Positions 1-64,000 of a DNA stretch of 64,000 nucleotides are shown here, one piece after another. The notes under the pieces are model-generated. The model made no database searches and was not told the origin of the DNA. It saw only the letters and a list, made by a program, of their open reading frames with translations. Made by a program: the position numbers and the translations under genes. This stretch comes from Heptranchias perlo (taxonomy: Eukaryota): NCBI RefSeq assembly GCF_035084215.1, contig NC_090347.1, forward strand, positions 39,990,001 to 40,054,000, given 5' to 3'. Each line of letters opens with the position of its first letter. Position 1 is the first letter of the stretch.

Positions 1-69
1 CCAGTTGGGCCGAATGGCCTGTTTCTGCGCTGTAAATTCTATGTAATTTCCTTTCGTGGTGTTAAGTGG

Positions 70-420
70 GGGATAAATGTTGAGTCGGGTAACACCCTGC
101 TCCTCTTCAAATAGTGCAATGGGTTCTTTTATATCCACCTGAACAGGTAGGTTGGGCCTTGATTTGACATCTCATCCAAAAGACGGCACCGCTGACAACG
201 CAGCACCCTCTCGGTAGGGCACTGAAATGTCAGCCTCAGGTCCTGGAGTGGGGCTTGACCCTATGACCTTCTCCGAGATGAGAGTGCTACCAACTGAGCC
301 AAGCTGACACCTTGCTACATTACAACAGTGACTACACTTCAAAAAGTACTTGATTGGCTGTAAAGCGCTTTGGGACGTCCTGAGGTCGTGAAAGGCGCTA
401 TATAAATGCAAGTTCTTTCT
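70..420. mobile_element. SacSINE1/DeuSINE-like tRNA SINE; 5' half on - (70-310) joined to 3' tail on + (314-420)
   Basis: Reverse-complement tRNA head and Deu-type core, then forward L2-type tail gtaaagcgctttggg...aaaggcgctatataaatgcaag. Confidence 0.85.
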
Positions 421-1200
421 TGCTTTCTTTACCTAAGGAAAATCCAATCCATGGCTGTTGGATAAACTGGTGTCAGAAAACATTTTCACTGAAAGGTGTT
501 ACCGTTTTTGTTTAGCCCTGTCTACGTTAACAAAGCACTCAACAGCGACAACTGTAAAACAAAGAAAGATCTGTCCTAGATTTTACCCGCTGGAGCAATA
601 AGCAGTGTCAGGAATTGTCCTGTGACAATAACAGGCAAGCCACAGACTTCCATTGAATTGAGACTGTGTGAGTTTTCATTTGCCTTCAAGGGGCATATCA
701 TTAAGATGGAGATGCCTATTTATCCTTTAGATAATTGAAAACCTACAAAGCAGATTTACTGTTGAAACACCAATCTCACATGGAGTGACGCACGACAGCT
801 AGCTGGGCTCTTTGTCCGTGGGGAATTAGGTTTTATTTTAATTGCAATGAATTTTTCGGTCTCATTTGTTGCCCTTTACTGAAGCAGAAAATCATTGAAT
901 AAAATGAATTGATATTTAGTGCAAACTTTCCAAAGGCAGGGACTCTGTGTGTGCGTTGCTGGGAGAATAAGCTGAACCTTCACAATCTTCCCAATGCTTT
1001 TATTCAGTTTTGTTTTTGAAGAGTTCTTCAGGGATTAGTGTCTCTCTCTCTCTTATAGCGGGAAGATTGTAAGTGCAGTGTTAAAGAACACGTTTAATGG
1101 GAAGTCCCGCAAGGCCTCGTGCTCACACGCAGCCCGCACGTGTTAGAAAAATGGCAGCAGCGCAGACGTAATTTTCCAACATGCGCAGGCTGCCTCCGAG

Positions 1201-1473
1201 TAGGGTTGCCAAACCTCCAGGATTGCCCTGGAGTCCCTAGGAATTGAAGATTAATCTCCAGGACACTGCTGCAAGCAAAACCCGGGAGAGAAATCATTGG
1301 GGCATTAAAAAAAATGGTGTGTTTGTTTCATTTTCTTTGAATACTTTTGTTTATTAATTATAGAAATATTGGAGATGGGAGTGAAAGGCTGTTTTACTGG
1401 ACGGGGTGGTTGGAGGTGGGAGGTTATATGATGAAACCTCCAGGAATATATCCAACCAGAGTTGGCAACCCTA
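1201..1473 (+). mobile_element. hAT (Blackjack-like) MITE, copy 1
   Basis: Termini TAGGGTTGCCAA...TTGGCAACCCTA; 8-bp flanks cctccgag/cgtgcgag (6/8); internal sequence shared with the 41038 and 53862 copies. Confidence 0.8.
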
Positions 1474-1695
1474 CGTGCGAGGCTCTGCCAGCTCCTCTGG
1501 GCCTAACAGAATTATAACATTTATGATTTTGCTACGAGTAGCGACTAGAGGGAATCTTTTCCTTGAAGAGTTAATGGCCTTACTGTTGATTGTGCTTAAA
1601 CAGCCACCAACCAAACAGGATACATTCCGAATTCTACAATTTCCTGCAATATTGAGTTTGATATCGGAAATTTCAGAAAAATTGCTAATCATGAC

Positions 1696-2085
1696 CTGAG
1701 CACAAAATCTAGGCTGATACTCCAGTGCAGTACTGAGGGAGTGCTGCATTGTTGGAGGTGCCGTCTTTCGGATGAGACGTAAAACCGAGGCCCCGTCTGC
1801 CCTCTCGGGTGAATGTAAAAGATCACATGGTGCTATTTCGAAGAAGAGCAGGGGAGATCTCCCTGGTGTATTGGCCATTATTTATCCCTCAACCAACATC
1901 GATAAAACTGATTATCCGGTCATTTATCTCATTATGCTTGTAGGTCCTTGCTGTGCGCAAATTGACTGCCACGTTTCCTACATTACAACAGTGACTACAT
2001 TTCAAAAGTACCTCATTGGCTGTAAAGCACTTTGAGATATCCTGAGGTCAGGAAAGGCGCTATATAAATGCAAGTTCTTTCTTTC
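1696..2085 (+). mobile_element. SacSINE1/DeuSINE-like SINE, 5'-truncated
   Basis: Core ggaggtgccgtctttcggatgagacgtaaaaccgagg; tail ggcgctatataaatgcaagttctttc. Confidence 0.9.
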
Positions 2086-2156
2086 TTTTTTTCTTTCTTG
2101 CTGACTTCATTATCTCTCAAGCAATTAGTGAGATGCTTAACTAGTGTAAGAGTTGT

Positions 2157-2580
2157 AATATAGGGCTGGTCCACCAATGCCTTGATTTTAAAATTCTCAT
2201 CCTCGTATTCAAATCCCTCCATTGTCTTCCTATCTCTGAAACCTCCTCCAGCCCTACAACCCTCCGAGAACTCTGCGTTCCTCCAACTCTGGCCTCTTGT
2301 GCATCCCCCACTTCCTTCGCCCCACTATTAGCGGCCATGTCTTCAGCCGTCTAGGCCCTAAGCTCTGGAATTCCCTCCCTAAACCTCTCTGCCTCTCTAC
2401 CTCTCTCTCCTCCTTTAAGAGGGTCCTTAAAACCTATCTCTTTGACCAAGCATTTGGTTACCTGTCCTAATATCGCCTTCATTTGGCTCGGAGTCAATTT
2501 TTGTCTCATAACGCTCCTGTGAAGCGCCTTGGGACTTTTTACTACATTAAAGGCGTTACATAAATGCAAGTTATTGTTGT
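2157..2580 (+). mobile_element. L2 LINE 3' fragment
   Basis: Decayed ORF2 end (FKILILVFKSLH..., KLWNSLP); tail shared with the SINEs, ending gttattgttgt. Confidence 0.85.
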
Positions 2581-2639
2581 TTATCTTTCATTTCCTTCAC
2601 TTTTCTCACTTCCTCATCTGAAGTTGATGATGGGTTGGT

Positions 2640-2985
2640 TTAGTGGCTGCCAGCAACCTTCTCTTACCTCCCCCAAGTTGTCATTATGCATGGTAGGCAA
2701 TTCAACCATGTAGGGCATCAATGTTGAACCCAATCTTGCTTTCATGCAGCATTCAAACACATGTTCATCCAGCAGATGTCAACAGATTGTGATCGGCAGT
2801 GAGAACTGTAGCTTTTTGCCCTCCCTGGTCCATGATTCTGAAGCCAAATTTAGAACGTTCACCGCTACCCCGACTAAGATTGGCCAACTCAATACAGATC
2901 AAGAAGGAACAAAGCTGGGATCTTCCTGATTTGCAGGGTTCAGCATGACACCACACAGTGCATTTATCCACTGAGCAATCAGGGG
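2640..2985 (-). mobile_element. Ancient tRNA SINE, AmnSINE2/MamSINE1-like, degenerate
   Basis: Reverse-complement similarity to the copies at 8250, 27765 and 61040; family name from recollection. Confidence 0.5.
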
Positions 2986-3102
2986 AACTGCTGCCTCACT
3001 GTTAACAAAGGTAATTGTCATGGAGACCATCATGGAGGTCGGGCTATCCCAGCATCCGCAGCTATAGGGAAAGTCCCCTATTAAATCTATAAGCCTTATG
3101 GA

Positions 3103-3515
3103 AAGAAAGAACCTGCATTTATATAGTGCCTTTCACAATCTCAGGACATTCCAAAGCGCTTTACAACTAATTAAGTACTTTTGAAGTGTGGTCACTGTAG
3201 GAAGCGTGGCAGCCAATTTGCGCACAGCAAGATCCAACAAACAGCAATGAGATGATGACCAGATAGTCTGCTCTAGTGAGGTTGGTTGAGGGATGCATAT
3301 TGGCCAGGATACCAGGGAGAACTCCCCAGCTCTTCTTTGAAGAATGCCGTTGGATCTACCTGAGAGGGCAGACGGGGCCTCGGTTTAATGTCTCATCCGA
3401 AAGACGACACCTCCGACAGTACTGCGCTCCCTCAGCTCAAGTCTCTCAGGTAGGACTTGAACCCACAATCTTCTAACTCAGAGGCGAGAGCGCTTCCACT
3501 GAGCCACAGCTGACA
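3103..3515 (-). mobile_element. SacSINE1/DeuSINE-like SINE
   Basis: Head-to-tail reverse-complement match to the other copies. Confidence 0.9.
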
Positions 3516-4442
3516 CACAATTAATAGGGAGCTTTCACTAATACTATAGCAAATGGGCTAACCCTGTCTCCATAGCTCTCCTTTGCTTAGTCTCACTTTT
3601 GAAATCCCACTGTTGGTGGTCTGTGAAGAGAAGTATAAAGGTAGACATTTTTAAAAAGCAAGAAACGAAAAGAAGAGAAGTAAAATGGATGAAAGAGAGG
3701 TAGAGGAAAGGAGGGTATATTAATGCGATTGAGACATCTGAACACCGTTTGCTAATTTTAGCTATGTTTATGTATTTAGCAGCTTTCACAACCTCAGGGT
3801 GTCGCAAAGCACTTTACAGCCAATGAAGTACTTTTGAAGTGTAGTCACTGTTGTAATTTAATACAAAAGTCACCTCAGGTTTATGATTATCGACTGCAAT
3901 CCTCACATCTAGGCTTTGTCTAGTGTTGACAGGCGCTGCTAAAGTGACTGTTTCCAGCATCTTGCTTTCACTCCAATAGCCCTAATTTCTGGATCCCCAA
4001 CACAACAGACCTGATCCATGGTCATTTTCAAGAGCGTTGTGCTGTGAAGAGCCTATGAGTGGAGCACCATCTAGTGGACGATCGCTGAGCAGCAGAACTG
4101 AGCGAGACCAACAAATCATCATGAGATCAGTAAAGGTCCCCGAAGGAGGAATCATAATGAATTGCCTGGCTGTTGAAGAGTCATTAATCAACTGAGATGT
4201 TAGTCGTTAGCGGTCTCCGCTGTTATGTTTGCAGGCAAATAGATCATTGCACCAATAGATTATTTTCAGGCTTCGATAAAATCTAAATTGATATTAAAAT
4301 AATTCTAACCAATAATAAAGTAATAGACTGGAAAGGAAGGAGATTTACTAATATATTAATAACATTACTCTTTGGGGTTGCAGAGGTGCTAAGGTGACAG
4401 GACTGGTGATAGACGGTTCAGACTAAGTGGCAGGCTCAGTGT

Positions 4443-4622
4443 GGGTAATTTTCAGCTTTAATGGCCGGAGGGTAATTAGCAGAGTGGATCCCCCACCCGG
4501 TGTAGAACCCGTCACTGAAATCAATGGGGTAAAGATCAGGTGGGTTCTATACCGGGCGAGGGATTCATTCCACCAGATTACCTCCCTCTCCACACTGGCG
4601 GTGAAGGTGAATATAATCCCCC
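4443..4622. mobile_element. Palindromic MITE, possibly Harbinger-derived (relatives ~44608-44730, 53077-53783, 57795-57930)
   Basis: Ends gggtaattttca...tgaa..ataatcccc with an internal imperfect inverted repeat (tagaaccc / gggttcta). Confidence 0.55.
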
Positions 4623-4644
4623 AGTGAAGGAAGGAAAGAAATAT

Positions 4645-4890
4645 ATATATTGGCCAGGACACTGGAAGAACTCCTCTGCTCTTCTTTGAATAGTGCCATG
4701 GGACCTTTTACGTGTTACCTGAGAGAGCACACAGGGCTTCAGTTTAACGGCTCATCCGAAAGACAGCACCTCCGACAGTGCAGTGCTCCCTCGGTACTGC
4801 ACTTTCGTTCTCAAGTCTCTGGAGCACGCCTCGAAGCCACAACCTTCTAACTCAGGGCCAAGAGTGCTACCAACTGAGCCACAACGGACA
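4645..4890 (-). mobile_element. SacSINE1-like SINE 5' half
   Basis: Reverse-complement Deu core and tRNA head. Confidence 0.85.
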
Positions 4891-5385
4891 CATACTGACA
4901 CATACCATATGTGGTAAACCTGAATAATGATACCTGCGCCAAGTAGACCCACAGTGCTCCAGGACACTACTGATGGTTGACCAGCCAGATTGGCTCATTA
5001 TCGGGACCTGTGGTGGCAGATTTTTCACTGGAGACCGAGATCCTTCCCATTCCGTTCCAAAATGACCATTAAAGCCTGTGGCCTAATAGACTGGACAGTT
5101 GGTTAATAATTTTTGTGCAGATTTCGAGGTCCCTACAGTTGCCTCTTGCCTAAACTCTCAGGGCTTCAATATGTGGGATATATCCCTACAGCGAGAAATG
5201 TGTGGTCTGTATTGGGACAAACAGAAAATCTTACCTGTGCGGGTTTCTCAGTGGATTGGTTTGGAGACGGTGAAGGCTAGCAATGGGTTTCCGTTTGTGT
5301 CAGACATCCAACTGACCAAAGAAACAAAATTGTATTAAGATCAACAAAAAATGTATTTTGATCTCTGATTCTAATAACTATTCAG

Positions 5386-5835
5386 AATGATACCAGGGCT
5401 TAGAGGGTTAAATTATGAGGACAGATTGCATAAATGTGGCTTGTATCCCCTTGAGTATAGAAGGTTGAGGGGTGATCTGATCGAGGTGTTTAAAATGTTA
5501 AAATGGTTCAATAGAGTAGATACAGAGAAACTGTTTCCACTGGTGGGGGAATCCAGAACAAGGGGACATAATCTTAACATTGGAGCTCGGTCATTCAGGA
5601 GCGAAATCATGAAGCATTTTTTTACACAAAGAATTGTGGAAATCTGGAACTCTGTCCCCCGAAAGGCTGTGGATGCTGGGGGTCAATTGGAGCTTTCAAG
5701 ACTGAGATTTCTGTTGGGTAAGGGTATCGAGTGATATGGAGCAAGGGCGGGAAGATGGTGTTGAGGTGCAGATTAACCATGATCTAATTGAACGACGGAA
5801 CAGGCTCAAGGGTTGAATGGCCTACTCCTCTTCCT
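5386..5835 (+). mobile_element. CR1 LINE 3' fragment
   Basis: LEYRRLRGDLIEVFK...SRTRGHNL...FFTQRIVEIWNS; 3' UTR ending ggcctactcct. Confidence 0.92.
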
Positions 5836-6626
5836 AATCACCTCAGAGTTAGAAGGTTGTTGGTTCCGGTCCAAGGTTTGAGCACGTCATCTGGGCTGGC
5901 ACTTTGAGGCCTTAAGCTGAGGATACGACCGCCTGTTCAGGTGAAGGTAAAAGATCCCTGGGCTATTTTAACTCCTGGGTCTCATTTGCATCCAGCCAAC
6001 CTGCTGCCTGCCCAAAACGTAAGGAAAGAGGCTGCCGGCTGGCTTCGGGTCGATCAAAATCGCGGGCCCTGGGGGGGCCACCCACCGGCACCGAGGTACA
6101 CCATAGTGGGGGGGGGAATTGGAGGAGGCCCAGACTTTCCTTGTGAAGCCCAAAGGATCACTCCTGGCACCACTAAGGAAACGATTTTTTACTTACTTTA
6201 AGAGGGCCCCACTCAGTAGGCCGTTAAAATGCCATCGGGACCTACTGTAATCATAGGACCCCGATTTGCATATATTAATGGGCTCCAGCCTGCGTCAATC
6301 AGGCACCTCGGACGCCTAAAAAAGGGCCCAGTTAAGATGGTGGCGGACGGGAATCGAGCGGGAAGGTGGCGGCAAGTCTTTGCACGGTTATTTTAATCGC
6401 GTGCTCGCCTGTTCCCGCCTGGCGAGGTGGGTTAGCGTTCCCTCTCAATGTGTATGTTTGCTTTGATAAATAGGCAAAAGGGAGCTGGTATTGCAGACTT
6501 GAGCGTAATTTAGTTCCTGGCTATTGAAATGTTGGTGGAGTTTAGCAAAATGATGAGAGTTTTAAAATACTTTTCCACAACACACCACAAGATGTCAGTA
6601 GGATTCCCAAGCAAGTTAGTTAATAA

Positions 6627-7337
6627 AGAAAGACTTGCATTTATATAGCGCCTTTCACGACCTCAGGACTTCCCAAAGCGCATTACAGCCAATGAAGTAC
6701 TTTTTTGAAGTGTAATTACTATGGTAATTTAGAAAAGACGGCAGCTTGTATGCACACAGCAAGATAACACAAACAACAATGTAATAATGACCAGACAATC
6801 TGATTTTGGTTGAAGGATAAATATTGGCCAAGTGATTGGCAAAAGAACCAAAGGCAACATGAGCAAAAGCTTTTTTACACAGCGAGTAGTTATGATCTGG
6901 AATGTGCTGCCTGAAAGGGCGGTGGAAGCAGATTCAATCGTGGCTCTCAAAAAGGAATTGGATAAATACTTGAAGGGAAATGATTTGCAGGGCTACGGGG
7001 AAAGAGCGGGGGAATGGGACTAACTGGATTGCTCTTACAAAGAGCCGGCACAGTTCTCGATGGGTCGAATGGCCTCTTTCTGTGCAGTAACCATTCTATG
7101 ATTCTAGGACGCCAGGAGAACGCCTCAGCTCTTCTTCAAAATAGTGCCGCGTGATCATTTACATCCACCTGAGATAGCAGACAGGGCTTCGGATTAACAT
7201 CTCATCCGAAAAACAACACCTCCAACAGTGCAGCACTCCCTCAGTACTGCACCAGTTATGTGCTCAAGTCTCTGGAGTTGAACCCACAATCTTCTGACTC
7301 AGAGGTGAGAGTGCTACCGACTGAGCCACGGCTGACA
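6627..7337 (-). mobile_element. SacSINE1-like SINE split by a + strand CR1 3' end (6832-7105)
   Basis: SINE breaks at atattggcca and resumes at aggacgccaggagaac; the insert encodes FFTQRVVMIWNVLP and ends ctatgattct. Confidence 0.85.
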
Positions 7338-7764
7338 TTGTAAGGTAATTAAGGTACTTGATCCCAGAGGAGGCAGAATGGCTCCTTTTGGACCTGAAGA
7401 CTTTAATTTGGTGTTCAGCCCAGAAGGGTCTGGGAGCACCTCAGGCAGGGGGGCTGTGGGGCGTTCTGCCTGGTGAGGCCTGATTGGCTTGGGTACCGCT
7501 GGAGGACCCTTATAGGGGCTGGTGCCCCGCCCCGACCATGCGAATGACTCCTGTCGCTGGGGTTTGGGACGGAGCCTCCGGCCTAGGTGTTGGGGGAGGG
7601 GTGTTCCCCTCAGTTGCATTTCCACCAGCGGAGTGGCTCCCGGAGGAATTGCACATCGGTGGAAATAGCCCCAGCATCTCAAGTCTTTCCTCACACCTAT
7701 ATTAAAGTTTGTTTCAGGTTCGTCGTGTGTGAGCTGAAAACCGAACCAAGCCACCAGTACAAGA

Positions 7765-8085
7765 ATTACATAGAATTTACAGCACAGAAACAGGCCATTC
7801 GGCCCAACTGGTCTGTGCCGGTGTTTATGCTCCACTCGAGCTTCCACCCACCCCTCTTCATCTAACCCTTTCAGCATCTCCTTCTATTCCTTTCTGCCTC
7901 ATTTACTTATCTAGCTTCCCCTTAAATACATCTACACTATCTGTCTCAACTACTCCATGCGAGTTTCACATTCTCACCACTCTCAGGGTAAAGAAGTTTC
8001 TGCTGAATTCCTTTTTGGGTTTGTTAGTGACTATCTTATATTTATGGCCCTTAGTTTTGGACTCCCCCACAAGTGGAATCACCTT
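7765..8085 (-). mobile_element. CR1 3' fragment
   Basis: PLVGESKTKGHKYKI...FSRNFFTLRVV on the - strand. Confidence 0.85.
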
Positions 8086-8249
8086 CAAGGCACCTGGAAC
8101 TGCGCTAACGGTCAAAAAAAATTGAGCAAGCTGTTTTTGCCTGTTTACCCTGACATGGGCCTCATAGTTTCTAGAAGGTGTAAATGTTAAAGTTGAAACA
8201 AAGGCATTAAATTGATCCTGATTGGTGAATTGGTAAATGCCCCCCACAC

Positions 8250-8540
8250 CCTCCCGATGTAGTACTGAGCCACACAGACCAGGTAGGTGCCAGGTGAGAT
8301 TCATGAGTTACCTAACAGTTGGCACGCTACAATTGCCCTCAGTACCAAGGAAATATGCCAGGGACCCCAGCTCGATTGCTTAAAAACGCATGGGTCTGAA
8401 CAGCAGCTGAGGATGCGACTGCGTTTAGCGGTGGCGCTCCCCCCATGGTCGAATAACTTGCCAACTGTCGCCGTACAGGTTCGCACGCGAAGAATGGTCG
8501 CTTGGCAAGGCGCAGAGGCTGCCTGGTTCCCGTGTGACTG
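8250..8540 (+). mobile_element. Ancient tRNA SINE, AmnSINE2/MamSINE1-like
   Basis: gtactgagccacacagaccagg...gctacaattgccctcag...ccccatggtcgaata...gaagaatggtc. Confidence 0.5.
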
Positions 8541-9309
8541 TTCCCCATCCTGGGGGCTAGCGCCCACATCAGACGGGAAAGCAGCTAACAAGACGATGGC
8601 GTTTCTGCCACGAATCTCTGGGCAGCACATTTTCCGGAAGGTGGGAATGCGATTCGGGGCAGGATATCTTTGGGTAAGATTCCAACCGGGCATGAGGGCG
8701 AATGCTAAAGACTAACAAGGAAAAAGTGACTGTTGGTGGCATCTGACATGGCCAGATGGGACTCCTCCGCCTTTAACTGAAGGACACAGGGCTCCATCTG
8801 TTGACAACAGCCATCACGACAGATCACACGTTTTCATGTGACATCATTCTATCGAGGGCCAGCAGAAACGTTAATGTTTTGCCGTCTGATTAATTGCAAC
8901 AAAAAAAAATAACAATTTCCCGCAGAGTTAATTGCATTCTCACTATGATAGCGTGGACTTTTTTTTAATCTGTGGACAGAGAAGCCTAAGGCCTAATCAC
9001 GTTAACCCCATGATACTTACAGAGCTTCTGTAACCAACCAATCACTTTGCAGGTGTTAGCCAACTTATTTCCCAGTGCCTCCCTGGGAGAACCTTCTCCC
9101 CTCCCTAGCTATTATTGAAGCAGGTGTCCTTGATCCTTATGATAGGCCTGCCCCTCCCACTCCCACTCTAAAAGTCAGCAGAGGGTTAAACCCGAGCCTG
9201 CGTGCCTTCTGGCAAACAGAAAGTCTTACTGAACAGACCTATTTCATTTTGTCACAATCCTTCCATTAGTTGTGGCAAATCTTCCCGGATTGAGTTATCA
9301 AACAAATAT

Positions 9310-9700
9310 AGGAGCATTATAAACAGCAGCAGGCCTCTCAGCCCCTCAAGCCTGTTCCCCTATTCAAACAGATCATGGCTGATCTGTACCTCGACTCTAT
9401 TTACCTACCTTTGCTCCCTTGATTCCCTTACCTAACAAAAATCTATCGATCTCAGACTTGAAAGTTCCAATAGTCCCCCAGCATCCTCAATCTTTTGGGG
9501 GAGAGAGTTCCAGATTTCCACTACCCTTTGCATGAAAAAGTGCTTCCTGATTTCACTCCTGAACGGCCTAGGTCTAATTTTAAGATTATGTCCCCTTGTT
9601 CTTGATTCCCCCACCAGAGGAAATAGTTTCTCCGTATCTACCCTATTAAATCGTTTTAACATTTTACACACCTCGATCAGATCACCCCTCAATCTCCTAT
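9310..9700 (-). mobile_element. CR1 3' fragment; truncated duplicate at 10425-10660
   Basis: RGDLIEV...GESRTRGHNLKI...EIWNSLP in both copies, with the same 5' breakpoint (aatctcctat|catcaaat). Confidence 0.9.
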
Positions 9701-10966
9701 CATCAAATAGATTATCATCACCTTTACATCAAAAGAGACCCACAGTCTTTCTATTAACAAACCCAGGCAGGCTTCTGTACAAAACCAGATAGATTTGGGA
9801 TCCCCCATACCCCAATTCCCAAGATTTTTTGGGATGCTTTTGGAAGAACGCGCAATAAGCACAGATTGACTGTAAATTTACAAGACACTGTTTAGGTTCC
9901 AATTCCAACAGTCTATGATGCCTCAAACTGATGTGGGATCATTAGAGCAGGATCTAGATGAAGTTTATTCGGTTGTTCAGGAGTTCCACGTGAAGGAGTT
10001 ATACACTTATCTTCCCTTCGATGTCCAAACCAGCTACCTCACTGCATCTGCCACAAAGCATGGAGTGAAAGAAGCACACACAAAGTATGAAACGACAGTA
10101 TGTAATCCAAAAGTATTTTTACCCGTGAGCTCTTTCTGGCACAGCTTTATTTTGGCCTATTTTGCTCACAGTGCATACAGTAGCATTCACTATGATACAG
10201 TAAGCCTTGGTGTACAACATGGTTTATGGGTCCCTTTCTAAGAGAGAAACTATATAAAACATTCTCTCTGTAACGCCTCATCCACTGTATCATGTCCATC
10301 ATTGTAACTATCCTCTTGAGACCTCTAATGTAATGTACATTGCTTGTGGCTCCCTCATTAATAGAGAGAAACGACATAAAACACCTTGTCTGGAGACCCT
10401 CTGTCTCGTTAACACAAATTGTCTTGAAAGCTCCAATCGTCCCAATATCCAAAGCCTTTTGGGGAAGAGAATTCCACATTTCTACTTTGCGTGAAAAAGT
10501 GCTTCCTGATTTCACTCCTGAATGGCTTGGCTCTAATTTTAAGATTATTCCCCTTTGTTCTTGATTCCCCCACCAGAGGAAATAGCTTCTCCGTATCTAC
10601 CCTATTAAATCGTTTTAGCATTTTAAACACCTCGATCAGATCATCCCTCAATCTCCTATCATCAAATGGATTATCATCAGAAAGCACCTTTAAATTAAAC
10701 GAGATCCACAGTCTTTCTATTAACAAACCCAAGCAGACTTCTGTACAAAACTGGATAGATTTGAGATCCCCCTTTACCCCAATTCCCTAGATGACATTCT
10801 TTGAGATGCTTTTGGAAGAACGTGCATTAAGCACGGATTGGCTGTTCGTCGACAAGACACTGTTTAGGCTCCAATTCCAACAGTCTATGACGCCTCAAAC
10901 TGATGTGGGATCATTACAGCAGGATCTAGATGAAGGTTGCTCGGTTGTTCAGGAGTTCCACGTGAA
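9460..10966 (+). repeat. Local duplication A(9460-9995)-B(9998-10397)-A'(10425-10966)
   Basis: A and A' align through ...gagttccacgtgaa; B matches 21699-22098. Confidence 0.9.
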
Positions 10967-13261
10967 ACTAGCCCAATTTAAATCTTTTGCACGTGGTTTG
11001 TTACATTGACTGGCAGTTAGAACCAGACCAAGGCTGGGGTTAAACTGGTCATTACACTAATGGCTGCCAGCGGGCTTATCTTGAGGTGCCGATGTGGTCC
11101 GCCCTTGTCTCCCTGCTGCACAGTGGATCTCGCTCTCCTCTCACCCTTGTGAACAAATCACAAGCAACTTTTGAGTCATTTCAATAATTGCTTTAAGCAT
11201 CTTAACTTGCTGGAAAGAAAGTTGTCCAGCTCCTACAAAATACTACACATAAATACTACCATAAAATATAACAAAGAGAAGAGAGATGAGAGAATGAAGT
11301 CCAAATAATCCTGGAGGAGATGCTAAGGATGTAGGTCATTATCTTCGGAATCCGCAGAGCTGGGAACAGGTGGCGGAGCGGCTCCCAGCAATTTCAGGGC
11401 CTAAGACTTCAAATGAAGCCAGGAAATTAGGACCAGGGGGAGTTAGTTTAAATTAGTGAAAAATACATTTTGAACAGACGTTAGGAAGAATTTCTTTGCC
11501 CCAAACAGTGAGGAATGTTTGGAATATTCTGCCAGGTGGGGTAGTAAAGGCAAAAGCATTGCAGGCTGTTCCTGATTTTATGATTGTAGGCCTGGATTTT
11601 CCACTGTTGTGGTAGCAACACAATATTTGGAGTCTTGTTTTGCAAACGGTGGCATTTAGTTTCCAATCCTTATGCCTGGCGATAATGGGACCGTTAACGG
11701 CATCAAAATGGGGTCAGTGTCCTTTCCGCCCTGTTAACACCCGCAATGCGGCCGGCACCATTTTGAAAGCGGCCTAATGCCAGGTGTCCAAGCGCTGCCT
11801 GTTTCAGGTGATAGATTCATTTTAATACGGAAGTCGGGCTCCTACTTATGTCATAGGACCCCGATTGCCATTTTAGGTCGGAACTGGTCGGAGCCTGAGC
11901 AGTTGCAGCCGTCGACTAGTTCCACGAGCGATGGAAAACAATGTAGTCTTTTTTATGTGACTGGAAGGTGGGAGCACCGCGCCTGTAAGACAATCTCCAC
12001 TTATAACTCAGGGCTGAAGAGCAGACTCTAACACAAAGCTATTTTTGGTTTGCTCCTCCGTTGCTGGGCTCTATAACCCTGCTCCTTGTCATCCTACCTG
12101 AAGGCCTCACTGCTTCCAAAGACGTGACAGTTGAAAAGAAGTCCATCACTACAATCGCCTGCAGCTGCTTTGCCCGCACATGTCATAGGCCTTTGCTCCG
12201 AGCAGTGGAAACCTGATGCATACGGGACTCTTTTGTTTTTGCTTTGGAGCTGATTTTTGCGAATGGCATCACTAATGGCCGGGGGTGGGTGGGGGGGGCG
12301 ATTTTAAAACCTTTTACAACACGCCAAGAAAGTTGGAGAAGCATGAGACATCACTGGCAGGATTACGTGACACCAAGCTCTGGGAATAAGTCAAGTGGAA
12401 TGTAGTGGGAAATTCTTCGGGTGCCCCTTTGCTTGCCGAAGCTGCTCAGAGCAGGAGTAGTTAATTAATAGTAAATTATTAAATATTATCAATTATAAAT
12501 ATTAGTGTATTAATTAATTAATTAGTAGCTCATTCAGTCCCTTGAGTCTGTTCCGCCATTCAGTTAGATCATGGCTGATCTGTCCCTCAACTCCATTTAC
12601 CCGCCTTTGCTCCATATCCTTTGACAACCTTACCTAACAAAAAAATGTGTTTTAATTCACCATTAAATTGGCTGTATCCTTCTGGTGGGTGGAATCCCAA
12701 TCTGCAGAAAATGTGTGGGATTCCATAATGGCAGAAAATCCAATCCTCCAATTATAAGAACAGGAGCAGCCCCCAATGTGTTTGCCTTTACCACCACCTG
12801 GCAGATTATTCCAAACATTCCTCACTCTTTGGGGTAAAGAAATTCTTCCTAATGCCTGTTCAAAATGTATTTTTCACCAATTTAAACTAATGCCCTCTGG
12901 TCCTAATTTCCTGGTTTCATTTCAGGTCTTAGGCCCTGAAATTTCTGGGAGTATGGTCCGCCAGCGGAACAGAACCCCCCCGCCTGACTTAGTCCCAAAT
13001 CCTAAGGTTGGGGTCATTGACGTAGCTAGGGTGGGCTACCAAGGGTACATCAAGGGCAACATCCCCCTCCCCAATCCACCCTTGCAAAATGGCACAGCTC
13101 ACAGCCACTAAACCCTGAGGTCCCCAGAGGCCCATCGAGCCCAAAGAAAAAAATTCCAGTCTCCAGCTGCAACAGGAGAGATTTGCCCACTAGACAAAGT
13201 AATCAATCCTCTCTGGATTGAAGCCTATTTGCAGGTCTCAGAGGGATTCACACCAGCTTTC

Positions 13262-13918
13262 AACATCTCCATCTCCATGTCCTCCTCCTCCACCACTTGC
13301 TCCTCTTTCTCTATCTCCTCCTCCTCCTCCTCTACCCCTTCCCCTCCTCCATGTCATCCTCCTCCATGTCCTCATCCTCCACCACTTGCTCCTCCTCTAT
13401 CTCCATGTCCTCCTCCTCCACCACTTCCTCTTCTTCCTCCTCCTCCTCCTCTACCTCCTCCTCCTCTACCATTTCCTCTTCCTCCTCCTCCTCTACCTCC
13501 TCCTCCTCTACCATTTCCTCTTCCTCCTCCTCTTCTACCTCCATCTCCTCCACCACTTCCTCTTCTTCCTCCTCCTCCTCCTCTACCTCCTCCTCCTCTA
13601 CCATTTCCTCTTCCTCCTCCTCTTCTACCTCCGTCTCCTCCACCACTTTCTCTTCCTCCTCCTCCTCTTCCTCCTCCTCCACCACTTCCTCCTCCTCCTC
13701 TACCCCCTTCTCCTCCTCCATGTCCTCCTCCTCCACCACTTCCTCCTCCTCCTCTATTTCCATGTCATCCTCCTCCACCATCTCCATGTCCTCCTTCTCC
13801 TCCACCACTTCCTCCTCCTCCTCTATCTCCTTCTCCTTCTCCATGTCCTCCTCCTCCTCCACCTCCACCACCATTTCCTCCTCTTCCTGAATCTCCTTCT
13901 CCTCCTCCTTTTCCCCCA
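13262..13918. repeat. (TCC)n-rich pyrimidine low-complexity tract
   Basis: ~650 bp of mostly C/T with recurring ccaccacttcctc / ctaccatttcctc subunits. Confidence 0.95.
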
Positions 13919-15099
13919 GAGGATGCTGCAGGTATGCTCTTGGAGAGCAAACCCATCAACAAATATTAACTTCTTTCACTGTTGTGATGATAGTTCAACA
14001 TGTTTGCCTTTGTTAAGTTCACTAGCTCCACCTTACTTTCTGATGCTCTCCCACAACTGCACAATTCAATGATTGGTCTTTAATGAGTTAATCTGGCCTT
14101 TTCCCCATGTTTGTTAATTCATTGTTAGAGGGGTAGAAATGATCAGATCCATCTAAACATAGAGGAATGAGCTTGCTGGCTATTTCTACAGGCATTGCTA
14201 ACTTTTCACTCACCCCTATTTTTTTCATTAAAATTATCAAAGGCAGGAATGGTGGCCTCACGATAGATACACTGGGAAAGTTCTGGGATGCATTTATTTG
14301 TGGTTGTTTGTGTGTAACTATGGATCTCCCAGTATGACTCTCTGTGTCAGGTTAAAGTTCTCTGCTGTGTTAGCAGCTCTGCATGCCAGTGATAGAAGCA
14401 ATTGTCCAATCTCAGCATTGATGCAAGTAAATTATTTAAAAGGTGGCAACATGGCATTAGCTTTCACTTTTGGAACGAGAGCAAATAGTTTCTACATTAA
14501 TAAAACCCTGGAGGCAAAATGTGCCTGGCGAAAGGAAGCTACTTTCCCAACAATTCGAATTTTCTCAGGCTTGCATTAAATCAGATTTACACTTCATCAT
14601 TGCAGCACAGTTTGAATTGCTGGTTTAATTTAATTAAAACACAAAACATTTAATCAGTGGAATTGTTCCTTTGTCCTATCGCTTGGACCAAGCTTTTTGG
14701 TCACCTGTCCTAATACCTCTTTATGTGGCTCGGTATCAAATTTTGTCTGATAACACTCCTGTGAAGCACGTTGGGACATTTATACCACGTTATAGGCTCT
14801 ATATAAATGCAAGTTGTTATTGTTGACATGAAAGTAGTGTAGGACTGACGCAGATTATGAGAGGTGGTCATTACTATGATGCGGGTTCTCTCCAGGTACC
14901 CCATACTCATGCTCAAAGCAAAAATAAGCTTCCACAGGCAAGTACACGCAAAGTATCTAGAATACCAATCCACCAGGAAAACAGTGAATGCTTTTACTGT
15001 TGGGGTATGCACTGGAAGTAATTCTTGGTCTTTCTGACTGATGATAAACAGCAAACTGACAGATTTGCTGACATAAAAACTACTCATTTGTATTTATTA

Positions 15100-15980
15100 A
15101 TCATAGAATCATACAGCACAGAAGGAGACCATTCGGCCCATCGTGCCTGTGCCAGCTCTTTGAAAGAGCTATCCAATTAGTCCCACTCCCCTGCTCTTTC
15201 TGCATAGCCCGGCATTTTTTTCCTTTTCATGTGTATATCCAATTCCCTTTTGAAAGTTACTATTGAATCTGCTTCCACCACCCTTTCAGGCAGCGCATTC
15301 CAGATCATTACAACTTGCTGCTTAAAAAAAAATTCTCCTCATCTCCCCTCTGGATCTTTTGGCAATTATTTTAAACCTGTGACCTCCGTTTACTGACCCC
15401 CCTACCACTGGAAACAGTTTCTCCTTATTTATTCTATCAAAACCCTTCAAAATTTGGAATACCTCTATTAAATCTCCCCTGAACCTTCTCTGCTCCACGG
15501 AGAACAACCCCAGCTTCTCCAGTCTCTCCACATAACTGAAGTCCCTCATCCCTGGTACCATTCTAGTAAATCTCCTCTGCACCCTCTCTAAGGCCTTGAC
15601 ATCTCTTCTAAAGTACTGCGCCCAGAATTGGACACAATACTCCAGCTGAGGCCGAACGAATGATTTCTAAAGATTTAGCATAGCTTCCTTGCTTTTGTAC
15701 TCTATGCCTTTATTCATAAAGCCCAGGATCCTGTATGTTTTTTTAACAGCCTTATTAACTTGTCCTGCCACCTGCAAAGATTTGCATATGTGAACCCCCA
15801 GGTCTCTCTGTTCCTGCACCCCCTTTAAAATTGTACCATTTAGTTTATATTGCCTCTCCTCATTCTTCCTACCAAAATGCATCACTTCTCACTTCTCTGT
15901 GTTAAATTTCATCTGCTATGTGTCTGCCCATTCCACCAGTCTGTCTATGTCCTCCTGAAGTCTGTTATTATCCTCCTTAA
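15100..15980 (-). mobile_element. CR1 LINE 3' fragment (~0.9 kb)
   Basis: MHFGRKN...EQRDLGVHI...QRRFTRMVPG...RGDLIEVF on the - strand; tail reads aatcatagaatcatac on +. Confidence 0.92.
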
Positions 15981-16672
15981 GATTACACAGAAACAAAAAC
16001 CAGCAGATTTAGATGGATGAAAGTACTTTATTTCACTTTGTCTATTCAAAAGTCATAAGGGTTCCAAAACCCTGGCAGTTGGCAATAATGCATCCATAAT
16101 GAGACGTTTTACATAGTTATTCAACCCTCGCAATGGGCTCGATTTTCCCGGGAAATTGCGGGTGCGTTGGGGACGGGGGGGTTCCGAAAATCAGGGAAAT
16201 CCCGTTCGGGTTTGGAGCCCGAATCCAACCCACAGACTTCCGGGTTCCCCATTGGCGCGTCTGGATGCACGCACACCTCCCGAATGCGGAAGTCCCACCG
16301 GCAATTAAAGCCGGCAGGATGATCATTTACATCGTTGTCGAGCTAGTTGAAGTACTTGAACTACTTAATTTTCTCCACATTTTGGCAGGGGTGCGATTTT
16401 GAAGGATCCTCAGCGTGTTTCCCGTGCTGTGGGAAACACTCCCTGTTGCAACAGACGTGTTTCAGCCGGCAGCCAGTGGGAGATTCAAATGCTTATTTGA
16501 CAGATGGGGAGAAAAGGTCACTTATTGCAGCAGGGCATTCTGTCACTTCAGACAAAGTTTTGGCTGCAAGATCTTTGTGGTTTCACTCAAAATTCTTACT
16601 TTCCACTCAAAATTCTGCTGTTCAAACATATTTAACTACTTTGTGGACTCACCTCAAACTAACACTATCAGA

Positions 16673-17822
16673 ATGGGGGGCACTATGGCTGCATTCACCA
16701 CTACATCCGAGGGTGAGCAACATCACCAGCCTTGTCAGGCATGGCGTTCACCTCCGCCACGTGGAGCTCCGCAACACAGTGCTGCGCCACAGGCACCTGC
16801 ACAAGAGCACGGAGGGCAACAACAGAGAGAGCAACGTCGCAGGAGGCACTACCCTCGCAACAGGGTCTACAGACCGAGGCTCAGCTTCCTGGGCCTCTCT
16901 GAGGAACAGTGCATACGGAGGCTCAGAGTGAGTCGCCAGGTAGTCGCGGACATCTGAAGCTTCCTTCATGCCAAGCTGCCCCTCAACTTCTTCACCTCCA
17001 GATCATTCCAGGGTGCCACCGGGGACACCACCGGGGTCTCTCAGACGTCTGCACACAAGTGCATAAGGCAGGTCACCGACGGCTTGTTTCACAGGGCCTC
17101 GCACTACGTCAACTTCCCCATGGATGACCTCAGCCAGACGGAGAGGGCAGTGGGATTCCACGCTGTGGTTGGCTTTCCACGGGTGCAGGGTGTAATCGAT
17201 TGCACCCATATAGCAATACGAGCACCTCCACACGAGCCAGGACTGTTCATCAACAGGAAGGGCTATCATTCCATGAACACTCAGCTTATCTGTGACCACC
17301 GCAAGAGATTCCTTCACGTGTGCACCAGATTCCCTGGCAGCTGCCACGATTCCTTCATCCTCCGGGAATTCAACATCCCGCCCCTCTTCCATGCACCGAA
17401 CACCATTAAGGGCTGGCTCCATGGGGACAAGGGATACCACCTGCATACGTGGCTCATGACACCTCTGAGGAACCCCATCACCGAGCAACAGCGTCGATAT
17501 AACAACAGCCACATCGCTACCAGGTCTACAATTGAGCAGGCTATAGGGCTGCTCAAGATGCGATTTAGGTGCCTTGATCATTCTGGGGGAGCACTTCAAT
17601 ACGCACCAGACGCATTATAGTCGTGTGTTGTGCCCTGCACAACATGGCACAACTGAGAGGAGTGCCATTTGAGAAGGCCCATCCACATCTGCCACCCACA
17701 TTGAGGAGAAGGAGGCAGAGGAGGAGGAGGAGCAGGAGCAGGAGCAACCTATGGGCAGAACAGCGGCTCACCTGGCTGCTCGTGAGGCCATGGAGACACT
17801 GATATGTGAACGGTTCTCCTAA
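16673..17822 (+). pseudogene. Harbinger DDE transposase (HARBI1-like family), disrupted
   Basis: GFPRVQGVIDCTH, NRKGYHS, PGSCHDS, GDKGY, RSTIEQAIGLLKMRFRCL, CCALHN; stop at 16955-16957 plus internal deletions and frameshifts. Confidence 0.92.
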
Positions 17823-18151
17823 CATCAGACAGTGTGAAGAGTCCAGCCCTCACAACACCTGGATAGAGCAGCGCCCACACCAGCTCCCACCCCATCCCCC
17901 CGTCACCTTCCTGCACAAAACAGGTCTGCAACTACACATACACCCAATGTAGAGTGACCCAATGGGTGGCATCAAGTGTCGGTGTTCATGTTGAACCTCA
18001 TGAAAGGGCCCTATTACAGAAGCCAGTCAAGAATGGCCAAGACGTGGCAGTAGTGATGACAATAATAATATTTAATGTGGGTTTAACAAAAAGCTAATAT
18101 AAATAAAAAAATATGACCAACTGTCAAACACCCTTGTGCATCCCCTTCGTG

Positions 18152-20052
18152 CTTACAAACCTTCGCCTTTCTCTTCCGACTACTTCTACATGGTGCATCC
18201 CCTGTGGCTGCAGCAGAGGTAGTGGCAGGTTGCTCTTGTTCATGCCCTGACCGATTATATGCTTTGGACCTATGCCCTCTGGGTTTTGGTGCCCGTGAGG
18301 GCCCTTCCAAAGACTGCTCCACCTGTGCAGGGGCAGACTCGGCCACCTGGACAGGAGGCAGCATTGCGGGTACTGGTTGAGAGGAGGGCAACGGGAGCGA
18401 GGTGGGAGCGCTTTGAGTGGCGTCCCCACTTCCATGTCTCCTTTTGCCATCATTCCTCCCCTGATCCAGGGCCAAATCACTCCTATCACTCTGCTGGACG
18501 ACAATTTGGAGGACATGTGTGATGCCTTGTAAGGCCAGTGCTACTGTATCTGCCTGCCTGTTTAAGGCAGCAGAATGTTGCTCACTGTGAGTCCGAACGG
18601 CCATTGTCAGGGCCTGAATGGACTCATTTGTGAGCCATGCTTGAAGCTCAATGGAGGCTAGCCTTCCCTCCATCACAGGCATTCCCGCACTTATCCATGA
18701 CAGTATTTCAGAGAGTTGCTCATGTCCCTGTGCCACTCTCTCAGAGATTCCCTCCCGTACCTGTGCCACTATTCCACTCATGCAGGAGTTGGACTCCTCC
18801 ATCCTCTGCGCTATTGTGGAGAGTGCGCGTGGCACCTGTTCCAGCACCTCGCAAATGTTCTGCTGACCCTCGATCATTCTCCTTTTAAAGGGTGGCCCCC
18901 GAGATTCAGCATCTGTGTCCAGTTGAGCAGGGCCTGGAGAGGAGTGCTCCCACTGACGCGGACTCTCCACAGCTGCCCCTGCCACCAGTGTCTGCTCATG
19001 CTCACATGTGTGTGGTAATTCACCAGGTGCCCGCCCAACTAACTGAGGATAGGGACCCACTGAGGTGTGATTATCTGCGGTGGTAGATAGTTCGCTAAGA
19101 TGTGACGGTGCACCCTCAGAGGCCGGCAAGTCCTCTGAGGAATCGCCCTCTGCCGTCACAGTAGCCGCTGAAGGCCCTGTAATAGAACAGAAGGCAATAT
19201 TAAGCATGATCACAGATGTGTCATGTTGTAATGAGCATACTGAGGTGCTGAAGATGACAAGGCATGTTAACATCAATTCATATTGTGTGTGCTGAATGTT
19301 AAAGTTATGTCACCATATGTTTGTCGGGTGCCAGTCTCGGCATTCCCGATGGACAGGCACTCGAGGGTATGGCTCAAATCCAGCACCTCCTGCTCCGCGT
19401 CTGTGAGGACGACCTGATGTTGCAGCCCCCCTCCGGTCCTCGCCCTCTCCTATGCGATCTGAGCTCTCTTCTCCTATAAGGGGAGAAAGTACAGACGCAT
19501 GAGTGAGTGATGGTGACGTGGCCAACCGATGAAGGCATTGGTTTGGGTGCGGCTGACCGTGAAAGAGATGCATCAGAGGGTGAGTATGAGACAGAGCCAT
19601 GACATTGTATGAGGATTGGGTTAAGTGGTAGTGGTGGGGTGACTAATGGGGAGGTGAGGAAATGCTGAGGAAGTGCAGGTAAGTTGAGGATGAGCTTTGA
19701 GTGGGTGTGAGGAGTGATGTGATAGAGTAGTGTTGGCAGTGCACAATGAGTTGGGGGGGTGGGGGTGGTGATGAAGAAGACAGAATGTAGGAGAATGAGT
19801 AAGTGTACTCACTTTGGCTGACCCAGTTAGGTCATTGAGGTGCTTCCTGCACTGGATCCAGGTGCGGGAGATGTTGTTGCTGCCGGTGACCTCCTCTGCC
19901 ACCTTGAGCCAAGCTTTCTTGGTGGCAGAGGCAGGCCACTTCCTACTGTCCGCCGGGTAAAAGAGGTCCCTCCTCCTCCTCACCCCATCCAGTAGCATCT
20001 GGAGTGAGGCATCGTTGAATCTTGAAGCAGCCTTTCCCCTGTGCTGCTCCAT
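18152..20052 (-). pseudogene. Harbinger Myb/SANT-like DNA-binding protein, 3 exons (20052-19813, 19473-19314, 19176-~18152)
   Basis: RF..ASLQMLLDGV...KKAWLKVAEEV...RTWIQCRKHLNDL; GT-AG introns in phase 0 and phase 1; RTGGG motif; in-frame TAG in exon 2; basic C-terminal RKRK. Confidence 0.85.
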
Positions 20053-20364
20053 TGTGCTGTGTGTGGTGTTTGCTCCAGGAGCAGACATTGGAGGACTGCC
20101 CCTTTAAATAGAGCTCCTCCAGCTGACAGCCTGTGATGCGGGTGCGCAGTCCGCCCGCTGCGCAGCTTTCGGACGGCAAAACGGAAGCCACGTTCAGTGG
20201 CTCCAATTGACTTGCAGTCGCGTGCGAAAAGGACATTTTTTATTGGGCAGGTTACCCATGCGCCCAATCGCCCCCCCCCCCCCGCCCCCCGCTGCCATCC
20301 CGCCTCCACGTGGGGCCCACATGTCCTACTCACTCCCAGTCTGTATAGCAGAACAGAGAAGTGG

Positions 20365-21660
20365 GTGACAGCTGTGGATCAGTGGTAGCACTCTTACTTC
20401 TGAGCCATAAGGTCATGAGTTTAAGTCCCACTCCAGGGAGGTTAGCACATAATCCTGGCTGACCCTCCGATGCAGTATTGAGGGAGTGCTGCACTGTCGG
20501 ACGTGCCGTCTTTTGGATGAGACGTTGGGTGGAAGTGAAATATCCCACGGCACTATTTCAAAAAAGAACAGGCCAGTGTCCTGACCAATATTTACTCCTC
20601 AACCAACATCATTAAAACAGATTATCTGGTCATTACCACATTGCTGTTTGTGGGATCTTGCTGTGCGCAAATTGGCTGCCGTGTTCCTTACATTACAACA
20701 GTAACTACAATAGGGGTATGGTAGCATAGCGGTTATGTTACTGGACTAGTAATCCGGAGTCAAGAATTCAAATCCTGGCATGGGTTTAAATTCAATTAAT
20801 TAAATAAAAATCTGGAATAAAAATAAAACTAGTATCAGTAATGGTGTCTATGAAACTACTGGATTATTGTAAAAACCCATCTGGTTTAGTAATGCCCTTT
20901 AGGGAAGAAAACCTGCCATCCTTACCCGGTCTGGTCTATATGTGACTCCATACCCACAGCAATTTGGTTGATTCTTAATCGCCCATGAAATGGCCCCGAG
21001 CAAGCCACCTCCTGACATCCCCAAAGCCTTTCCACCACCTATAAAGCACAAGTCAGGAATGTGATGGAATATTCTCCACTTGCCTGGATGAGTGCAGCTC
21101 CAACAACACTCAAGAAGCTCAACACCATCCAGGACAAAGCAGCCCACTTGATTGGCACCCCATCCACCACCCTAAACATTCACTCCCTTCACCACTGGCG
21201 CACCGTGGCTGCAGTGTGTACCATCTACAGGATGCACTGCAGCAACTCGCCAAGGCTTCTTCAACAGCACCTCCCAAACCCACGACCTCTATCAACTAGA
21301 AGAACAAGGGCAGCAGGCACATGGGAACAACACCACCTGCACGTTCCCCTCCAAGTCACACACCATCCCGACTTGGAAATATATCGCCGTTCCTTCATTG
21401 TCGCTGGGTCAAAATCCTGGAACTCCCTACCTAACAGCACTATGGGAGAACCTTCACCACACGGACTGCAGCGGCTCACCACCACCTTCTCAAGGGCAAT
21501 TAGGGATGGGCAATAAATGCTGGCCTTGCCAGCGAAGCCCACATCCCATGAAAGAATTAAAAAAAAACACTTCAAAAGTACTTCATTGCGCGTAAAGCAC
21601 TTTGGGACATCCTGAGGTCGTAAAAGGTGCTATATAAATGAAAGTCTTTCAAGTCTTTCT
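20365..21660 (+). mobile_element. SacSINE1-like SINE interrupted at ~20711-21567 by a tRNA-headed LINE derivative
   Basis: SINE breaks after cagtaactaca and resumes at acacttcaaaagtacttcattg. Confidence 0.85.
20712..21567 (+). mobile_element. tRNA-like head fused to the last ~550 bp of a CR1/Zenon-like LINE
   Basis: A-box TAGCATAGCGG; junction gcaagcCACctcctgac; MEYSPLAW...WNSLP; A-rich end. Confidence 0.85.
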
Positions 21661-21698
21661 TTCTAGGAAAACACTGAAAACAAAAGGTACCATCTGAG

Positions 21699-22098
21699 GT
21701 TATACACTTATCTTCCCTTCGAAGTCCAAACCAGCTACCTCACTGCATCTGCCACAAAGCATGGAGTGAAAGAAGCACACACATAGTATGAAACGACAGT
21801 ATGTAATCCAAAAGTATTTTTACCTGTGAGCTCTTTCTGGCACAGCTTTATGTTGGCCTATTTTGCTCACAGTGCATACAGTAGCATTCACTATGATACA
21901 GTAAGCCTTGGTGTACAACATGGTTTATGGGTCCCTTTCCAAGAGAGAAACCAAATAAAACATTCTCTCTGTAACGCCTCATCCACTGTAACATGTCCAT
22001 CATTGTAACTATCCTCTTGAGACCTCTAAAGTAATGAACATTGCTTGTGGCTCCCTCATTAATAGAGAGAAACGACATAAAACACCCTGTCTGGAGAC
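21699..22098 (+). repeat. Second copy of segment B (9998-10397)
   Basis: Direct alignment gttatacacttatcttcccttcg...gtctggagac. Confidence 0.92.
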
Positions 22099-22440
22099 AT
22101 TCCCCTCACTGCAATAATCTCCTCCAGCTTGCTTACTACTCCCTTAGAAACCATATAAAGCTCTGTTACACGAAAGGAAATAGCAATGATTGAGTTGTGT
22201 ACACCATATTGCTAAAGCTGCCTCCAAGAAGCTTGGATGCCAGACACTTCCTTGCCCTTCAAGAACCCCTCGATAAAGCCCAAGTCTATCTGGAATATGG
22301 TCCCATGTCTGGGAAGGGTTTTCCCTCACTCCTGGATGGAATATAAGTAAAAACCTTAAAACATGATCATTCTGTCACTTTTATCTTCAACCTCTTAGAG
22401 ATGAAACATTTGTTGCCTTTCTATATTTTATCAAAAATAT

Positions 22441-25340
22441 TTTTTTTTATTCGTTCATGGGATGTGGGTGTCGCTGGCGAGGCCAGCATTTATTGCCCAT
22501 CCCTAATTGCCCTTGAGAAGGTGGTGGTGAGCCGTCTTCTTGAACCGCTGCAGTCCATGTGGTGAAGGTTCTCCCACAGTGCTGTTAGGAAGGGAGTTCC
22601 AGGATTTTGATCCAGCAACGATGAAGGAACGGTGATATATTTCCAAGTCGGGATGGTGTGTGACTTGGAGGGGAACGTGCAGGTGGTGTTGTTCCCATGT
22701 GCCTGCTGCTCTTGTCCTTCTAGGTGGTAGAGGTCGCGGGTTTGGGAGGTGCTATCGAAGAAGCCTTGGCGAGTTGCTGCAGTGCATCCTGTGGATGGTA
22801 CACACTGCAGCCACAGTGCGCCGGTGGTGAAGGGAGTGAATGTTTAGGGTGGTGGATGGGGTGCCAATCAAGCGGGCTGCTTTGTCCTGGATGGTGTCGA
22901 GCTTCTTGAGTGTTGTTGGAGCTGCACTCATCCAGGCAAGTGGAGAGTATTCCATCACACTCCTGACTTGTGCCTTGCAGATGGTGGAAAGGCTTTGGGG
23001 AGTCAGGAGGTGAGTCACTCGCCACAGAATACCCAGCCTCTGACCTGCTCTTGTAGCCACAGTATTTATATGGCTGGTCCAGTTAAGTTTCTGGTCAATG
23101 GTGACCCCCAGGATGTTGATGGTGGGGGATTTGGCAATGGTAATGCCATTGAATGTCAAGGGGAGGTGGTTAGATTCTCTCTTGTTGGAGATGGTCATTG
23201 CCTGGCACTTATCTGGTGCGAATGTTACTTGCCACTTATGAGCCCAAGCCTGGATGTTGTCCAGGTCTTGCTGCATGCGGGCTCAGACTGCTTCATTATC
23301 TGAGGGGTTGCGAATGGAACTGAACACTGTGCAATCATCAGCGAACATCCCCATTTCTGACCTTATGATGGAGGGAAGGTCATTGATGAAGCAGCTGAAG
23401 ATGTTTGAGCATAGGACACTGCCCTGAGGAACTCCTGCAGCAATGCCCTGGGGCTGAGATGATTGGCCTCCAACAACCACAACCATCTTCCTTTGTGCTA
23501 GGTATGATTCCAGCCACTGGAGAGTTTTCCCCCTGATTCCCATTGACTTCAATTTTACGAGGGCTCCTTGGGACAACACTCAGTCAAATGCTGCCTTGAT
23601 GTCAAGGGCAGTCACTCTCACCTCACCTCTGGAATTCAGCTCTTTTGTCCATGTTTGGACCAAGGCTGTAATGAGGTCTGGAGCCGAGTTGTCCTGGCGG
23701 AACCCAAACTGAGCATCGGTGAGTAGGTTATTGGTGAGTGAGTGACGCTTGATAGCACTGTCGACGACACCTTCCATCACTTTGCTGATGATTGAGAGTA
23801 GACTGATGGGGCGGTAATTGGCCGGATTGGATTTGTCCTGCTTTTTGTGGACAGGACATACCTGGGCAATTTTCTACATTGTCGGGCAGATGCCAGTGTT
23901 GTAGCTGTACTGGAACAGCTTGGCTAGAGGCGCAGCTAGTTCTGGAGCACAAGTCTTCAGCACTACAGCCGGTATGTTGTCGGGGCCCATTGCCTTTGCT
24001 GTATCCAGTGCACTCAGCCGTTTCTTGATATCACGTGGAGTGAATCGAATTGGCTGAAGACTGGCTTCTATGATGGTGGGGATAGCGGGAGGAGGCCGAG
24101 ATGGATCATCTACTCGGCACTTCTGGCTGAAGATGGTTGCAAATGCTTCAGCCTTGTCTTTTGCACTCACGTGCTGGACACCGCCATCATTGAGGATGGG
24201 GATGTTTGCAGAGCCTCCTCCTCCCATTAGTTGTTTAATTGTCCATCACCATTCACGACTGGATGTGGCAGGACTGCAGAGCTTTGATCTGATCCGTTGG
24301 TTGTGGAATCGCTTAGCTCTGTCTATAGCATGTTGCTTCCGCTGTTTAGCATGCATGTAGTCCTGAGTTGTAGCTTCACCAGGTTGGCACCTCCTTTTTA
24401 GGTACGCCTGGTGCTGCTCCTGGCATGCTCTTCTACACTCCTCATTGAACCAGGGTTGATCCCCTGGCTTGTTGGTAATGGTAGAGTGAGGAATATGCCG
24501 GGCCATGAAGTTACAGATTGTGCTGGAATACAATTCTGCTGCTGCTGATGGCCCACAGCACCTCATGGATGTCCAGTTTTGAGCTGCTAGATCTGTTCTG
24601 AATCTATCCCTTTTAGCACAGTGGTAGTGCCACACAACACGTTGGATGGTGTCCTCAGTGCAAAGACGGGACTTCATCTCCACGAGGACTGTGCGGTGGT
24701 CACTCCTACAAATACTGTCATGGACAGATGCATTTGCGACAGGTAGATTGGTGAGGACGAGGTCAAGTAAGTTTTTCCCTCGTGTTGGCTCACTCACTAC
24801 CTGCCGCAGTCCCAGTCTGACAGTTATGTCCTTCAGGACTCGGCCAGTAGTGGTGCTACCGAGCCACTCTTGGTGATGGACATTGAAGTCCCCCACCCAG
24901 AGTACATTCTGTGCCCTTGCTACCCTCAATGCTTCCTCCAAGTGGTGTTCAACATGGAGGAGGACTGATTCATCAGCTGAGGGAGGACGGTAGGTGGTAA
25001 TCAGCAGATTTAATAGCGAGATTTTACAACTGAGTGGCTTGCTAGGCCATTTCAGAGGGCAATTAAGAATCAACCACATTGCTGTGGGTCTGGAGTCACA
25101 TGTAGGCCAGACCGGGATAAGGATGGCAGGTTTCCTTCCCTGAAGAACCAGATGGGTTTTTATGACAATCCAATAGTTTCATGGCCACCATTACTGATAC
25201 CAGTATTTTAATTCCAGATTTTATTTCATTAATTGAATTTAAATTCCCCAGCTGCCGTGGCGGGAACTCGTGACTCTGGATTATTAGTCCAGACCTCTGG
25301 ATTACTAGTCTCGTAACGTAACCACTATGCTACCGTACCC
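22441..25340 (-). mobile_element. CR1/Zenon-like LINE (partial APE endonuclease + RT) with tRNA-like 5' head
   Basis: YRPP, GDFNVH, LDLVL, SDH, GPDNI, NYRPISLL, QFGFR, GVPQGSVL, FADD, KAQVR..MEY. One frame 25079-22503 with five premature stops and no frameshift; head ~25010-25340. Confidence 0.9.
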
Positions 25341-25547
25341 TATATCATTAATATTCTGGTCATTGCTCTTCTCTTGTTTATCCTAAGCCCCCAATATCCC
25401 ACCCTACACAATCTTCCTCCTCCCTGTACCCTCGCTGTTGAAATCAAGACTCATCACACCTTTTCTTGCACTAACTCATTCTCTCCCAGACCTCAGATCT
25501 CTGGAATGTCTAACCTCCCTCTGACTTCCCTTCCTCTTACGATCAAT

Positions 25548-25765
25548 AGGTGTCAGCCGTGGCTCAGTAGGTAGCACTTTCACCTCTGAGTCACCAGGTT
25601 GTGGGTTCTAAGTCCCACTCCAGAGACTTGAGCACATAATCCAGGCTGACGCTCCCATTGCAGTACTGAGGGAGTGCTACACTGTCGGAGGTACCGTCTT
25701 TCGGATGAGATGTTAAAATGAAGCTCTGTCTGCCCTCTCAGGTGGTTGTAAATGATCCCATGGCA
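25548..25765 (+). mobile_element. SacSINE1-like SINE 5' half
   Basis: gtggctcagtaggtagcac...tgagtc head followed by the Deu core. Confidence 0.85.
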
Positions 25766-25799
25766 CAACATGGCTTATGAGTCCCGTGGCACTAATGAG

Positions 25800-26555
25800 A
25801 ATAGGGATAGGGCCACTCAGGGAGACACAAGATAAACTCACAGGCAATGACAGCGAAATGGCAGAAATATTAAATAATTACTTTGCCTCAGTATTTACCA
25901 GGAAGACTAACATGGTGGGCATGACATTAAAAGAAGAGATCAAATAAGGTATAAAGACATTTAAGATAGAAAGGGAGGAGATAATTGATAAACTAAACAA
26001 ACATAGAGAGGATAAAACCCCTGCTCCGCATGGATTGCATCCGTGCATATTAAAAGAATTTAGAGAGATAGCAGAGGCTCTATAACAAATATATAAAAAT
26101 TCATTTGAAAAATAGTGCCTGAGGACTGGCGGACAGCTAAGTGATTCCGATATTTAAAACAACAATAACTTGCATTTATATAGCGCCTTTAATGTAGTAA
26201 AGCGTCCCAAGGGAAATAGTACAAGTCCAGGGAACTACAGACCAATTAGCTTAATGTCAGTGGTAGGAAAAATAATGGAATCCTTACTCAAAGAAGTAAT
26301 AGAAAAACATCTATTAACAAAAATATAATAAAGATTAGTCAGCACAGATTTCAAAAGGGAAAGTCATACTTGACCAACCTTATTGAATTCTTTGAAGAAG
26401 GAACACAAAGGGTCGATAAGGGTAATACAATCAATGTAATATATTTGGATTTTCAGAAGGCTTTCGATAAGGTACCGGCTCGTGACTAAGGTCCGAGCAT
26501 GTGGAGTCAGGGGACGAGTAGCAGAATGGATGGCAAACCGGCTACAAAATAGAAA
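25800..26555 (+). mobile_element. Internal CR1 ORF2 fragment (RT N-terminal part) with a ~50-bp L2/SINE tail insert at ~26160-26210
   Basis: [45 protein letters not shown] remnants. Confidence 0.85.
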
Positions 26556-26559
26556 GTTG

Positions 26560-26945
26560 GGGTACAGTAGCATAGTAGTTCTGTTACAGGACTAATAATC
26601 TAGAGAACATGAGTTCAAATCCCAGCCTGGCAGTTTGAGAATTTGAATTCAGTGTTTTTAAAATCTGGAAATAAAAAGCTGTTTTCAGTAAAAAGTTACC
26701 ATGAAGCTGTCAGATTGTCATAAAAACCCAACTGGTTCACTAATGTTAGGGAAGGAAGCCTGCCATCCTTACTCAGTCTGGCCTATATGTGACTCCAGAC
26801 CCAGGTCAATGTGGTCGACTCTTAACTGCCCTCTGAAGTGGCCTAGCAAGCCACTCAGTTGTATCAAACTCGGGGCAACTAGGGATGGGCAGTGAATGTT
26901 GGTCTTGCCAGCGACACCCACGTCTTGAGAATGAACAATAAAAAA
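26560..26945 (+). mobile_element. SINE-sized member of the tRNA-headed family (head + ~70 bp LINE tail)
   Basis: A-box-like TAGCATAGTAG, B-box GAGTTCAAATCC; tail gggcaactagggatgggc...gccagcgacacccac and A-rich end. Confidence 0.85.
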
Positions 26946-27764
26946 ATAATGGTGACGAAGGTAATTGTGCCTACTGCTAGCCTCATGTGGTAATACCAGC
27001 CTGCTCTGCAACCTCCACCATGCCATTCTGTTCAGGCACTGCTGCCCTCTGGATTGAATGCAAACTCATGCATCTTCAATGTTTTATTGCCCTTTAAAGG
27101 GGCAGTGTTCTCTCCTGTTAGATTGCTTGGGATCCTTTCACTCCTTTTCTCAACGCACAATGGAGTCACATTTTATGCTGCTTCTTGCCTATGACGTCAA
27201 CCTGCCAAAAATGACATCTTCTTTTGTGGCTTTTTCCCTCCCTGACACCACAACCACCCCCAACCACTTTTTTGTGTCAATTCTGTGGTCATCAAGGTGA
27301 GGGATATTAGTGCCGAGGAATGGAACAGTTTGGATACCCAGCTAGTAGGAACAGGAGTAGGCCATTCAGCCCCTCGAGCCTGTTCTGCCATTCAATTGAA
27401 TCATGGCTGATCTGAACCTCAACCCTATTTACCTGCTTTTGATCTATATCCTTTGATACCCTTACCCAACAAAAATCTATCAATCTCAGTCTTCAAGATC
27501 AGGTACAACATAGTTCTTGGACAACACTGTGCCTCAGCGCCAAAAGATCATCGGTTCGATATTTTTTCATTTCCCACACCAGCAATCCTGTGCCCTCTCC
27601 CTCTCATTGAGATCACCAAGTAGAGTCAATTAAGCATGAGGTTTATGCAGACAGCTCATGCCACAAGCTTGTTTGGTCTAAGGCTTTCATCCCATCACTC
27701 CCGGTTGAATTTCCAACCGACTGCGCCACCCAATGCCAGCTTCTCCCCCTCTTTAAAACTGCAG

Positions 27765-28001
27765 CTGGTGTGGTACTGAGCCTCACAGACAATGTGGGTC
27801 CTTAGGTCTGATCCCCGATCAGTGCAGAGTTGGTTGATCTTGGGGCAGGTGTCAGTGTTACAGTTGATCTTCACGCTTCTGGGTTAGAGAAGGGTCAAAA
27901 ATCCATCAGGACTCCCGCTCCTGATCATTACCCAGTGCCCCTACAGGAGAGGGCAGATACGTGGGCCTGAGGTGAGGACAGGTTCGGACTGGGCTGTGAT
28001 G
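27765..28001 (+). mobile_element. AmnSINE2/MamSINE1-like SINE 5' part; 3' part resumes at 32241-32380
   Basis: Breaks at gggctgtgatg; continues cc...gctgacactc...gtaaagaatggtcac after the CR1. Confidence 0.6.
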
Positions 28002-31000
28002 TAACTGGTGTTCTCAAAAGGTGTACAAAGTAGAAGATTATCTGCTGAAGCACAGAGTGCATTGCAAAGAGAGTGGATTGTGAACAGAGTGGGAACTTGA
28101 GAATTTGGTGTAGAGGGGGAAGGAGGTGCGAAATTTTTAATTTTTTTTTAAATAGTAAAAAAACCCAAAACAGACTAAAAAGTAATTATCGATAAATAAA
28201 TATAGACCAAGATACAGCAGAGCAGGTTGTGTGTCTGGACCGCAGTATGTGGGAGTTTGTGGACAGCGAGAATGTCTTGTGCGAACACATCTGCAGTAGA
28301 TGTCTCCGCCTCGAATTTCTCCAGTTCAGAGTCATTGAGCTGGATGCGAGTTGGAGACACTCTGACACATGAGGGAGGGGGAGGAGTGTCTGGACAGTTT
28401 GCTCCAGACCTCGATCACACCTTGTAGAGAGGCACACGATCTGAACCCGGTTGGTGCACAGAGTAAGGGGAACCCAGGTGAGATAGAGAACGAGCATCCG
28501 CAGAAACTGATCCTATCCAACAGGTACAATGTACTTGCTACCTGTGAGGATAAGGATGAAGACTGTCAGAAGGACAGTCAGAATGCTGACCGTGGCACCC
28601 TGGAGCTGGAGGCTGTCCAAAGGGAGGATGAGGAGGAGGAGCTTGATGTGGTAGCTTTAGGGGAGTCAATAATTAGGGGGAGAGATAGCATCCTTTGTAA
28701 GCAGGATCGAGAGTCCCACATAGTATATTGCCTACCTGGTGCCAGGGTGAGGGAGAGGGAGAATCCAGTCATTGTGGTCCATGTTGGGACCAACAACATA
28801 GGAAAGAGTAGGCAAGAGGTCCTGTTCAGAGAGTACCAGGCGCTCGGAGCTAAATTAAAAAAACAGGACCTCAAGGGTTATAATCTCTGGATTATTACCC
28901 GAGCCACGGGCAAATTGGCGTAGATTAGGGAGATGAACACGTGGCTGAAGGAGTGGTGTGGGAAATAGAGGTTCCATTTCATGGGACACTGGTACCAGTA
29001 CTGGGAAAGGAAGGAACTGTACCGTTGGGACAGGCTCCACCTGAACTGGGCTGGGACCAGAGTCCTAGCGGAAAGGATAAATGGGGCAGTCATAAGGACT
29101 TTAAACTAGTAAATGGGGAGGAGTTTTCAGGTGAGAAAGGTAGTATAAATAATAATTCTAAAACAAAACGAAAAGGAAGAGGGTAGACTAATAGTCAGAA
29201 ATTCTGCTTTAGGCACTCCAGGTAAAGGGAAAATTAAAAGATGTAAAGTAATTAAATCAGGAGAGAGAAATAAGAAATGCGTGAGAAAAACATTTGAGCA
29301 GAAGGACAGGTTTGGGTGTGTGGCCCAAATAAGCATTCTTCATACAAATGCATGGAGTATAAGGAATAAATTGAATGAATTACAGGCCCAAATTCAACTT
29401 AGAAGGTACGACATGGTAGCCATTACTGAGACATGGCTGCAAGACAGTCAGAACTGGGAACTGAATATACCAGGTTATAAGGTCTATAGGAAGGATAGGG
29501 AAACTGGCAGAGGGGAGGAGCCTTAGTGATTAAGGATGAAATTACTTCAATGATAAGAGAGGATAGAATGAGAGGTAAGCAGGCAGTGGAGACTTTATGG
29601 GTAGAATTAAGAAATAGAAAAGGAATTAAAACTGTAGTGAGAATTGTGTATAAGCCCCCTGGTAGCAGCTGTGAAGTGGCAGAATATATAAATGTAGAGA
29701 TTAGACAAGCATGTAGTAAAGGCAGAATGGTTTTAATGGGGGATTTTAACTTTCATATAGAGTGTGATAACCAGACGAGCTCATGTCAGAAAGGTAGTGA
29801 ATTTCTTGAGTGTGTTCAGGACAGCTTTCTGCAACAATAAGTCCTAGAACCAACAAGGGGGCAGGCCATATTAGATTTAATAATGAGTGATGAGCCAGAT
29901 TTAGTTAACAGCCTAACGGTACGTGAACATTTATCTAATAACGATTATTTATCCAATAGCGATCATAATATGATCGAGTTCAACGTTGTGTTTGAAAGGG
30001 AGGATCTCGTATCAGCCTCTAAGATTCTAAATTTAGGTAAGGCCAACTTCAACGGGATGAGACAGAGACTGTCCACAGTAAACTGGGCAAATCTGTTAAT
30101 GGGTAAAACGACAGAAGATCAGTGGGAGGTGTTCAAAAAAGAATTTAACGTGATACAGAACCAGTTTATACCCCTAAAGGGCAAGAACTCTACTTGTCAA
30201 AAAAAAAAGCCATGGACGACAAAAGAGGTAGGGGACAACATAAAACTAAAGGAAAAAGCAAACAAAAATGCAAAGAAATGCACAGATCCTGGCGATTGGG
30301 AGAGATACAAAGAACAGCAAAGAGTGACAAAACAGATAGTAAGAGCTACAAAAAGGGAATAGGAAAGGAAACTTGCAAGGGATATCAAAATTAACACAAA
30401 ATTTTTTTTAAGTTATATTAGGAAAAAGAGGGTGGTCAAGAGCAATGTGGGCCCCGTAAAATCTGATAATGGTGATATTGAAAATGAAAATAAGGAAATG
30501 GCGGACATGTTAAATAATTATTTTGCGTCAGTATTTACAGTAGAGGAAGAGGATAGCATGTCGGACACCCCAAGGAAACTAATTTTGAATCAGGGACAGG
30601 GACTCACCATAATTAACGTAAGCAAATTCACAGTAATGAAGAAAATAATGGCACTAAAGAGTGACAAATCCCCAGGACCCGAGGATTTTCATCCTACGGT
30701 TTTAAAGGAAGTAGGTGAGAACATTAAAGATGCTCTAACTATAATCTTCCAACTTTCTCTCTATTCAGGAACCATTCCATTAGATTGGAAAATTACACAT
30801 ATCACTGCGCTATTTAAGAAAGGTGAGAGAGGGAAACCAGGGAATTATAGACCAATTAGTCTAATATCTGTTGTCAGGAAATTACTAGAGTCTATAATTA
30901 AGGATAGAATGACTGAATACCTTGAAAATTTTCAGCTGATCAGAGAGAGCCAGTGTGGATTTGTAAAGGGTAGGTCATGCCTGACGAAGCTGATTGGATT

Positions 31001-32240
31001 TTTTGGAGAGGTGACTAAAGTGGTGGATAGGGGAATGTCTATGGATGTTGTTTATATGAACTTCCAGAAGGCATCTGATAAAGTCCCTCATAAGAGACTG
31101 TTAGCTAAAGTTGAAGCTCATGGAATCCAGAGCAAATTATTGACCTGGTTAGGAAATTGGCTGAGCAGCAGGAGACAGAGAGTATGGATAATGGGCAGAT
31201 ACTCGAATTGGCAGGTGTGATTAATGGTGTCCCACAGGGATCTGTGTTGGGGCCTCAACTATTCACTGTATTTATTAATGACTTAGATGATGGGATAGAG
31301 AGCCACACATTCAAGTTTGTCGATGACCCAAAGATAGGCAGCATTGTAAGCAATGTAGATGGAAGCACATAATTACAGAGTGCTATTAATAGATTAAGTG
31401 AATGGGCAAAACAGTGGCAAATGGATTTCGGTATAGGCAAGTGTGAGGTCATCCACTTTGGACCTAAAAAGAATAGATCAGTGTACATTCTAAATGGTGA
31501 AAAGCTCGAAAGTGTGGAGATCCAAAGAGACTTAGGGGTCCATGTACAAAGATCATTAAAATGTCATGGAGAGGTACATAAAATAATCAAAAAGACTATT
31601 TGAATGCCCGCCTTTATATCTAGTGGACTAGAATACAAGGGGGGGGTGGGGGGTAGAAGTTATACTACAGCTATACAAAGCCCTGGTTAGACCACATCTG
31701 GAGTACTGTGTTCAGTTCTGGGCACTGCACCTTAGGAAGGATATATTGGCTTTGGAGGGAGTGCAGCGTAGATTTACGAGAATGATACCTGGACTCCAAG
31801 GGTTAAATTACGATGAGACATTACTCAAACTAGGGTTGCATTCCCTGGAATTTAGAAGATTAAAGGGTGATTTGATCGAAGTTTTCAAGATATTTAGGGG
31901 AATTGATAGGGTAGATAGAGAGAAACTATTTCCGCTGGTTGGGGAGTCTAGGACTAGGAGACATAGCCCAAAAATTAGAACCAGGACTTTCAGAAGTGAA
32001 GTTAGGAAACACTTCTACATAGAAAGGGTGGTAGAAGTTTGGAACTCTCTTCTGCAAATGTCAGTTGATGCTCGCTCAATTATTAATTTTAAATCTGAGA
32101 CTGATAGATTTTTGTTAACCAAAGGGATATGGGGCTAAGGCAAGTATATGGAGTTAGGTCACAGGTCAGCCATGACCTCATTGAATGGCAGAACAGGCTC
32201 AAGGGGCTAAATGGCCTACTCCTGTTCCTATGTTCCTATG
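28002..32240 (+). mobile_element. Near full-length CR1 LINE, inactivated (ORF1 ~28210-29105; ORF2 ~29330-32138)
   Basis: ORF1 Cys-rich N-terminus and SGNH-esterase motifs (GESIIR, CLPGARV, VHVGTNN). ORF2 [44 protein letters not shown]. Tail (gttcctat)n. Many stops and frameshifts. Confidence 0.95.
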
Positions 32241-33214
32241 CCACACATGGCTTGCTGACACTCTCTGGGCAATCTCCCATGTAAAGAATGGTCACATGAG
32301 CACGATACTGGGCTGCTGATGGTCGTTGAACTGTAACCCAGCTCGGGGTCAATGCCTTCAGGAGAGGAGGGGAGAAATTCGGATGGAAGGAAACTGCTGT
32401 CATTCAGAGGCTTAGCAGCGATTTGGGCATTCAGGTCTTTATTCAGTTTCAAGGTGTGCTCACTGCATTTCATTTTGGGTTCTGACAGCTCATTGTCTAC
32501 CCATAAGCCACAAAGATCTTTTATAGAAAGAGGAGCACAGCACAGAGAGGCAACAGCCCACTTAAACAATATCTGGAGGCCACTAAACACTGCTCGCTCA
32601 CATCAGTCACAGACTAGATTCATTCACGGCTTGACATATGTTATCGTTTAGCTGAATTTTAAGCAAACAGTAAATTCTGTCTGAGAGTTTCCCGACATTT
32701 GCCCTGCAGTGATTCCACATTCCTGTGGTCTCTGAATTAACTGTTAATGACCGCTGCAGTGTAAAGGGAGGTTGGCTGCTTTGTAATGGCCCTGTCAAGT
32801 ACCAATTGTACAATGAAGAATCTGGCATTGACTGATCATGTTTCTTGAAATGTTACTTGCCTCATTTTTCACTGAGTCTGTGTGTCTGTTGCTTGTCTTG
32901 GTTGTAATTCCACTTCTATCCGTGAATCCATTCCCATCTCTGTATCCCGCTCCTATCTGCAATCCCACTCCTAGCTGTTACTGAAGGCAAAAACATTAGG
33001 TGCATGGATCCTCAAATGGGAAAGTTCAGGTATGGAGAGATGAGTTTGGATGGGTCTTTGTTAATTTCTAATATGTGTTGACTGTTTCTTTTCACAAGCT
33101 TCACTTTCCCCAAGTGTTCACCCACTGGATCAATCAACATTGTTTCAGAGAATTTCCCAACCACAGCTGTTGAATTTCAAAAGGTTATTGGCTCAAGCCC
33201 CTACTCATCATCTA

Positions 33215-33730
33215 GGCTAACACTTCAGTGCGGTACTGAGGGAGTGCAGCTCTGTCGGAGGTGCCGTCTTTTCAGATGAAACATTAAACTGAGGCCCCGC
33301 CTGTCTTTTTGGGTGGATGGAAAAGATCCCATTGCATTATTCAAGGAAGAGGCAGGAGTTTTCCCAGTGTCCTGGCCAACACTGGGATGTAGTAGAAATC
33401 TGGAACTCTCTCCCCCAAAAGGCTGTGGATACTGGGGGACAATTGGTGCTTTTAAGACTGAGATTGATAGATTTTTGTTAAGTAAGGATATCAAGGGTAT
33501 GGAGCAAAGGCAGGAAAATGGAGTTGAGATACAGATCAGCTATTATCTAATTGAATGACGGAGGGGCTGAATGGCCTACTTCTGTTTCTACGTTCCTATG
33601 TAACACTACCAAAAACAGATTAAATGGCCATTTATCTAATTTTGCTGTTTGTGGGATCTGGCTGTGCACGCAAATTGGCTGCCACTTTTGCCTACATAAC
33701 AACGGTGACTGCCTTTCAAGTTATTTATTG
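33215..33730 (+). mobile_element. SacSINE1-like SINE split by a CR1 3' end (~33390-33600)
   Basis: Deu core, then IWNSLP-type CR1 tail, then the SINE resumes at aaaacagatt. Confidence 0.8.
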
Positions 33731-34319
33731 CCCAGCCAAGCTCAGGTGTAGGAACAAGTAGAGGGAAGTCATGTATCCTGATTGGATCAAAGTAAAAGTT
33801 GTACTTGAACTGTTCACAGTTTATAAACAGCAACATGAAGGCTGCTCAGGAAGGCCATCTGGAAGCACAGTGTGGGCCTGATGGTGTACTCCACGGAGAG
33901 CAACTCCATCTGCCATCACTCAGGGCAAAATTGGTTTCTGGTTAATGTTTGGGAGCAGCACTTTCCATCATAAGGCATAGGTGGTAAGTTTTTCTTGCAA
34001 CTATAGCAGAAACTTAAAGAAGCAAGGAGATCTGAACTGCGGCTCCAAACCCTTCACCCTCTTAAGCTGAAGGAGTGAAGACAACTTGTGACATTGCAAG
34101 CTATGAGATTTGGATTACCCCAATGAGCCACATCAATGGGATTCTTGTTGGCATTTCTTAGGCAACTGCACTCGTGAACTTCACGCAACACAGCTACCTC
34201 CATGACTTGGTTGGTAAGTGAATAACTTGTTGACACACATGCAGAATGGCTGCATGGGTGATGTATTATATATTATATACCAACAAGATTTGTGCTCATG
34301 TGGTCCAGCAAGGAGTCAA

Positions 34320-34560
34320 TGTCTTCTCTCTTTGTTCTTATATCTCTCTCTGTTTTTATATATCTCTTTCTCTGTTGTCATCTCTCTCTCTCTTTCTCTC
34401 TCTCTCTCTGTTCTTGTATCTCTCTCTGTTCATTATGTACCTCCCTCTCTGTTCTTATATCGTGCTCTCTATCCTTTATGAATCTCTCTCTCTTTATCTC
34501 TGTTCCTGTCTTTCCCTCTCTTGCATTCACTCCCTCTCTGTATGTCTCTCTCTCTCTCCA
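34320..34560. repeat. (CT)n-rich low-complexity tract
   Basis: Runs of tctctc. Confidence 0.9.
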
Positions 34561-35295
34561 CAATCAGACCCTGAGACTCAGAACCCAATCTTGGATCTGA
34601 TGGTGTTCAATCATGGTGGTGGCATTCCAGTTACACAGGGATGTGTGGCGACGGCAGGTGGCACAGTAGCAACTCCGGTGAGGAGGGAGGTTTTTGAAAA
34701 GAATTCCCTGGCAGTGGGGAAACTTATACTATTTTTTAAAAATACTCAACAGTATTGTAAATATAATGTTTCCTAACACAAAACTGGGGAAGGTCCTTTT
34801 AAGAAGTCACCATACCCCACAAAGGGTCTCTTCCCTCCCACTGTGACTGGAATCTCCTTCTTTGTGACTTCTTCAAGGCCAGTTCGGGGTTCGGTCATGA
34901 TTGGGAGAGGACCTCTGTTGGGGGGCAGGGGTGGAATTACTTAAAAGGTTTTCCACGGTAGCGACCTGGGAAAAATGTACTATTTACAATGCTGGACTGG
35001 AACACCCTCCCCCACAGCTGTCACCCACCCCACAATTGCCATACGAACCTGCCATGAATGAGCTCCCCTGAGCACCTTTACCTTTCTCCCTTCTCCGCTC
35101 CCACCACCCATGTCTGGCACCCATGCCTTTCCCCTAAGAAAACTCACCATGATAACCATAGGATTGTGCTTTTGTCAGTGTCATCCTGAAAACCCTCCCT
35201 CTCAATCTTAATGGATGGAAAATTGTGGGGGTTGTGCTTTGGATCATTCTTAAATTCCCAATACACACTCCCGGCGTGCAAAGCTTTACATCAGA

Positions 35296-36145
35296 GGGTG
35301 TTAGCCGTGGCTCAGTCAGTAGCACTCTAGTCTTTGAGTCAGAGGGTTGTGGGTTCAAGTCCCACTCCAGTGCTTTTCTGAGGGAGTGCTGCACTGTCAG
35401 AGGTGCTGTCTCTTTGATGAGGCATTAAACTGAGACCTCAGGTGGATGTAAAAGATGCCATGGCACTATTCAAAGAAGAGCAGGGGTGTTCTCCCTGGTA
35501 TCCTGGCCAATATTTATTCCTCTCAAGTGGATGTAAAAGATCCCACAGCACTATTCGAGTTCTCTTCGGTGTCCTGGACAATATTTATCCATCAAACAAC
35601 ACCTAAAACAGATTATCTGGACACTATCACATTGCTGTTTGTGGGGCCTCGCTGTGCGCAAATTGCCGTGTTTCCTACATTACAACAGTGACTACACTTC
35701 AAAAAAAGTATTTCATTGGCTGTGAAGCACTTTGGGACATAAATGCAAGGTTTTCTTTTTAAAGATGAAAATTTACCCGAGCACATCCTCTGACTCACAA
35801 TGAGCAATGCCACAGGAGATCCACAAGTAATATTATCACAGTGGGGGGTCTAGTGCACATTTCCTGTTTATTCCATTTCTTTGTCACACTTCAAGTGGGT
35901 CTAGTCCAAACAGAGCAGAGAAGTGTGCTGGCCAGCATTCATTAATCAAACAAAACCTTCAAAACAGTGTATCTGATCACCGATCTCATTTGCTGTTTGT
36001 GGGACCTTGCTGTGCGCAAATTGGCTGCTTCATTTGCCCACATAACAACAGTGACTACACTTCCAAATTAGTCCATTGGCTGTGAAGCACTTTGGGAAGT
36101 TCTGAGGATGTGAAAGACGTTATATAAATGCAAGTTCTTACTTTC
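35296..36145 (+). mobile_element. Two SacSINE1-like pieces: 35296-35760 (internal duplication) and 35965-36145 (tail)
   Basis: gtggatgtaaaagat...cactattc occurs twice in the first copy; SINE tails present in both. Confidence 0.8.
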
Positions 36146-36516
36146 TTTACTCCTCCTCCACTGCTCACTTCCCCATCCCCTTAACTGCTTCCTCACGTCC
36201 TCCCGAATCCTTACAAATCCAACCCCCCTCTCCCAAATGAGCAATGGCACAGGCGATCAACTGGTAATATTATAAAAATATACACCTACTGTATTTTCCG
36301 CCATTTGCCTCAGGTTCATTGGTGACCAATGACTCGCTCTGCCACTGGTTAAGCCGTCCAAGTGTGGGAAATTTGAAGCTGCAGATTTAAATGGCTGCCA
36401 AGGAGAAGTGGGTCACAACCAACCAAGTCCCAGCAACAAACGTGCCCGACCAAGGCCAGCGGAATCACCTGAGGTCTGGGCTCCCCACGACCAAACCTGA
36501 GATTGTAGCGCCCGGG

Positions 36517-39500
36517 GCTGACACTGTGGGTCACATTGGTTTGTGAGACTGGGTCTGGGAGTGACACTGTGGGTCACAGTGGTTTGTGAGACTGGGTCTG
36601 GGAGTGACACTGTGGGTCACATTGGTTTGTGAAACTGGGTCTGGGAGTGACACTGTGGGTCACATTGGTTTGTGAGACTGGGTCTGGGAGTGACACTGTG
36701 GGTCACAGTGGTTTGTGAGACTGGGTCTGGGAGTGACACTGTGGGTCACATTGGTTTGTGAAACTGGGTCTGGGAGTGACACTGTGGGTCACATTGGTTT
36801 GTGAGACTGGGTCTGGGAGTGACACTGTGGGTCACAGTGGTTTGTGAGACTGGGTCTGGGAGTGACACTGTGGGTCACATTGGTTTGTGAGACAGGGTCT
36901 GGGAGTGACACTGTGGGTCACAGTGGTTTGTGAGACTGGGACTGGGAGTGATACTGTGGGTCACTTTGTTTTATGAGACTGGGACTGGGAGTGACACTGT
37001 GGGTCACTTTGTTTTATGAGACTGGGACTGGGAGTGACACTGTGGGTCACAGTGGTTTGTGAGACTGGGTCTGGGAGTGACACTGTGGGTCACAGTGGTT
37101 TGTGAGATTGGGACTGGGAGTGACACTGTGGGTCACAGTGGTTTGTGAGACTGGGACTGGGAGTGATACTGTGGGTCACTTTGTTTTATGAGACTGGGAC
37201 TGGGAGTGACACTGTGGGTCACAGTAGTTTGTGAGACTGGGAGCGACACTGACACTGTGGGTCACAGTGATTTGTGAGACTGGGAGTGACACTTCGGGTC
37301 ACAGTAGTTTGTGAGACTGGGAGCGACACTGACACTGTGGGTCACGGTGATTTGTGAGACTGGAACTGGGAGTGATGCTGTGGGTCACGGTGATTTGTGA
37401 GACTGGGAGTGATGCTGACACTGTGGGTCACTGTGGTTTGTGAGACTGGGACTTGGAGTGACACTGTGGGTCACGGTGATTAGTGAGACTGGGAGTGACG
37501 CTGACACTGTGGGTCACAGTGGTTTGTGAGACTGCGACTGGGAGTGACACTGTGGGTCACAGTGGTTTGTGAGACTGGGACTGGGAGTGATGCTGTGGGT
37601 CACTGTGGTTTGTGAGACTGGGACTGGGAGTGATGCTGTGGGTCACAGTGATTTGTGAGACTGGGAGTGACCCTGACACTGTGGGGTCACAGTAGTTTGT
37701 GAGACTGGGACTGGGAGTGACACTGTGGGTCACTGTGGTTTGTGAGACTGGGACTGGGAGTGACACTGTGGGTCACTGTGGTTTGTGAGACTGGGACTGG
37801 GAGTGATACTGTGGGTCACTTTGTTTTATGAGACTGGGACTGGGAGTGACACTGTGGGTCACTTTGTTTTATGAGACTGGGACTGGGAGTGACACTGACA
37901 CTGTGGGTCACAGTAGTTTGTGAGACTGGGACTGGGAGTGACACTGTGGGCCACAGTAGTTTGTGAGACTGGGACTGGGAGTGACACTGTGGGTCACAGT
38001 AGTTTGTGAGACTGGGAGCGACACTGACACTGTGGGTCACGGTTATTTGTGAGACTGGGAGTGACACTTCGGGTCACAGTAGTTTGTGAGACTGGGAGCG
38101 ACACTGACACTGTGGGTCACGGTGATTTGTGAGACTGGAACTGGGAGTGATGCTGTGGGTCACGGTGATTTGTGAGACTGGGACTGGGAGTGATGCTGTG
38201 GGTCACGGTGATTTGTGAGACTGGGACTGGGAGTGATGCTGTGGGTCACGGTGATTTGTGAGACTGGGAGTGATGCTGACACTGTGGGTCACAGTGGTTT
38301 GTGAGACTGGGACTTGGAGTGACACTGTGGGTCACGGTGATTAGTGAGACTGGGAGTGACGCTGACACTGTGGGTCACTGTGGTTTGTGAGACTGGGACT
38401 GGGAGTTACGCTGACACTGTGGGTCACAGTGGTTTGTGAGACTGGGACTGGGAGTGACACTGTGGGTCACAGTGGTTTGTGAGACTGGGAGTGATGCTGA
38501 CACTGTGGGTCACAGTGGTTTGTGAGACTGAGACTGGGAGTGACACTGTGGGTCACTGTGGTTTGTGAGATTGGGACTGGGAGTGACACTGTGGGTCACT
38601 GTGGTTTGTGAGACTGGGAGTGACGCTGACACTGTGGGTCACAGTGGTTTGTGAGACTGGGACTGGGAGTGACACTGTGGGTCACAGTGGTTTGTGAGAC
38701 TGGGACTGGGAGTGATGCTGTGGGTCACAGTGGTTTGTGAGACTGAGACTGGGAGTGACACTGTGGGTCACAGTGGTTTGTGAGATTGGGACTGGGAGTG
38801 ATGCTGTGGGTCACAGTGGTTTGTGAGATTGGGACTGGGAGTGATGCTGTGGGTCACAGTGGTTTGTGAGACTGAGACTGGGAGTGACACTGTGGGTCAC
38901 TGTGGTTTGTGAGACTGGGACTTGGAGTGATGCTGTGGGTCACGGTGATTTGTGAGACTGGGAGTGACGCTGACACTGTGGGTCACAGTGGTTTGTGAGA
39001 CTGGGACTTGGAGTGACAATGTGGGTCACGATGATTTGTGAGACTGGGAGTGACGCTGACACTGTGGGTCACAGTAGTTTGTGAGACTGGGACTGGGAGT
39101 GATGCTGTGGGTCACAGTAGTTTGTGAGACTGGGACTGGGAGTGACACTGTGGGTCACTGTGGTTTGTGAGACTGGGAGTGACACTGTGGGTCACAGTGG
39201 TTTGTGAGACTGGGACTGGGAGTGATGCTGTGGGTCACTGTGGTTTGTGAGACTGGGACTGGGAGTGACACTGTGGGTCACAGTGGTTTGTGAGACTGGG
39301 AGTGATGCTGACACTGTGGGGTCACAGTAGTTTGTGAGACCGGGACTGGGAGTTACGCTGACACTGTGGGTCACAGTGGTTTGTGAGACTGGGACTGGGA
39401 GTGACACTGTGGGTCACAGTGGTTTGTGAGACTGGGAGTGACACTGTGGGTCACAGTGGTTTGTGAGACCGGGACTGGGAGTGACACTGTGGGGTCACAG

Positions 39501-39697
39501 TGGTTTGTGAGACTGGGAGTGACACTGTGGGTCACAGTGGTTTGTGAGACTGGGAGTGACACTATGGGTCACAGTGGTTTGTGAGACTGGGACTGGGAGT
39601 GACACTGTGCGTCACTGTGGTTTGTAAGACTGGGACTGGGAGTGATGCTGTGGGTCACTGTGGTTTGTGAGACTGGGAGTGGGAGTGATGCTGTGGA
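36517..39697. repeat. Minisatellite, ~37-49 bp unit GACACTGTGGGTCACAGTGGTTTGTGAGACTGGGACTGGGAGT, roughly 75 units
   Basis: Direct tandem array with unit variants and no unique spacers. Confidence 0.97.
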
Positions 39698-40299
39698 CTG
39701 AAGGCCTGAAGAGTATGTCTAAATTTAGGGCATTTGTGGGCAAGTGGGTATGACCCAGGTAGGAGGGCACTGCAGCCAATCCCCTTCCTAAATTTGATAC
39801 ACCTTTAAAACATTGCACTATAGATATGAAACTGAACCACACAGAAAGGTCCTGGGTTTGATCGATGGCCTCTGTTGGGCCAAGCAATTCTCAGCCAGGC
39901 AGGTGATAGAGGCATTATAATTATCCCAGTGGCTCTGATCTAGGGAGTTCACTCAGGCCGATTCCAGCACTCCCACCACCACTTGGAACCAAATCAGTAC
40001 AAACCAGGGACCTTCCTAGTCTGTAGTGCTCAGTACCAAAGTGAGCAGTATTTACCTGCTGAGCTATCGGGGGGAGGAGAGGGGAGCTCATTTGAAAGCA
40101 GTGACTCTGCGACCCAGCACTCCCAGCAGGCTGCTGAATTGGGAGCATTGGGAATGCCAAATCATGGTATCAACCCCACTAACTACCAAATTCCCATCCA
40201 CCGGCTCAGCAGTGACGATGGGGCCGAATGAATTCAGTGCATTATTGCCAGTTCTGAACTAGCCTGGCTGCTTCAGTCATCTGCATCCTTTTCTGTGAC

Positions 40300-40690
40300 A
40301 AGTCGCTCTTGATATTGTCTATTCAATGCTTCCTTGGTCTTCCTCAGCTTCTTGTTCCATGATCCTATGTGTGCAGGGCCACGAAAGGTATTCTAGCTGT
40401 TTCCATTCTTGAAATGGGCTCAAAGCCATTGCAGTGGTCTTTCTTGGACCTTCTTGTTTCTTGTCCATGTTCTTGTTATATCATTCTTGATTCTTTCCAA
40501 CATGGATACTCCCGGTATTTCTCTCAACCAACTCATCTCCGCTGTTAATATCTTTTGCTCATCAACTTTTCTCGTGTTTCAGCACTCAGATCCGTATAAT
40601 AATATGTGGATAACCATTGTTTCATAAACTCTTACCTTCGTTTTTACCGCAATGTCTTTAGCCTTCCATATCCTGCTTAATCCAGCTATT
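40300..40690 (-). mobile_element. RTE-clade LINE C-terminal fragment, old
   Basis: Minus-strand translation LSRIWKAKDIAVKTKVRVYETMV..LLYGSEC...EMSWLREIPGVSMLERIKN...GRPRK. Confidence 0.75.
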
Positions 40691-41037
40691 AGGAACCAAC
40701 CCTAATAGCTTATAAGGAAAGCAAAAGCATATCCCAGAGCCGATACTGGTGACACACATGTTATCCTTATGGACCCAGACCCGACTGGGGAGCTTGTCGG
40801 AGCCATAACAGGATCAGCTCTGTTGGCAACGTTTGCTTTGAAGTTTACAACAGGAGACTTTTTTTTTCATTTAATGCTCGTTGTTTTACTGAGAAGTCTA
40901 ATTGAAGGACCAAGGCTTGTAGTGAAGGATAGGGTCAAGGGGCAAATAAATAGGAGAGAAGATTAGCAGCTGGGAGGGGTACGGTAGGGGAAGGGTCGCA
41001 ATGGATATAAGGCGGGTTTTCCCCGCTTTGTACTCAC

Positions 41038-41423
41038 TAGGTTGCCAACCCTCCAGGATTGCCCTGAAGTCTCCTGGAATTAAAGATGAATCTCCAGGAC
41101 AGTACTGCGAACAAACCTGGAAAAAAATCATAGGGTCATTAAATAAATTGTGTTTTTTTTCATTTTCTTTGAACACTTTTGTTTACTAGTTATAAAAGTA
41201 ATGGAGATGGGGGGAAAAAGCTGTTTGACTGACAGTCAAGAATCGGCCAATTGGGTTAACGAAGAGTCTGTTTGCTCTCCAATTGGGCACGGGGAAGGTG
41301 GTGCTCTGCGATGATGGACATGTTGGGCGACCAATGGCCGGAGCGTGGGGGCGGGGCAGTTGGAGGTGGGAGGTCATGTGATAAAATCTCCAGGAATACA
41401 CCCAACCAGAGTTGACAACCCTG
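41038..41423 (+). mobile_element. hAT (Blackjack-like) MITE, copy 2
   Basis: Perfect 8-bp TSD GTACTCAC (41030-41037 and 41424-41431); terminal inverted repeats. Confidence 0.88.
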
Positions 41424-41592
41424 GTACTCACACAGACCTTTTTGGCCAATACCAGTGAACAGAGAAAGATTTACATGGAGGCAAATCGAGTAGTGGCAAT
41501 ACTGGCCCTTTGCCTCTGGGACCTGGGTTCAAATGTAGCCCAGACTGATGGAATGAAAGATTCCACTATGTGCAGGTAGTAAGGCTCTTACT

Positions 41593-42110
41593 CGAGCACA
41601 TAATCCAGGCCGAGACTTCACAACAGGACCGAGGGAGCGTTGCACCGTGGGACATGCCATCCGATGAGACATTAATCTTTTCTGGTGGATATAAAAGATC
41701 CCACCGTACTGGTTGCAGAGGAACTGGGGAGTTCTCCCCAGTGTCCTGGTCAGCATTTATCCCTTTATCAATAGCACTAAAAACAGATGATCTGGTCATT
41801 ATCACATTGCTGTTTATAGGACCTTGTGCAGATTGGCTGCCATGCTCCCTATCCAACAGTGACTACACTTCAAAAGTATTTCATTGGCTGAGAAGCACTT
41901 TGGGATGTACTGAGGTTGTGAAAGATACTATATAAATGCAAGTTCTTTCTATTCATCGAATTTTGCTGTTTGTGGGATCTTGCTGTGCACACATTGACCA
42001 CTGCATTTACCTACACAATAACTGTGACGTCACTTCTAAAGCATTTCATTGGGTGTGCAGCGCTGTGGGTTGCCTTGACAATGAGATGAGGCGCTTTATA
42101 AATACAAATT
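41593..42110 (+). mobile_element. SacSINE1-like SINE plus a second tail fragment
   Basis: Diverged core and two tails. Confidence 0.75.
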
Positions 42111-43174
42111 TTTTTGTCCTTATAAGCAGAAAAATCCAGTTGTTACTGAGGCATTCTGTTCTGCTCTCCCCTCCACTCTCCTCCCCCTTCATTCTCAAAG
42201 CTGTCACAAGTCACGTGCATTGCTGTGGAAGAAACGAAAGACAAATACACCACCACAACCTTTCTCACTACAGAACCTGAGATGTACTGGACCGACCGGC
42301 TTGTTGCCGGCCTTGTATGTGCGCCTCGATGCAATAACACAAGTGACCAACAGAGGGACGAAGCTACACAACCAAAGAAAACTCCTAAGAACTGATGGAG
42401 AAACAGGCTTTGTGCATCTCCGTTCACACATGAGGTCTTGCTGCCCTGGCGTAAGTCTGGCGTTGCCAATTGGCCACCCATTACAGAAACCGCCTGATTT
42501 TCATTCCCAATAAATTTCAATGGCGCTTCCCCACCGGGCCCAGGCGACTAGCGATGAAAAGCCAGCCTCATTTGTAAAAAGTGGTTTTAATATTTTTATA
42601 TTGTTGAGAAAGTGCCCCAAATTTCTGATTTAAAACGGTTTGCCCCTTTATTGCTCTAGTTGGCATTGTTGGCCTGCCCACCAGTTGCCGAAACACTACA
42701 CAAGGTGCCCAGGCGGAAGACAGAGGAGTAGAAATCCGGCTTGGGCGGCAGTGCAAGACGGGCGGTAAGGCATGGGCCAACCGTTACACTCCCCGCACGA
42801 TATACATCGCAGTCACCGGAACAGAATATCAGGCGGGGCTTGTAACGGGTGGCCGAGGCCATGCCGCCTGGTTTGTGCTGCCGCCCCATGTCAAATTTCA
42901 ACTCCCAAGAGCCCCATTTCACAGTGGGAAAGTGAAAGTCCTTCCTCTGCTCCTGTAACGGCGACAATGTTTTGCCTTATATGGAAAGGAGGAACGTACA
43001 TTTATATAGCGCCTTTCATGTCCTCAGGACGTCCCAAAGCGATTCACAGCCGATATAATGAGTCCAAGGTTTTTGCCTCCATCTCCCTTCCTGGAAGTGC
43101 ATTCCATATTCCATGGTTGCCAGATCTAGCTGGAAGGGGCCGTTGAAAAGTGAGAACACATTGGATGAGTATCG

Positions 43175-43400
43175 TAGAATCAAACAGCACACAAGGAGTC
43201 CATTCGACCCATCAGGCCCATGCCGGTTCTTTGAAAGAGCTATCCAATTAGTCCCACTCCCCTGTTCTTCCCCATAGCCCTGTAAATTTTTCCTTTTCAA
43301 GTATATATCCAATTCCCTTTTGAAAGTTACTATTGAATCTGCTTCCACCACCCTTTCAGGCAGCGCATTCCAGGTCATAACAACTCGTTGTGCAAAAAAA
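43175..43400 (-). mobile_element. CR1 3' end
   Basis: FFAQRVVMTWNALPERVVEADSIVTFKRELD. Confidence 0.88.
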
Positions 43401-44924
43401 GTCCCGTCATCTGCCCCTTGGTAGCGAGACCATGCGACATAACCACTGTATTGCGTCTGGGGGAGACTGGACACCACGAGAACGGTTATACGTCCAGTTC
43501 TGAGTCAATGTGGCAGTGTTCAGAACAGCACCGAGCTCAGTGAGGCCATTTCACATCAGTCTGATTTCCCAAAGAGTGCGGTATAACTCCAGTCTAAGGA
43601 TCCTTTAATTATATTCCAGAGGTCCCTCAGCCAACAGAGGTTGACACAGAAGAATTTATTGCTGCTCCCTGTACTTCATAGCTGATGGCTGATAGCCACT
43701 GATTGCTAAATTTAAACCCGGGTCTTTTGAAGCGTTTTCAATTTATAAGATTCAAATGATGGCAATTTGTCATTTCTTTACTCGTTGATTGATGAGGTTT
43801 GGGCCGCTGCTGTCTGATAGCAGCTGGCTGTGGCCAGAAGAGCAGGTGTTAGAGGTGATTATGAGACAGAGCAGCATCTGATTCTACGGATGGCTCAGCT
43901 GATGTAAGCCTGAGCCTCGAAATGTGGAGGAGAATGTAGGCAAAGCATGTGGGAATGAATGGTGGGGATCTGGGGCAGAGACGGTTCAGGTAACCAGGGG
44001 ACGGGGAGCTGATGGGGTCTACGGATGGTGATCAGATGCAATATTAATAGGACTGGCTCTTATGTTTAATATTACATAAGGACATTAAAAAGGCCAAGGG
44101 CAAGAAGCTGCCATTTTCAACTTGCCCAGTGTATTTGCCTCTCAAACCTTTCTGACAGATTACTCTAAATGTTTCTGACTCTGAGTAAAGAAATTCTTCC
44201 TGGTATCTGTTTTAAACTTACTCTCCTAATTTCCAATTTCTTATCCTCGGAAAGCTATTTAATTTGAAGTAATATTCTGCGTTTACTTCACCGAGATTAT
44301 TCAATGCTCTGTCAGGGTGATTCCACAGTCGGCACTCCAGGCCGGGAGAGTGCCTCGCAGGCATGCAGCCCTTCCTTGTCTGGGGCATTCAAATTAAAGC
44401 ACAGGCTACCCACCCCAGGCTACGCCATCCCCCCGCCCCCCCCCTCCCCCACACCATGGTCAAGTAGTCTGCAGACCGGAGGGTCGCTGCCATCCGTGGA
44501 GCTGTACCCCAACATGAGCTAGCCTCTTCTATAGAGAAAGGGGGTAAATTGGGGGCAGGGGGGGGGGGGGTGGAATTAATAATTTTATAGAATGAACTGG
44601 GGCGGGGGGGGAATTTTCACCCTCCCCAGTTGGGCAGTAAATCAGCAGAGCGAATAACTCGGCCGATACAGAAATCAATAGCAATGATGATCGGGCGGGA
44701 TCTATAACGGGCGGCAGGTTGAAAGTCTACTTCATGGACTAATGACACCCTGGGCCAAGGGACCAGAGAAGAGACATAAACTGTAGGGTTCATTTAAAGT
44801 GAAGGATGCAAAATTGATGGCGTCGGAATTAATCCAGTGTTGTCTGAAGTCCTGGATGGAATGACCATGACAATCGACTTCAATGAGTTTGGTTGAATTT
44901 TATGTGCAGCAGGGAACTGATTTA

Positions 44925-45330
44925 GGTGGCACTCTCGTCTCGGAGTTGGAAGGACATAGATTCAAGCCCCATTCCAGAGACTTGAGCACGTAATCCAGGC
45001 TGACTCTTTAGTGCAGTACTGAGGGAGTGCTGCATTGGCAGAGGTATTGTTTTTTTGGAAGAGACGTTAAACTGAGGACCCATCTGCCTTCTGTGCTGGC
45101 TTTAAAATATCCCATGGCACTACTCGAAAAAGAGCAAGGGAGTTTTCCTGGCCAACATTCACCCCTCAACCAACATCACAAAAACAGGTTATCTGGTCAC
45201 TTGTTTCAATTGCAAATTGGCTGCCAAGTTTGCTTACATTACCACTTTGACTACAAAAGTGCTTCATTGGCTGCGAAGCACTTTGGGACATTCTGAAGTC
45301 ATGAAAGGTGCTGCATAAATGCAAGTTCTT
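44925..45330 (+). mobile_element. SacSINE1-like SINE
   Basis: Head, core and tail all recognisable. Confidence 0.85.
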
Positions 45331-45899
45331 TCTCCCTTAGTGGAGAGTTGAGGAGCTTCCTCAGAAAGAAGGAACTCCTACGTGAAGGATGGAGGGCATG
45401 TAACAGATGGGGATCGAAACTATTGGCATGAAGGATAGAAACAGACACTGGGAGCTTTTTTTAATTGAAAAACCGAGGACATGATCAAGGTTGGAAAGAA
45501 TAAAGGAGACTAGATAAATCAAGCAGTAGTGATAAGGTGATATCAAGTTTGGTTTTTTAAAAGCCTGAAGATTGTAGGAAGAAACAGGACTGAGACAGGT
45601 GAAGAGTTTTATTGTTTTCAGAACCTGGGAAAGAATGAATTTAAATCAGATTTTGCAGGGGAGGAGGTGGAGGCTAACAAATTGGTAAACCTCATTGAGC
45701 TAATGCTCATTGCTGACCAAGTGGCAGGGGGAGATAGAGTTCTGGGTAGAGAGAACTGCAAATGTAATGAAAGTTTCAATGGGAATAAGTAGATGTTAAA
45801 GGATAAGCAAAATCTGGTGCAGGGAACATTTAGAATAAGCTGTTGGAATTTGTATCTTGGGCCAATGTTGGCATTAGAGCAACATGGTCAACAGAGAAT

Positions 45900-46460
45900 G
45901 CACAAGAGATGGAGCTAAGGCAGTGCAGAATGTTTTGCAAAGACCAACCTGTTGAGATAGGAGAAGGAGCAGCATTAGTGGCAAAGGATGGTGTGACTGG
46001 TACTTAGAGAGCATAACCAACAGAAGGGAAGATGGCTGAAGCAATTTGGGTGGAAACGAATGATCATGAAGTCAACAAAGTAATAACTGGCAAACTCTGT
46101 CAACCAACAACTCAAACTAAACAGGCAGACAAAGAGAAAGAGAGAGATGTTTAGGGAGGTTAGTGAGAAATGATAATACAGTAATTATGGGGCAATTTGA
46201 ATTTTTCAGCAGTATAGTGAATGGATTTGAGACAACTGGAAGAGGGGAGTTGCACAAGCAACTTCCTAAAGGTAATCAATGACTACGCCTTAACAGAAGG
46301 ATACTAGAGCAGGTTTAGTGTATATTAGTCCTTCAGAACCAATTAGCACCATAGAAATGATGTGGAGTATAACCTGGTGTTGTAAGACTCCTTACATTTG
46401 TCCACCATAGAAATGGGTGAACATGTGGGCCTCAGTGATCATGATTTGATATCACAATAA
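45900..46460 (+). mobile_element. Highly degenerate CR1-type endonuclease remnant
   Basis: Traces in the expected order: GAALVAK, EAIWVE, VIMG.F, FLKVIND, GEHVGLSDHDLI. Confidence 0.55.
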
Positions 46461-46499
46461 AGGATAAGGCCAAAAATAATAAAACAGTTGTGCAAGGGT

Positions 46500-46611
46500 T
46501 TGGAAGAGCAAACTTTGGTGCTAGGAGGAGAGCTCCAGGAAGGAAGGAAAAGTATTTTGGAAGAGCAAACTTTGGTGCTATGAGGAGAGCTCCAGGAAGG
46601 AAGGAAAAGTA
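46500..46611 (+). repeat. 57-bp tandem duplication
   Basis: ttggaagagcaaactttggtgcta..gaggagagctccaggaaggaaggaaaagta occurs twice. Confidence 0.9.
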
Positions 46612-47039
46612 CTTTAACAGACGTGGAAAGGAAGTACATCACTTTGAGAAATGAACCAAACAGATCAGAAACATCTTAAAGGTGATAATAATCATTAAAA
46701 AGAACAAAAAGCAATCAAATAGAAGCCAATTGGAAATGACTATTAGAAGATGCAGGAAGACCACAGAATGATATGTGGTGGATAATTACAGGAGGAACAA
46801 GTACTGACTCTTTAGTCCATTGAATAATGGGCCATTTGCAATCTTCAGTGTCAAGGATTCATCGAATTTATTTAAGAGAAGATTTTCTTCTTTAGCGCTG
46901 GGAATGCAAATCAGGAAGTTGTGCATCCGCAGCCACAGAATGGGGTATGTAATTGGCCAATATGCGGTAAAGCGGAAAATTTACTCTTTAATCTCCTGAG
47001 AGAGGCGAGAGATCACAGGTGACGAAGAGAAAAATTTTA

Positions 47040-47235
47040 AAAAGCAAAGAAACTGCTGGATATGCACAGCAGGATCATCAGGGTTGGAGGGAGATGTAGG
47101 GGCTTCTCCAGCCTGGCCCACCCAGTTCTGAAGAAACTCCGCACCTGAAACTTCTCTTTCTCTTTATAACACTGATTGATCTTTTGTGCCTTTCCAGCAT
47201 TTTCTATTTCTGATTCAGATTTCCAGCATTCACAG
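47040..47235 (+). mobile_element. Degenerate Penelope-derived inverted-repeat element
   Basis: Arms aactgctgga...cagcagg / tttccagcattttct...tcagatttccagca; CTGAAGA...GAAA core. Family assignment from recollection. Confidence 0.5.
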
Positions 47236-47242
47236 ATTCTTC

Positions 47243-47500
47243 CCTTTCAGGCAGTGCATCCCAGCTTGTATCACCTCGCTGCATAAAAAAATTTCTCCTC
47301 ATCTGGGCTTCTGGTTCTTTTGCCAATGATCTTAAATCTGTGTCCTCTGGTTACCAACCATCCTGCCAGTGGAACAGTTTCTCCTTACTTACTCTATCAA
47401 AACCCTTCATAATTTTGAACACCTCTGTTAAATCTCCCCTTAACCTTCTCTGCTCTTAAGGACAACGACCCCAGCTTCTCTAGTCTCTCCACAAAACTGT
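47243..47500 (-). mobile_element. CR1 3' fragment
   Basis: Matches the 15280-15540 CR1 segment. Confidence 0.85.
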
Positions 47501-48927
47501 CCTAGCTGAGATCGCATTAACTCAGCACAGAGATTTGAATCTGGGGTCTTCCTGGTTAGTATGGCTCGGTACTACATTGGGGTAACGTTATTTACCCACT
47601 GGCAGAAGAAGAATCCTACACTGGTTAATAGATCTGTACAATAGCTCTACGTTATGTCAACACAGCATTTACAGGAAAGGTTGTGAGTATGATGAGTGTC
47701 AGTATAATTGCGCAAACTAGTAAAGTAGATTTACAGGTTTCAAGATCAGGGTGACCATGGCGGGGGAAGGGATAGTTGGATACAATGTGTGGAGCCTATC
47801 CTACCATTTATAGGGATGTGATTGGGTTGGGCTGGGTTCGGTCATGATGTAGTTCATTCTACATGTCCTCTCCTCTGTCTGGGAAGTATGTTCCAGTCTG
47901 TAGTCTTTTTATGAGGTTTGTAAATTTTCGGCTCTTGTCCTCTAGGTCTTCAATCCCAGTTTAAATTACTTGCATCCGCATTATCGATGCTGCTCAACAA
48001 GGAAACGCAAAAGGTTTTGGGTGTGATGAAAACACCCAATTAACGTGAGGCTGTGGTCGACAACATAAATCAAGTCCTCGGAAGGCATTGGTCGGAAAAG
48101 AGCAACATGGATGATTCTAGGACTTTAGGCATTAAGTTATGAAGGGAGACTCACAGAGCTGAGTTTGTTTTCATTGAAGAAAAGAAGCTTTGGAGGGGAC
48201 ATGATCCAGGTTTTTTACCGCTGAAAGGTGTGGGTAAAATCCACGCAAACAGCCTATTCAACTCCAATCGAAGTGACAAAACTGAAGGACACGGGGAGGC
48301 AATTAAAGAAGTGAGGCTGGAGGGGCAAAAGAGTTCGTTTTTCCCCCAGAAAGGAGTCGATGTGCGGAACAGGTGCCAATCAACAATAGTTAATGTTGGG
48401 TGGATAAACTCCTTTACAAAGGAGCTGGATGCATGCCGAGTTACACAGAATTGTCAGAATAAGCTTAAACAGTGATGATTGAATACTCTATGGAACACTA
48501 TAGTTCCAGTCCTGTTGGAATTGGAGTGATGTCATGTGTAGAAAGCGATCTGTCAAGGTTGACTCAGTATTTTCTCATTTCCATGTCTCTTATGTTCCTA
48601 TGAATCATGGGCTTCCCTGCTGTGCAAAACTAGCTGATATTAATATCCTGGGGGAAATTTTGCTTTTTGAAGTGATTTTTTTTGGATTGAAACAGAAATA
48701 CTCTTTTATATGTTTTTTTCAGAGGCAAATTTATTCGATTCGAAACTGAGGTAAAATACTTTTTACACGATTCGTGTTCCTTGATTGACTTGATCTTGGA
48801 ATGTTATTCACATATTAGGGTGATTTCCCTGATGCTGTTCTTGGGGATTGGACCCCAGCAAGCAGCGTTGAGTCTGGCAGGAGCGTTAATGGTGTGGCAC
48901 TCACCATTTGGTGGTACTGCAGGTTTT

Positions 48928-49385
48928 TAGCTCAGATGGTAGCACTCTCTCCTTCGAGTCAAAGTCGTGGGTTCAAGCCCCACTCTAGAGACTTGAGCAT
49001 AAAATCCAGGCTGACACTCCAGTGCAATACTAAGGGAGTGCTGCACTGTTGGAGGTGCCATCTTACGGATGAGACGTTAAACTGAGGCCCCGTCTGCCCT
49101 CTCGGGTGGATGTAAAAGATCCCACGGCACTTTTTAAAGAAGAGCAGGGGAGTTCTCCCCAGCCAATATTTATCCCTCAACCAACATCACTAAAACAGAT
49201 GATCTGACCATTATCACATTGCTGTTAGTGGGACCTTGCTGTGCGCAAATTGGCTGCCAGGATTCCTACATTACAACAGTGACTACACTTTGAAAAATAC
49301 CTCATTGGTTGTAAAGCACTTTGGGACTAAATCTCTAGAGTGGGTCTTGAACTCACAACCTTCTGACTCAGAGGCAAGAGTGATT
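48928..49385 (+). mobile_element. SacSINE1-like SINE followed by an inverted head fragment (49330-49385)
   Basis: Near-complete copy, then the reverse-complement head. Confidence 0.88.
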
Positions 49386-49969
49386 ATGAGTACTTAGACT
49401 ATAAGTACCAAACCATCTTACCAGACTTGGAGGACCCACATAGCTTTTCAATCTGATAACACAATGCAATGATCAATTAAAGCAGAATTTTACTCTCTTA
49501 AATAAATCCTCAATGTTGTGAAGGGAGCTATCTGTACACTTAACACAAGAACATATCAACCAAAAAAAGGCCATTGGGACCCATATAGTCCATTTCTCTA
49601 TATACTATGCATAATTTGCCATATCATAAGCTCTACCCAATTAATTCAAGCTCTTGAAGGAGATGACTAAACACAGTAAAAACTTAGAAAGAAATAATAA
49701 TCTATCGCTATATTAAAAATGAACAACTAGTACAGGTCCATCACACTTCAAACATTACACATCAAAACTATAAAAAATGAGGAAGAAAGCCAGTCACTTC
49801 CTATTGTTTTTTTGCTGACCTTAATGAGCTAGCCTTCCCCAAGAGGCGGTAAACAAGAATTTACAAGCAGTCACCAATCTACAGAAACTTCCTTCAGCAA
49901 CTAGCCTCTATTTGACATCATGATCTTCCAATATAGACCATTCCAAGAAAGTGGGAAATTAGAACCAGT

Positions 49970-50330
49970 GGCACATCATGGCTGCAGCGTGAACTATCTA
50001 CAGGATGCACTGCAGCAACTCGCCAAGGCTTCTTCGACAACACCTCCCAAACCCACCACTTCCACCTCCTAGAAGGGCAAGGGACACCATCACCTCCAAG
50101 TTCCCCTCCAAGTCATCCTGACTTGGACAGATATCCCCCACCATTTCTTCATCATCACAGGATCTTCAAAATCCTGGGATTCCTCACCTATCGGATTGTA
50201 GGAGCATCTTCACCACACAGATTGCAGCGGTTCAAGAAGAAATCCCACCACCGCCTTCTCAAGGGCCACTAGGGATGGGCAATAAATGCCGGCCTTGCTA
50301 GCGACGCCCATATCCCGAGAATTAATTTTT
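49970..50330 (+). mobile_element. CR1/Zenon-like LINE 3' fragment without head
   Basis: Similar to 21195-21560 (caggatgcactgcagcaactcgcc...gggatgggcaataaatgc). Confidence 0.85.
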
Positions 50331-50892
50331 TAAAATGAGAGGTTGCATATTCTGCTGGGCAGATAGAAGCAGTCATAAATTGGGAAATTTATCCTAGTCT
50401 ATTTTTACTACGTATATTAAAAAGCAAACTACCAGCATCAGTCAGCATACTTCTATGGGGTCCAAACACACCACCCTGAATTAGCATAATTCACAGAAGT
50501 TACAGCAGAGAAGGAGGCCTTTCGGCCCGTTGCCCCGAGTTCTACAACTGGAGTAATTAGTCAACTGTCCTTGAAAGGTAACAAACTGTCCTCTGCAGTC
50601 TGAAATTGTGTATGTTGTCACAGCTAATGATTTGCTTACAGGAAGTTTGTTAAAATGAGATGACAAAAAGGAACACTGTATGTTTATTCATCTTGGTATA
50701 ATAGCAATCGAAAATGTAATTTCCAATTTTTTTCATGTGTTAAAACAGCCTAGTTGAGTTGCATGAAAACTGCTGGTAATGGGCATGGAGGCTGCCATTC
50801 CATTTATCACGACAACATTAGACTATTAAGATTCTGTTTGCTTTACAATCCGCAAATAAATTCCTTTAACACACACACACATATCATAAACC

Positions 50893-51950
50893 CAGTGGGC
50901 ATAAAAGATCCCATGGCAGTATTTGAAGAAGAGATGGGGAATTCTCCCCAGTATCCCAACCAATATTTATCCCTCAACCAACATCACTAAAACAGATTAT
51001 CCGGTCATTTATCTTATTACTGGTTGTGGGAGCTTGCTGTGCACAATTTGGCACCCACACATCCCTACATTACAACAGTGACTACACTTCAGAAAAGTAT
51101 TTTATTGACTGTAGAGTGCTTTGGGATGTCCTGAGGTCATGAAAGGTGCTATATAAATGCAAGTTCTTTCTTTCTTTCTTGAAGAGCTGTGCCGTTTTGA
51201 CATTATGCTAATGTACATTGGTGGCTGCTTAGACCCTGTAAACAGTTTCTTGTATATTACAGCAAAAGACTGCGACACTTCAGGAATACCCCAACCCTAA
51301 AAGAACTGAGAGACAGCAAACCCAGATGTATTAATTGTAAATTACCTTTGCTTCTGTAAATCGGCTAATTATAAATAAATGAAATCTGCAGGACCAGCCA
51401 GTACAAAGTGGCCTGGCATTGTGATATTTTTCACCTTGTAGTGAACATTATACATGAAGTCCTGTATGTAGTATCAGCTGCGGCTCTCTCACCTCTGAGT
51501 CAGAAGGTTGTGGGTTTAAGTCCCACTCCAGAAACTTGAGCACGTAATCCAGGCTGACACTTCAGTGCAGTACTGAGGGAATACTGCACTGTCGGAGGTG
51601 CGTCTTTCAATGAGATGTTAAACTGAAGCATCATTTGCCCCCTCAGTTGGACGTAAAAGATCCCATGGCACTATTTCAAAGAAGAGCATGGGAGTCCTCC
51701 CCAGTGTCCTGCCCAATATTTAATTTAAAATAAAATTGCTGGACTATAACTTGGTGTTGTAAAATTGTTTACAATTATCCCTCAATCAACATCACTAAAA
51801 AAATATCATATTGCTGTTTGTGGGACCTTGCTGAGCGCAAATTGGCTGCTGCGTTTCCTACATTACAAAAGTGACTACACTTTTAAAAGTACTTCCTTGG
51901 CTGTAAAGCGCTTTGGGACATCCTGGGGTGGCGAATGGCGCAAGTCTTTC
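50893..51950 (+). mobile_element. Two SacSINE1-like SINEs (50893-51180 and 51475-51950)
   Basis: Core and tail motifs; the second carries a ~50-bp insert at ~51723-51775. Confidence 0.85.
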
Positions 51951-53186
51951 TATTTTTTCTTTTCAATCTACAATGATCATGGTTAATTATTAGATCAATG
52001 TGGCAGAGTGTAAGAGACACAGATTTCAGTTTGTAAGGGATTCAGTCACTTATGGAAAGCATTAGTAAAGCTGCTTGCACAAGAAGATGTTGGAGAAAGT
52101 TTGAACTATAACAGAGGCTCTGGACTGTGGAAATTCTACACAACAACTTTCTGCCAGTTTGTCGCTGGCAAGCATATTTAAAGGAACAAAGAGGATGAGT
52201 GAGGGCTGGCGGTAAGGGGAAAGTAATCTCCCTTCATAATTTCGAGGATGTTGTGACAATTCAGGTGATTACAGTTTCCCAAGCCAAAAGCCTTTCTGTA
52301 ATCCAATAACAGTGCACGCGGTGATGTGACAAGTGTGGTCACTTAGGCTAAAATATGTCCACCTGATGACTTTAAAAAAAACCTGCCAAACCAAGCTGGT
52401 TATGGTCCTGATTCGGTTTGGTGCCTTTTGCCATTGATGGAAAAGGTACTGCCGATGCTGCCTGCTTCAAATTTTCATGGGTCCTAAGAGCGGCCATTAC
52501 GAGCATGGAAAACTTAGACCTCTTCCTGATGGTCCTCCAGCAGGGTCCAGCGAAAAGGGAAGAGCCGCACTCAGCGTCAATATACAGGTATCTTTACACT
52601 TGAACATATTTGGGCCCAAAGGAGAGTGCTGATTGACACAGTACCACTGCAAGACCTGCATTCATGCACAGAGAGACTGGCCTTCCATAGCACAGTGTGG
52701 CATTCTCCCTGCATTTGGGGTTTTTGTGTCATTTGTGCTCTTCCACTTAGACATGCTTCTACTTACAACCAACTTATGCCCCAGAACCAAATGACATTTA
52801 AAACTGCAGTGCATCTTAACAATGTCATGTGTTTACCTTTCCATCACCCTCCCTCCCCCACCACCACCATCGGATCCATATAACTGTGCAAGAAAGTAAC
52901 TTTGTTACGGGATTAGTTCTGGATTGCTCTAGCAAAGGGCCGGCACCGAGACAATGGGCCGAATGGTCAGTTCTTCTGTGCTCTAAGCCACTATGGTTGC
53001 ATGCATCCCTCGGTGAGTAGAGAAAAGCCTGATCCTGTTCATGTAATATGCACACACACTCACTGGATAGCAACTAGGGGATGTAATTTTCACCCTCACC
53101 TCTCAGGTGGTAAACTGGTGGAGCAAATCGTCTGCTCATTATTGAAACCGCCCGATCATCAGTTTCATTGAAAATGGAAATAAAAT

Positions 53187-53707
53187 CAATAACAATAACC
53201 TGCATTTATGTAGTTAAACATCTTCATTGGAACATAATCAAACAAAATTTGACACAGAGCCAAAGGAGATATTAGAACAGGTGAGAGGTAGGTTTTAAGG
53301 AGTGTCTTGAAGGAGGAGATATGGAGGGGTTTAGGGAGTGAATTCCAGAGCTTAGGCAGCTGAAGGCACGGCCGCCAATGGTGGGGCAAAGGAAGTGGGG
53401 AATACACAAAAGGCCAAAGTTGGAGGAACGCAGAGTTCTCGGTGAGTTGTAAAGTTGGAGGAGGTTGCAGAGATAAGGAAGAGCGAGGCCACGGGGGGAT
53501 TTGAACTTGGCAATGAGAATTTTAAAATTGGGGCGTTGCTGGACCCGGAGCCAATGTAGGTCAGCAAGCACAGGGACAATGGGTGAACAGGACTTGGTGC
53601 GAGTTAGGGTGGGGGCAACAAAGCTTTGGATGAGTTTAAGTTTATGGAGGGTGGAAGGTGGGAGGCCAGCCAGGAGAGCAGTGGAATAGTCTAGTCTGAA
53701 GGTAACA
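53187..53707 (-). mobile_element. L2 LINE 3' fragment inserted into a palindromic MITE (53077-53783)
   Basis: RLDYSTALLAGLP...PVLADLHWL...FKILI; MITE halves on both sides, with aaaatc at each junction. Confidence 0.88.
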
Positions 53708-53861
53708 AAATCGGCAGGTTCATTAATAGGCAGGCAACCCTTCTGGCAGTTTACCACCCAACCAGTGATGGTGAAAATTACCCAAAGGAGCCTGTGTGGC
53801 TCCCACACCAGTCAATGTATTTAACCATTAAACCATGTGCCCCCAACACACACAAACACAC

Positions 53862-54215
53862 TAGAGTTGTCAACTCTGCTTGCACACATTCCTGGAGGTG
53901 TCATCACATGACCTGCCCAACCGCCCTGCCCCCACGGTCCTGCCATTGGTCGCCCAGCATGGCGCAATTGGAAAGTGAACAGACTCTTCAGGTACCTGAT
54001 CGAATGATTCTTGACTGTCAAACAGCTATTTTTTTCCCCATCTCCAATATTTTTTACAACTAATAAACAAAAGTGTTCAAAGAACATTTAAAAAAAAAAC
54101 TCAATGTTTTTATTGCCTCTATGATTTTTCTCCAGGATTGATCGCAGCAGCGACCTGGAGATTAGTCTTTAATTACTGGAGACTCCAGGGCAATCCTGGA
54201 GGGTTGGTAACCCTA
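53862..54215 (-). mobile_element. hAT (Blackjack-like) MITE, copy 3
   Basis: Reverse complement of copies 1 and 2; flanks aaacacac/acacacac. Confidence 0.85.
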
Positions 54216-54339
54216 ACACACACACACACATACTAGGCAATGCAAATATATTTACAAATGCACTTTATTTACACAATTAAAGGTACAAAAATACAGTGCG
54301 CCCAGTGAGAGTGTGTACATTGCCTGTCTCTTTAAATGG

Positions 54340-54480
54340 ATGGTTGTGTGATTGACAGGAGCTCGGCCCAATGCGGCTGGGGAGGACAGACATCCATTGG
54401 TGACGGGGGTGGGGTGGGAATTCCGGCTGCTTTCTGCCTGTCCAGGTGACAATGTGGGAGAGTTCAGAGTGAAACTCATC
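54340..54480 (+). promoter_or_regulatory. Probable CASKIN2 promoter
   Basis: TGATTGACAG (54349-54358), CCAAT (54368-54372), ATTGG (54396-54400), GGGGTGGGG box; start of a CpG-enriched region running to ~55450. Confidence 0.7.
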
Positions 54481-54720
54481 AGTGAGCTGGAGCTGGGCAC
54501 TTGAACCAGTGGGTGGTGTGGGGGCAATAAAGCTGCCAGCTACCGAGAGGGACCTGACCGCGGGGCTCCCTGCTGCTCTCACCCGGCTCCTGGTGAAGTT
54601 TAGTGGGCTTGGATTTGTTCTCTCTGTTGGTTGAGGGTTTTTTTTTTGTTGTTAAGCCGGGGGAGCGTGTCGTTGTGCAGCCGGGAGTGGTGCCACGGAC
54701 CCAGCTCCTGCCGGCTCTCG
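54480..54720 (+). other. CASKIN2: Probable non-coding first exon of CASKIN2 (start uncertain)
   Basis: Strong donor CG|GTGAGT at 54721 downstream of the promoter motifs; human CASKIN2 also has a non-coding first exon (recalled). Confidence 0.55.
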
Positions 54721-55447
54721 GTGAGTTTGCTGGGTTTACGATGTTAAACTCAGCCGCAAGTTGCCCTTCAGTCTGGCGGCTCGGCTCTTTCTCGTCCCGG
54801 GTTACAATGTGTCGCTTTGTTGTAACTACTTTTCATTGAACTCTTTCTCCGAGTCCGGGCGCTCTCTCTCTCTCGCTCTCTCCTCCCGGGGCTTCCACCC
54901 GGGTCCGGTTCCCATCCAAACCTTTCTCCCAGGTCTGACCCGGGACTAGTCTCCCTCCACCCGGGACTGGTCTCCTCCTCTTCCCCCCCCCCCCCCCCCA
55001 GAGTTAGGTCCAGTCGCCGTCCTCTGGCTCTGATCCGGGTTCAGTCTCCTCCTCCTTCCCGGGAGAGTCCCTGCAGTGTAACCTCACCGCTTTACCTGGT
55101 GCGGCCCGGATCGCCTGCCTGGTCCCGGAGCAATATCGGGCGGGACCGACTGCTGCGGCCACATCTCCCGGGTTATTTTCACTCGTTGCCCCCCCCCCCC
55201 CGCCGCCCCCGGGTCGGGTACACCAGTCGGCGGTACTCAGGGAGAGGGACCCTCGGGCTCTCCCCCCCCCCCCCCCCCGCCTGAACCTGTTCCACTATAG
55301 CGGGGTCTGAAATGGGGGAACTTCTTCCGGAACTCAGGAAAGTTTGGAGGATCCCCAATTGAAATTCTTGGGGCCAGAGTCCCACTAACTGATTGGACCG
55401 GGGATGATAGGGGCCGTGCCCTGGGCAGCGGTTACCTTTGGCGCGGG

Positions 55448-56473
55448 GGATTACCAGTGATGGTACTCCTTGAGGTGGGGGGTTACCAGAGATGGCACTC
55501 CTTGAGGGGGGGGGGGGTTTACCAGAGATGGCACTCCTTGAGGGGGGGGGGTTTACCAGAGATGGCACTCCTTGAGGTGGGGGGTTACCAGAGATGGCAC
55601 TCCTTGAGGTGGGGGGTTTACCAGAGATGGCACTCCTTGAGGTGGGGGGTTACCAGAGATGGCGCTCCTTGAGGGGGGGGATTTACCAGAGATGGCACTC
55701 CTTGAGGGGGGGGATTTACCAGAGATGGCACTCCTTGAGGGGGGGGGGGTTTACCAGAGATGGCACTCCTTGAGGTGGGGGGTTACCAGAGATGGCACTC
55801 CTTGAGGGGGGGGATTTACCAGAGATGGCACTCCTTGAGGGGGGGGGGTTTACCAGAGATGGCACTCCTTGAGGTGGGGGGTTACCAGAGATGGCGCTCC
55901 TTGAGGGGGGGGATTTACCAGAGATGGCACTCCTTGAGGGGGGGGGGGTTTACCAGAGATGGCACTCCTTGAGGTGGGGGGGTTACCAGAGATGGCGCTC
56001 CTTGAGGGGGGGGATTTACCAGAGATGGCACTCCTTGAGGGGGGGGGGTTTACCAGAGATGGCACTCCTTGAGGTGGGGGGTTTACCAGAGATGGCACTC
56101 CTTGAGGTGGGGGGGTTACCAGAGATGGCACTCCTTGAGGGGGGGGGGTTTACCAGAGATGGCACTCCTTGAGGTGGGGGGGGGTTACCAGAGATGGCAC
56201 TCCTTGAGGGGGGGGGGTTTACCAGAGATGGCACTCCTTGAGGTGGGGGGGTTACCAGAGATGGCACTCCTTGAGGGGGGGGGGTTACCAGAGATGGCAC
56301 TCCTTGAGGGGGGGGGGTTACCAGAGATGCCACTCCTTGAGGTGGGGGGTTACCAGAGATGGCACTCCCTGAGGGGGGGGGGGGTTACCAGAGATGGCAC
56401 TCCTTGAGGGGGGGGATTACCAGAGATGGCACTCCTTGAGGTGGGGGGGGGATTACCAGAGATGGTACTCCTT
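55448..56473. repeat. G-rich VNTR, ~29-33 bp unit TTACCAGAGATGGCACTCCTTGAGG(T)G(n), about 33 units
   Basis: Direct tandem array with variable G-runs. Confidence 0.97.
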
Positions 56474-56932
56474 GGAGCTCTGATCTTTCTTGGGTCCATA
56501 GTAGGGGAGTGACCAGCGTTGGCAGCCCTTGGAGCTGGGTTGGAATTGGAACGGGCGCTGGGGCAGTGGTTGGCGATATTAACACCCTCGCTTATTGTTA
56601 GAATCAGCAGGCTTGCCGCCCTCACCCAGGGACTGTATGTAGCCCAGGACCTGCAGATACACTCGTAGTCAAATTACCAACTTCTTTGCATCCACCGATG
56701 GTAACTAGCGTGCCTGTCGGCGCCTGTGACGACCAGACATTGCTGTCGGGACTCTCCAGCCCTGAAGATATACTGGCAGGTTTTATTATTGGCAGTTTTG
56801 TGTCTGTCATTTGATTCGAAATATGAAATCGGTTTAATTCATCTCCGCCCAGCCCCAGATTATTAGGTGCGCGGTGTCCCAGTCACTGAATTTATTCGTG
56901 TGTGTGTTTTCTCTCTCGCCTTCATTCCTCAG

Positions 56933-57413
56933 GCTCCACTCTGTCTGGGGCTGTTTGGAGGGTCGGTGGGTGAAACATCACCGCCTGGATTCGGCTGGGA
57001 GAGCGAGAGAGAGAGAGAAACCGAGTGGAAGAGGAAGAGGAAGATTGGCAAACCCCGGCAGAAGGAGCGATCCAGCTCCGACACACACACTTTCGTGAGA
57101 CGAGGGAATATTTATCAACACAGAAAGGAGCAGAGTTCAAACGTGTACTTGACCTGCAATTGACCGGAGTGTGAAATTGACTGGAAACAAATTTGATCAG
57201 TTTTACTTTTTGAGGGAGATCTTTCATCCTCTCCAGCTCTCTGGGAAGGGTTTTTTTATTTAAAAAATCTACACATGTACTAATAACTTTAGCTGTCTAA
57301 TACGGTGGATCTCGAGTCAAAACAATGTAACGAATGTGAAAAAAAAATGAAGGAGTAAAGGAGGGGCTGATTTCCCATGTGTGAACAGTAACACGCACAC
57401 TGAGGATCTAAAT
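56933..57413 (+). other. CASKIN2: Probable 5' UTR part of the first coding exon
   Basis: Pyrimidine tract and acceptor ttcattcctcag| ending 56932; alternative acceptor ctctccag| ending 57236. Confidence 0.55.
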
Positions 57414-57507
57414 ATGGGGAAGGAGCAGGAGCTGGTGCAGGCGGTGAAGAGCGGCGATATGTCGGCTGCACAGAAGTTGGTGACCAAGATCAAGGCTTCA
57501 AAAAACA
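57414..57507 (+). CDS. CASKIN2: First coding exon of a caskin (ankyrin/SH3/SAM scaffold), partial gene
   Basis: MGKEQELVQAVKSGDMSAAQKLVTKIKASKN + 1 nt, then donor GTGAGT. The first 12 aa match CASKIN1 as recalled, but K.GD...QKLV.K.KA.K is CASKIN2-like. Too short for the ORF track; next exon not seen in the window. Confidence 0.85.
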
Positions 57508-58464
57508 GTGAGTAATCTGATACCCTTTTTTTGCAGGGCAGCCAAAGTCTGCAAGTCTGGTCTTTGAAGCGTTTCTTTTTGTTGTTTTGTTATGTTTACT
57601 GCAGGCATTTTTTTTTTGGAGAATGTGCTTTTGAACTTGGTACAGTGGTGAATTAGAAAGACTGGTGTTTTTAAAAGAATAAACGTTTACTGTATGTGGC
57701 TTTGTTGCGTGTGGACTAAGGTTTTAATTGAAGAGGTGCACACAGGTATTGATGAGAGTCCCAAGACTCGTTATACGGTTCAGGGACAGTAACACGGCGG
57801 AATCGCATTTGCCGACTGTTATACGTCGCGCCTGATATTCCGTTCCATTGCAGTCAACGGGATTGAATATCGGACGGAGCATATAACGGGCGGCCGATGC
57901 GATACCGCCCGTTTTGAGTGCCCAATATCATCCTCACCATCTGCAAACACCGCTCACCCCTTTTTTATTTCCTGCTGCAATCAGTCCGAAGCAGGTCACT
58001 GGGAAGAGCTTCGCACTTCCCACCCCTCATCTGATAGTCACTCCTGGGACCTCCGGAAAGTCCTGGATGCTGTTGGAGATACGGAGATTGTCCCCCACCC
58101 ATTACGGGGGGAGACATGGAAAGCGGTTTCGCGTCGTTGTACTAGTTTCGGGGAAAGCAGTTTTGCTTGTTTTTATTTGTTAAATAAACCTGCTCAATTG
58201 TGTTCAACTTTTAAAATGAGATCTAGAAATGCAATGCTCTGCTCACTCCTCAAACGATGAGACCAATACTATGAAGGCACAGAATCAGCCCAGTAGCTAA
58301 AAGCAATTAAGAGACAAGGTTTAACTAGTTCATTTATCTTGGATACATAACCAAAAGCTTACCTAGATCTCAAGGCTAGGATAGATACACTTGAAGGTAT
58401 GGAGAGATGGGACTTGCTGATGGGAGTGGTCCTAGATACAAGAGTCAAAATACTCTAGGGTTAG

Positions 58465-58835
58465 AACAACAACTTGCATTTATATAGCGCCTTTAACGTA
58501 GTAAGAGGTCCCAAGGTGCTTCATAGGCGTAATCAGACAAAATTTGACCCAGAGCCACATAGCTTGGTCAAAGAGGTAGGTTTTAAGGAGTGACTTAAAG
58601 GACGAGAGGGAGGCGGAGAGGCTTAGGGAGGGAATTCCAGAGCTTAGGCAGCTGAAGGCATGGCCGCCAATGGTGGAGCGATGAAAATCGGGGATGCGCA
58701 AGGGGCCAGAATTGGAGGAGTGCAGAGTTCTCGGAGGTTGTGGGTTGGAGGAAGTTACAGAGATAGGGCCGAGGCCATGGAGGGATTTGAACATGAGGAT
58801 GAGAATTTTAAAATCGAGGCATTGCCAGACCGGGA
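58465..58835 (-). mobile_element. L2 LINE 3' fragment
   Basis: LPVWQCLDFKILILMFKSLHGL...FKSLLKTYLFDQA. Confidence 0.88.
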
Positions 58836-59786
58836 GGATGGAAAGACCAAACTTTAGTTCAGTGATGCTGTATTGATCTGCGTCACACATTTTCATTCCC
58901 TCCCTCACCAATTTGCATTCTGCGTCAAACAGCAGCCAGAAAATTTAGTGGCAAACAGAGCCTTTTATATTGGTCTTTTGATTCAGATTCCATTTTCAAT
59001 AGACCGGCGGCAGACTACTGGGCCCAGGTGTAACCTGAGTCTTCAAATCTGCTGCGGTTCCACAGGAACTGGATTTAACAGAATTCCTTAAACCCACCTC
59101 TTTGATCTGGTTTCTTTCACCTCTCCCGATGTTTCCTTCTGTCTCCCGATATCTCCTTTTTGTCTGATTACGCTTCTGTGAAGGGCCTTGGGACGTTTAT
59201 CTACATTAAAGGCACTGTATAAATGCGATATATTGTTATAAATGCCAGGAGCCGGCTCCCATTTTCGGTTGAACAGCCGGGACCTGGTTCACAGAAACTG
59301 GGCTCTTGGAATCCAAATTGGAAGGACGCTAATAGAAAAAGGAGTTTTATTTCTAACTGTAGCCAGTGTGCATTTGGTGTCGGCTGAAGTTTATTTTTTT
59401 TATATAAAAACCATTTGAGAGAATGAGTGACATCCAAGTATCTCCTTTCAGCCAATCCCCTCAATGCATGGCACCTTTTACGACCCAAAGCGCTTTACAG
59501 CCAATGAAATACTTTGGAAATGTGGTCACAGTTGTAATGTAGGGAAGCCATGTGACATTCAGTCCAGCTGTGGTGGAACAGTTTACAGTAAGTCTACTCC
59601 AGCCCCAGTGTATTCGGGCAGCTTTCAGCACACGAACAGCTGTACCAATAACTCACAGTGGCTGTCCCACGGGAGATGCTCCGAGTTATAGTGCAAAGGA
59701 CCTGCAACTTGTAACGCCTACGGCTGTCAGGATGCTTGGTTTACCGTATTAAAGGCTTCCTGGAATCCAAGCTGCTTGCTTTTAGT

Positions 59787-60092
59787 GCATCAGCCGTGGC
59801 TTAGTTGGTAGCACTCTCGCCTCTGAGTCTGAAGGTAGTGGGTTTGAACCCCACTCCAGAGACTTGAGTACAAAATCAAGGCTGACACTCTCAGTACAGT
59901 ACTGAGGGAGTGCTGCACTGTCAGAGGTGCTGTCTTTTGGATGAGATGTTAAACCGAGGCCATCCAACAGTGCAGCACTCTCTCAGTATTGTACTGGAGA
60001 ATCAGTCTGGATTTTGTGCTCAAGTCTCTGGAGTGGGACTTGAACCCACAACCTTCTGACTCAGAGACGAGAGTGTTGCCACTGAGCCATGG
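59787..60092. mobile_element. Two SacSINE1-like 5' halves in inverted (fold-back) arrangement
   Basis: + head 59787-59962 immediately followed by - head 59963-60092. Confidence 0.88.
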
Positions 60093-61039
60093 GTGTCAGT
60101 TTGATAACTGTCGCAGGTTCTACGCCAAGACTCAAGACATGGAAAGTTTTATAGAACATCAATCTTGCTGTCGTCACGTGAGAGAAAGTTTGATATATTT
60201 TCAGAAATGGTAAGTTCATCGGGGCAGATTCCCCCGTTCCTGCATATCGGGTCACCCAGGCTCAGCGAAAGTCTGAAAATCAGACGGACTCCCTCACCAG
60301 CCTGCGTTGCCCGTGCCCCCCCCCCCCCCCACAAAACCTGATTTTCCTCAACCCAGGTGATTAACAGGAACAGGAAAATCAGCCTCATTGTGCCCAAATG
60401 ACACAGTGGATTGGACCCTGGATCCCAATCCAGCCCACACTGACTGGATGAAGGTTCATACCTGAAAAAAGGGGGCTGTCTGACCCGCCGAGAGTTTTCA
60501 GTTCTCCTGCACCTGCCGTATTTTTGCGTTTTGCTCAGGTCTGCCAGTCTTCCAAATGGGCAGGTATCCAGTGTGAAAGGCAAAAGACTTTGGACCCCTT
60601 GGGCAGCCAATGGATCCTTCCCCCTTCCACCTCCCCTCTCTGTTTTATATAAACACTATCTGCTGGCTCGATGCAGGAACACGTTGCTGTGAGGTGGCAT
60701 CCGCCTAACCAGATGATCTGCAGCTTGCTGTTTCTGTTTGACTTGTCAGCTTGAAGTAACAGTAACCCACAGCTGCTGCTCCTGTGTCCCTCCTGCTCCG
60801 GCTGTGGAACGTGATCTCACCATCAACAACGGCTTGGTCGATGCTGGCCTGAATGCCAAGAGTGCCTGATATAAAGGACGTGATGCAAGAGGGAAAGTAT
60901 CTGCGAGTATGGCTGAGCGAATAGCCGATGAGTAATGAAGTCATGAGGGGAGATGTTTGTTGTATCAGGTTACCTTTTGCTCTCAATGCCCACAGATTTT
61001 TAACTGAAAATAATTTTGATTCGTCTCTTTTGTAGCTGA

Positions 61040-61640
61040 TGATTTTTTGGTATCCTCCTGGATGGTTCAGTGGGAGTATGTACGGCTAGTGCTCTGCATT
61101 AGCTGATCTCAGTAGGGATGGTGCCAGAGGTGCATCAGCTGACCTCAGTGCTCCTGGGTTGGTTTCAAATCCCTCCATGGCCTCACCCCTCCCTATCTCG
61201 GTAACTCCTACAACCCTCAGAGAACCCTGCGTTCCTCCAATTCTGGCCTCTTGTACATTCCCCACTTCCTACACCCCACCATTGGCGGCCGGGCCTTCAG
61301 CTGTCTAGGCCCCTAAGCTCTGGAAACTTCTCCCTAAACTTCTCTACCCCTCTTTTCTCCTTTAAGACACTCCTTAAAGCCTAACTCTCTGACCAAGCTT
61401 TTGGTCACCTGTCCTAATATCTCTATGTGGCTCGGTGTCAAATTTTGTCTGATTACGCTCCTGTGAAACACCTTGGGACGTTTTTACTACGTTAAAGATC
61501 CTATATAAATGCAACTTGTTATTGTTGGGAGGAGGGTTCCCATTCCTGATTGTTACCCAGTGATCATTGCTGGAAAGTGTGGATATTGTACCAGGACAAG
61601 ATTGTGCTGTGATGCCCCTCACAGCTGAGCAGCCTGTTGT
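61040..61640 (+). mobile_element. AmnSINE2-like SINE split by an L2 3' fragment (61165-61525)
   Basis: ttagctgatctcag...cctgggt | L2 tail | gggttcccattcctgat...gctggaaagtg...ctgtgatgcccc. Confidence 0.65.
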
Positions 61641-61774
61641 AATGTGCCTGTGTTTTACTGTGGTCCAGAATCTTGCACTCACCTCAGAGCGAAGGTGAAT
61701 TCCTTGCTCTGCCGATGCTTTTAAAGGGACTGTAAATCCTGAGTGAAAGGGAGGAACTTTGAGACTGATTCTAG

Positions 61775-62385
61775 AACACAAGAATAGGAGTGGGCCATTC
61801 AGCTGCTCAGGCCTGTTCCACCATTCAGTTAGATCATGGCTGATCTGTACCTCAATTCTATTTCCCCACCATAACTCCATATCCCTTGATACCCTTACCC
61901 CACAAAAATCTATCAATCTCACTTTTGAAAGCTCCAAAGACCCCAGCATCCACAGCCTTTTGGGGGGAGTTTTCCAGATTCCTGCTACCCTTTTATGTGA
62001 AAAAGTGCTTGCTGATTTCGCTCCTGAATGGCCTGGCTCTAATGTTAAGATTATGCCCCCTTGTTCTTGATTCCTCCACCAGAGGAAATAGTTTCTCTGT
62101 ATCTCGCCTATCGAATGTCTTAATCATTTTAAACACCTCAATCAGATCACCTCTCTATCTCCTATACTCGAGAGAATACAAGCCTAGTCTATGCAACCTG
62201 TCCTTGTAATTTAACCCTTTTAGCTCAAGTACCATTCTGGTGAATCTGCGCTGCACCCCCTCCAAGGCCAATCTATCCTTCCTGAGGTGCAGTTCCCAAA
62301 AGTGAACACAGAACTCCAGATGGGGTCTAATGAAGTCTCTGTGCAACTGAAGCATAACTTCCTCCCCATTGCAATCCAGCCCCAT
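61775..62385 (-). mobile_element. CR1 3' fragment
   Basis: RPHLEFCVHFW...LEGVQRRFTRMV...LGLYSLEYRR. Confidence 0.9.
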
Positions 62386-63569
62386 AAAAGTACGAGGAAT
62401 CTTCACCTCCCTTGTTCAGTCACTTTTGAATGCCTCTCTTAGGTTTTACTGATCAGTAAAACCTATTAACAGCATCTTGCCTTTGATGTGTGCCAGGACC
62501 GAATTTTATACAGGCAAAAATGAGCGCAATGCTGCGTCTGCATTGCAGGACTGAAGCCAGCACTAGCCATGCTGCCAAATAAAAGACACAGTGCAATAAC
62601 GTACCACCTTACAGGGGGCGGGGGTGGAGTCCTGTGGTGCCCAGCGGAGCAGAGCAACAATATATATGGCTGTTGTGATTTCTGTCCCTGGGCCCCACCT
62701 GTTTTTACTGACTCAGCAATGTTTTTTTAAAAAAAGATCATTCTAGGCATTCACCGGCCATGAGGGGAAAGCCTGTGGCCAGAAAAGGCGTGCTGATTGA
62801 CCAACTGTGCTCTGAAATCAAACCGCGGGGTAAACGGGTGGGATTGGCGGGGGGGGGCCAAAGTACCAGCAGCCAACACAAACGTTGGGACTCCTACGAG
62901 AAGCAGTGCTGTGCAATATGACTTGGGACGTTTTACTGCGTTAAAGGCGCTATAGAAATGCAAGTTGTTGTTGAAAGTGCACGGGTGTGAGCTTTGGGTG
63001 TGAACGGGCCCCATTTGGCCATGATTTGCATCCCCTCCACCCCCCCCCCTCCCCCCCACAAGATGCTTACGCTCGTCGCAGCGTTCAGGGGAGGCGAAGT
63101 GAGTCTAACTGGAGACGAAAAATGTATGTCTTTATATTCTTTCCGTTAAAATATTTTATTCCGTACGTAATGTGAATTAAGAAATTCAGCTTCATAAATT
63201 TAGCGGCTGCAGTTTGCCCAGTATTTGGATAGTTTTAACGAGGCACTTTCTGCATCTAAATCTTTCCAAGCAGGCAAGAGCTAAATGTCTCCCAAGTTTC
63301 CATTCCAACCTCTGCTGTGTCTGACTAATTAGTACTGAGAGCGCAAGCTGTTAATACACAGACCACAGCAACCACAAGCCTCTCAGACGCAACCGATCTG
63401 ACAAACCTCATTACATCTGGTGGTTTCAAGCCCCTGCCCAGGACTAGGAGACTCGGGGAGTACCTTAACCCTTGTGTTATCCTCAACTCTCCACTCTTGT
63501 CTCTTCCCATTGGGCTCACACTGTCTCATCTCTGGCAACTTTCTCTCTTCTGCTGAAATTGCTGCCTCT

Positions 63570-63900
63570 CACTGGAGTGAAGTTCCACGGGCATCTGATG
63601 CCCTTTTGGTACCTCAGCTATGGTCATGTGAGCCGACACTGTGAGTGGGACAGTACAGTCAAACCTGATCACGTCCTCGCCCAGTGTATACGCGCACATA
63701 TACACACACAGACATATACATACACTTTCCGGCATGGATCACTGGACAGCACTGAGGAACAAGAATCCTGTCTGATTTCTGCCACTGCAGCTTGGGGTGC
63801 TGAGGTCCATTGTAACCACCCTAGTTGAGAACAGCTAACTTTACACAGACTGGGATTTGAATCCGGAAACCTGTTCTGTGAGCTCAGTTTACACGCAGCC
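63570..63900 (-). mobile_element. AmnSINE2/MamSINE1-like SINE, degenerate
   Basis: cactttcc...cactgga...gctgaggtccattgta...cagctaact...cacagac reverse-complement motifs. Confidence 0.55.
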
Positions 63901-64000
63901 TTTGTTAAATAAAGCGTCTGCGAAAAGTGAACTCCTCATACTGAAGGGAGAATTTGCCTCCACCTGGAAAAGACAAGGGTCACACTTCCCCTGCTAGTGG

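Follow-up and report, generated by a model that had tools for sequence, protein, structure and literature searches.

A Zenon LINE of sharks that begins with a tRNA-derived head, and its internally deleted copies

Results

Three deleted copies of one LINE lie in the window

The window analysed here is a stretch of 64,000 nucleotides from Heptranchias perlo (contig NC_090347.1, positions 39,990,001 to 40,054,000). Three repeats within it, copies A, B and C, are internally deleted copies of the elasmobranch Zenon LINE, and this LINE has left a fourth trace, an older 3′ fragment, at 49979..50316 on the forward strand (77% identical to copy B over 362 columns). As the original prediction had it, one and the same head of around 300-340 bp stands in front of a different length of LINE sequence in each repeat, and the 3′ tail and A-run are common to all three. 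The head of copy B matches that of copy A at 81% over 275 bp (E 3e-68) and that of copy C at 78% over 279 bp (E 5e-59). None of the three copies is intact, and an Rfam search of the window region that holds them gave nothing meaningful. Positions within the element are given below on L077, an intact genomic copy of 3307 bp.

Copy A, on the forward strand, consists of a head and leader of the young-subfamily type at 20714..21008 (reference 1-321; 79% identical to L077, with small deletions), and a LINE 3′ part at 21006..21567 (reference 2735-3307) comprising the end of the ORF, the tail and the A-run. The two parts overlap by 3 bases at the junction, where 2.4 kb has been deleted. Copy B lies on the reverse strand and also has a head and leader of the young type, with a duplicated anticodon arm, at 25014..25340 (reference 1-341; 88% identical to L077). 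In comparison with L077, six filler bases (25008..25013, reverse strand) mark a 398-bp deletion that has cost the element its spacer as well as the endonuclease's N-terminal half; the rest of the ORF, the 3′ tail and the A-run follow at 22441..25007 (reverse strand; reference 740-3306, 96% identical). Copy B had been put forward as a head on about 2.55 kb of LINE; it is indeed headed, but it is not a full element, as it lacks these 398 bp and what remains of its ORF (C-terminal endonuclease and reverse transcriptase) contains five premature in-frame stops, with no frameshift. The sense strand of 22441..25007 has no T4 run. The heads of both A and B group with those of young LINEs with 100/100 support.

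Copy C, on the forward strand, spans just 386 bp and is composed of reference positions 1 to ~335 joined to 3235-3307. It opens with a tRNA-like segment (26560..26634) that shares 49 of 71 aligned positions, with 9 gap columns, with a genomic tRNA-Thr, tRNA-Gln being nearly equal; an A-box-like motif (~26568-26578) and a B-box (26611-26622) can be read directly from its sequence. The remainder of the head and leader (26635..26869) is of the old-subfamily type by comparison with the reference copies, and a T-run scan places a T5 tract at 26655-26659. A 76-bp LINE tail with its A-run (26870..26945) follows at a junction common to at least 45 other loci. All three junctions had been placed just after the motif gcaagccac, which holds for copy A only, since B and C continue for 14-20 more bases.

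The head is the 5′ end of a single-ORF LINE

The complete Zenon LINE unit is 3.3 kb long and consists of the head (~340 bp), a frame of ~970 codons encoding an APE endonuclease and a reverse transcriptase (RT), a short tail and poly(A); this is its single ORF, and ORF1 is absent. It makes up ~5% of a 540-kb genome sample (54 evenly spaced 10-kb stretches). Outside the window, 26 of 29 endonuclease-bearing copies found with a head-free query carry the head upstream of the endonuclease. All but one of these 26 start no more than 7 nt from one same base, and the 5′ end of the unit is the first base of the tRNA-like segment; the other three of the 29 are 5′-truncated inside the same element. In the genome sample, all four ORF-bearing copies that extend 5′ of the ORF begin within the head. 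Seventeen of 20 fetched loci proved to be full head-to-poly(A) units of 3.26-3.33 kb, and three of the 17 have an unbroken frame of 965-990 codons with APE and RVT_1 (PF03372/PF14529 and PF00078 above cut-off), preceded by just ~340 bp; the intact natural copies are L065, L066 and L077. The complete copies end in an A-run, as do most of 104 3′ ends examined, and a search for target-site duplications gave no consistent signal. The tRNA-derived head is the genuine 5′ end of this LINE, and the proposed autonomous-type, single-ORF element with a tRNA-derived 5′ end is borne out by the complete loci. Full-length copies with a different 5′ UTR or ORF1, which would have spoken against it, were looked for among the endonuclease matches, the genome sample and the elasmobranch consensuses, and no LINE of this family with another 5′ end was found.

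The unique junctions of A and B could in principle arise if LINE fragments happened to nest in SINEs, or from a fault in the assembly. No SINE tail follows either copy, though, contigs from four of four runs, each from a different organism, span the family end to end (these contigs show presence and boundaries only), and the published consensuses share the same 5′ end. This explanation is refuted, and we give it practically no weight.

The sequence of the family has already been published as elasmobranch Zenon (CR1-Zenon; Stuart et al. 2026, PMC13343379), with the consensuses SquAca_Zenon-1 to -3, CarCar, RhiTyp, ScyCan and HypSab_Zenon-1, which are more than 84% identical to one another and, in the available text of that paper, are stated not to be in a repeat repository. 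The window family agrees with them in its length of ~3.3 kb, its single APE-RT ORF, its lack of ORF1 and its poly(A) tail. By eye, the same head and spacer can be seen in the first 400 letters of all seven elasmobranch consensuses in the supplement of PMC13343379, and the head is absent from the first 400 letters of the three hagfish and coelacanth Zenon consensuses there. The original prediction had left the question of novelty open: the family is published, but in the available text of PMC13343379 its head goes unremarked, as do the T-run depletion, the missing AUG and the derived SINEs described below ("tRNA" and "polymerase" occur nowhere in that text, nor "tRNA" in the supplement). The head had also been supposed to stand in place of ORF1. 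Contrary to this, Zenons of all phyla lack ORF1 (PMC13343379), so the head must have replaced a 5′ UTR or promoter instead. The nearest homologues of the family RT are 35-42% identical, and no relative was found in the viral contigs searched.

The A-box-like and B-box-like motifs and the CTGGA..TCCAG arm noted earlier are visible in the head, with both boxes at tRNA-like positions and the 5′ end of the element at +1. The predicted likeness to tRNA-Gln has a rival in tRNA-Thr: among seven tRNA types of this genome (the Gln genes having been fetched by a Gln-specific pattern), Gln scored highest against one head, and Thr(TGT) did so against two, those of A and C. The head of L012 shares 47 of 72 positions with tRNA-Gln. 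ARAGORN called no tRNA over the window and called four distinct head sequences as tRNA outside it; for one young head, Rfam gave a tRNA match of 18.6 bits, below the cut-off of 29, and no ribozyme or IRES family. The consensus fold of the leader is weak (-9.4 kcal/mol; a double change in 1 of 24 pairs). Upstream of 80 distant relatives, many with little upstream DNA, a relaxed ARAGORN scan made scattered calls in 15 and a B-box pattern had no match. A single capture from a tRNA or a SINE, prior to the split of sharks and rays, is the probable origin of the head. We presume that it is not the V-domain of HE1.

Deletions recur, and at least two were amplified

The junction of copy A was spanned by none of the 39 other scored matches (40 scored of 1288 candidates), and neither was that of copy B (again none of 39; 40 scored of 633 candidates). 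Both are singleton junctions that were not amplified as a unit. The junction pattern of copy C, by contrast, has at least 46 matches and a second fixed-junction SINE pattern at least 97, with none in controls for either; both counts are lower bounds, and neither pattern alone reaches 100. Members of the copy C class are short (<1 kb), interspersed and non-coding: none of 29 other C-like heads continues into the ORF, and 28 of them are followed by the last 30-130 bp of the LINE. The class agrees with the SINEBase description of SINE2 in size, tRNA identity (at least 60% over at least 60 nt), shared LINE tail and copy number (at least 100, on summing the two junction patterns, 97 + 46). Copy C belongs to an amplified SINE-sized subfamily with an older head, and its internal A and B boxes make these SINEs putative Pol III transcripts. 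The old subfamily was collected by pattern search; a separate old family, sought with an 80%-identical fragment as query, was rejected because the matches were mostly young copies.

In seven of 29 young heads the sequence skips to a downstream part of the LINE, at a junction that differs in every case (5′ breakpoints 301-478), and 20 of the 29 still continue into the ORF. Deletions joining the head to the tail have occurred again and again, breaking on the 5′ side close to where the head ends, and two or more of the resulting junctions went on to be amplified. The parent LINE, one-off deletions and amplified SINE-sized subfamilies all coexist in one genome.

On a different view of their origin, a SINE of separate descent and a partner LINE whose 5′ end differs would have been joined into chimeras of many lengths by repeated template switching. 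The 5′ breakpoints do gather where the head ends (301-478 for all seven young deletions, 321 in A and 341 in B), the pattern expected of jumps onto short RNAs of the head; one insertion (L351) consists of the head alone, and old SINE and old LINE heads are mixed together in the head tree (bootstrap not fully converged). Such a partner LINE is nonetheless missing from the three sets searched above, A and B carry young-LINE heads, and the seven young short forms share no junction. Moreover, the SINE junctions contain the first bases of the LINE spacer, and in old LINEs these bases lead on to the ORF (36 matches). We regard template switching between two elements as very improbable, and for the full-length element as largely refuted, although the headed LINE may undergo jumps from one of its own RNAs to another. 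Internal deletion of the headed LINE is the best reading of how the SINE-sized copies arose. The birth of a SINE had been predicted to appear as a series; internal-deletion derivatives are present and the copy C junction was amplified (46 matches), but copies A, B and C are independent deletions rather than a nested series, because A and B are singleton junctions with young heads and C falls in the older subfamily.

T-runs are depleted and no AUG start is conserved

No T4 run occurs on the sense strand of 16 of the 17 complete copies, where ~4.4 are expected per copy; the family fragments of the genome sample have 2 against 34.5 expected and 21 old-type bodies 4 against 31.4, the copies compared in these counts not being independent. 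In 75 fragments of other LINEs of the same genome there are 184 against 120.7 expected, and every one of the 80 distant relatives has at least two. The observed/expected ratio for T3 is ~0.3-0.45 in the window family and never below 0.585 in those relatives. Under a synonymous recoding null, T3 is observed 5 times against 19.0 (0 of 2000 recodings as low) and T4 0 times against 3.8 (P 0.01); the absence of T4 from a single copy is weak evidence (P ~0.09 with codon usage preserved and ~0.6 against an order-2 Markov null). C4 runs are also scarce in old bodies (36 against 74.8). The T-run depletion is specific to the sense strand and to the family, and is found in both the young and the old subfamily.

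Among heads of the old type, a T4-5 tract, a possible Pol III terminator, lies ~20 nt past the B box in 7 of 13 scorable LINE heads (12 unscorable) and 5 of 11 scorable SINE heads (9 unscorable), and copy C has such a tract too. A-tails also acquire T4 with age (6/40, 7/32, 10/32). No terminator lies within the element itself, and AATAAA motifs occur in its tail. A terminal T-run as a built-in terminator was rejected, as just 6 of 40 young 3′ ends have one and its frequency goes up with divergence.

The ORF opens past an in-frame stop with no conserved AUG ahead of the endonuclease, and the first Met of the intact frames is at codon 242-284. Where the spacer varies in length, the frame is preserved in 31 of 36 old copies and in 33 of 41 young ones; these triplet indels may be due to slippage at repeats of 3 and 15 nt. 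An in-frame ATG precedes the endonuclease in 11 of 33 frame-intact young copies, eight of them at one ACG site, seven of these eight coming from a search biased to that letter (1/19 otherwise). CpG decay is 4.4%. A minor AUG-bearing subfamily may exist. An upstream AUG frame in the young leader, overlapping the ORF by -1, was set aside because its site looks like a decayed ACG (ATG 7, ACG 3 and ACA 2 in old copies, with 28/45 unscorable), and no canonical slippery site was seen.

Discussion

The scarcity of T-runs and the absence of a conserved AUG suggest Pol III transcription and non-AUG translation. We somewhat favour an account in which the headed Zenon LINE is transcribed by Pol III from its A and B boxes, is translated without an AUG, and yields SINEs by deletion. 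TFIIIC and Pol III would start at +1 and read through the T-free body to a T-run in the flanking DNA; translation of the uncapped RNA would begin at a near-cognate codon immediately behind the structured leader, and reverse transcription would be primed on the tail by the LINE protein. Singletons like A and B would come from template jumps, or from repair, linking the tail to the end of the head. A deletion product that retains promoter and tail would act as a SINE with no further assembly, as the copy C subfamily apparently did; with both already in place, single deletions could give finished SINE families. Pol III transcription of the full-length LINE is, on this sequence evidence, rather probable. 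Given Pol III, initiation at a near-cognate codon is a proposition on which we are evenly divided. The loss of ORF1 is older than the head, so its lack is no argument for Pol III; in the available text of PMC2666806, Pol III RNAs are described as retrotransposing in human cells without ORF1p. SINEBase cautions that A and B boxes merely indicate the use of Pol III.

Alternatively, the full-length LINE may be a Pol II transcript and only its SINE-sized derivatives use Pol III, leaving the structure and the deletion history unchanged. The head would then be a relic or a Pol II promoter/5′ UTR, and the T-run depletion would stem from another cause, such as codon bias or the avoidance of U-rich decay or of poly(A) signals. 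The poly(A) tail with its AATAAA motifs and the T4-5 tracts of many old heads fit this, a capped RNA is the simplest source of a 970-codon protein, and LINEs are described as Pol II transcripts (PMC10886601, PMC5786205). It sits less well with element 5′ ends that match the first base of the tRNA-like segment, with the retention of the head across sharks and a ray, and with a depletion confined to one strand and one family and missing from the 80 relatives and the other LINEs of the genome; an AUG would also be expected on a capped RNA. We consider it unlikely, while giving it real weight.

The life cycle might also be split, with Pol III making the template RNA and the protein acting in trans after translation either from Pol II transcripts of host genes that read through an intact copy within them or from rare copies in which CpG decay created an AUG. 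This would account for the T-free body without cap-independent translation; ACG-to-ATG changes are indeed seen at a usable in-frame site, and non-coding deletion derivatives are mobilised in trans. If action were purely in trans, the ORF should degenerate; instead, unbroken frames persist in 3 of 17 young copies, and most young heads (20/29) still lead into the ORF. We hold this arrangement to be improbable.

Several known systems resemble parts of the Pol III account. The Persaeus SIDE, derived from a lepidopteran Zenon parent (Wang et al. 2019, PMC6740152), likewise arose through repeated, independent internal deletions that gave short 5′+3′ elements capable of amplifying. Persaeus has no tRNA homology or Pol III promoter, whereas the shark parent is already tRNA-headed, so that its deletion products have the build of a SINE from the outset. 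Bipartite SINEs (Bov-tA, Mar-1, AfroSINE, SINE2-1_ACar) similarly join a tRNA head to the 5′ part and the 3′ end of a LINE. In Kojima's model (PMC5786205) deletion of an RTE or Vingi LINE comes first and a template switch then adds the head, the autonomous LINE being taken as Pol II; in shark Zenon, of the CR1 group, the head sits first on the coding element. The LINE RTE-1_DAn and elements related to it are said to contain a tRNA-like sequence (PMC5786205), whose position and promoter function, like the T content of the element, are not given there; a literature search on the name RTE-1_DAn returned that paper alone, and it is possibly an undescribed precedent in another clade. TRIMp3 elements (Cassandra, Helenus, Ajax; PMC10886601) also combine a normally Pol II class with a small-RNA-derived Pol III promoter, but they are non-coding, non-autonomous LTR elements of 0.3-1.3 kb and not a 3.3-kb protein-coding LINE. 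Cartilaginous fish have other tRNA-headed SINEs with tails from CR1-group LINEs, namely HE1/HER1 (V-SINE) and SacSINE1/CmiSINE with L2-2_CM (PMC3747384, PMC4824008, PMC5499810), which their descriptions set apart, as the 3′ tail alone is described as shared. The SINEs of PMC5499810 were considered as members of this family and set aside, since that paper treats other SINEs.

LINEs are defined as Pol II-transcribed and protein-coding, and SINEs as Pol III-transcribed and non-coding (PMC10886601, PMC3531059). The strongest form of our reading is an autonomous, protein-coding Pol III retrotransposon that captured its head before the shark/ray split, purged T-runs over 3 kb of coding sequence, translates a 970-residue APE-RT from an uncapped RNA without an AUG and passes from LINE to SINE by single deletions; our confidence in this combination falls slightly short of even. 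If it is true, a family amounting to ~5% of the sample, some of whose copies retain unbroken frames, with a SINE head on a coding body, would break the division between LINEs and SINEs. Pol III would be able to make a translatable 3.3-kb RNA in a vertebrate, the element would provide a testable example from nature of translation that needs neither cap nor AUG, and the route from LINE to SINE would run in the opposite order to the standard model. Irrespective of the polymerase, the coexistence of parent, one-off deletions and amplified SINE subfamilies makes one route of SINE birth directly observable in one genome.

Structure of the full-length element

The original prediction of an autonomous single-ORF LINE with a tRNA-derived 5' end is borne out by copies elsewhere in the genome. 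A search with a head-free query, the endonuclease part of window copy B, returned 30 loci among the best 40 scored of 3193 candidates. In 26 of the 29 non-window loci the head (a 5' part of ~340 bp with a tRNA-like segment and a leader) lies 358-407 bp upstream of the match; the first base of the element is identical in 18 loci and at most 7 bases apart in 25, and the other three are 5'-truncated inside the same element. Complete head-to-A-tail units of 3262-3330 bp were found at 17 of 20 loci fetched whole, and three of these keep an open frame of 965-990 codons in which the APE and RT domains score above their Pfam cut-offs. In a genome sample of 54 10-kb stretches spaced evenly (of 60 requested), all four ORF-bearing copies that extend 5' of the ORF start in a head. 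Contigs covered all 30 bins of a full-length copy in each of four runs, from four organisms, and in one run 28 contigs depart from the element at the first base of the head. We looked for full-length copies with a different 5' UTR or ORF1, and none was seen among the endonuclease-bearing loci, the genome sample or the contigs of the four runs.

The sample held 28 elements of this family (27,067 bp, 5.0%), which extrapolates to roughly 170,000 fragments in the genome. Four organisms (runs X1-X4, X18-X23) contain 63-64% of sampled 31-mers of one copy of the young subfamily, implying very close family members across them, by slow evolution or transfer. In a shark gene model annotated as aldo-keto reductase (P0027), 28% of the query ORF region is present at 79% identity; its LINE part is either an annotation artefact or an exonised LINE. 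Among named proteins, the closest hit comes from a shark gene model, which together with the family's match to shark and ray consensuses points to an elasmobranch genome.

Head and leader

Judged by its sequence, the head is tRNA-derived. ARAGORN called tRNAs in four distinct head sequences among the fetched loci and in no head of the window, and the Rfam tRNA score was weak for the one young head tested. Among seven tRNA types compared, one head shares 47/72 with a genomic tRNA-Gln, and for the heads of copies A and C tRNA-Thr(TGT) is marginally ahead of tRNA-Gln. The anticodon arm is duplicated in many heads. A conserved leader of ~250 bp follows the tRNA-like segment; its consensus fold is weak, with a single A-U/U-A swap distributed by subfamily (young versus old).

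At another locus (L351, 1501-1863) the head alone is inserted and ends at the A-rich spacer that separates head from endonuclease, as if by internal priming or as a copy of a short head RNA. The genome also carries tRNA genes in long tandem arrays, of a tRNA-Gln-like type with a ~3.1-kb period in G000:C38 and of Cys, Thr, Ile and other types in G000:C23. A distant relative (L211) has a relaxed sense-strand tRNA call at 133-223, ~110 bp 5' of its ORF, and 10 T4 runs in its body.

Copies in the window

Sequence comparison with L077, an intact genomic copy of 3307 bp, located the three predicted head-bearing copies, each internally deleted. Copy A (20713-21567, + strand) keeps L077 positions 1-321 and 2735-3307; copy B (22441-25340, - strand) joins 1-341 to 740-3306 through 6 filler bases; copy C (26560-26945, + strand) keeps 1-~335 and 3235-3307. 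The junction had been placed directly after gcaagccac in all three, and in the alignment to L077 this holds for A but not for B or C. Copy B retains the C-terminal endonuclease and RT in a single frame with five stops.

A and B are arranged tail to tail, with arms of 461 nt (21018-21478, 22541-23001) that are 94% complementary and spaced 1062 nt; a long hairpin is expected from any transcript crossing both. The host of A is another abundant tRNA-type SINE (~20352-20711 and 21568-21658; families D14-D16, 7-9 window copies), which we take to be, probably, the Deu-domain SacSINE1. RT-related fragments of other LINEs lie at 26209-26559, whose end is the insertion point of C, at 29589-32021 and at 15556-15963, with 23-32% protein identity to the tRNA-headed family. 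The window also holds tandem arrays of a 43-bp unit (from 36372, 60+ copies), a 33-bp G-rich unit (55438-56450, ~30 copies) and imperfect 9/12/15-bp units (13253-13885), and a stop-free frame of 408 codons without a Pfam match (18083-19309, - strand).

Origin of the deletion derivatives

Neither A's junction nor B's was spanned by any of the 39 other matches scored for each in the shark's own genome. Among 29 young-type heads other than A and B, 20 reach the ORF, 18 of them unbroken and 2 past an insertion; 7 are joined to sequence farther downstream, each at its own junction; and the last two terminate, one at the A-rich spacer and one at position 1147. All seven deletions have their 5' breakpoint at 301-478 within the 1.5 kb that could be seen, which makes the end of the head their preferred start. 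Of 29 C-like heads (C excluded), none continues into the ORF and 28 are followed by the tail, 10 of them through one common junction. That junction gave 97 pattern matches and C's own gave 46 at no more than two mismatches; the reversed-pattern control gave 0 for each. The older LINE subfamily, with a C-type head followed by spacer, gave 36 pattern matches, and most of its fetched copies extend onward into the ORF. A tree of 42 heads places A and B with the young LINEs (support 100/100) and leaves C, SINEs and old LINEs mixed together outside them. From the junction counts and this tree, the window contains two one-off young-LINE deletions (A, B) and a copy, C, that belongs to an old SINE-sized subfamily which was amplified. 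SINE birth had been read from them as a series; A, B and C do represent stages of one process, but by junctions and head tree they form no lineage. C's subfamily may have derived from a longer SINE through a second deletion.

In the young subfamily, ~10 bases near the leader end (~290-301 of L077) are complementary to the tail (~3231-3242), close to the cluster of deletion breakpoints. This pairing shows no covariation, since old copies are mismatched at two positions.

Translation

The leader ends with an in-frame TAA, after which the frame opens. The first Met of intact copies lies at codon 242-284, beyond most of the endonuclease. Of the young copies with an intact frame, 11 of 33 have an earlier ATG, in 8 cases at one ACG codon. 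Seven of the eight were retrieved by a search that favoured that letter; in the unbiased set the frequency is 1/19, consistent with a CpG decay rate of 4.4%. Length variants of the spacer keep the frame in 31/36 old copies (12/17 of non-modal length) and 33/41 young ones, which suggests that the spacer is translated; they may instead reflect repeat slippage. On the best reading of these frames, initiation would take place at a non-AUG codon just 3' of the leader. The longest ORF2s tabulated for four elasmobranch Zenon families, 584-747 aa (PMC13343379), have the lengths that AUG-based calling would be expected to yield.

T-runs and transcription

Vertebrate Pol III terminates at runs of at least four T. 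When the last 25 bases are left out, T4 runs are absent from 16 of 17 complete copies, where composition predicts about 4.4, and T3 runs occur 6-10 times where about 22 are predicted; A-runs equal or exceed expectation. In the genome sample, fragments of the family hold 2 T4 runs (34.5 expected) and 75 RT-related fragments of other LINEs hold 184 (120.7 expected); the bodies of 21 old-type copies hold 4 (31.4 expected). Among distant metagenome relatives (the best 80 of 494), all 80 have T4 runs and none has an upstream match to the B-box pattern. With the ORF recoded 2000 times from its own synonymous base frequencies, T3 is observed 5 times against 19.0 expected (0 of 2000 as low) and T4 0 times against 3.8 (P 0.01).

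Several results count against transcription by Pol III. The absence of T4 has P about 0.09 with codon usage kept and about 0.6 under an order-2 Markov null, the counts are taken over related copies, C4 runs too are low in old bodies, and the element itself supplies no terminator. T4 or longer runs also lie 3' of the B box in old LINE heads (7 of 13 scorable) and SINE heads (5 of 11), though A-runs acquire T-runs with age: across 104 3' ends, A-tail T-runs rise with divergence (6/40, 7/32, 10/32), the recurrent change being from an A-run to a T-run plus an A-run. On balance, transcription of the full-length LINE by Pol III is somewhat more likely than not.

Relation to known elements

Stuart et al. 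2026 (PMC13343379) have described Zenons of elasmobranchs that lack ORF1, have poly(A) and are so far absent from repeat repositories. By eye, in the first 400 letters, all seven of their elasmobranch consensuses start with the tRNA-derived head found here, as against none of three from hagfish and coelacanth; the words 'tRNA' and 'polymerase' are absent from the available text. The Persaeus SIDE, derived from a lepidopteran Zenon, differs in having no Pol III promoter (PMC6740152, as excerpted). A Pol II/Pol III division is stated in the accessible portions of Kojima 2024 (PMC10886601) and likewise of SINEBase (PMC3531059), and ORF1p is given as dispensable for Pol III RNAs in those of Kroutter 2009 (PMC2666806). 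The available parts of PMC3747384, PMC4824008, PMC11481361 and PMC5499810 describe no tRNA-headed Zenon element, and full-text searches of openly readable papers turned up no tRNA-headed or Pol III-transcribed autonomous LINE. We are highly confident that the structure is real: an elasmobranch Zenon LINE that starts with a tRNA-derived head, has given rise to deletion derivatives repeatedly and has SINE-sized subfamilies that were amplified.
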